The notes under the pieces: generated by a model
Told to the model about the DNA's origin: nothing
The model's input: the letters and a program-made list of their open reading frames with translations, nothing else
Databases searched by the model: none
Program-made: the position numbers and the translations under genes
Shown: in pieces, positions 1 to 29,004 of the stretch
How positions within the stretch are numbered: position 1 is the first letter of the stretch
Layout: each line of letters opens with the position of its first letter
NCBI GenBank assembly: GCA_036155355.1
Contig: JAYZVT010000244.1
Coordinates: forward strand, 1 to 29,004
Length of the DNA stretch: 29,004 nt
DNA from: Pseudomonadota bacterium
GTDB taxonomy: Bacteria; Pseudomonadota; Alphaproteobacteria; Rhizobiales; Methyloligellaceae
Direction: 5' to 3'

Positions 1-325
1 CGATCCCACTAGTGGTGAGGAAGTGGTCTACCGTATGGAGTTCGAACGCGTATGAGCGGCTTGCCGCCCTGTCGCCGGCACTTTGCCGTCTCAACTGCCG
101 GATATCATCCTAGAATAGTCGTTAGCATCGACCGCTCCTGGCACGGGGCGGACTTGCGCGACCGATTCAGCAAGGCCCGCTACTCGAGGCTAACCGGAAA
201 TCGTGAGGCCTATTGGCCGCTTGGGGTTTGAGACTGACTATCCGCCGCCGGCATTTCAAGATCGTTTCTAACCGAATGCGGGCTTGGCAAACCGACGTAA
301 TCTGATTGGGCGAGTCTGTCTCCGG

Positions 326-796
326 TCATTTGATCTCGATTGTGCCTGTCATGCCCTTGTGAGCGTGGGTTTGTCCGTCAGTATCCTTGATGTGGCAATG
401 AAGGTCCGAAAACATCCCCGTCGAGACTGGCACGAACCACCACTCCGCATGCCCTCCTGGATAGACTTCGATTTCGCTGATGGTTCCCTTGATTTCGGCT
501 TTGGTGCCCCCTTGATCGACCACTTGGACTTTCCTTGTGAAAACGCTTTTCGCCAGCCCATGTGAAGTAAAATAGTGCTTGGTCTGGCTCGGATTGACTA
601 ACACCAGCTTGTACAGGTTTCCTGTCTCCAAGGTCAGATGGTTCGGCGCAAAAACATGGTTGCCCGCACTTGTTCCAAGCTCGACACTTACGACAATAGG
701 CTCCTGTTTGGTCAGATCACCTTTCGAAAACGCGGAAGCTGTGAACGTCGAGCCAGCAAGTAACACCGATACACAAAAAACGCGTACGCTTCGCAT
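326..796 (-). CDS. Exported cupredoxin/plastocyanin-like copper-binding protein (156 aa)
   Basis: Start moved to ATG 796 (GAGGGG RBS upstream). Hydrophobic signal peptide MRSVRVFCVSVLLAGSTFTASA. Type-1-copper-like ligands: His in KHYF and the C-terminal HC..H..GM.G.I.I motif (LHCHIKDTDGQTHAHKGMTGTIEIK). Confidence 0.75.
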   Translation of the reverse strand: MRSVRVFCVSVLLAGSTFTASAFSKGDLTKQEPIVVSVELGTSAGNHVFAPNHLTLETGNLYKLVLVNPSQTKHYFTSHGLAKSVFTRKVQVVDQGGTKAEIKGTISEIEVYPGGHAEWWFVPVSTGMFSDLHCHIKDTDGQTHAHKGMTGTIEIK

Positions 797-999
797 TGTT
801 CCCCTCACAATTAGTGTGTCATTTAGAGCAGGCAACGTTTCACTCAAACTTTGCACTTGCAAATCATTTGCAGCAGGATTTGATGACGTTATCGTGATGC
901 TGACGGAGATGAGGGTGAGGGCAGCAATTGGCACAGAGCAGACCTCGACATTCCTAGTGTATTTGTCTGTTTTCTGGTCCAGTTCCGACTTGAGCAAGT

Positions 1000-1024
1000 G
1001 TCAACCGAGTCAACCTTGTCAACC
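1000..1024. repeat. Three direct repeats of GTCAACC at a 9-bp period
   Basis: GTCAACC at 1000-1006, 1009-1015 and 1018-1024. Confidence 0.8.
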
Positions 1025-1106
1025 TAGAAAATTTATCGTCTGACTGGTGAAATGTCGGGGCGCGAATGACCCCCTGCTCGTCAAAGTCTCGAAGGACCCG
1101 TGGTCC

Positions 1107-1736
1107 CTATCGCTGGCACCTTGAGCGCAGCCGATCAATTGCCTCTTCGTCAAGCGTGCCGCGACTCTGTCGAATAATCAGATGTTCGACTTCTGACTGC
1201 GGGAGCTCCATCAGGATCTTCCACCCATTGGACCCGATACGCTCGGCTATTTCGAGCTCGATGCTACCCCAACGTGCTCGGGGCTTATCGATCCAGTGAC
1301 TAGACCGCCCCTTTCGTTTGGATGCCCTTGTGCCTGTCGTACTCACAAGTCGATATTGGCTTATTGACGATTCTTCTGACGATTCATCGATATGTAAAAC
1401 GCACATTTGCTGCTTAGGTGCGTCCACATTGCGGCCTTGGTCTGTGCGTGAATTTGCCGGCGGCTCGGCATGCACCTTCAAAATGTAGAGATCGGTCGTC
1501 CGATAACCCCGGGGTCCGTAGCGTCGCTTCCGTTCAATAAGACCTTGAGCCTCGAGTTCGAGCAACCGGCGTCGGACGGAGTCAACGGACATTTCTGCCT
1601 GTCGTGCGATCGTCTCCTGAGAGGGCCAGCAACGACCAAAATCGTCGGCATAACGGGCGAGGACGAGCAGAACGCATTTGGCTGTAGGCTTGCCCGTTTC
1701 AACGTCCACCGCCCAATCGGTCGCTCGAAAGCCCAT
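1107..1736 (-). CDS. Helix-turn-helix (HTH_36-like) protein of phage/island replication-initiator type
   Basis: N-terminus AKCVLLVLARYADDFGRCWPSQETIARQAEMSVDSVRRRLLELEAQGLIER matches the pattern of winged-HTH phage replication proteins. Confidence 0.75.
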   Translation of the reverse strand: MGFRATDWAVDVETGKPTAKCVLLVLARYADDFGRCWPSQETIARQAEMSVDSVRRRLLELEAQGLIERKRRYGPRGYRTTDLYILKVHAEPPANSRTDQGRNVDAPKQQMCVLHIDESSEESSISQYRLVSTTGTRASKRKGRSSHWIDKPRARWGSIELEIAERIGSNGWKILMELPQSEVEHLIIRQSRGTLDEEAIDRLRSRCQR

Positions 1737-1796
1737 ACTGCGGTTGCCTCAGACGACGGCCACAGGTGTGAGCTGCTGTAGATCCCAAGCCATCGT

Positions 1797-2027
1797 CTAC
1801 CCGCGCACCTGAACTTCGCTGGTTGTCGAACGAGGCGCGGTGAGCTTGGCTTCCGCCCAAGCATCAAGATCGTTGACGGTATAGACGGCCCGGTTGCCGA
1901 ATATTCGGTAGACAGGTCCGCCGCCCAGAGTTGCCATCTTCTGAAGCGTTCGCCAGCTCACGGGGAGACCACGGTGTTTCGTCAAATAGTCGGCAGCCTC
2001 GCGCCGGAGGAGAAAGGTGTCGCGCAT
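1797..2027 (-). CDS. Excisionase-like small DNA-binding protein
   Basis: 76 aa. LLRREAADYL...TLQKMATLGGGPVYRIFGNRAVYTVNDLDAW follows the MerR/Xis-like HTH pattern. RBS GAGGA upstream; lies near an integrase. Confidence 0.8.
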   Translation of the reverse strand: MRDTFLLRREAADYLTKHRGLPVSWRTLQKMATLGGGPVYRIFGNRAVYTVNDLDAWAEAKLTAPRSTTSEVQVRG

Positions 2028-2155
2028 CGGAGTCCTCGCAAGTAAATCTGAAATTTGCGAGAGAAAGGGATGGCATAGCGCCCGCGACCAACTCCACGGC
2101 TTTAATTTGCGCTTTCAAGCGTGCACTTGGGGGCAAAACTTGGTTGACGCGCCAA

Positions 2156-3106
2156 TCAGCCGATTGAAATCGCGCGCGCCCAAGGCATAGGGACTCGGTA
2201 GTCGATGAGGAGGCCGGTGGACTGAAGTTCACCGAATTGTACTGCTTGGCGCGCCCAGCGATTTTGTTCGGACCTGGCTTCACCCGTTCGGGTTACGCGA
2301 GCACGTTCAGCAAAATCCTCGATCGCCCATCGATGAACGGTCATCCTGCTAATGGATCGGAGCGTACGATCAAGTCCTTGGGTTCCGGTAGGATACTTCA
2401 CAACCTCAAGAGCCGCTTTGACAAACTCCAACCACCGAGCCGAAGAATCTTCGGGAGCATGGAATGTGGGAATATCGCCGGTGAGAAGTGCATACACTTC
2501 CGCAAGTCGTAAAACGAAAAACCGCTTCGGGATTTCCTCACGGCGGCCGCGCCGAATATGACTTTCAGCCATCGGTTGCAGCCACTCCTGGACAACGTCC
2601 AATGCTGATTCCGCGGCCCGTATTGCTTCGCGCCTGCAGGCGCGTTCGCTATCGTTTTCTGATCGCCAGCTGCATATTTCGTCCACACGCGGAAGTTCTT
2701 TTCGAGCATCGGCAAGGGCGGCGTACAGAGGCCGCGCCGCAGACCGATCATCCCGCTCTGCAGCGAATGCCCGGGCCAGCAGATCGGCCTCCGAATATGC
2801 GCGGCAGATTGCAGTGCGAACGCGCAAGGTTCTGTTTGGCTGATCAAGACCAACCACATATGCCAAATGCTCATCGTAGATCAGGAATCGCAGATGCCGA
2901 TCACTGGTCCAAGGAAGTTCGGATGAGAGCTTGTCCAGCCGAGCAAGCGCCTCGACTACGGTTGCTGGCGGCTCCGATTTCTGATTTGGCCCAATGGCCT
3001 CGTCGAGGTTGATCCCCACCCATTCAGCAACTTGGCCAGGAGGAACAGCCTTCTCGCAAATCATGCCGAAGCCGAAGCCACAATCCTTCTCCTTTGGCAA
3101 TCTCAT
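2156..3106 (-). CDS. Hypothetical protein (316 aa) in the integrase module
   Basis: Long ORF starting 12 nt after the integrase stop on the same strand, with GAGGAG upstream. No family recognised. Confidence 0.55.
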   Translation of the reverse strand: MRLPKEKDCGFGFGMICEKAVPPGQVAEWVGINLDEAIGPNQKSEPPATVVEALARLDKLSSELPWTSDRHLRFLIYDEHLAYVVGLDQPNRTLRVRTAICRAYSEADLLARAFAAERDDRSAARPLYAALADARKELPRVDEICSWRSENDSERACRREAIRAAESALDVVQEWLQPMAESHIRRGRREEIPKRFFVLRLAEVYALLTGDIPTFHAPEDSSARWLEFVKAALEVVKYPTGTQGLDRTLRSISRMTVHRWAIEDFAERARVTRTGEARSEQNRWARQAVQFGELQSTGLLIDYRVPMPWARAISIG

Positions 3107-3118
3107 GGCTGAAACCAG

Positions 3119-4426
3119 TTAACTCCTCTCCGTCTTCTTTCCGCGATTGGCGGTCGCGATTGACACCACCGCCCCTTCGGTGTCATCCGCGGCGGCCGCC
3201 ATACCGGCAGCAACAACGGAGGCGGCCCGCTCAGCCAATGCCTGTCGTGCGTCCTGCGCCCAGTGAACGTAGCGCTGCGCCGTCGACAGCTGCGAATGCC
3301 CGAGCGCTGTCATGATCTCTGCCGCTTCGGCTCCGTTCATTGCCATGTGCGACGCCAGTGAATGCCGCAAGCCGTGCAGGCCAATCCCCTCCGGCAATCC
3401 CGCTTCGGCACGGACCTTGCGCCAGGGATGCGAAAGGTTGAGCGGACCCCATCCTTGCGCGGGCTGAAAAACCAGGCTGTCCGGATTGCCCACTGTCTGC
3501 CGCGAGATGATACGCTGCGCGAGACTTGGCAATCCGATGATGCGGGGTTTGCCGGTACGGCGCCCGGCTTTGTGTGCAGCCGGTGGCAGGGTAATCAGTC
3601 CCAGTTTCAGGTCTACGTGGGCCCAGCGTAGATTTGCGATCTCCCCTCTCCTGCAGCCTGTGAGAGCGATCAGCCGAACAGCGTCAGCTACTGGTGCACG
3701 AAGCCGCTTTTCACGTTCCATTCTGTCAAGCGTTCGGAAGAGGCGCGCATAGTCTTCGGCTCTTTCGAGGATCAGGTTACGCGTTCCGCTAGGTATACTG
3801 CGGATATGGGCACAGGGATTTGCGGCGATGATGCGCTCGCTCATGGCCCAGGCGAAGACCGTGCGCAGGAGTTCGATTGCCATGCGTGCGGTGCCAGGTC
3901 CGCCCGTAACTCTCGCCCTCCCGCGGTATCCTGTTCTGATGTCAACCGCAGTCTTGCCGGAACTGATCGCTGACTGGCTCCGATATATCTTTTCCGGTGT
4001 CAGGAAGTGAACGTGCTCCCCTCCGAGGGTCGGCCTTAGGTGACGCTCGATGCGCCCCCGATCGACCGCTCGGGTCGATGGTGCCTTGGCACTGAATCTT
4101 TCCGACTTGAGGTAGGCATCCAGAACGTCGGCAACGGTTGGTAGCTCTGTTCGTTCCTTACGCGTCCGCAAGGGATCGCTGCCCGCCCTTACAGACTGGC
4201 GCAACTCCTCGGCCTTACGGCGAGCCTCTTCGGCTGTCCAGGCGCCATGCTTGCCGATGGTCGCGCGACGGCTCCGCCCCTCTGGTGTGCGATACTGGTA
4301 GCAATAGCTCTTCACGCCCGAGGGCAGCACCAAGAGGCCAAAGCCGGCAAGGTGAGAGTCCCAAACGTAATAGCGGCGGCTTTTCGGCGCTGACGCATCG
4401 ACTGAGCGCTTTGTTAGCTTGGACAC
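3119..4426 (-). CDS. int: Tyrosine recombinase/integrase with N-terminal arm-binding domain (P4-like/DUF4102 type)
   Basis: GTG start. N-terminal LTKRSVDA...WDSHLAGFGLLVLPSGVKSYCYQYR..GRSRRATIGKHG. Catalytic R (GCRRGE), HxxR (HGLRH), LGH and Y (TAQRY) are all present. Confidence 0.95.
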   Translation of the reverse strand: MSKLTKRSVDASAPKSRRYYVWDSHLAGFGLLVLPSGVKSYCYQYRTPEGRSRRATIGKHGAWTAEEARRKAEELRQSVRAGSDPLRTRKERTELPTVADVLDAYLKSERFSAKAPSTRAVDRGRIERHLRPTLGGEHVHFLTPEKIYRSQSAISSGKTAVDIRTGYRGRARVTGGPGTARMAIELLRTVFAWAMSERIIAANPCAHIRSIPSGTRNLILERAEDYARLFRTLDRMEREKRLRAPVADAVRLIALTGCRRGEIANLRWAHVDLKLGLITLPPAAHKAGRRTGKPRIIGLPSLAQRIISRQTVGNPDSLVFQPAQGWGPLNLSHPWRKVRAEAGLPEGIGLHGLRHSLASHMAMNGAEAAEIMTALGHSQLSTAQRYVHWAQDARQALAERAASVVAAGMAAAADDTEGAVVSIATANRGKKTERS

Positions 4427-4475
4427 CGGCGACCTCGCATCTGACGGTTCGTGGTGAACCGCCGACCGCTGGACT

Positions 4476-4612
4476 GTGTAAGCACCATGTCAGCAGGAGG
4501 GCGCAAATTCGAGTATGCGAATCAGTTCACCACTGCGTTGAGAGTAAGCGGCTTTTCCTGAAGTTCCAGTGCGATAGTAGGCTGTGGAAAGTCCGTGTAA
4601 GCAGTGGTGAGT
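4476..4612 (+). repeat. Cluster of GTAAGC-like direct repeats; candidate integrase arm-type sites
   Basis: GTGTAAGCA at 4476-4484 and 4595-4603, TGTCAGCA at 4488-4495, GTATGC at 4513, GTAAGC at 4544, all between the int start and the att core. Confidence 0.5.
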
Positions 4613-4626
4613 GCATCCCAACTGCA

Positions 4627-4671
4627 TTCACATCGCAGGGGTCACTGGTTCGAGTCCAGTACCGCCCACCA
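4627..4671 (+). other. att site: 3' half of tRNA-Val(CAC), not an intact tRNA
   Basis: TTCACAT anticodon loop (CAC at 4629-4631), CGCAG, variable loop GGGTC, T-arm ACTGG-TTCGAGT-CCAGT, acceptor 3' strand ACCGCCC, then ACCA. No complementary GGGCGGT 5' strand or D-arm upstream. Confidence 0.85.
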
Positions 4672-4836
4672 CCGGGCTTCGGCGCGCACCCCCGCGGCCG
4701 GCGATGCTGTCAAGCCCCCCTCGCCCGGCGGCATCAAAAAAATAATCCCCTTCCCCGCCATTGACCCGCCGGAAAGCAGGCCGACATTCCGGGTCGGCCC
4801 GCGGCATCATGCGCGGGACCTTCCATGGAGACTGAA

Positions 4837-5103
4837 ATGCTGAAGAACGTTGTCCTTGTGGCTGCGGCCGTCACAGTTGCGTCCGGCGTCGCGTTTGCCC
4901 GGGACCTGCCGACCAACGAAGCCGAATGCACCCGATTGCAGGAAGTGACCAGGACCGTGGTCACCGGCATCAAGCTGAACGAGACCCAGGTCAGCGAAGT
5001 TGACGGAATGATGAAGACCCTCGCCGAGCAATGCACTGCTGCCCAGTATGAGGCGGCGCAGACCACGGCGGAAAAAGTCATCGCCAAGGTCTCGGCCGAA
5101 TAA
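4837..5103 (+). CDS. Small exported helical protein with two Cys (88 aa)
   Basis: GGAG RBS at 4827-4830. Signal peptide MLKNVVLVAAAVTVASGVAFA. GC-rich codon usage like the host genes. Confidence 0.75.
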   Translation: MLKNVVLVAAAVTVASGVAFARDLPTNEAECTRLQEVTRTVVTGIKLNETQVSEVDGMMKTLAEQCTAAQYEAAQTTAEKVIAKVSAE

Positions 5104-5125
5104 CCGTCGGCAGCCAACTGTTCTG

Positions 5126-5157
5126 AGGGGGCGGCGTGGGCATCCGCGCCGCCCCTT
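5126..5157. terminator. GC-rich hairpin between convergent genes; probable intrinsic terminator
   Basis: GGGGCGGCG(T)GG-GCAT-CC(G)CGCCGCCCC followed by TTT; the T-tract is short. Confidence 0.55.
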
Positions 5158-5179
5158 TCGATTCAGGCCCGCGCCCGGA

Positions 5180-5911
5180 CTACCAGTCGTATTCGGGAAT
5201 GCTGGCGAAGGCGCCCTTGAGCGCATTCGACCACAGGTTGGACAGGTTACGGAAATAGGTATCTTCCGCGGTGATACGGCGGGACAGGTCCACTTTCAGG
5301 GCGCCGCGCCGGTAAATCAGCAGGTCGAGCGGCATTCCGACCGACAGGTTGCTTCGCAGCGTCGAATCGAACGATAGCAACACCAGCTTCACGGCGCTGG
5401 AAATCGGCATGGCGGTTGTTGTCACGCGGTCGAGGATCGGTTTGCCGTATTTATGCTCGCCGATCTGGAAATATGGCGTGTCCTCGCTGGCTTCGATGAA
5501 GTTTCCCGCGTCGTACACCTGGAACAGGCGCAACTGTCCCTTGCCGATCTGTCCACCGAGAAGGAAGGACACGGAGAAGTTCTCCATCCCCGCCGACGCC
5601 GCCGGCGAATCGATGCGCTTTACTTCGCGCACGGCGTCTCCCACGAGGCGAGCCACCTTGAACATCGAGTCGACGCTGAGAATGGTTTCGCCGGCGTCGG
5701 GCCCGGCATTGATGCGCTCCTCGAGCTGGCTGATGACGGATTGCGTGACCGCCAGGTTGCCCGCTCCCGCCAGAGCCACGACCCGGTCGCCGGGCCGCTC
5801 CCAGATTCGCAGCTTGCGGAAGGTGGCGATGTTGTCCACGCCCGCGTTGGTGCGGGTGTCGGAGGCCATGATGAGGCCCTCCTTCAGCAGCAGACCGACG
5901 CAATAGGTCAT
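5180..5911 (-). CDS. anbu: Anbu proteasome-type (Ntn-hydrolase) peptidase
   Basis: MTYCVGLLLKEGLIMASDTRTNAGVDNIATFRKL with Thr1 nucleophile after Met removal; PYFQIGEHKYGKPILDR; SNLSVGMPLDL; canonical operon context. Confidence 0.92.
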   Translation of the reverse strand: MTYCVGLLLKEGLIMASDTRTNAGVDNIATFRKLRIWERPGDRVVALAGAGNLAVTQSVISQLEERINAGPDAGETILSVDSMFKVARLVGDAVREVKRIDSPAASAGMENFSVSFLLGGQIGKGQLRLFQVYDAGNFIEASEDTPYFQIGEHKYGKPILDRVTTTAMPISSAVKLVLLSFDSTLRSNLSVGMPLDLLIYRRGALKVDLSRRITAEDTYFRNLSNLWSNALKGAFASIPEYDW

Positions 5912-5944
5912 GACGATCTCCTGGAGTCCGGACGCTTGCCGGCT

Positions 5945-6754
5945 CTATTGCTGGGATTGCGGGGCGCCGACTTCCACATGAACGTCCATTGATTCCGCAC
6001 CCCCGCCGCGGCGCATACCTTTTACCGGAGCGGCGTAGGTGTAGTCGAGACCGCTGGCGACCCGGACATAGTGGGGGTCGGGGGAAATGCCGTTGGAAAC
6101 ATCGAATCCGGTCCATCCCAAATGCGGCACATGGACTTCGGCCCAGGCATGCTGGGCCTCCTGCGGCTCGCCTTCGGTGGCCCACAAATAACCTGCGGTG
6201 TAGCGGGCCGGAAAGCCGAGACAGCGGGCGGCGGACACGAAAATATGGGTATGGTCCTGACAGACACCCGCCCCCCGCTGGAGCGCTTCGGCAGCCGTCG
6301 TGGCGCTGTGCGTCGTACCCAGCTCGTAGGTGACCGCGTCTCGAATCAGCGCCATCAGATTGTGCAGGCGGCTGACGTCATCCTTGCCTTGGGACTTTGC
6401 GGCCAGGGCGGCGATGCCCTTGTCGGGGCGGGTGAGCGGGGTGGGACGCAAGTAGATGCTCAGCGGAACCGTCTCTGGCAACCCAGTGACGAGGCCGGCC
6501 TTGTCGAAGGTCTCGACTTCCCCCGTCACATCAATGACGACCTCGCGGTGCGGGCCGATGCAGGTAATGACATGTACGCGGTTCTCGAAGCCGTCCGTAT
6601 ACACAAGAGCCTTGTCGATACCCGGAGCATCTATGCGCCAGTCGATGATCTTCACGCCGTCATGGGGCGCGGGAGTCAGGCGCAGCCGCTGCACCGAATA
6701 GGTGGCTTCCTCACCGTAGCTGTAAACTGTGCGATGGCGGATGGAGATGTGCAT
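5945..6754 (-). CDS. Transglutaminase-family protein (269 aa)
   Basis: True start ATG 6754 (MHISIRHRTVYSY), 1 nt after the alpha-E stop. Catalytic triad GVCQDH / HAWAE / FDVSN. Confidence 0.92.
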   Translation of the reverse strand: MHISIRHRTVYSYGEEATYSVQRLRLTPAPHDGVKIIDWRIDAPGIDKALVYTDGFENRVHVITCIGPHREVVIDVTGEVETFDKAGLVTGLPETVPLSIYLRPTPLTRPDKGIAALAAKSQGKDDVSRLHNLMALIRDAVTYELGTTHSATTAAEALQRGAGVCQDHTHIFVSAARCLGFPARYTAGYLWATEGEPQEAQHAWAEVHVPHLGWTGFDVSNGISPDPHYVRVASGLDYTYAAPVKGMRRGGGAESMDVHVEVGAPQSQQ

Positions 6755-6755
6755 T

Positions 6756-7709
6756 TTAATTAGCGAAGTTGTATGCCTTGGAAATCTCGTTGGCGAGGCG
6801 GTTGTTGCTGCGGATGAAATCAAGAACGAACTCGTGCAAGCCGCTCTGAAAGATCTGGTCAATGGACCCGCCATGCACCTTGGCGGCGATTTCGTCGGCG
6901 ACGTCGTGGCACATATGACGTGCGCTGTAGGCACGCTCCAGACTGCCGAGCGAAGCCTGCACCTGGTTGTAACAGAAGGCGAGCGACCTCGGCATTTCCT
7001 TGCACAGAATAAGAAACTCGGCGATGCGCCAAGGTCGATAAGGCTCCCGGTACATCCAGTTGTAGGAACGGTGCGCGGAGACAGAGCGCAGGATGGTGGT
7101 CCACTGGTAGTTATCCACCCCGCCGCCCACAGCCTGCTGTTCAGGCAGAAGGATGTAATATTTGACATCCAGAATGCGGGCGGTGTTGTCGGCACGCTCA
7201 ATGAAAGCACCGAGCTGGTTGAACCAGAAGAACTCGCTGCGCAGGCTCGTGCTGAGCAGCGCGCCGCGGAACATCTGGGACCGCTGTTTCACCCATTCCA
7301 GGAAGGAGGGAAGCGTGGTGGGCGAAAGGTTGCGCGGCCGCACGTCGGACAGCTCGATCCAGGTCGAATTGAGGCTCTCCCACATTTCGCGGGTCAGAGC
7401 AGTGCGCACGGACCGCGCCTTGTTTCGCGCCGTCGCCAGGCAGGAATAGACGCTCGACGGGTTCTCCGGATCGAGCAGCAGATAGTCCACCACATTCTCC
7501 GTGGTGAGTTCGTCGTGCTTGAGGTCGAAACCAGCCTCACAGGCCGCGCTTACGAGTGTGGAACGCCATTCGGCGCGGTACTCGGCAACATCGCGGGGCA
7601 TCAGCGCGATGCGATAGCCGACCTCGACCATGCGGGCCATGTTCTCGGCGCGCTCCATGTAGCGCGACAGCCAGAACAGGTCGTCGGCGGTACGCGCAAG
7701 CATACTCAT
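6756..7709 (-). CDS. Alpha-E domain protein
   Basis: MLARTADDLFWLSRYMERAEN and LGAFIERADNTARILDVKY carry the paired ER motifs; FLILCKEMPRSL. Confidence 0.92.
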   Translation of the reverse strand: MSMLARTADDLFWLSRYMERAENMARMVEVGYRIALMPRDVAEYRAEWRSTLVSAACEAGFDLKHDELTTENVVDYLLLDPENPSSVYSCLATARNKARSVRTALTREMWESLNSTWIELSDVRPRNLSPTTLPSFLEWVKQRSQMFRGALLSTSLRSEFFWFNQLGAFIERADNTARILDVKYYILLPEQQAVGGGVDNYQWTTILRSVSAHRSYNWMYREPYRPWRIAEFLILCKEMPRSLAFCYNQVQASLGSLERAYSARHMCHDVADEIAAKVHGGSIDQIFQSGLHEFVLDFIRSNNRLANEISKAYNFAN

Positions 7710-7755
7710 GGCGCGCCGTCCTTTGCCGTTTCATACGCGGGACGCCACGCCGTCA

Positions 7756-9177
7756 TCAATCCTCCAGTATCCATGTATCCTTGGTGCCGCCGCCCTGGCT
7801 CGAATTGACCACGAGGGAGCCCGAGCGCATGGCCACGCGCGTCAGGCCGCCGGGCGTCAGGCGAACGGTGTCGCCGACCAGCACGAAGGGACGCAAATCC
7901 ACATGACGCGGCGCGATGCCCTTCTCAACAAGCGTCGGACAGGTGCTCAGCGCGAGCGTGGGCTGCGCGATGTAATTTTCCGGCGCGGCCTTGATGCGCG
8001 CGGCGAAAGCGCGACGCGCCTTCACGGTGGACGCGGGGCCGACCAGCATGCCGTAGCCGCCAGATCCGTGTACTTCCTTCACCACCAGTTCGCCCAAATG
8101 GTCCAGCACATATTTGCGGTCTCCCTCCAGCGCGCAGTTCCAGGTGGGCACATTCTTAAGAACCGGCTCCTGTCCGAGATAGAAGCGGATCATCTCCGGA
8201 ACGTACATGTAGACGGCCTTGTCGTCGGCGACTCCGGTGCCCGGCGCATTGACAATGGTGACGCGGCCGGCGCGATAGGCGTCCATCAGGCCCGGCACGC
8301 CCAGCATGGAGTCGGCGCGGAAGGTCAGGGGATCAAGGAATTCGTCGTCGATGCGCCGGTAGATCACATGGACCCGGCGCGGACCGCGGGTTGTGCGCAT
8401 GAACACGTCGCCGTCGGAGACATAGAGGTCCCGGCCCTCGACCAGATCGACGCCCATTTGGTCGGCGAGGAAGGAATGCTCGAAGTAGGCACTGTTGTAG
8501 ATGCCCGGCGTCAGCAGAACGATGGTTGGCTCACCTCCGGTGGAATCGGGCGCGACGCTTTCAAGCGTGTGCCGCAGCAGCGAGGGATATTGCTCCACCG
8601 GCGCTACGCGATATGTGGCGAACAGCTCGGGAAACATGCGCATCATCGTCTCGCGGTTCTCGAGCATGTAGGACACACCCGAGGGTGTGCGGGTATTGTC
8701 CTCCAGCACGTAGAATTCGGACTCCCCCACCCTTACGAGGTCAACGCCGATGATATGCGCATAGACCCTGCGCGCAGGCGCGAACCCGATCATATCGGGC
8801 AGATATGCCGAGTTGCGTACGCACAGCTCAGCCGGGATGCGTCCAGCACGAACGATCTCCTGGCGGTGGTAGATATCGAAGAGAAAGGCATTGAGGGCGC
8901 GCACGCGCTGTTCGAGGCCGCGGGAAATGAACCGCCATTCGGCGCCGGTGAGGATGCGCGGCACGATATCGAAGGGAATGAGGCGCTCGGCCGCCTGGGG
9001 ATCGCCATAAACCGCGAAGGTGATGCCGAGGCGTTTGAAGATGACCTCGGCTTCCTTGCGCTTTTCCGTCAGCTCACGGGCATCCTGCTTCGACAGCCAT
9101 TCCGATAGGGCACGATATGGACCACGGATGGAATCCCCGGGGCCGCCCATTTCATTGAAGAATGTCGCTTCCGTCAT
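7756..9177 (-). CDS. Circularly permuted type 2 ATP-grasp protein
   Basis: Start ATG 9177 with GGAGG RBS. GITFAVYG, ERLIPFDIVPR, EFYVLEDNTRTPSGVSYMLENR, YRRIDDEFLDP, GSLVVNSSQGGGTKDTW. Confidence 0.93.
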   Translation of the reverse strand: MTEATFFNEMGGPGDSIRGPYRALSEWLSKQDARELTEKRKEAEVIFKRLGITFAVYGDPQAAERLIPFDIVPRILTGAEWRFISRGLEQRVRALNAFLFDIYHRQEIVRAGRIPAELCVRNSAYLPDMIGFAPARRVYAHIIGVDLVRVGESEFYVLEDNTRTPSGVSYMLENRETMMRMFPELFATYRVAPVEQYPSLLRHTLESVAPDSTGGEPTIVLLTPGIYNSAYFEHSFLADQMGVDLVEGRDLYVSDGDVFMRTTRGPRRVHVIYRRIDDEFLDPLTFRADSMLGVPGLMDAYRAGRVTIVNAPGTGVADDKAVYMYVPEMIRFYLGQEPVLKNVPTWNCALEGDRKYVLDHLGELVVKEVHGSGGYGMLVGPASTVKARRAFAARIKAAPENYIAQPTLALSTCPTLVEKGIAPRHVDLRPFVLVGDTVRLTPGGLTRVAMRSGSLVVNSSQGGGTKDTWILED

Positions 9178-9216
9178 GCCCTCCCCACGGCTGCTCCCGT
9201 CCCCGGACTGGTCCCG

Positions 9217-9232
9217 CGCAAGAACAATGCCA
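9217..9232 (-). promoter_or_regulatory. Sigma54 (-24/-12) promoter for the ATP-grasp/Anbu operon
   Basis: Minus strand TGGCATTGTTCTTGCG has GG-N10-GC spacing, about 40 nt upstream of the ATG. Confidence 0.7.
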
Positions 9233-9304
9233 TGCCGCAAGACGCGGCAATCCCGCCCTCCAGCACTCTCTTCAGGCCGATTCACAGGCACGAGAAACGC
9301 TGTT

Positions 9305-9321
9305 TGCCCGTTTTTTGGGCA
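9305..9321. promoter_or_regulatory. NtrC-like enhancer palindrome
   Basis: TGCCC-GTTTTTT-GGGCA: 17 bp with an AT-rich centre, similar to the TGCAC-N7-GTGCA consensus, about 100 bp upstream of the inferred sigma54 start site. Confidence 0.55.
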
Positions 9322-9421
9322 CAGCGTCGAAATTGTTCAGGATTTCATTGAAGCACGCGCGCGAGGGAGTGGCCAATCCCCCTTAAGGGGCGGTTCCGAT
9401 CAGGCGGAAAGTGACGGGGAT

Positions 9422-10324
9422 TCAGGGCGCAGAGCGGTCCGACAGCGCGTAGGAAAGGATCTTGTACACCAACTTGGCTGCGACGAAGTCGCAGGCGTGC
9501 AGGCCCTTGACCGGCGCAAGCTCGACTACGTCGGCGGCAATGACAGTCCCCGCGGACGCCGCCGCGCGCAGCACGGCGCAGGCTTCGTCCCAGAAAAAGC
9601 CGCCGGGCTCCGGCGTGCCGGTGGCCGGCATCAGGCTGGCGTCGAAGCCGTCCACGTCGAAGGTGACGTAGATCTTCTTGCCCCTGAGCGGACGGACGAT
9701 CTCGGCCATGTTCCATTTGGCGCGCTCGCGCGCCCAGTGAATGGAGATGCGGTGCCTGTTGGCCTCATAGAATGGCACCTCGCCGGCGGAGATGTTGCGG
9801 ATGCCGACCGACACCAGCGTCACGCCCGCGTGGTCGAGCACGCGGCGCAGAGCTGCGGCATGGCTGAAGGGTTCGCCCTGGTAGCCGTCGCGCAGGTCAG
9901 CGTGGGCGTCGAGATGGAGCACCGCGAGGTCGGGATAGCGTTCCACCACCGGCCGGATGGCGCCAGGGGTCAGCCCGTGCTCGCCGCCGAGCACGAGCGG
10001 GAACTTGCCAGCCTCCATGACGGCGCCGACAAGCCCCGCCAGCTGGCCGAGCGCTCCCTTGACGGTCCTGCGAATCTTCGGTGTCTCCAGCGTGGCGATG
10101 CCAAAGTCGCGATAGGGCTCGCGCCAAAGCTCGTCGTCGAAGAATTCCAGCTCGGGGCTGGCGGCGATGATTGCCTCAGGACCTCTGGCAGTGCCGCCGC
10201 CGTAGCTGACGGTTGCTTCATAGGGGAAGGGAATGATGACAGCGCGCGCGTCCCTTGGTCGGCAGGCGCCAGAGTCCGCGCCGAGGAAGGCCCGTTTCGG
10301 CGGCCGCAGCTTCAGCGAGGACAT
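9422..10324 (-). CDS. speB: Agmatinase (ureohydrolase family)
   Basis: Start ATG 10324. PYEATVSYGGGTARGP, GGEHG, DAHAD and DVDGFD metal-binding motifs, TGTPEPGG. Substrate (agmatine versus another guanidino compound) not proven. Confidence 0.85.
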   Translation of the reverse strand: MSSLKLRPPKRAFLGADSGACRPRDARAVIIPFPYEATVSYGGGTARGPEAIIAASPELEFFDDELWREPYRDFGIATLETPKIRRTVKGALGQLAGLVGAVMEAGKFPLVLGGEHGLTPGAIRPVVERYPDLAVLHLDAHADLRDGYQGEPFSHAAALRRVLDHAGVTLVSVGIRNISAGEVPFYEANRHRISIHWARERAKWNMAEIVRPLRGKKIYVTFDVDGFDASLMPATGTPEPGGFFWDEACAVLRAAASAGTVIAADVVELAPVKGLHACDFVAAKLVYKILSYALSDRSAP

Positions 10325-10343
10325 GGAGCGCCGCCGTTGTGCC

Positions 10344-11555
10344 TCAGCGCCTGGCCCTGCGCATCGAACCGGCACGCGAGGCGCGCGTGCGCGCCGCGAC
10401 ACGGCTGGCGTCCGGATACATCGTCACCATGGGCTCGTCGGTCAGGATGGCCTCGATATGCTCGCCGAAACCGTTGAAGCGGTTGGCGAACACGCGTCCG
10501 TAGGCGCCGATCTGGTGAATCTCGATGTAGTCACCCTCGCGCACGCAGTCCGGCAGCATGAAAGGGCCAGGCATGGTGTCCATGGCGTCGCAGGTGGGCC
10601 CGTAGAGACCGAAGGGCGCGAGCGGTCCCACCCCGCCCGGCTCCGCACGTACCAGCCGCGCCGGGAATGTGAATCCGGAAACGGCCGCGTCGAACAGTGT
10701 GCCGAAGGCGCCATCGTTGATGTAGAGATAGTTGCCGCGGCGGGAGTCCACGCGCACCAGCACGGACTCTGCCTCCGCGACGAGAGCTCGGCCCGGCTCG
10801 CACATGAGCTGGCAACGGTCGCCGACCGTCAGCTTGTCGCGCTGGGCGGCGATCTCGGACATGAAGGCAGAGAGCTGCGGCGGCTCGGAGCTGACATAGC
10901 GGCTGGGAAATCCGCCACCCACGTCGATGACATCGACGATGACGCCGGCCTTGCGGATCAGCTCGTCGGTCTGCATCAGCGCGGTGGCGTAGCTTTCCGG
11001 CTTCACCGACTGGGAACCGACATGGAAGGTGATGCCGAGCGTCTGAGCGGCACGGCGGGCGCGCACCAGCAGCGCCGGGGCATCTGCCTCGGCGACGCCA
11101 AACTTGCCCTCCAGTGGGATGAGGCTGTGCTTGTTGGAGCAGGCCAGGCGCACATACAGCGCCAAATCGGGGGCGTTGCCCGTCACCTGCAGGATCTTGT
11201 CCAGCTCATCCTGGCTGTCGAGGGAGAAATGGCGGATGCCCAGATTGAAATAGGCGCGCCGGATGGTCTCGCGCGACTTGATCGGATTCATGAAATAGAG
11301 CGTGGCGCCGGGGACGGCGGCCATGCGCTCGGCTTCGGCGAGCGAAGCGACGTCGAAATGGCGGATGCCTTCCTCGACCAGCGCACCGGTCAGGACGGCC
11401 GAGTCATTCGCCTTGACAGCGTAGGCAACGATGCCGGGAAAACGGTCGAGGAACCAGCGGGCCGCGCGTCTGGCGGCGTGGGGTCGCATACACAGGACGG
11501 GACGTTCGGGACGGCGGACGCGGATCAGGTCGGCAGCAGACTCGAATGTCTCCAT
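10344..11555 (-). CDS. Fold-type III PLP decarboxylase, ornithine/lysine decarboxylase-like
   Basis: YAVKAND (PLP Lys), FDVAS, GKFG, FHVGSQ, DVGGGFP, CEPGR, YGPTCD. Start ATG 11555 with GGAGG upstream. Confidence 0.9.
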   Translation of the reverse strand: METFESAADLIRVRRPERPVLCMRPHAARRAARWFLDRFPGIVAYAVKANDSAVLTGALVEEGIRHFDVASLAEAERMAAVPGATLYFMNPIKSRETIRRAYFNLGIRHFSLDSQDELDKILQVTGNAPDLALYVRLACSNKHSLIPLEGKFGVAEADAPALLVRARRAAQTLGITFHVGSQSVKPESYATALMQTDELIRKAGVIVDVIDVGGGFPSRYVSSEPPQLSAFMSEIAAQRDKLTVGDRCQLMCEPGRALVAEAESVLVRVDSRRGNYLYINDGAFGTLFDAAVSGFTFPARLVRAEPGGVGPLAPFGLYGPTCDAMDTMPGPFMLPDCVREGDYIEIHQIGAYGRVFANRFNGFGEHIEAILTDEPMVTMYPDASRVAARTRASRAGSMRRARR

Positions 11556-11717
11556 CTCATGGGACCTCCAAGGCAAAAGGGACCGCTCGATACGGTCAAT
11601 GACCACCTATGTAAAGCGGAATTTTCGCCATGCAAGAAGGAATCATGCCCGGCAGGGTAAAAAGCCCCCGGTTGCTCCCCTGACCCTTGCGCCTATAGTT
11701 GCCCGCGGGAGGTGGCA

Positions 11718-12110
11718 ATGAGACTTGGGATGCTCCTGATCGCGGCCGCAGCGGCGGCAATTGCGCCCGATTTCGCCCGGGCCGCGGACGCCGCAAAGGG
11801 TCAGGCGATGGCCGAGGCCCATTGCACCCGCTGCCACGTGGTCGGCAAGTTCAATCCCAACGGTGGCATATCCTCCACCCCGTCCTTCCAGCTGTTGGTG
11901 GACCGGCGGCCCGACTACAAGGAGCGATTCTTGACCTTCTACACGAGGCGGCCACACCCGGCCTTCCTGACCGTCAAAGGGCTGGACAACCGCCCGATGC
12001 CGCATCTGCCGACCAATGCCGCGCCGGTCGAAATCACCACGCAGGACGTGGAGAACATTGCCCTGTTCGTGGAGAGCCTGAAGGGCACCAGCGGCCTGAA
12101 GCCGGACTAG
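11718..12110 (+). CDS. Exported monoheme class I cytochrome c
   Basis: GGAGG RBS; signal peptide; AKGQAMAEAHCTRCH; candidate distal Met in RPMP. Confidence 0.85.
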   Translation: MRLGMLLIAAAAAAIAPDFARAADAAKGQAMAEAHCTRCHVVGKFNPNGGISSTPSFQLLVDRRPDYKERFLTFYTRRPHPAFLTVKGLDNRPMPHLPTNAAPVEITTQDVENIALFVESLKGTSGLKPD

Positions 12111-13135
12111 ACCGCTCCACCACCTGCGGGAGGCACGGGGAAGCGCCCTTCCGCCGGCTCCTTGGGATCGAAATAGCCGGGCGTGGAGGGCTGGCCCGGC
12201 GTCACCAGGCTGTCCACCAGCTTCTCGTCGGCGGCCGACCAAGGATAGGCTTCGGCGCCAAGATAAGCCTTCCACTGCTCCATGGTGCGGGGGCCGGCGA
12301 TGACCGAGCTGATGGCGGCGTTGTTCAGCAGCCAGGCGACAGCGAAATGGACGAGGCTTCGGCGCTGCCCGGCCACATGGGCGGAGAGCTTCTCCACCAC
12401 CGCGAGCGATTCGTCGCGCCACTCGGTGGACATGAAGCGCGGGTCCTTGCGCGCCGCACGGCTGCCGGCAGGCGGCTTTGCTCCCTTCGCATATTTGCCC
12501 GTAAGCAGCCCGCGTGCGATCGGGCTGTAGGGCACCACGCCCATGCCGAAATGATGCGCGGCGGGGATGTGCTCAACTTCCGGCATGCGATTGAGCAGAT
12601 TGTAGTAGGGCTGCAGCGCGATCGGCTGCGGCACATTCAAGGCGCGGCACAGGCCCATATAATGGGCAATATGCCAGGCGCGGACATTCGACAGGGCCCA
12701 GTAGCGGATCTTTCCGGCCGCAATCATGTCACCGAAGGCGCGAACCGTCTCTTCCATCTCTGTGCGCGGGTCGTGCCTGTGAACGTAGTAGATGTCGATG
12801 ACGTCCGTGCCGAGCCGCTTGAGACTGGCCTCGAGGGCGTTCATCACATAGTGGCGCGAGAGGCCGCCGCCGTCGGGCATCATGTTCATGCCCAGGCCGA
12901 CCTTGCTCGCCAGAACCCACTGATCGCGGTTCTTCCTTATTGCCTTGCCGACGATCACTTCTGAATCGCCCTTGCAATAGACGTCAGCGGTGTCGATGAA
13001 ATTCACCCCATTGTCGAACGCGTGGGAAATGATGCGAGCTGAGTCCTTCTGGTTGGTCTGGCCGCCGAACATCATGGTCCCGAGACAGATCGGCGAGACC
13101 ATGACTCCCGTTCGGCCCAAAGTGCGCTTTTGCAT
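12107..13135 (-). CDS. Aldo/keto reductase
   Basis: LGTMMFGG, IDTADVY, ASKVG, SLKRLGTDVIDIYYVH, PYSPIARGLLTGKY. Confidence 0.93.
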   Translation of the reverse strand: MQKRTLGRTGVMVSPICLGTMMFGGQTNQKDSARIISHAFDNGVNFIDTADVYCKGDSEVIVGKAIRKNRDQWVLASKVGLGMNMMPDGGGLSRHYVMNALEASLKRLGTDVIDIYYVHRHDPRTEMEETVRAFGDMIAAGKIRYWALSNVRAWHIAHYMGLCRALNVPQPIALQPYYNLLNRMPEVEHIPAAHHFGMGVVPYSPIARGLLTGKYAKGAKPPAGSRAARKDPRFMSTEWRDESLAVVEKLSAHVAGQRRSLVHFAVAWLLNNAAISSVIAGPRTMEQWKAYLGAEAYPWSAADEKLVDSLVTPGQPSTPGYFDPKEPAEGRFPVPPAGGGAV

Positions 13136-13373
13136 CGGCTTTCCCCTGCTGTGACGGCTGCGGCGAGGCGCGGACGGCCCGCCTGAATGCGGTGGGTGCG
13201 TCCTGGCTCAGTTCAGGACTGAGGCAAACGCGGGCTCTTGTCTCATGGCGTGAGCGACTGGAATCCTATACCAGCCGGACTGTCCGCGACAGCATGCACA
13301 GGGCGCAGCAGTTGCCTGGGGTGATTGAAGGCCGCGTCGCGCGGTCGCATCGGGTTGCGGCGGGGCTGCATTA

Positions 13374-13397
13374 ATGAGACAAAAAATCTCGTAAAAT
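13374..13397 (+). promoter_or_regulatory. Imperfect palindrome next to a -10-like TAAAAT upstream of soeA; candidate operator/promoter
   Basis: ATGAGAC-AAAAA-ATCTCGT at 13374-13392; TAAAAT at 13392-13397; an inverted copy TTGTCTCAT at 13238-13246. Confidence 0.3.
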
Positions 13398-13451
13398 GGA
13401 ATTCTTTGGCGTAGCCCTTCGTGGTTGCGCCCGCCATGTGGCAGGTCGGAC

Positions 13452-16319
13452 ATGAAGCCGAAGGTCGAAATTTCCGCGCCGGTCGCCGACGAGATCAAGA
13501 CTTCGACCTGCTACATGTGCGCCTGCCGCTGCGGCATCAAGGTGTATCTGAAGGACGGCCAGGTCCGCTACATCGAAGGCAACCGCGACCATCCGGTGAA
13601 CCGGGGCGTGCTCTGCGGAAAGGGCTCGGCCGGCATTATGCAGCAATATTCCCCGGCGCGGCTGCGGGCGCCGCTGCTGCGCGTGGGCGAGCGGGGCAAG
13701 GGCGAGTTCAAGGAAATCTCCTGGGATGAGGCGCTCGGCCTTGCCACGCAGTGGCTTGGCGACGTGCGCGACTCCGATCCCAAGAAACTCGCCTTCTTCA
13801 CCGGGCGCGACCAGTCGCAGTCGTTGACCGGATGGTGGGCGATCCAGTTCGGGACGCCCAACTACGCCGCGCACGGCGGCTTCTGCTCGGTGAACATGGC
13901 CGCGGCGGGTCTCTACACCTTCGGCGGCTCCTTCTGGGAATTCGGCGAGCCTGACTGGGCGCATACGCGATACTTCATGCTGTTCGGCGTGGCTGAGGAC
14001 CACGCCTCCAATCCGATCAAGATGGGGATCGGCAAGCTCAAGGCTCGTGGCGCCAAGTTTGTTTCGATCAACCCGGTGCGGACAGGATATTCGGCCATTG
14101 CCGACGAATGGGTGGGAATCAAGCCGGGTACCGACGGGCTGTTCGTCGCCTCTCTGATCCGTGAAATGCTGAAAGCAGACAGGGTCGATGCTGAATACCT
14201 AGTGCGCTACACCAACGCGCCCTGGCTGGTGATTGACGACAAGGGCAGCGCCGATCACGGACTGTTCGCGCGCGACAGGAAGGGCAACCCGCTCGCCTTC
14301 GACAAGAAGACCGGGAAACTCACCAACGCCATGCTGCCCGACATCGCGCCGGCGATGATCGGTGACTTCAAGCTGAAGGACGGCCGCAAGGCCGTGCCGG
14401 CATTCCAGCTGCTGGCCAGGCGATTCCTGGACGTCCGTTACGCGCCCGAAAGAGTTGAAAAGGAAACCGGCGTCCCGGCGGACACCATCCGTCGGATCGC
14501 AGCGGAATTGGCCGAGGCGGCATTCGAGCAGGAGGTGGTCCTGGACGTTCCCTGGACCGACTGGGCGGGGCGCAAACATGACAAGATGATCGGCAGGCCG
14601 ATCTCCATGCATGCCATGCGCGGCATCTCGGCTCATTCCAACGGATTCCATACCTGCCGGCTGATCCATGTGTTGCAGATACTGCTTGGCAGCATCGATT
14701 GCCCGGGCGGCTTCCGCTACAAGCCGCCCTATCCCAAGCAGACGCCGCCTTGGCTCAAGCCTTCGGGCAAGCCGCGCGACGTCGCGCCTTCCGAGCCGCT
14801 GGGCGGCCCGCATCTGGGCTTCCCTCTCGGACCGGACGACCTGTTGGTGGACGAGAACGGCACGCCGGGACGCATCGACAAGGCGTTCAGCTGGGATGCG
14901 CCGCTCGCCGCGCACGGGCTGATGCACATGGTCATCACCAACGCCGGCAACCGGGACCCATACCCCATCGACGTGCTGTTCCTCTACATGGCCAACATGA
15001 GCTGGAACTCGACCATGAATGTGCCGGAGGTGCTCGGCCATCTGACGGCGCGGGACGAGAAGACCGGCGACTACAAGATTCCGAAGATCATCTATTCCGA
15101 CGCCTACTATTCCGAGATGGTCGCCTATGCCGACCTGATCCTGCCGGACACCACCTATCTGGAGCGGTGGGACTGCATCTCCCTGCTCGACCGGCCGGTA
15201 TCGGAAGCGGACGGGCCGGCGGACTCGATCCGCCAGCCCGTTATCAAACCCGACCGCGACGTGCGCGCCTTCCAGGAGGTGCTCATCGACCTTGGCGCGC
15301 GGTTGAAGCTGCCGGGATTCGTCACCGACAAGGGCAAGCCGAAATATCCCGGCGGCTATCCCGATTACATCGTCAACCATGAGCGCAAGCCGGGCATCGG
15401 TCCGCTGGCGGGCTGGCGGGGACAGAAGGGCGAAGCCTACGGAGTGGGCGCGCCATATACAAAGCAGCTTCAGCGCTACATTGAAAACGGCTGCTTCCAC
15501 TTCCACAAGCTGAAGCCGTCGATGCACTACTACAAGCACGCCAACCGGGAGTATCTCGACTGGGCACTGCAGATGGGTTATCGCGGCACGGCGACACCGA
15601 TCGTCTTCCAGCTCTACAGCGAGCCGATGCAGCATTTCCACCTGGCCGCCGAAGGACACGGTCCAGTCGTGCCGCCGAAGCATCATCGCCGGCGCATCGC
15701 CACGTTTTTCGATCCCCTTCCCTTCTGGTACGCACCCTTCGAGGGGTCGCTGCTCGACGACGGCGACTACCCCTTCGCCGCCGTAACGCAGCGGCCGATG
15801 GCCATGTATCACTCCTGGGGCTCGCAAAACGCCTGGCTGCGTCAGATCCACGGCGCCAACCGGCTGTATATCAACGCCGCGCGGGCGCGGGAGATGGACA
15901 TCGCCGACGACGACTGGGTGTGGATCATCGGCTACAAGGGCCGCGTGAAGGCGCAGGTGAAACTGCAGGAGGGGGTCAATCCGGACACGGTGTGGACCTG
16001 GAACGCCATCGGCAAGCGCTCCGGTGCATGGTCGCTCGACAAGGATGCGCCGGAGGCGACGCGCGGCTTCCTGCTCAATCACCTGATCTCCGAACTGCTG
16101 CCGGTGCGCCCCGGCGGATACCGCTATTCGAATTCCGACCCGGTGACGGGACAGGCGGCCTGGTACGATCTGCGCGTCCGCATCGAGAAGGCCGAGGCCG
16201 ACCCGGCCCGCACGGAGCCCTTCTACGAACCGATCGATACGCCGTGGAAGCGCGACCTGCCGGACACGTTGCGCTTCGGTGAGCAATTCCGTCGTGACCG
16301 GTGGAGACGCGGCTCATGA
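13452..16319 (+). CDS. soeA: Molybdopterin oxidoreductase catalytic subunit, SoeA-type sulfite dehydrogenase
   Basis: TCYMCACRCG...LCGKG Fe-S motif with no Tat signal; HGGFCSVNMAA; MHAMRGISAHSNGF; YHSWGSQNAWLRQ; followed by DmsB- and DmsC-like genes. Confidence 0.85.
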   Translation: MKPKVEISAPVADEIKTSTCYMCACRCGIKVYLKDGQVRYIEGNRDHPVNRGVLCGKGSAGIMQQYSPARLRAPLLRVGERGKGEFKEISWDEALGLATQWLGDVRDSDPKKLAFFTGRDQSQSLTGWWAIQFGTPNYAAHGGFCSVNMAAAGLYTFGGSFWEFGEPDWAHTRYFMLFGVAEDHASNPIKMGIGKLKARGAKFVSINPVRTGYSAIADEWVGIKPGTDGLFVASLIREMLKADRVDAEYLVRYTNAPWLVIDDKGSADHGLFARDRKGNPLAFDKKTGKLTNAMLPDIAPAMIGDFKLKDGRKAVPAFQLLARRFLDVRYAPERVEKETGVPADTIRRIAAELAEAAFEQEVVLDVPWTDWAGRKHDKMIGRPISMHAMRGISAHSNGFHTCRLIHVLQILLGSIDCPGGFRYKPPYPKQTPPWLKPSGKPRDVAPSEPLGGPHLGFPLGPDDLLVDENGTPGRIDKAFSWDAPLAAHGLMHMVITNAGNRDPYPIDVLFLYMANMSWNSTMNVPEVLGHLTARDEKTGDYKIPKIIYSDAYYSEMVAYADLILPDTTYLERWDCISLLDRPVSEADGPADSIRQPVIKPDRDVRAFQEVLIDLGARLKLPGFVTDKGKPKYPGGYPDYIVNHERKPGIGPLAGWRGQKGEAYGVGAPYTKQLQRYIENGCFHFHKLKPSMHYYKHANREYLDWALQMGYRGTATPIVFQLYSEPMQHFHLAAEGHGPVVPPKHHRRRIATFFDPLPFWYAPFEGSLLDDGDYPFAAVTQRPMAMYHSWGSQNAWLRQIHGANRLYINAARAREMDIADDDWVWIIGYKGRVKAQVKLQEGVNPDTVWTWNAIGKRSGAWSLDKDAPEATRGFLLNHLISELLPVRPGGYRYSNSDPVTGQAAWYDLRVRIEKAEADPARTEPFYEPIDTPWKRDLPDTLRFGEQFRRDRWRRGS

Positions 16320-17065
16320 CCACGCTGCCGCAAACGACGGCGAAGAAGCTCGGTCTGGTTATCGACCTGGATACCTGCGTCGGCTGCCAGGCCTGCGCGA
16401 CAAGCTGCAAGGAGTGGAACACCGGCGGATATTCCGCTCCCCTCACCGACCAGAACCCCTATGGCGCGGATCAGCATGGCGCCTGGCTCAACCGCATTCA
16501 CAGTTTCGAGGCCGGCGAAGGCGATGCCAGCCGCACTGTGCATTTCCCGCGCTCCTGCCTGCATTGCGAGGAGCCCGACTGCGTGACCGTCTGCCCCACA
16601 GGAGCCTCCTACAAGCGCGAGGAGGACGGTATCGTCCTCGTCAACCCGGACACCTGCATCGGCTGCAAGCTGTGTTCATGGGCCTGCCCCTATGGTGCGC
16701 GCGAATATGACTACGGTCACGGCGTGATGAAGAAATGCACGCTCTGCGTCGATCGCATCTACAACGACAACCTGCTGCCCGAGGACCGCGTTCCCGCCTG
16801 CGTGCGCGCCTGTCCGACGGGCGCGCGGCATTTCGGCGACCTTGGCGATCCGTCGAGCGAGGTTTCCCAGCTGGTGCGCCGGCGCGGCGGCTTCGACCTG
16901 CTGCCGGAGATGGGATACAAGCCGGTCAACAAGTACCTGCCGCCACGCGAGCGGCGCGATGGGCGCGCCGCGAATGCTGCATCCACTGCATTGCCGGAGT
17001 CGGGCGGCGGCGCCTCCAGGCTCGACAAGCTGTTCGGCTGGGCCGACCGGCTGCTGTCGCGCTGA
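16316..17065 (+). CDS. soeB: 4Fe-4S ferredoxin subunit (SoeB/DmsB-like)
   Basis: ATGA overlap with soeA. CVGCQAC, CLHCEEPDCVTVCP, CIGCKLCSWACP, KCTLC...CVRACP. Confidence 0.87.
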   Translation: MTTLPQTTAKKLGLVIDLDTCVGCQACATSCKEWNTGGYSAPLTDQNPYGADQHGAWLNRIHSFEAGEGDASRTVHFPRSCLHCEEPDCVTVCPTGASYKREEDGIVLVNPDTCIGCKLCSWACPYGAREYDYGHGVMKKCTLCVDRIYNDNLLPEDRVPACVRACPTGARHFGDLGDPSSEVSQLVRRRGGFDLLPEMGYKPVNKYLPPRERRDGRAANAASTALPESGGGASRLDKLFGWADRLLSR

Positions 17066-17076
17066 AGGGGGCGGCG

Positions 17077-18018
17077 ATGCATCCCGCCTATTCGGTCATC
17101 TTCTTCACCACCGCGTCCGGCGCGGGCTACGGACTGCTGTCGCTGCTCCTCCTGTTTGCGCTGCTTGGGCTGGTCTCGCCGGACGTCTGGCTCGGGCTGA
17201 CCGGGTTCGGCCTCGCCTTTGTGCTGATCGTGGCGGGGCTGCTGTCCTCGACCGCACATCTGGGACGCCCCGAGCGGGCGTGGCGGGCCTTCTCGCAGTG
17301 GCGCAGCTCGTGGCTGTCGCGCGAGGGCGTGATGGCGGTTCTGACTTTCGCACCCGCCGGCATCGCCGCACTTGGCTGGGTCCTGCTTGGAGAGGTTTCG
17401 GGCGCATTGGCCTGGGCGGGCTGGGCGGCGATCCTGTGCGCGGGCATGACCGTCTATTGCACGGGCATGATCTATGCGTCGCTCAAGACGATCCGCCAGT
17501 GGCACCATCCCCTCGTCGCACTCAACTATGTGGTGCTGGCGCTGGCGACAGGTGCAGTACTTTTAGACACATTGCTGACTATGACCGGCCAGCCGTCGAG
17601 ACAAGCGACGTGGACCGCTGTTGCGGCACTTGCCATCGCGCTCGCGCTCAAACTCGCCTACTGGGCCAGCATCGACAGCGCCAACAAGAGCTACACCGTC
17701 GGACGCGCCACGGGCCTCGGGCGCTTCGGCAAGGTGCAGCCGCTTGACCCGCCGCATACGGAACCCAACTTCGTCATGCGGGAGATGGGCTACCGTGTCG
17801 GCCGCAAGCACGCGGCAAGGCTGCGTCTGATCGCGGCCCTGCTGGGATTTATTCTGCCCGCCGTGCTACTCGCGATCGCGGAGCAGGCGGGCGGCGCGCC
17901 ATGGCTCAACTCAATCGCAGTGGCGTCGGCCGCCGCGGGCGTAGTCGTGGAGCGCTGGCTGTTCTTTGCGGAAGCGGAACATGTGGTGATGCTCTATTAC
18001 GGCGCGGGAGCCGCCTGA
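17077..18018 (+). CDS. soeC: Membrane anchor subunit (SoeC/DmsC-like)
   Basis: MHPAYSVIFFTTASGAGYG, HLGRPERAWRAFSQWRSSWLSREG, ERWLFFAEAEHVV; multiple hydrophobic segments. Confidence 0.87.
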   Translation: MHPAYSVIFFTTASGAGYGLLSLLLLFALLGLVSPDVWLGLTGFGLAFVLIVAGLLSSTAHLGRPERAWRAFSQWRSSWLSREGVMAVLTFAPAGIAALGWVLLGEVSGALAWAGWAAILCAGMTVYCTGMIYASLKTIRQWHHPLVALNYVVLALATGAVLLDTLLTMTGQPSRQATWTAVAALAIALALKLAYWASIDSANKSYTVGRATGLGRFGKVQPLDPPHTEPNFVMREMGYRVGRKHAARLRLIAALLGFILPAVLLAIAEQAGGAPWLNSIAVASAAAGVVVERWLFFAEAEHVVMLYYGAGAA

Positions 18019-18030
18019 CGGGAACTGCCT

Positions 18031-19929
18031 TCAGTTGCCCTGCGCCTGCTTGCGGCTGAGCTGCGGATTGCCGCCATTCTGCGTCACCGGCTGCTGCAAC
18101 AGCCCGAAGGACTTGCGCGCGGCAAGTCGCACCATATGCGCCGTGTAGGCATAGAGCTCTACCGCATCGACGGCGTTGTCGGCGTTGCCGATCGGGGCCA
18201 GGTCGGCGCGGCCGGCAAGGCCCTCAATGAGGTAGCGGGTGAACAGGCCGATACCGTATCGCGGGTCGTCGATCGTGCGCTGATCGCCCGACGCGGCGGC
18301 CATAACGGTCAGGCCCGGCGAAGGACTGCGCGGAAGTACTGATGTCCGCATCGCGGGAAGATTGGGCGGATAGACGATATCGCTGATGTCGCGCCCGAAC
18401 TCGGCCTCAAGCAGGACGAGCGAAGACTTCATACCGAGCGCGGCGACGCGGTCATAAAGCGTGGACAGGGGATAGCCGGTCTGCGCCGCCCGATGGGGAA
18501 GCGTGTCCACTGGCAGGAGAAAACGCTCCGACTGGTCCGGCAGGGTCGCGCCGTGACCGGCGAAATAGATGAACAGTCTCTCCGCGCCACGCCGCTTCAA
18601 CGCGGCGGCCAGCTCACCAGCACCGCCATCGCCAAACACTCGCCTGAAATCGTCGAGCGAAGCGTCCCGCAGATCGATGACGTTCTCGGCCTTTATTCCC
18701 AGATGCTCGGTGAGCAGTGCGTAAAAGGCGCCCGCATTGTTGTGTGCGCTGCCGTTGACCTCGATGCCGCCGCGATAGGACTTGTTGCCTATAACGACTG
18801 CGAAGTCCTTTTCGTGCCCCAGTCCATTGGAGAAGGGCCGGTAGAGTTCCCGCACCCGGGTGAAGGCAGCGCGACCGGCGGCGCCTGGCTGCGACCACCG
18901 CGGCAGCTGGGTGGGCGGACGCGAGCACAAGGACACGTTGGTCTCGCGTTCAATGAGCAAAATGTCGTCGAGGGGAAGATGCGAGTTTATCTGCAGGCAG
19001 GACTTGCACCACTCGACGACGCGATTGGCTTCATATGAAGCGATCTCCTTCGGCCCCAGCTCACGCGGCACCGGCAGGCAGTTGTCATGGCAGGCCTTGA
19101 GTTGCGGGCGCGCCCCATAGGCGCCGGTGACCAATTCCATGAGGTCGGGCGGCAAGCACTGCGCTTCGGCGGCGGCAAACAGGCGGGGCTGGGCCGGGGT
19201 CGAACCCTCGCCAGTCACAGGATCAGCCGGGCGGGCGGAGGCGACGTAGGTACCCAGCTCCCGCTGGGTCTCCGGGCAGAGATCGAAGAGACGCAGCTGT
19301 GTCTTCAGCTCGAGCGCGCCCTTGGTCGAAGCGGCCACATTGTAGTCCTTCTTGAAAAACCAGAAGGCGGTCCAGAAGGCCGATGTCGGGGTCGCGGCCG
19401 GCTCTCCCTTGAGATAGCCGGCCTCGATCATGCAGCGCTGGATCAGCGCCATGTCGGAGGTCAGCAGCGGCTCTTCGCCGGGCTTGCGGTCTATTCCGGC
19501 GTGCAACTGGGGATGGATGCACTGATCGCCCTGGGGTACATGCCCGGCCCGGCAGACGCACTTCTGCTCGGCCGGCGACCAGCGCTTGGTCTCGTCGCAG
19601 GCTTGCGCCAACTGCACGCACTTGTCATCGACAAGACCGTGGCCCTCGGCCACGCAGATGCACTTCTTCAATCCGTGCGAGTAGACCATCGGCGCCTCGC
19701 AAAGAGGCTGGGGCGCCGGCGCGGCGACCGGGGGACGCCTGAAGCGTCTGACCTGCGGCTCGGGCTGCTGATAGGGACTGAAGAAAGGCGAATAGTAATA
19801 TTGCTGCGCCAGTTGCAGGCGCTGCGGCGAGAACCGTGGTTCAGCTTTGGCGGGCAAGGCCGCAAGTGTCAGTTGGGCAGCGAGGACGGCTACAAACCCA
19901 CAAAGTGCGGACCTCATTCCCACACGCAT
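18031..19929 (-). CDS. Exported protein: Cys-rich repeats + peptidoglycan-binding-like segment + caspase-like (C14) domain lacking the catalytic Cys
   Basis: Signal peptide; two C-x12-C-x-C-x10/11-C units; LIQRCMIEAGYL...FWTAFWFFKKDY resembles PG_binding_1; FAVVIGNKSY...IYFAGHG (His kept) ...VLLEAEF (Glu where D-[AS]-C has Cys). Confidence 0.75.
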   Translation of the reverse strand: MRVGMRSALCGFVAVLAAQLTLAALPAKAEPRFSPQRLQLAQQYYYSPFFSPYQQPEPQVRRFRRPPVAAPAPQPLCEAPMVYSHGLKKCICVAEGHGLVDDKCVQLAQACDETKRWSPAEQKCVCRAGHVPQGDQCIHPQLHAGIDRKPGEEPLLTSDMALIQRCMIEAGYLKGEPAATPTSAFWTAFWFFKKDYNVAASTKGALELKTQLRLFDLCPETQRELGTYVASARPADPVTGEGSTPAQPRLFAAAEAQCLPPDLMELVTGAYGARPQLKACHDNCLPVPRELGPKEIASYEANRVVEWCKSCLQINSHLPLDDILLIERETNVSLCSRPPTQLPRWSQPGAAGRAAFTRVRELYRPFSNGLGHEKDFAVVIGNKSYRGGIEVNGSAHNNAGAFYALLTEHLGIKAENVIDLRDASLDDFRRVFGDGGAGELAAALKRRGAERLFIYFAGHGATLPDQSERFLLPVDTLPHRAAQTGYPLSTLYDRVAALGMKSSLVLLEAEFGRDISDIVYPPNLPAMRTSVLPRSPSPGLTVMAAASGDQRTIDDPRYGIGLFTRYLIEGLAGRADLAPIGNADNAVDAVELYAYTAHMVRLAARKSFGLLQQPVTQNGGNPQLSRKQAQGN

Positions 19930-20084
19930 CTTTCACTCCCCGACGCAACTTTCGGGCCTTCCTGCTGGACCCGTTACCAACTGCTGGACCGGACGCTAGC
20001 CTCCGGAGTCCGCAATCCTACCCGTCATGCAGCGCGAGAGGAACCGTTCGTTCTCAAACGCCGTTAATTTCACCACGCTGTCTG

Positions 20085-21020
20085 TCATTTCACCAACTGG
20101 TACTCGACGCGCCGGTCGAAGGCGTAGCGCTCTTCCTCGGAATATTTCGCCGGATCATCGGGCACGAAGGGCGCACGTTCGCCCAGGCCGACGACCTCGA
20201 TGTTGCCCTTGTACCCGTTGGCAAGCAGATAGCCCTTCACCGCTTCCGCGCGCGCCAGGGACAGGCCGAGATTATAGCCGTCGTTCCCGCGCGGGTCGGT
20301 ATGACCGATCAGCTTCACATGTGCGACTGAGTGATCGCCCAGATAGGCGAGGATGTCCGCGACCGCCTTCTCGCCATCGGGAGTCAGTACGGCGGCGTCA
20401 TATTCGAACCGCACAGGGACCGGCACCGACTCGGCGGTGAAATTGCGGAAGTTCGGCGAGCCGGCGCCGCTGACCTTGCCGCGGAATCGGCGGGTAGCGA
20501 CGTAGACCGGGGCCAGCGCGCGGGCCTGGTAGGCGAGCTTGGCCACACGCTCCTCATCCTCCTTCGCCGGCGGCTTGGGGTTGAGCGCCGTATCACGCAT
20601 GTCATCGAGCGCGGATTCGTAGGCCCTGACCGCCTCGCCATACTGCTTGGCCCCATATTGGGCATCGCCCAGCGCAACCATCACCTGCCAGGGTTGGCCG
20701 TAGGACGCCGCCTGTTTCAATTGATCGAGCGCAATCGTACCGCCGCCACCTGCATCGGCCTGCATCTTCTTCAGGCTGGCAAGCGCGAGCACGCGTCCGA
20801 CGCGGGCGCGATACTGTCCGTCGCAGCTGGTATCGGCCAGCATCCGGGAATGCAGATCGGGGAACCGGGCCAAATCGGCGGCGCCTATGGCCTCGCGCAG
20901 GTCCTTGTCCAGGACCGTACAATCGGCAAGAGCCGCCCCTGGAATAAGGACGGCTCCTGCAAGAATGATGGGGAGGGCGCGGAGCGCCCTCCCCTTTGTC
21001 GTTGGCGTCGAGGCACTCAT
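20085..21020 (-). CDS. Exported OmpA-family peptidoglycan-binding protein with N-terminal TPR-like helical domain
   Basis: Signal peptide; ALGDAQYGAKQYGEAVRAYESAL (TPR-like); VRFEYDAAVL...IGHTDPRGNDGYNLGLSLARAEAVK...DRRVE (OmpA C-terminal). Confidence 0.85.
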   Translation of the reverse strand: MSASTPTTKGRALRALPIILAGAVLIPGAALADCTVLDKDLREAIGAADLARFPDLHSRMLADTSCDGQYRARVGRVLALASLKKMQADAGGGGTIALDQLKQAASYGQPWQVMVALGDAQYGAKQYGEAVRAYESALDDMRDTALNPKPPAKEDEERVAKLAYQARALAPVYVATRRFRGKVSGAGSPNFRNFTAESVPVPVRFEYDAAVLTPDGEKAVADILAYLGDHSVAHVKLIGHTDPRGNDGYNLGLSLARAEAVKGYLLANGYKGNIEVVGLGERAPFVPDDPAKYSEEERYAFDRRVEYQLVK

Positions 21021-23539
21021 TTCACCTCGACCGTGATGGCTGTCCGCGACAGGACCGTCGGCTTCGGCGCCGCCTTGCCGTCCTTGATCGCGGCCTTGCC
21101 TTCGGCGACCTTCTCCTTGCCCTCGACCACGATCTGACGGGTGAGGAACTCGCGATACTGGCCGACGTCAGTGAAAGCGCGGGTCTTGAAGTCGTGCTTG
21201 ATGCCGTCAACGAGCTTGCTGTCGGCATTGCACACGGCGATCACCGTCTCCTTGCCCTTGTCCTTCAGGCGCAGCTGGAAGGGTGCCTTGGCACCTGGCA
21301 ACTTCACCTCCTTGCCAGCAGCGATGAGATTGTCCTGCTGGAACTTGTTGGGGAAGATGACGGTGCCGACGCCCTTGCCATCAACGTTGATGAGCGTCAG
21401 GTTGCAGTTCTCCTTCGACGTAATGCTGAGCTGGAGCAGTTCCCCGACGTCGTACACGGACTTGTCGGAGAGCAGAGCCAGGTCGAACTCGGCCTGCTTG
21501 CCCTTGGGCTTGTCGTCGCCCACCTTGGCCACGTCAGCCTTCGCGGCATCGCCGCCGGTGTCCACGCGAAGGTCGTCAGAGACCTTCTCGATGACCTCGG
21601 CGAAGCGCGCCTCGAACTGCTCGCGCGGCAGCACACCCTGCTCGAGACGACGCTTGGTCCGGAAGGACTCGCCGCCATCGGCCGCGAGACCCTCGGCAAG
21701 CTGCTCGCTGGAGATGCCGTACTCGGCCGCCGCAACGCGCAGGTCAAGCGCCTTCTCATACTGCTTGGAGAGGAAGTTGATGCTCTCCACGCCCGACTGC
21801 TGGGAGTCGAGGTCCGGATCGAGACCAGCACGCAGCATGGCCGTGCGGAAGCGGTTGTAGTCGTCGTCGAGGAGCTTGTTCATCTCCGCGACTTCGGGAT
21901 ACAGCGCCTTCACCTTTTCACGGGTGTCGCGATCGAAGGTACGGTCCGTAAACACATGCTTGCGGATTTCGTCCGTCGCACGCCGGATGCCCTGGTTGTG
22001 GCAGCCGAAGCAGGAGATGCCGTTGGTGACGGCACGGTCGAGCTGACTGTCATCGAGGACGATCTCGGTCGGACCCTTCTCCAGGCGCTTGCCGTCAGCG
22101 GTGTTCAGGTAATAGCCCTGGAAACCGTTAGGCAGGCTGAAAATGGTCTCGCCACCGTCTTCCTTGAAGGCGTTCGGGCCCTTGGGACCGAGCGGGCGCA
22201 CGAACAGGCTCTGCTCGGGCCTGTCACCCTTGAAGTCGTAGGAGGTCCAGAAATAGCCGGTGTTGATCGAGTGACGCTCGATCAGACGGTTATGCTTGGA
22301 CACGCCCGACTTCTGGAAGCCCGCACGGGCGGCGCGGAACTTCTCGATGTTCTCGGTCACGTCGACGCCAAAGTCCTTCTGAAGCTGCTGGAAGTTGTCC
22401 GGGAGCTTCAGGAGATCGTAATAGAGCGGCGGCCGCGACGCGGTGAAGGCAAACCAGTCGCCACGGATCCAGGATATGGGCGTGTCGGTGATCTGCTTGA
22501 CCGTGTCATAGGTCGTCGTATCGGGACGGTTGGCATAGGGGTAGGACTTGATGATCGTGTCCCAGTCCTTGGCCTCCCACTTCAGGTCGTCCAGATTGAA
22601 GGCAATGATGGTATTGTCCTTGTCGATCGTCCGCATCTTTAGGACGTCCGACTGGCGGCTGAGACTGTTCAGCAGCTTCACCACGCCCTGACGCAGACGC
22701 ACCAGGTTCTCCTCCTTCTCGCAAACGTTGTAGAAGTGAGAGAGCGTGATGTAGCGCATGCCCTTGCGGCGATGGTCTTGTTGGGCATTCAGGTCGGCCG
22801 CGATCGACTCGACGATGTCGGCGCTGGCGATCGGCTTGCGGTCGCACTTGGGCGGCGCAAGCGAAACGATCCAGTCCGAAATGGCCTTAACCTCTTCGAC
22901 CGTCGGCTCATCTCCGCCGGAGAATTCCTGGCGGACGTCATACGGCATGGTGCCGTCGAGCAATGTCTTGAAGAGGCGCGAGCCCTCCGGCAACCCCGCG
23001 ACCACGAGGTTCGCATCCTTGGCGACCTCGTCGAGTTGCAGGACGTTGCCGAAATTCTTGGCCGGCTTTTCGCGCTCGAGACGGCCGATCTGATGGCAGC
23101 GGGCGCAATGCTTGTCGAGCGCCTTGAATGCCTTCAGTGCGACCGGATCCGTGGGCTCCGCGATGGCCGCGGCCTGAACGGGCGCGGGAGCTGGAGCGGG
23201 AGCCGGTGCCGGTTCAGGCGCCTGGGCCTGGACAGGCTCAGGGGCCGGCGCGGGAGCCGGTGCCTGGACCTGTGCTGGCGCTGGCTCTGGAGCGGGCGCC
23301 TGCACCTGGGCCGGAGCAGGCTCGGGAGCCTGCGCCTGTGCGGGCGCAGCTTCGGCCGGCTTGGCCTCCTCGGGCTTTGCTCCCGCTTCGGGAGCCGTGC
23401 CCTGGACCGTCTGGATGGCTTCCGCCGCCCTGTCGGCCGGTTGTTTGCCTTCGGCGGCATATGCGCCGATAACGCCCACGACGCCTGCGACGGCGAGGGC
23501 GAGTACGGATATCGATGTCAGTCCTATGCGCGATCTCAT
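21017..23539 (-). CDS. Large exported c-type cytochrome: Pro/Ala linker, planctomycete-type cytochrome c domain, unknown central domain with second CxxCH, C-terminal DUF4384-like domain
   Basis: GGAGG RBS; signal/anchor peptide; CARCH (23093-23107) followed by G.PEGSRL...GTMP...EVKAISDWI; CFGCH (21998-22012); DKSVYDVGELLQLSITSKENCNLTLINVDGKGVGTVIFPN. Confidence 0.75.
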   Translation of the reverse strand: MRSRIGLTSISVLALAVAGVVGVIGAYAAEGKQPADRAAEAIQTVQGTAPEAGAKPEEAKPAEAAPAQAQAPEPAPAQVQAPAPEPAPAQVQAPAPAPAPEPVQAQAPEPAPAPAPAPAPVQAAAIAEPTDPVALKAFKALDKHCARCHQIGRLEREKPAKNFGNVLQLDEVAKDANLVVAGLPEGSRLFKTLLDGTMPYDVRQEFSGGDEPTVEEVKAISDWIVSLAPPKCDRKPIASADIVESIAADLNAQQDHRRKGMRYITLSHFYNVCEKEENLVRLRQGVVKLLNSLSRQSDVLKMRTIDKDNTIIAFNLDDLKWEAKDWDTIIKSYPYANRPDTTTYDTVKQITDTPISWIRGDWFAFTASRPPLYYDLLKLPDNFQQLQKDFGVDVTENIEKFRAARAGFQKSGVSKHNRLIERHSINTGYFWTSYDFKGDRPEQSLFVRPLGPKGPNAFKEDGGETIFSLPNGFQGYYLNTADGKRLEKGPTEIVLDDSQLDRAVTNGISCFGCHNQGIRRATDEIRKHVFTDRTFDRDTREKVKALYPEVAEMNKLLDDDYNRFRTAMLRAGLDPDLDSQQSGVESINFLSKQYEKALDLRVAAAEYGISSEQLAEGLAADGGESFRTKRRLEQGVLPREQFEARFAEVIEKVSDDLRVDTGGDAAKADVAKVGDDKPKGKQAEFDLALLSDKSVYDVGELLQLSITSKENCNLTLINVDGKGVGTVIFPNKFQQDNLIAAGKEVKLPGAKAPFQLRLKDKGKETVIAVCNADSKLVDGIKHDFKTRAFTDVGQYREFLTRQIVVEGKEKVAEGKAAIKDGKAAPKPTVLSRTAITVEVK
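23174..23359 (-). repeat. Intragenic low-complexity (A)PEPAPAQVQAP-type repeat encoding a Pro/Ala/Gln linker
   Basis: Translation PAEAAPAQAQAPEPAPAQVQAPAPEPAPAQVQAPAPAPAPEPVQAQAPEPAPAPAPAPAPVQ. Confidence 0.85.
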
Positions 23540-23683
23540 TTTAACCTCCGCTGGCGTGGAGTTGGCGTTCTCGCACAGCCCTAGTGCCCGCCGGCTGAAT
23601 GGCGCATGAACGGCCCTGCTCCGCTCACGTTCATCTTGTTCCGGTCCGGTGTCTGGAAATGGCAGGCTCCTCAGATAATCCCG

Positions 23684-25204
23684 CTATTTAACGATTTCAT
23701 AGCGCAGTGTCGCAACCGACCAACTGGCGAATTCCGTGTTCTTGGCGGCATCATTGGCATGCAATGGTGTCCCGAGCGCGGCGGCCAGCTTGGGCAGAAA
23801 CGATTCGACCGCTTCCTGGCGGGGTATTACCTCGATGGAGCGCGTCTTCACTTCCTTGCCGAAGTCCACCTGGTCGCGAGTGACGATGGCGACGATATAG
23901 CCCGAACTGGGGGCCGTGGCGTTGAACTTGAGGCCATAATAGTCGTCCGGCACCGATAATGGCGAGCCGGCGAGCAGACGGCCGGTATTCGCGGTCTCGT
24001 ATTTACGCGAGAACTGGTTGGGGTAGAGCTGGACGAGCTTTCCGTCGTCGGACAGGTCGAGCAGGATCAGATAACCCTCATGCGGGCTTGTCACCCGGAA
24101 GCGGATATCTCGCGTGCCGACATGCACCGGTGACGGAGGGTGAAGTTCGACAACTACGCCATGCACATTGCCCTTGGCGAGGAAGTCTGTCACCTGTCCG
24201 ATATCAAGCTTCGCCGGCGGCGCATCCGGCGCGATGGCGGCCTTCTCCTTGCCAAGAGCAGACGCCGCATGTGCGCCGGCAGGGTCCAGCTTCGGCGTCA
24301 AACCCATCTCGCAGCGGTCCGCATGGGACCTGCAATATGCGGCGGAGCCGGTGCTGACGTAGCTCAGAAGCTCGGCATTGGAGATGACGCCATTGCCGTT
24401 CTTGTCGGCTTTGGCCTCGCCGAGGGCTTCGACATAGAGTTTGGTGAAGACGCCATGAGCCTTGCCACCCGCGGCATCCACAAGCGCAACCTGGCTGCCG
24501 GCGACAGCCGACCATACCGACAGGCTGCCGCTGGCCAGAGTCGTCTCGACGAAACCGCCCTCTTCCGCCTTCTGGGCCGCGGCGGCAGCCTCGACCACGA
24601 TTGAACGCGTCGCGGTAGCTATCTGCGGCGTGCGCGCGGCGACGACGATCTTGCCGCCGGACTTGGCATCGCGCGTGACCGCGCCTGAATGTCCTGAATC
24701 TATTACGACAGTGACGTTGCGACCCTCGAGCACTTTGAGTGCCTCGGAGAACTCGTCATCACTCAGCAGGCCGGAAATCTCCGGCTTCGGCCCCGAGCCT
24801 TCCACCTTTGAATCGAACAAGGCCAACGCCTCGTCGAGGCCGTCGGTCTCGTCGCCATTGGTATCCTTCTGGAAGTAACCCATGCCCGCATAATAGAAGT
24901 AGGCACGCTCGCCGGGCTTGGTTCCCTTGCCAAGCCAGTCCGCTACGTTGGCCAGCACTGCCGCCTTGGTCGCCTCGGCGTCCTTCAGCACCTTTATGTC
25001 ACCGGCGGCAAAGCCGAGTTTGGACGTGAGCAACGCCTTGATCGCCTCGACGTCGTTGATTGCCGAAGGCATTTCTAGGCGCAGCTTCTCGTCGGCGTAT
25101 GCATCCACGCCAACAAGCAGCGCCCTGTCGGCGGCGGCGCATGCGGCTGGAGAGGCGAGATGAATGGCGAGACCTGCGACGGGTATGAGGGCGAGCAGGC
25201 GCAT
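23684..25204 (-). CDS. Exported caspase-family (C14) pseudo-protease + DUF4384-like domain
   Basis: Signal peptide; RALLVGVDAY...NDVEAIKALL...ATKAAV; FYYAGMG and VIDSGHSG where AGHG and DSCHSG are expected; C-terminal FRVTSPHEGYLILLDLSDDGKLVQLYPN. Confidence 0.82.
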   Translation of the reverse strand: MRLLALIPVAGLAIHLASPAACAAADRALLVGVDAYADEKLRLEMPSAINDVEAIKALLTSKLGFAAGDIKVLKDAEATKAAVLANVADWLGKGTKPGERAYFYYAGMGYFQKDTNGDETDGLDEALALFDSKVEGSGPKPEISGLLSDDEFSEALKVLEGRNVTVVIDSGHSGAVTRDAKSGGKIVVAARTPQIATATRSIVVEAAAAAQKAEEGGFVETTLASGSLSVWSAVAGSQVALVDAAGGKAHGVFTKLYVEALGEAKADKNGNGVISNAELLSYVSTGSAAYCRSHADRCEMGLTPKLDPAGAHAASALGKEKAAIAPDAPPAKLDIGQVTDFLAKGNVHGVVVELHPPSPVHVGTRDIRFRVTSPHEGYLILLDLSDDGKLVQLYPNQFSRKYETANTGRLLAGSPLSVPDDYYGLKFNATAPSSGYIVAIVTRDQVDFGKEVKTRSIEVIPRQEAVESFLPKLAAALGTPLHANDAAKNTEFASWSVATLRYEIVK

Positions 25205-25205
25205 G

Positions 25206-26789
25206 TCAGCCTCCCGACCCGGTATAGATGTCGAGCACGCCCACCTGCACGTCTCCCGACGCGAGTACGGCTTCGAGCACCGTGCGCAGCGGTCCCGTGT
25301 CCTTTGCCGTCTTCATGGCGGCAAGCACCGCGTGAAGGTCGCTCAGGATGGTCTTGGAAAAGATGGCGACGAGGTGTTCCGCACCATAGGGCGGGTTCGC
25401 GACCTTGAAGCTCTCCACGAAGGCACCGCCGCGCCAGTCTTTCTCCGCCTCACCCTTTCTCTTTGGATCGGGAATGAAGAATTCCACGCGGCCGTCCGGC
25501 GGCATGTTGAACATGGTCAGATGCGGATAGGCCGCACCGGCGATCTTCACATCCACAGTCTCGCCGATGTTGTATCGCTTGTTGCCGCTGGGCAGCGAAA
25601 CGTCCACCGCGTCGGACGCGGCCCTGTGCTTGAGCAGCTTGAGCGCGGCCCACTTGGTGGCCACGGGCACAACATTGCCGGCATTGACGCCGAGCGCCAC
25701 GACGCCGCCCACCTTGTGCTCGATTGTGCCGGATGCCGCATACCAGATGAGATCCGCCTTCGACTTGTCCGCTACCACCTCCACGAAGGGGACATCTCCG
25801 AGCGGTCCGGCGGTGCCGCCGTCGATGGCGATGCGCAGCGGTTCGGAGGTGTTATCGGGCTTTTCCGGCTTTGCGCTGCGGACATTGAACAGTCCGAATG
25901 AGCGCGCGCGTAGTGGCGCGACCTGGGGCGTCTGCTGGCTTTCCACCTGGGCGTGAACGGCCGGCACGACGAAGCCCAGAAGCTCGACCTGCGTCACCAC
26001 GCCATCGCCGTCTCGATCGGCGCGACCCTCGAGCGCGCGCGCCAGCGCCCAGCTCAATGCGCCGCGCTTCTGCCCGTCGATGGTGACTTCGGGCGTGAGC
26101 TGGTCTTCCGACGTGGCGCCGACGAAAGTGATGTTCTGGAAATCGTCTTCCTTCAACTTGCCTGCCTCGGGCGGAGGAAATTTCAGCAGGTCATCAGTTA
26201 TCTCGCCGAATTTGCCGTTGCGGAAGCGAACCGTCTCGGCGCGGGCGCTACGGTTCATGGTGCCGGAATGGCAGGAATCGGCAGCAAAGACGACACGGAC
26301 ATTCTTCTTGTCCGCCTTCTGCAGCCACTCGGCAATTTCATCGTCGATGATACGCTCCCGCGTACCCTTGCCCTGCGTGGCATATCCGGCGAGCAGGAAA
26401 TTCTCGTTCTTCCCATCGGCCTCGTCGTGACGGCCGGGCGGCTCGGGCTCCTGGCTGCCATGACCGGCAAAGCTGAAGAAGATCGTGTCGCCATCCTGCG
26501 CAACACCGAGCAATTCGTGATAAGCGTTCTCGATATTCGCCTTGGTAGCCTCATGATTGAGGAACTTGCGGATCTGGACCGCGCCTGCGGTCTTCAGCGC
26601 TTTGGCAATATCCTCCGCGTCGTGGACTGCTCCCTCCAGGTCGTTGCGTTCGCCGATATAGTCGTCGATGCCGACGACGAGGCCGAAGATAGCGGGTTCG
26701 CGCGCTTGCAGGCTGGTGGGACCTTCAATGCAGAGCAAGGCGGCAGCGAAGGCCGCGAGCCAGGCGCACCCGGTCCTTGTCCTGCTCAT
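25206..26789 (-). CDS. Exported caspase-family (C14; meta/orthocaspase-like) protease with intact dyad + DUF4384-like domain
   Basis: Signal peptide; GLVVGIDDY..LEGAVHDAE; FSFAGHGSQ (His 26460-26462); ADSCHSG (Cys 26271-26273); RGALSWALARALEGRADRDGDG; KRYNIGETV...HLTMFNMPPDGRVEFFIP. Confidence 0.87.
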   Translation of the reverse strand: MSRTRTGCAWLAAFAAALLCIEGPTSLQAREPAIFGLVVGIDDYIGERNDLEGAVHDAEDIAKALKTAGAVQIRKFLNHEATKANIENAYHELLGVAQDGDTIFFSFAGHGSQEPEPPGRHDEADGKNENFLLAGYATQGKGTRERIIDDEIAEWLQKADKKNVRVVFAADSCHSGTMNRSARAETVRFRNGKFGEITDDLLKFPPPEAGKLKEDDFQNITFVGATSEDQLTPEVTIDGQKRGALSWALARALEGRADRDGDGVVTQVELLGFVVPAVHAQVESQQTPQVAPLRARSFGLFNVRSAKPEKPDNTSEPLRIAIDGGTAGPLGDVPFVEVVADKSKADLIWYAASGTIEHKVGGVVALGVNAGNVVPVATKWAALKLLKHRAASDAVDVSLPSGNKRYNIGETVDVKIAGAAYPHLTMFNMPPDGRVEFFIPDPKRKGEAEKDWRGGAFVESFKVANPPYGAEHLVAIFSKTILSDLHAVLAAMKTAKDTGPLRTVLEAVLASGDVQVGVLDIYTGSGG

Positions 26790-27736
26790 TTTCCGGTTTC
26801 CTTGGAAGGGCGGCTGCTGGCGATGGCGGGTATCGACTTGAGATAGGCAGCGATGGCCGCACGATCCTCCGCGGTAAGCTTTGCGGTGTTGGTTTGCACG
26901 GCGGCCATTGGCCCGCCAAAGGCGTCGAATGACGGCGTCAGGCCGCTCTCAAGCGAATAGGCGATCTCGTCCTCGCTCCAGGCGCCAATGCCGGTCTTGT
27001 CGGGCGTGATATTGGGGATGTAGCCAACGCCTTCAGGAGAAGGCCCACCAGACAGCTTCGCGGCAGTGATAATGCCGCCGAAAATATTCCGGGGCGAATG
27101 GCATTCGCCGCAATGGCCGGGACCTTCAACGAGATAGCCGCCGCGATTGATCTTGTCGCTGGCGCTTGCAATCGGCTGATAGGCTTGCCCATCGAGGAAC
27201 AACAACTTCCACAGGCCGAGTCCGCGCCGCAGGCGGAACGGTAGCGCGAGGTCATGTGCCGGAGCCTCAACGTCCGAGGCCGGCAGAGTGTCCAAGAATG
27301 CCTTGAGGTCCAGCAGGTCCGTCGGCTTCATGCGCTGATAGGACGTGTAGGGAAACGCGGGGTAGTAGTGACTGCCATCCGGCGAGACACCGCGCGCCAT
27401 GGCGTTGACAAATTCCAGCGGCGTCCAGCCGCCGATGCCATGCGTCCTGTCGGACGAGATATTGGGTGCGTAGAAAGTGCCGAACGGCGTTTTCAGGCAG
27501 CGGCCACCGGCAAGCAGCTTCGGATCGCCATATTTCGGATCATCACACTTGGACGAGGCCGGAGCGGCATGGCACGAGGCGCAACCGCCCGCATAGAACA
27601 TGTATTCGCCGTTCTTGACGTCAGGCGTGTGACTGGGAAGCGCCGTCGCGGCAATGGTCCTGGGCGCCGTCAGGACATAGAAGACGACTGCGCCCAGGAT
27701 TCCGAGGATGACGACCGCCCACACAAGGCGTCGCAT
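26786..27736 (-). CDS. Membrane-anchored diheme cytochrome c
   Basis: GGAGGG RBS; N-terminal hydrophobic helix; GGCASCH and GHCGECH; TPFGTFYAPNISSD; HYYPAFPYTSY; PNITPD. Confidence 0.9.
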   Translation of the reverse strand: MRRLVWAVVILGILGAVVFYVLTAPRTIAATALPSHTPDVKNGEYMFYAGGCASCHAAPASSKCDDPKYGDPKLLAGGRCLKTPFGTFYAPNISSDRTHGIGGWTPLEFVNAMARGVSPDGSHYYPAFPYTSYQRMKPTDLLDLKAFLDTLPASDVEAPAHDLALPFRLRRGLGLWKLLFLDGQAYQPIASASDKINRGGYLVEGPGHCGECHSPRNIFGGIITAAKLSGGPSPEGVGYIPNITPDKTGIGAWSEDEIAYSLESGLTPSFDAFGGPMAAVQTNTAKLTAEDRAAIAAYLKSIPAIASSRPSKETGK

Positions 27737-27802
27737 GCTGCCCTCCATAAACAAATCTCGTGCCGCGCGACCCCGGATCGCGCGGACGCAACATGCTTGC
27801 GA

Positions 27803-28249
27803 CTACTTCTTCACGCGATAGGCTTCGTGGCAGCTCTTGCAGTTCTTCACAAGCTCGCCGAACGCAGCCTTGTAGGCGCCAATACCCTGCTTTGCCGCTT
27901 CTTCGCCCTGGGCCGCGGCAACCTTCAACTTCTCAGCCGCAGCCACGAAGCCCGCCATGTCTTCCCAGATCTTGGGCGATGCTTCGGTTTCGCCACCGGT
28001 CTTGGACGTGTCGGGGAACAGCTTGACATACTGGTCGGGAACCGCAGCGATGGTCTTCATCGCCTCCGCCGCCTTGGCCTGGTCGAAATCGACCTTACCC
28101 GAAACCATTTCGGAAGCGGCCTTGGTCGATGCACCAACCTGCTTCATCAACTCCTTGCGCGCCTTGATCGGATCGTCGGCCGCGACTGCCGCCAAAGCGC
28201 CGAAAGCCACCGCTCCCACCAGAATGGCGGACCGTACCAGAATATTCAT
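27803..28249 (-). CDS. Cytochrome c'/c556 (class II four-helix-bundle cytochrome)
   Basis: Start ATG 28249 with GGGAG RBS; signal peptide; DPIKARKELM; SPKIWEDMAGF; C-terminal CKSCHEAYR. Confidence 0.9.
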   Translation of the reverse strand: MNILVRSAILVGAVAFGALAAVAADDPIKARKELMKQVGASTKAASEMVSGKVDFDQAKAAEAMKTIAAVPDQYVKLFPDTSKTGGETEASPKIWEDMAGFVAAAEKLKVAAAQGEEAAKQGIGAYKAAFGELVKNCKSCHEAYRVKK

Positions 28250-28356
28250 GCGTTTCTCCCAAGAGGCGTGATGGACGTATGCTGAACGGAATTCCACAAT
28301 TTTATTAGATCGCCACGATAACCGAGAAATCAAGCCCGGTAGCCATTTTTCTGGCA

Positions 28357-28375
28357 ATTGTTTGTGACAATCACA
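28357..28375. promoter_or_regulatory. Nested palindromes in the divergent intergenic region; candidate operator
   Basis: ATTGT-N5-ACAAT (28357-28371) overlapping TGTGA-N3-TCACA (28363-28375). Confidence 0.3.
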
Positions 28376-28476
28376 TGGCCTGACGCTCCAATCGGGTCCT
28401 GGGAGGCACGGTTGACGCGGGAATACGGGCGTTCCAGTTTCCTCTGTCCGCCGCCGTGGATCTGGAGCCTTCCCGC

Positions 28477-29004
28477 ATGAAACTCGCCATTCTTGACGAT
28501 TATCAGAACGCGGCGCTGGACTCAGCGGACTGGACGACGCTCGCCGACAAGGTCAATTGCCGCGTCTTCGACAAGCATCTGGGCTTCTCGGAGGACAAGA
28601 TAGCCAAGACACTGGCCCCATACGAAATAATTGTTGCAATGCGGGAGCGGACGCCTTTTCCCGCCTCCCTGTTGTCCAGGCTGCCAAAGCTGAAATTGCT
28701 CGTGACCACGGGCATGCGCAATCTCGCCATCGACATGGAAGCGGCGCGAGCAGGCGGGATCGACGTCTGCGGCACGAGCATGCTGCCCTACCCGGCCGCC
28801 GAGCATGCCATGGCGCTGATCCTCGACCTGTTCAAGAAGATCTCGCTGGAGAACCACGCCATGCACAAGGGCAAGTGGCAGACCGTGGTTGGCGAGGGAC
28901 TAAACGGCAAGACGCTGGGTATCGTCGGACTTGGCAAGCTTGGTGAGCGTGTCGCCCGCCTCGGCCGGGCGCTGGAGATGGACGTGATAGCCTGGAGCCA
29001 GAAC
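28477..29004 (+). CDS. D-isomer-specific 2-hydroxyacid dehydrogenase, truncated by the window end
   Basis: Not in the ORF track because it has no stop. My translation: MKLAILDDYQ...IVAMRERTPFPASLLSRLPKLKLLVTTGMRNLAID...GKTLGIVGLGKLG (Rossmann motif); GGAG RBS. Confidence 0.9.
   Translation, partial: MKLAILDDYQNAALDSADWTTLADKVNCRVFDKHLGFSEDKIAKTLAPYEIIVAMRERTPFPASLLSRLPKLKLLVTTGMRNLAIDMEAARAGGIDVCGTSMLPYPAAEHAMALILDLFKKISLENHAMHKGKWQTVVGEGLNGKTLGIVGLGKLGERVARLGRALEMDVIAWSQN

Follow-up and report, generated by a model that had tools for sequence, protein, structure and literature searches.

A cluster of seven minus-strand genes (G1-G7, 18031-28249) was found in a seawater MAG (GTDB lineage Alphaproteobacteria; Rhizobiales; Methyloligellaceae; Pseudomonadota bacterium), in a window that is the whole 29,004 nt stretch analysed (assembly GCA_036155355.1, contig JAYZVT010000244.1, positions 1-29,004, forward strand). 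Comparison with related loci points to a smaller conserved unit within it: the two-haem protein G5, a protease and a peptidoglycan binder. The best explanation, held with slightly less than even confidence, is that the cluster encodes a wall-anchored periplasmic protease module built around G5, in which a haem-sensing hub would gate proteolysis. The G5-centred cluster is new relative to the literature searched, where no description of its architecture was found, in agreement with a sequence-only reading that had regarded its make-up as undescribed.

The proteins of the cluster

Table 1. Genes of the cluster, with products as predicted from sequence.
Gene	Position	Strand	Predicted product	Length (aa)
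G1	27803-28249	-	exported class II cytochrome c	148
G2	26786-27754	-	dihaem cytochrome c, N-terminal membrane anchor	322
G3	25206-26789	-	exported orthocaspase, intact dyad	527
G4	23684-25204	-	exported pseudo-orthocaspase	506
G5	21017-23539	-	two-haem hub protein, DUF4384 tail	840
G6	20085-21020	-	exported OmpA-like peptidoglycan-binding protein	311
G7	18031-19929	-	exported pseudo-orthocaspase	632

All seven proteins have a hydrophobic export or anchor segment at the N-terminus (hydrophobicity and sequence reading), from which all are predicted to be exported or membrane-anchored. Five CxxCH motifs are present: CKSCH in G1, CASCH and CGECH in G2, and CARCH and CFGCH in G5. Ccm-type c-haem attachment needs a periplasmic location, and the five c-type haem sites thus require the haem proteins to be periplasmic. 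Read directly, the G2/G3 and G5/G6 junctions are stop/start overlaps (ATGA at 26786-26789 and at 21017-21020), and G3 and G4 are separated by a gap of 1 nt at 25205 (TGA-c-ATG). The sequence-only reading had described seven minus-strand genes with export or anchor signals, five CxxCH motifs over three proteins and three coupled junctions, all of which are reproduced here. Promoter and terminator scans of the cluster gave matches at chance level; the gene overlaps by themselves would suggest co-transcription. The sequence was found in the source DNA metagenome only.

Peptidase_C14 (PF00656) is matched above the Pfam cut-off in G3 (9.7e-17), G4 (2.8e-11) and G7 (9.5e-06), and the catalytic dyad is whole only in G3 (His110-Cys173, in AGHG and DSCHSG), confirming an earlier count of one intact and two degenerate caspases. 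The dyad is kept in 28/28 G3 orthologues that cover the region. G3, which also carries an EF-hand-like DxDGDG loop and matches metacaspase-1 in the PDB (4f6o, 1.8e-12), is predicted to be the sole catalytically competent protease of the cluster. G4 has lost both dyad residues (Met108 in AGMG, Gly171 in DSGHSG); with 30% identity to G3 (E 5e-18) and an identical architecture, it is identified as a paralogue of G3. G7 keeps His459 and has Glu510 in place of Cys (LEAEFG). Its layout consists of a Cys-rich beta-hairpin (~75-145), a PG_binding_1-like helical module (~157-201), further conserved Cys pairs and the caspase domain, and it has invariant Cys positions. Cys is present in 0/9 members of the G4 lineage and 0/24 of the G7 lineage, and His in 2/9 and 17/24, respectively; both pseudo-caspases are long-standing lineages that have been maintained, and neither is a decayed gene.

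G3, G4 and G5 have in common a C-terminal DUF4384(-like) domain. This earlier claim holds with Pfam for G4 (PF14326, 3.1e-09) and G5 (5.2e-17) and is weaker for G3, the tail of which falls below the threshold of the Pfam model (E 0.031) and matches the G5 DUF4384 profile with 84% probability (hhalign, E 8e-6). Of the two peptidoglycan-binding modules also claimed, that of G6 stands (OmpA, PF00691, 4.2e-14, Pfam). G6 retains the TDxxG...LSxxRA motif, has an N-terminal domain of ~170 residues with a weak TPR signal, and gives NCBIfam matches of the Pal/YiaD/PA1041 type, all under their cut-offs. The G7 module is less certain: residues ~157-201 have no Pfam match, align with a Pfam-verified PG_binding_1 family at 67% probability (hhalign, E 5e-5), and form a confident helical unit in the AF2 model, with low-rmsd fold matches, none of them with a significant E-value, to the PG-binding domains of phiKZ gp144, SleB and SltB2/3.

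G1 matches Cytochrom_C_2 (PF01322, 1.1e-30, Pfam), with a single, C-terminal haem motif and Rhodopseudomonas palustris cytochrome c' as best PDB match (1a7v, 1.4e-22). It is assigned to the cytochrome c'/c-556 family, in which sequence alone cannot separate gas-binding c' from low-spin c-556. A ribosome-binding site (GGGAGA) precedes its ATG at 28249. G2, single copy in the MAG, has a Cytochrom_C domain (Pfam), a hydrophobic segment at residues 5-23, and start candidates at TTG 27754 or in-frame ATG 27748 and 27736. Its residues 36-314 align with residues 30-299 of the 486 in PDB chain 7w2j_C (2.5e-49), and alignments at E 2.5e-49 to 1.8e-35 show it to be homologous to haem domains one and two of the trihaem cytochrome subunits found in membrane-bound fructose, alcohol, aldehyde and glucose dehydrogenases. 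Unlike these subunits, G2 is anchored at its N-terminus and lacks a third haem domain, and a catalytic dehydrogenase subunit is absent from the cluster.

G5 starts with a signal or anchor and a Pro/Ala-rich disordered linker of ~90 residues, followed by a PSCyt1-like class I cytochrome c domain (CARCH 145-149, invariant Met198-Pro199), a core of ~430 residues with the second haem motif (CFGCH 510-514), a DUF4384 beta-sandwich (695-770) and a long helix; its AF2 model has a pLDDT of 78.7 and a pTM of 0.79. Across 53 G5 homologues, residues C145, C148, H149, M198, C510, C513 and H514 do not vary, and G5 is read as one His/Met-type cytochrome c domain plus a second haem motif in a large conserved core. 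Neither a Pfam model nor a PDB sequence or fold match was found for the core. Homologues number 603 when word-indexed, and 3795 representative clusters for residues 125-670. G5 itself is below the Pfam threshold for PSCyt1 (PF07635), which is carried by 33/39 remote homologues. Among the atlas relatives of residues 125-670 are PSCyt1 proteins, 590-740 aa long, of Planctomycetota and Myxococcota (feature score 0.96-0.97; query-normalised TM 0.73-0.83). These are themselves uncharacterised, and the G5 family adds to them DUF4384 and a fixed protease/OmpA neighbourhood. In other phyla, the PSCyt1 and core module is found as the outer portion of receptor Ser/Thr kinases, just outside the single TM helix (Pkinase-TM-module-FGE-sulfatase).

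Gene neighbourhoods of G5

Neighbourhoods were compared at 55 full-flank loci, in which G5 has 5 kb or more of sequence on either side. The G5 loci are phylogenetically clustered, many being from Methyloceanibacter, and the counts therefore overstate independence. All seven genes are found in identical order in a Methyloligellaceae MAG (L019). Three Labrys loci keep G1-G6, L003 and Bauldia L057 keep G2-G6, and many loci of the Methyloceanibacter type have G1-G2-(G3)-G5-G7. G4 is missing from L004, which at 79% identity (tblastn) is the nearest relative found. The G2/G3 overlap of 4 nt recurs in L001 and the G5/OmpA overlap in L003. Co-conservation of the cluster is thus borne out over several Hyphomicrobiales families. 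The seven-gene unit of the sequence-only reading is complete in L019, but G1, G3, G4, G6 and G7 are each absent from some relatives, so the seven genes are not the conserved unit.

A same-strand caspase or S8 subtilase lies within 7 kb of G5 in 50/55 loci. A wall-binding partner (OmpA-like, PG_binding_1 or G7-type) is present in 48/55, which agrees with the cell-wall tether proposed earlier and suggests that such a tether is a recurrent component of G5 loci; an OmpA-like gene adjoins G5 in 19 (and in the remote relative L085), and G7 is present in 21. In 37 loci, G2 precedes G5 and shares its strand, and G1, found in 26, is a facultative member; where G3 is lacking (L020-L030, L065), G2 lies immediately before G5. 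These genes might instead be loose neighbours, with G1-G2 an ordinary respiratory pair, the caspases some of the many paralogues of the genome, and the adjacency due to shared ancestry. Caspase-domain matches number at least 15 in the 2.47 Mb of the MAG, many loci belong to Methyloceanibacter genomes that are close relatives, and G1 is absent from about half of the loci. However, order and strand are constant among Labrys, Bauldia, Hyphomicrobiaceae, Methyloligellaceae and Parvibaculaceae, where G5 identities are 47-65% (tblastn), the G2/G3 and G5/G6 junctions overlap by 4 nt, non-orthologous proteases have been recruited repeatedly beside G5, and a caspase gene is near G5 in 41/55 loci against <10% expected by chance (14-kb neighbourhood, ~one caspase gene per 165 kb). 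The loose-neighbour explanation is disfavoured as very improbable, and the adjacency is not due to chance.

G5 is found with cytochromes and caspases, with an ECF sigma factor, anti-sigma factor and S8 subtilase, with a caspase, trypsin and serpin, or with CHAT/TPR proteins, and the G5 tree requires several switches among these partner sets. An ECF sigma factor, a single-pass anti-sigma-like protein and a secreted S8 protease are encoded upstream of G5 in 11 full-flank loci (17 overall), often together with an OmpA-like gene. G1 and G2 are missing from these ECF/S8 loci and from OmpA-only arrangements, and among the 55 loci the cytochrome set, G2 included, and the ECF/S8 set never occur together. 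Elsewhere, G5 is accompanied by trypsin+DUF4384 with a serpin (L075), CHAT/TPR (L071), or TPR/PAN/SH3 caspases (L074 and L080); in L085, where the G5 relative is 39% identical and accompanied by OmpA, the neighbour is a Trypsin_2/beta-propeller protein. The class of protease next to G5 is thus interchangeable. This bears on whether G3 might be a transpeptidase that joins G5 or another protein covalently to peptidoglycan or to the OmpA-like protein, with DUF4384 as recognition tag, by analogy with PorU and GPI transamidase. Clan CD peptidases do include transpeptidases such as these two, DUF4384 is C-terminal in three cluster proteins, and wall-binding partners are nearly always present. However, S8 subtilases or trypsins, which are not known to act as sorting transpeptidases, can replace the caspase, and DUF4384 is also found on proteases themselves, making covalent attachment a highly improbable role.

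The core of G5 is rich in invariant polar residues, such as the S-x-V-S-x-x-N-R-L-I-E-R-H block, which would be as fitting in an enzyme as in a sensor. G5 could accordingly be the catalytic subunit of a haem enzyme in the periplasm, with electrons arriving from the membrane through G2 and G1. An electron-transfer haem would then feed a reactive haem, by analogy with dihaem peroxidases and MauG, and the caspase-family proteins would not be the output but would serve in maturation, tethering or turnover of the enzyme or of its protein substrate. The five haems could form a chain from G2, membrane-anchored kin of quinone-linked dehydrogenase subunits, via the soluble class II cytochrome to the haems of G5, the second of which is in the large core among invariant Arg, His, Glu, Asp and Asn; the position of G2 immediately before G5 where G3 is missing also fits. 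However, G5 is unlike CCP/MauG (PF03150 matches 3/53 family members, best E 0.036) or any solved enzyme, the ECF/S8 and OmpA-only loci have the module without neighbouring cytochromes, its use as a receptor-kinase ectodomain is typical of sensing, and the near-constant partner of G5 is a protease, not a cytochrome. A redox enzyme is thus considered unlikely.

Distribution and comparison with described systems

Within the order, G5 loci are found in 23/195 high-quality genomes and 14/106 genera, and in the same family in 3/5 other genomes, all of one genus. Such patchy occurrence would fit envelope-level immunity or abortive infection, in which G5 would detect a phage- or competitor-derived cue in the periplasm and unleash a protease. 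Effector proteases are swapped while pseudo-enzymes are maintained, partners include serpin, tachylectin, PAN, TPR and CHAT, L085 has a type I-E CRISPR-Cas locus on one side and an integrase on the other, and atlas clusters labelled mostly viral have the G5 core fold (TM 0.80-0.82 on their side). However, PADLOC returns generic caspase and MotB matches only, the cluster is without an NTPase, nuclease or other usual defence partner, and L085 is the single locus with a defence-island context. The integrase in the window is 14 kb from the cluster, beyond unrelated genes, and flanking housekeeping synteny (GST, ornithine decarboxylase, glutamine synthetase) is conserved in the window and Methyloceanibacter-type genomes. 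The defence role raised by the sequence-only reading thus gains little from the PADLOC matches and the stable synteny, and is judged quite unlikely.

Among alphaproteobacterial pseudo-orthocaspases, 96% are in Rhizobiales, and DUF4384 tails are reported on (pseudo-)orthocaspases and on kinases (Klemencic et al. 2019, PMC6426788). That study, in the passages considered here, handles orthocaspases protein by protein, proposes a link to photosynthesis, and mentions no operon with cytochrome, OmpA-like or G5-family genes, unlike the present cluster (PMC6426788). Like the Rhizobiales orthocaspases, G3 is a p20-type C14 protein with a His-Cys dyad, and G4 and G7 are dyad-substituted pseudo-variants. 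The carriers found here (the seawater MAG, Methyloceanibacter, Labrys and Bauldia) are not known to be phototrophs.

In gene content, the ECF/S8-type loci are as would be expected of a cascade with site-1 cleavage in the periplasm, although no ECF group with an S8 and G5-type partner set was found in the literature searched. The window cluster differs in having no sigma/anti-sigma pair, with cytochromes in its place and a caspase as protease. Craspase (type III-E CRISPR: Cas7-11, Csx29, Csx30, Csx31, RpoE) is similar in that a caspase-like protease cuts a partner, a fragment of which controls an ECF-type sigma factor; in some Csx30 proteins the C-terminal domain is DUF4384, which the authors of that work describe as often fused to proteases. 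However, Craspase is cytoplasmic and RNA-guided, without haem, OmpA or export signals, and nothing CRISPR-related was found in the window. The tie is one of analogous logic and a common domain, not of membership.

A possible haem-gated protease module

For the wall-anchored protease module preferred here, G6 and G7 would fasten the assembly to the cell wall, and the DUF4384 domains in common may recruit G3 and G4 to G5, a guess from the shared domains. The hub role of G5 is suggested by the unrelated protease classes that partner it in different loci, and its sensor role by the PSCyt1 and core module, which forms the outer part of receptor kinases and also follows an ECF/anti-sigma pair. Membrane-anchored G2 and soluble G1 would link the haems of G5 to the respiratory chain or quinone pool; as neither is present in ECF/S8 or OmpA-only arrangements, redox coupling via G2 cannot be general. 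The redox or ligand state of the core haem would report the envelope or respiratory condition and, together with the pseudo-caspases, turn G3 on or off. Active G3 would then cut periplasmic or envelope targets, after Arg or Lys if it is like characterised orthocaspases. The earlier interpretation is, overall, partly supported. By the same logic, sensing by G5 in the ECF/S8 relatives would lead to cleavage of the anti-sigma factor and hence to a transcriptional response.

Gene order and surroundings of the cluster

The seven ORFs of the cluster, G1 to G7, are consecutive, all lie on the minus strand and fill the whole of its span (see the table). They encode a predicted class II cytochrome c (G1), a dihaem cytochrome c (G2), a predicted orthocaspase (G3), two pseudo-orthocaspases (G4 and G7), a two-haem protein of 840 aa (G5) and an OmpA-like protein (G6). 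Direct reading of the sequence confirmed exactly the three tight gene junctions claimed in the sequence-only reading, and its count of five CxxCH motifs over three proteins is borne out (one in G1, two each in G2 and G5). Hydrophobic N-terminal segments are found in seven of the seven proteins, in agreement with the export or anchor signal ascribed to each; that of G2 looks like an uncleaved anchor. Ribosome-binding sites are good at G1, G5 and G7. A promoter and terminator scan gave counts at the level of shuffled sequence, and a search of sequencing runs for the stretch matched its source, a seawater DNA metagenome, and no RNA run. The position in the window that matches the extra 63-aa ORF of Labrys portucalensis, between G4 and G5, is a 144-nt non-coding gap. 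G6 and G7 are 155 nt apart.

Sigma and anti-sigma genes are not present among the seven cluster genes, and both are found in type B relatives only (described below). The flanks of the cluster are also not sigma-like, consisting of a DmsABC-type set and a truncated ORF that reads by eye as a D-2-hydroxyacid dehydrogenase. Adjacency to a DmsABC cluster is shared with a single locus around a G5 homologue (L003, DmsA 71% identical) and is absent from the other 82 loci searched; it is therefore treated as local synteny, and a functional link between the two sets of genes is set aside. Elsewhere in the window, the low-GC region beside the integrase may mark one end of an integrated element, and the real genes in the region of long overlapping ORFs are probably those on the minus strand.

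Coordinates of the cluster, of other features of the window and of three features in related loci (L numbers denote loci around G5 homologues in other genomes)
Feature	Location	Strand	Remark
G1-G7 cluster	18031-28249	minus	G1 at the 28249 end, G7 at the 18031 end
DmsABC-type molybdopterin oxidoreductase set	13425-18018	plus	catalytic, 4Fe-4S and DmsC anchor; convergent with G7
Three long overlapping ORFs	7708-11660	plus	no Pfam match
Facing ORFs	7756-11606	minus	equally long
Transglutaminase-like gene	5948-7210		
Tyrosine integrase	3122-4426	minus	Phage_integrase and Arm-DNA-bind_3; 14 kb from the cluster
Low-GC region	1-3000		beside the integrase; lowest GC, 0.52-0.57 against about 0.63 elsewhere
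63-aa ORF, Labrys portucalensis	L002:9799-9990		called between pseudo-caspase and G5
G5-OmpA with proteases and serpin, Bradyrhizobium sp. LjRoot220	L075:12210-17743		G5-OmpA, then two DUF4384 proteases and a full-length serpin
G5 relative near CRISPR-Cas	L085:1-16430		type I-E CRISPR-Cas operon on one side, integrase on the other

Caspase homologues, wall-binding proteins and cytochromes

G3, G4 and G7 all match Pfam Peptidase_C14 above its cut-off. The p20-like domain of G3 scores 61.9 bits (PF00656, cut-off 21.4) and finds metacaspase-1 in the PDB (1.8e-12). Its dyad is intact (AGH110G and DSC173HSG), as it is in 28 of the 28 orthologues that cover both sites, and with this domain and His-Cys pair G3 is a predicted Peptidase C14 orthocaspase, which would be expected to cut after basic residues. 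G4, a paralogue of G3 (30% identity, E 5e-18), carries Met and Gly at the dyad positions, and in its lineage Cys is found in none of nine members and His is rare. G7 retains the His and has Glu510 at the Cys position; in its lineage Cys is again absent (0/24), with His in 17/24. G4 and G7 therefore differ from G3 at the dyad as the sequence-only reading had described, with one intact and two degenerate domains, and both are pseudo-orthocaspases in which the substituted dyad is maintained across orthologues. The maintenance of these lineages is consistent with the concentration of pseudo-orthocaspases in Rhizobiales reported in the available text of PMC6426788, in which no mention of the G5 neighbourhood was found. 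EF-hand-like loops (motifs DxDGDG / DxNGNG) lie C-terminal to the caspase domains in G3 (about residues 257-270) and G4 (265-284; weak EF-hand_1 match, E 0.00097), and the loop is degenerate in G7. In G3 and G4 the loop may bind Ca2+, with a bearing on activation.

DUF4384 (PF14326), a beta-sandwich in fold, is detected by Pfam at the C-terminus of G5 (5.2e-17) and G4 (3.1e-09). The third DUF4384-like tail that had been proposed, in G3, is not recovered by Pfam (E 0.031) and is recovered by profile-profile comparison (84%, E 8e-6).

Two peptidoglycan-binding-type modules had also been proposed, and one is well supported. G6 matches Pfam OmpA (PF00691, 53.1 bits, cut-off 27.2) and carries the conserved Asp/Arg contact motif, read in the sequence as TDPRG...LSLARA, in keeping with the two-residue rule for OmpA_C-like peptidoglycan contact set out in the available text of PMC6572160; domain and motif together predict an OmpA-like peptidoglycan-binding protein. 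Support for the second module, at about residues 157-201 of G7, is moderate: hhalign aligns the segment with PG_binding_1 (67%, E 5e-5) and its fold matches are PG-binding domains (rmsd 1.3-2.3 A, but E >1), with no Pfam match.

G1 matches the Pfam cytochrome c' family (PF01322) across the full profile (1.1e-30), and its closest solved relative is the R. palustris cytochrome c' (PDB 1a7v, 1.4e-22). With its C-terminal CxxCH it is predicted to be a class II four-helix cytochrome. The distal position is Met, compared with Leu in the R. palustris protein, and cytochrome c-556 is also matched (PDB 1s05, 5.2e-09), so that the assignment covers both c' and c-556, which sequence alone cannot separate. 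The former would have a five-coordinate high-spin haem able to bind NO or CO and the latter a low-spin haem, and G1 is a candidate gas sensor at most. G2 matches Pfam cytochrome c and shares homology with haem domains one and two of the trihaem subunits found in membrane-bound dehydrogenases, the alignment spanning chain residues 30-299 of 486. It was rejected as such a subunit, as the third haem domain is absent and there are two CxxCH motifs only. No dehydrogenase catalytic subunit accompanies G2, whose neighbours are G1 and G3, and the same is seen in 37 related loci. G2 and G5 are each single-copy in the MAG from which the window comes.

The G5 protein and its family

Four parts can be told apart in the AF2 model of G5 (pLDDT 78.7, pTM 0.79). 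A Pro/Ala-rich linker, disordered, extends to about residue 122 and is followed by a small cytochrome c domain. Next comes a core of mixed alpha/beta structure, about 430 residues long, in which the second haem motif lies. The last part is the DUF4384 beta-sandwich with a long helix after it. Over 53 homologues, the two haem motifs, one Met-Pro pair and many polar core residues are invariant. The main rival to a regulatory role would make G5 a haem enzyme that G1 and G2 supply. As to known enzyme families, identification as a dihaem cytochrome c peroxidase/MauG was rejected, with PF03150 in 3 of the 53 family members (best E 0.036) and no PDB sequence or fold match between G5 and solved CCP/MauG structures.

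The core has no Pfam model and no PDB relative by sequence, profile or fold. Foldseek comparison of the model with PDB and BFVD returned only weak generic Ig-like/macroglobulin matches, to the DUF4384 beta-sandwich, and a PHROGs search with the core found no family. In an atlas search for core relatives outside the PSCyt1, DUF4384 and cytochrome families, the Aq_1262 lipoproteins had the best score (0.77), which is within the noise range, and they were not accepted as named relatives.

Word-indexed homologues of G5 number 603 and are labelled solely "DUF4384 domain-containing" or "hypothetical". An exhaustive search with residues 125-670 found 3795 representative clusters, with E <1e-30 for 1540, these ~3800 clusters of the PSCyt1+core module being defined at 50% identity. 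PSCyt1 is present in 33 of 39 remote members, and among the domains fused to these are FGE-sulfatase, Ser/Thr kinase, WD40, TPR and TPM. In four receptor kinases the G5-type module starts directly after a single transmembrane helix and is therefore an ectodomain. The atlas agrees with this picture and also has stand-alone core forms and forms labelled viral. Two ESM Atlas clusters of hypothetical proteins (444 aa and 348 aa, mostly with Uroviricota labels) have the fold of the G5 core, with TM 0.78-0.82 on their side; no viral relative of the core was confirmed by PHROGs or BFVD.

Partner exchange around G5 and its interpretation

Neighbours of G5 homologues were assigned in 83 loci by tblastn/HMM, all-ORF clustering and Pfam on representatives. 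In type A, the order is that of the window, [G1]-G2-[G3]-[G4]-G5-[G6]-[G7]. All seven genes occur in order in a Methyloligellaceae MAG (L019), G1-G6 in Labrys, G2-G6 in a Hyphomicrobiaceae MAG and Bauldia, and G3-G6 in a Parvibaculaceae MAG. Many Methyloceanibacter-type genomes have G1-G2-(G3)-G5-G7, without G4 and G6, and in L004, the closest relative found (79% identity by tblastn), the genes are G1-G2-G3-G5, without G4. The seven-gene cluster proposed from the sequence is conserved, with a core of fewer genes. Type B, in 17 loci of Bradyrhizobium, Afipia, Pseudorhodoplanes and others, has an ECF sigma factor, a single-pass anti-sigma-like protein, an S8 subtilase and [OmpA], followed by G5. 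In type C, proteases of other kinds come after G5 and OmpA. L075 has caspase+DUF4384, trypsin+DUF4384 and a serpin, and L071 a caspase that carries PG_binding_1, together with a CHAT/TPR protein. In L074 and L080 the caspases, two or three in number, have TPR, PAN or SH3 domains. The serpin suggests built-in protease inhibition in the L075 cluster. A more distant relative (L085, 39% identity) adjoins OmpA and a 1272-aa Trypsin_2/beta-propeller protein.

In 55 of the loci the sequence extends 5 kb or more to each side of G5. Of these 55, a same-strand caspase or S8 subtilase lies within 7 kb of G5 in 50, and any peptidoglycan-binding partner is near it in 48. G2 is near G5 in 37 and the ECF sigma/anti-sigma/S8 set in 11, and the two never occur together (0/55). 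In the MAG of the window, caspase genes occur at about one per 165 kb, and chance adjacency would therefore be below 10%. The loci are phylogenetically non-independent; the repeated recruitment of non-orthologous proteases is independent. In the G5 tree, L004 and L019 join the window in a group within the Methyloceanibacter-type clade, and several partner switches are required, for example by the nesting of L075 in the ECF/S8 clade. In a contig labelled as a Sediminibacterium ginsengisoli MAG (L064, Bacteroidota), the G5 homologue and its ECF/anti-sigma/S8 neighbours all fall tightly within the Afipia clade; mis-binning of alphaproteobacterial sequence, not transfer, is the probable cause.

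The constancy of the triad of G5, protease and wall binder, the company of sigma and anti-sigma genes in type B and the fusion of the same module into receptor kinases all point to G5 as a hub for sensing or scaffolding outside the cytoplasm, with control over proteolysis. G2 and G1 of the window would link this hub to the respiratory chain. Each step of such a mechanism past domain content and co-conservation is one that we infer.

A role in defence is a possible alternative, in line with the swapping of effectors, the CRISPR-adjacent L085 and a patchy distribution (within the order, the G5 family is found in 23/195 good genomes and 14/106 genera). Neither local context nor PADLOC gives it positive support. 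With PADLOC-DB 2.0, the seven proteins gave a generic caspase model (G3, G4), a weak ZorB/MotB match to the OmpA domain and nothing for G1, G2, G5 and G7; as these matches are generic, the cluster is not filed under a known defence system.

Extending the hub reading, we tentatively suggest that G5 could represent a new kind of envelope signalling module. It would be an extracytoplasmic two-haem sensor without a solved structural relative, fixed to the wall by an OmpA- or PG_binding-type partner and controlling a secreted protease that can be exchanged (caspase, subtilase, trypsin or CHAT). Its outputs would range from activation of an ECF sigma factor to proteolysis directly in the envelope, and receptor Ser/Thr kinases of Planctomycetota and Myxococcota would use the same sensor domain again as their ectodomain. 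Known parts are the families of orthocaspases, pseudo-orthocaspases, class II and class I cytochromes c and OmpA. What appears to be new is the assembly, in which a structurally unmatched haem core is the hub for interchangeable proteases and wall anchors, and which we could not name as a variant of a described system. The view that no system of this make-up has been described agrees with the literature searched, most subscription journals being outside its scope: the cluster and the G5-family neighbourhoods are not described in work on DUF4384, PSCyt1, periplasmic metacaspase operons, ECF+subtilisin/OmpA/cytochrome combinations or signal-peptide orthocaspases.

Caspase homologues are very numerous in Alphaproteobacteria, and pseudo-orthocaspases are abundant in Rhizobiales. 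To our knowledge, almost no bacterial caspase homologue has a known activator, partner or substrate. The cluster gives a concrete conserved partner set for one caspase predicted to be active and two inactive ones, made up of the haem protein, the pair of cytochromes and the anchor to the wall. Natural variants have another class of protease or another output (ECF sigma), making the question experimentally tractable, and there are cultivable carriers in Labrys, Methyloceanibacter superfactus and Bradyrhizobium. If the signalling proposal is true, the window would hold the first bacterial caspase, with two pseudo-caspases, under periplasmic respiratory or redox control. The proposal is also a first working hypothesis for the very large uncharacterised PSCyt1+core family, and for DUF4384, which may be a protease-associated adaptor domain.

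Follow-up and report, generated by a model that had tools for sequence, protein, structure and literature searches.

A conserved caspase-like pseudo-protease encoded beside its active paralogue in a cell-envelope gene cluster of Alphaproteobacteria

What maintains a protease gene that has lost its catalytic residues next to an intact copy of itself? This question is raised by two tandem genes in contig JAYZVT010000244.1 of a Methyloligellaceae metagenome-assembled genome (GCA_036155355.1), the 29,004 nucleotides of which are referred to here as the window. The upstream gene, A, encodes a caspase-like protease with an intact dyad, and the downstream gene, B, a paralogue in which both catalytic positions are substituted (Table 1). 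The initial annotation of this DNA had interpreted the pair as a periplasmic heterodimer switch, in which the inactive homologue would regulate the active one as cFLIP does caspase-8. According to the comparative analysis described here, the most likely role of B is that of a partner without catalytic activity, with a binding or regulatory function.

Table 1. Position and supporting evidence of the features discussed in the text (coordinates refer to the window)
Feature	Position	Strand	Evidence or remark
Cytochrome c' (class II), first gene of the cluster	27803..28357	-	PF01322, E 1.9e-30
Membrane-anchored diheme cytochrome c	26786..27754	-	Stop overlaps the A start (ATGA)
Gene A, secreted metacaspase-like C14 protease, 527 aa	25206..26789	-	ORF; Pfam Peptidase_C14, E 9.7e-17; codons
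A/B junction, 1-nt spacer (25205) and GGGAGG ribosome-binding motif	25205..25215	-	Sequence read directly
Gene B, secreted catalytically dead paralogue, 506 aa	23684..25204	-	ORF; codons; alignment to A
B caspase/metacaspase-like domain, about residues 27-317	24254..25126	-	Contains the dead dyad codons and the retained Asp51 and Asp169
B EF-hand-like loop DKNGNGVISNAEL, residues 267-279	24368..24406	-	EF-hand_1, E 0.00097
B DUF4384 domain, residues 366-444	23873..24109	-	E 3.1e-9
P840, secreted 840-aa protein with two CxxCH motifs and a C-terminal DUF4384	21017..23539	-	Kept beside A and B
OmpA-like peptidoglycan-binding protein	20085..21020	-	
C632, third caspase-like protein, 632 aa, Cys-rich N-terminal half	18031..19929	-	

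Rereading of the sequence, together with BLASTP, revealed that the dyad residues and codons initially attributed to both genes were exact to the base. In A, the histidine is placed in AGHG (His110, CAT at 26460-26462) and the nucleophile in DSCHSG (Cys173, TGC at 26271-26273), while the corresponding motifs of B are AGMG (Met108, ATG at 24881-24883) and DSGHSG (Gly171, GGA at 24692-24694). The two proteins share 30% identity over 285 residues (E 5e-18), with Met aligned on His and Gly on Cys, and the catalytic His-Cys dyad of active C14 peptidases is present in A and absent from B. Both dyad residues were kept in 20 of 20 A orthologues. The B reading frame is otherwise intact, as had been reported, and encodes an intact, conserved pseudo-protease, for which NCBIfam returned only weak, sub-threshold matches to the EACC1-associated caspase model and no specific family. 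The N-termini of both proteins are signal-peptide-like when judged by eye, in agreement with the periplasmic location proposed for them, and the Arg-rich linkers pointed out as possible self-processing sites were found as quoted (RSARAETVR in A and RTPQIATATR in B). The assumption that both proteins have the same architecture was only partly sustained: a C14 domain is followed by DUF4384 in both, but A alone matched Pfam DUF4384 with E 0.2 only, and it carries about 80 extra residues (306-385) between its C14 and C-terminal domains that are absent from B. A DUF4384 match was observed in 11 of 18 A orthologues (best E 1.3e-6), and profile-profile alignment placed A residues 386-483 on the DUF4384 region of B (343-447). 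The nearest Atlas structures to the B domain were DUF4384 domains fused to trypsin, caspase, kinase, S-layer/PEGA and CsgG/LPP20 proteins.

Both proteins belong to the C14 fold by Pfam PF00656 (E 2.8e-11 for B), and several approaches relate them to metacaspases. The B profile matched Yca1 with E 2.2e-32, and the AlphaFold2 model of B (pLDDT 85.9, pTM 0.86, with lower confidence at residues 181-190) retrieved AtMC9, GSU0716 and yeast metacaspases in Foldseek, with E from 1e-11 to 1e-7. By sequence and model, A and B are metacaspase-like in fold; moreover, the Yca1 segment at which the p10 part begins is matched in the alignment by residues 226-260 of B, so that "pseudo-metacaspase" may be a better label for B. 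Metacaspases are monomeric, and their extended sheet obstructs the interface through which caspases dimerize (PMC4357240, PMC9622860, PMC5756287). The premise of activation by dimerization, on which the proposed switch was built, is true of caspases and paracaspases and is weakened here, A and B being metacaspase-like.

The acidic S1 pocket of TbMCA2 contains Asp95 and Asp211, according to the site residues described for metacaspases (PMC4357240, PMC9622860). Profile alignment showed that D51 and D169 of B, as well as D57 and D171 of A, are invariant and align with the corresponding Yca1 residues, and B apparently preserves the aspartates of the pocket with which metacaspases bind Arg or Lys in the P1 position. 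The Ca2+ site of metacaspases has three Asp ligands, which in CgMCA-I are D198, D214 and D245 (PMC9622860). The equivalents of the first two in the B alignment are D124 and D149/D150. At the third position, seven residues after the nucleophile, A and B alike have an Arg that does not vary (R180 and R178, respectively), and Ca2+ control of the metacaspase type is accordingly not predicted. This same Arg led us to drop B as a Ca2+-sensing subunit, a role considered on account of its DGDExDGxDE segment, better conserved than in A. An EF-hand-like loop is found in both proteins, at residues 258-270 of A, and in B its D267, N269, G272 and E278 vary little or not at all among 26 orthologues.

Despite the loss of its dyad, B is under strong purifying selection, with dN/dS values of 0.04-0.15. 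Comparison of the genomes G007 and G014 gave 0.040 for B, 0.064 for A and 0.046 for the diheme cytochrome, and values of 0.11-0.15 were obtained for B within the genus g2. Across 11 orthologues, 88 columns of B were invariant, and in the set of 26 the invariant residues included D51, D169, D114, E119, D121, G122, E125, D131, D149, C291 and C298; the conserved parts of the protein comprise the two S1-type Asp residues, the EF-hand-like loop, the Cys pair and DUF4384. As the inactivation is clade-wide and the gene is under purifying selection, the strain-specific substitutions under relaxed selection that would have spoken against a functional pseudo-enzyme were not observed. Since both catalytic residues were lost and the protein is nevertheless strongly conserved, B must have a job other than cutting.

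The phylogeny of the pair indicated how this situation arose. A and B are resolved as two distinct clades (100% support) and stem from an old tandem duplication, whose ancestral state was two intact proteases; in fact, His and Cys are still present in both copies of Rhizobium, Sinorhizobium, Shinella, Roseibium and Azospirillum. In the sampled loci, Cys was absent from 15 of 30 B sequences, 14 of them in a single clade (support 99) and the remaining one from Ensifer Lc04. The large clade includes Methyloligellaceae, a Hyphomicrobiaceae MAG and Bauldia and is explained by a single loss at its base, and at least two further losses took place elsewhere: in the Labrys lineage, whose B dyad went from HC to QC and then to QS, and in Ensifer adhaerens Lc04, which differs from strain M78 precisely in the presence of the B Cys. 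In a wider set of 116 B-family clusters, Cys was kept in 31 and absent from 83, with at least two independent losses. Altogether, the nucleophile was lost at least three separate times in B and never in A. After this loss, the His site of B drifted among H, L, Q, N, Y, M, P, A and K, and the Met/Gly combination was found in this protein only among the 116 clusters. A Ser nucleophile in the His/Ser variants of B was considered and discarded as irrelevant to the Met/Gly protein of the window. Cultured carriers are available for both states, with a dead B in Labrys (L. miyagiensis and L. neptuniae) and a live one in Ensifer (E. adhaerens M78), Sinorhizobium (S. chiapasense), Rhizobium and Shinella. 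The carriers of the family include the seawater Methyloligellaceae MAG and Labrys, neither of them a phototroph to our knowledge.

The genetic context points to a close association between the two genes. The A stop codon (TGA, 25206-25208) is separated from the B ATG (25202-25204) by the single base 25205, confirming the 1-nt distance initially reported, and a Shine-Dalgarno-like GGGAGG lies inside the 3' end of A (25210-25215), 5 nt before the B start, a layout that implies translational coupling. The same adjacency, with a 1-nt gap or a 1-4-nt overlap, was verified in the window and in G007, G014, G005 and G009, and likewise in a Hyphomicrobiaceae MAG, Bauldia, Labrys miyagiensis, four metagenomic contigs, Rhizobiaceae, Roseibium and others; thus A and B are kept adjacent, and to judge from their junctions translationally coupled, in nearly all genomes examined. 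The pair is part of a module, found in many Alphaproteobacteria, in which A and B are accompanied by an OmpA-like protein and one or more c-type heme proteins. The diheme cytochrome is the sole gene common to every operon variant seen within Methyloligellaceae. Gene fusions joining module parts were also found (OmpA-C14-DUF4384, trypsin-C14-DUF4384 and cytochrome c with a P840-type protein): the OmpA domain is fused to B-type caspases in other genomes, and the diheme cytochrome to the P840-type protein in Rhizobiaceae. In C632, the His is kept and the nucleophile-site Cys is absent in all orthologues, and the P840 sequence matched nothing in the PDB. A promoter and terminator scan of 17800-28600 gave counts not above those of shuffled sequence and was therefore uninformative on operon boundaries.

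Nonetheless, either gene can occur alone. B was found without any A in five genomes of genus g2, which are 95-99% complete, and in MAG SZUA-148; the operon of g2 is composed of cytochrome c', diheme cytochrome c, B and C632, without an active caspase, and in G018, from this genus, no C14 protein besides B was detected. Conversely, G001, a relative of the same genus as the window, retains A and P840 and has B cleanly deleted. Therefore, B is not essential for A, nor A for B, and the constant company of an active partner that would be expected of a cFLIP-like protein was not observed in g2, SZUA-148 or G001.

These observations bear on what B might do. In an obligate, cFLIP-like heterodimer, B would allosterically switch A through a caspase-type sheet-edge interface, and such a device would fit genes that are tandem and translationally coupled, a pairing kept across several orders, and a degeneration restricted to B, as expected if one active site per heteromer suffices. 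This was the core of the initial annotation, from which the adjacent and conserved dead/active pair stands; the switch itself is distinctly unlikely, because the nearest relatives of solved structure are metacaspases (Yca1, E 2e-32; AtMC9; GSU0716), which are monomeric and have additional strands covering the interface used for caspase dimerization (PMC4357240, PMC9622860), and because B exists without A in g2 and A without B in G001. The g2 operon, with its cytochromes and no active caspase, rather agrees with a B that works independently of A and serves the cytochrome/heme part or the envelope as a binding protein or scaffold, its adjacency to A being a legacy of duplication. The persistence of the diheme cytochrome in all the Methyloligellaceae variants is consistent with this, as is the argument of the authors of PMC6426788 that prokaryotic pseudo-orthocaspases probably do not regulate active relatives. 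However, outside the clade that has B without A, B is always directly downstream of A and coupled to it, this coupling holds in two lineages with separate B inactivation, and B-type domains are elsewhere fused to a second protease, trypsin, all of which makes full independence unlikely.

B could also be a substrate or decoy of A, processed as TbMCA4 is by TbMCA3, a precedent cited in PMC6426788, or soaking up the substrates of A through its retained pocket. The retained S1-type Asp residues, the conserved R178 in the loop that follows the dead nucleophile and the lower model confidence at residues 181-190 would suit such a role, but the genomes lacking A or B argue against dependence and leave it quite improbable. 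Gene decay, or an artefact of assembly or sequencing, might be suspected from the uniqueness of the Met/Gly combination and from the fact that the stretch is contained in one sequencing run only (seawater metagenome DNA; no RNA runs are listed). The intact ORF, the Cys-less orthologues in more than 80 clusters, the dN/dS values and the invariant columns refute this reading, whose probability is negligible. The initial annotation had likewise considered an error unlikely, since each substitution requires more than one base change; its conclusion holds, given that every orthologue in the large clade to which this B belongs is without Cys, but the codon-distance argument is moot, because the nucleophile was lost long ago (the orthologues have Ser or Gly) and the codons of A are not ancestral.

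On the whole, B is a conserved dead paralogue that probably acts as a non-catalytic recognition, adaptor or regulatory subunit beside A in a periplasmic assembly. Catalytically dead, it may still bind a basic peptide, a partner or Ca2+, and it would work with protease A in an assembly tethered to peptidoglycan, in which contact between A and B is predicted to involve DUF4384 or other surfaces rather than a caspase-type dimer interface. As either gene can be lost, the partnership would be modulatory and not obligate, and a looser association of this kind is plausible. In a broader but less probable reading, A and B would join with the diheme cytochrome, the two-heme DUF4384 protein and the OmpA-like protein in an undescribed peptidoglycan-tethered periplasmic protease machine of Alphaproteobacteria, with a heme-borne (redox, NO or O2) signal as input and B as a receptor or adaptor paralogue in which catalysis was repeatedly given up. 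If true, bacteria would have an equivalent of the caspase/pseudo-caspase pairs used in signalling, of an origin independent of the animal ones.

We know of no alphaproteobacterial dead caspase homologue with a known function. Here, one large dead family was traced to an active/active tandem pair in which the same partner was inactivated each time. The periplasmic operon that houses it is conserved and also encodes heme proteins and an anchor to peptidoglycan, and the family is present in cultured bacteria; these three points make the function of such homologues testable. Almost one in five alphaproteobacterial orthocaspases is a dead homologue (PMC6426788).

The gene cluster described here is widespread and belongs to the cell envelope. 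A catalogue of pseudo-orthocaspases that covers those of Alphaproteobacteria has existed since 2019. Klemencic et al. reported 582 of them, 96% from Rhizobiales, with the dyads YS, YA, FS, QC and HA (PMC6426788). B has the prokaryotic p20 domain with substituted dyad by which this group is recognized; the group is further described as being without a p10 domain, and in B residues 226-260 correspond to the start of the Yca1 p10 region, as noted above. The YS, QS and QC members seen here fit the catalogue, and the trypsin-p20-DUF4384 architecture of that survey falls within the B family. Its text does not consider gene neighbourhood (the terms 'operon', 'neighbor' and 'genomic context' are absent) and does not describe the tandem origin from two active enzymes or the repeated one-sided inactivation; no paper was found on the A/B pairing, the operon or this inactivation. 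Moreover, the survey ties pseudo-orthocaspases to photosynthesis, whereas the context here is of periplasmic cytochromes, OmpA and an active paralogue, which argues against that link.

Among characterized proteins, the best profile and fold matches are the type I metacaspases Yca1 (4F6O), CgMCA-I (7QP1) and TbMCA2 (4AFP), together with GSU0716 (3BIJ). A and B share with metacaspases the acidic S1-pocket residues and an acidic segment after the His loop, but differ from them in being secreted, without an N-terminal prodomain, with DUF4384 and with the invariant Arg in place of the third Ca2+-ligand Asp; B differs also by the absence of the dyad. The pairs cFLIP(L)/caspase-8 and TbMCA4/TbMCA3 resemble A/B in combining an inactive paralogue with an active one, cFLIP as a heterodimer partner and TbMCA4 as a processed pseudopeptidase (PMC6426788). 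These pairs are eukaryotic and cytosolic, whereas A/B is bacterial and secreted; cFLIP pairs through the interface of caspase dimers, and this is blocked in the metacaspase topology that A/B resembles; and in A/B, unlike in both pairs, either member can be absent from relatives. Similarly, the CspB/CspA/CspC operon of Clostridioides difficile combines an active protease with dead paralogues (PMC7200643, PMC12880746). The Csp proteins have a subtilisin fold and act in spore germination, whereas A/B has a caspase fold in the Gram-negative periplasm and no homology to them, and the dead Csp copies are signal receptors or regulators of the active protease (PMC7200643, PMC12880746).

The ORF listing and codon mapping bore out the initial annotation of an intact caspase gene (A) followed by a dead paralogue (B), including both pairs of dyad motifs and the coordinates it gave. 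A single base separates the TGA of A from the ATG of B, and a GGGAGG motif is placed 5 nt upstream of this ATG, so that the two genes are likely to be translationally coupled. BLASTP aligned the two products with 30% identity across 285 residues (E 5e-18), with Met opposite His and Gly opposite Cys. Pfam analysis revealed Peptidase_C14 in both products and DUF4384 in B, while A alone gave a weak DUF4384 score (E 0.2); of 18 A orthologues, however, 11 matched DUF4384 with a best E of 1.3e-6, and residues 386-483 of A fell on the DUF4384 region of B in a profile-profile alignment. The common architecture previously assigned to the pair was therefore upheld for its C14 and DUF4384(-like) domains, and did not extend to an insert of ~80 residues present in A relative to B. 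Both N-termini, read by eye, resemble Sec signal peptides with Ala-x-Ala sites, and both proteins carry an EF-hand-like loop separate from the metacaspase Ca2+ site.

A and B lie inside a tightly packed minus-strand cluster of seven genes, in which DUF4384 is common to A, B and an 840-aa protein (P840). The third caspase-like protein (C632) preserves AGHG and presents E-A-E-F-G at the nucleophile site; Cys was found at this site in none of its orthologues, that of G005 also having Arg instead of His, and its N-terminal half is rich in Cys. The plus strand adjoining the cluster (13425-18018) holds two ORFs, of 964 and 254 aa, as well as a DmsC/NrfD-like membrane protein (16735-18018; Pfam), which together may form a molybdopterin/FeS oxidoreductase set. 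The source genome is a MAG, 71% complete, and the stretch was matched in one seawater metagenome run. This partial 2.5 Mb MAG presented at least 15 Peptidase_C14 matches, a large expansion given its small size, with 13 further loci on other contigs, mostly of a different, classical type (E in the 1e-40 range).

Features of the minus-strand gene cluster carrying A and B
Feature	Position	Strand	Basis
Cytochrome c'	27803-28357	-	
Membrane-anchored diheme cytochrome c, stop overlapping A start	26786-27754	-	
Gene A, 527 aa	25206-26789	-	ORF listing, codon mapping
A His110 in AGHG, codon CAT	26460-26462	-	codon mapping
A Cys173 in DSCHSG, codon TGC	26271-26273	-	codon mapping
Gene B, 506 aa	23684-25204	-	ORF listing, codon mapping
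B Met108 in AGMG, codon ATG	24881-24883	-	codon mapping
B Gly171 in DSGHSG, codon GGA	24692-24694	-	codon mapping
P840, 840 aa, two CxxCH motifs, C-terminal DUF4384	21017-23539	-	
OmpA-like peptidoglycan binder	20085-21020	-	
C632, 632 aa, caspase-like, His kept, without Cys	18031-19929	-	

Within Methyloligellaceae, whole-genome searches and retrieved loci showed that three further genera possess the complete cluster (G007 and G014; G005; G009). All A orthologues of the family had the His/Cys dyad; the B orthologues invariably had Gly or Ser in place of Cys, and M, L, H, Y or F at the His site. Across 11 B orthologues, 40-57% identical to B of the window, 88 columns were invariant and conservation spanned the full length. 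Pairwise dN/dS between G007 and G014 was 0.040 for B, 0.064 for A and 0.046 for the diheme cytochrome, and ranged from 0.11 to 0.15 for B inside genus g2. Since the dyad, and Cys in particular, was lost family-wide and these ratios are low, B does not represent strain-specific decay under relaxed selection.

Each gene was also found without the other. In six sampled genomes of genus g2, and in the MAG SZUA-148, the operon consisted only of cytochrome c', diheme cytochrome c, B and C632; A had no match anywhere in five g2 genomes (95-99% complete), and in G018 the only C14 match by Pfam was B itself. C632 is, cytochromes aside, the sole partner of B in this genus. Conversely, a single contig of G001 (same genus as the window, 92% complete) carried the genes for diheme cytochrome, A and P840. 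Its collinearity with the window covers 27796-25205 and 23615-21017 (flanks 75-80% identical in nucleotides), and the entire B (25204-23616) was swapped for ~112 nt, a clean presence/absence polymorphism between two species of one genus. Both A and B were missing from the cluster of G003, which comprised diheme cytochrome, P840 and C632. The A-B pairing is therefore not obligate. The cluster is modular, the diheme cytochrome being the only gene common to all variants seen within the family. A Lys/Arg-rich insertion of ~40 residues directly precedes the former-His strand in B of genera g2 and g9 (columns 138-178 of the orthologue alignment); it occurs in the A-less lineage, yet also in G009, where A remains.

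A wider scan over species-representative genomes revealed adjacent, overlapping A and B in Rhizobium, Sinorhizobium, Ensifer, Shinella, Roseibium, Azospirillum, Neomegalonema, Bauldia and several MAGs, accompanied by an OmpA-like gene and a gene for a heme/DUF4384 protein. In Rhizobiaceae the diheme cytochrome and the P840-type protein were fused (~1075-1138 aa; six loci) and the order was altered to heme protein, OmpA, A, B. Within these more remote taxa, B kept both His and Cys. The maximum-likelihood tree separated A and B into two clades with 100% support each, and grouped Cys-less B in a single clade of 14 (support 99), Ensifer adhaerens Lc04 standing apart. The nucleophile site of this strain reads DAGYSS, versus DACHSG in E. 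adhaerens M78, the ORFs being otherwise intact; named as one species, these strains constitute a natural pair for whether B catalysis matters.

Among 5.8 billion protein clusters searched, 116 were recovered as members of the B family, two of which were unscored for the dyad (a truncated protein and a gap at the Cys site). The combinations at the His and Cys sites were HC (29 clusters), LG (21), HG (12), QG (11), QS (10), NG (8), YS (6), HS, LS and PS (3 each), YG and QC (2 each), and MG, QD, AG and KS (1 each), MG being B of the window only. The tree of these clusters required at least two independent Cys losses, in a clade of 72 and in the Labrys lineage, where a stepwise HC, QC, QS course was visible; adding Ensifer Lc04, the sequences sampled record at least three, in B only and never in A. 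As many Cys-less members retain His, the nucleophile was lost first and the His site drifted afterwards. Cytochrome c, overlapping A and B, DUF4384 protein and OmpA occurred together on contigs with NG, LG, YG and HC dyads and in the complete Labrys miyagiensis genome (QS). In the latter, a further gene of 782 aa, which gave no Pfam match and lacks a counterpart in the window, separates the P840-type gene from the OmpA-like one (locus L122, 12176-14524).

The initial annotation had proposed a protease/pseudo-protease heterodimer switch on the premise of activation by dimerisation. From an alignment of 26 sequences, AlphaFold2 gave a confident model of B (pLDDT 85.9, pTM 0.86), which among PDB entries best matched Arabidopsis metacaspase 9, Geobacter GSU0716 and metacaspases from yeast and Candida; the B profile aligned with Yca1 (E 2e-32) over residues 23-260, extending into the start of its p10 region. 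In published metacaspase structures, two extra strands fill the caspase dimer interface, so that these enzymes function as monomers (PMC4357240, PMC9622860, PMC5756287); this weakens that premise. Via the Yca1 alignment, the invariant D51 and D169 of B correspond to the S1-pocket Asp95 and Asp211 of TbMCA2, and D124 and D149/D150 match two of the aspartates that bind Ca2+ in CgMCA-I. Where the third ligand would be expected, both proteins have an invariant Arg (R178 in B, R180 in A), so that this Ca2+ site is not canonical. Pocket residues kept in a non-cutting B suggest that it may bind without cleaving. B-type caspase domains were fused to an OmpA domain (cluster P0113 and a Binatia MAG) or to an N-terminal trypsin domain (cluster P0096 and two loci), and DUF4384, a promiscuous extracytoplasmic module, accompanied trypsin, caspase, Ser/Thr kinase, S-layer/PEGA and CsgG/LPP20 proteins elsewhere. 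The fusions support a peptidoglycan-tethered assembly with the B-type domain alongside another protease, in a manner they do not themselves indicate. The pair is unlikely to form an obligate heterodimer switch of the caspase type; what stands of the proposal is that B is conserved as a pseudo-protease and is coupled to A. B is predicted, with somewhat better than even confidence, to serve without catalysis as a binding or regulatory partner, within an assembly of protease and heme proteins that would lie in the periplasm and be anchored to the cell wall.

Pseudo-orthocaspases as such are already known: 582, the trypsin-p20-DUF4384 type included, were catalogued in alphaproteobacteria (YS, YA, FS, QC, HA), and for these proteins a link with photosynthesis was proposed and regulation of active relatives was held unlikely (Klemencic et al. 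2019, PMC6426788). The text of that study contains no gene-neighbourhood analysis, and full-text literature searches covering DUF4384, periplasmic orthocaspases and pseudoprotease/metacaspase/heterodimer yielded no account of the A-B operon. The apparently new elements are the origin of A and B as a tandem of two active enzymes, the repeated inactivation on the B side only, and the cytochrome/OmpA context in organisms not known to be phototrophs. Functionally, B might be compared with cFLIP beside caspase-8, with TbMCA4 beside TbMCA3 and, in bacteria, with the Csp pseudoproteases of C. difficile.
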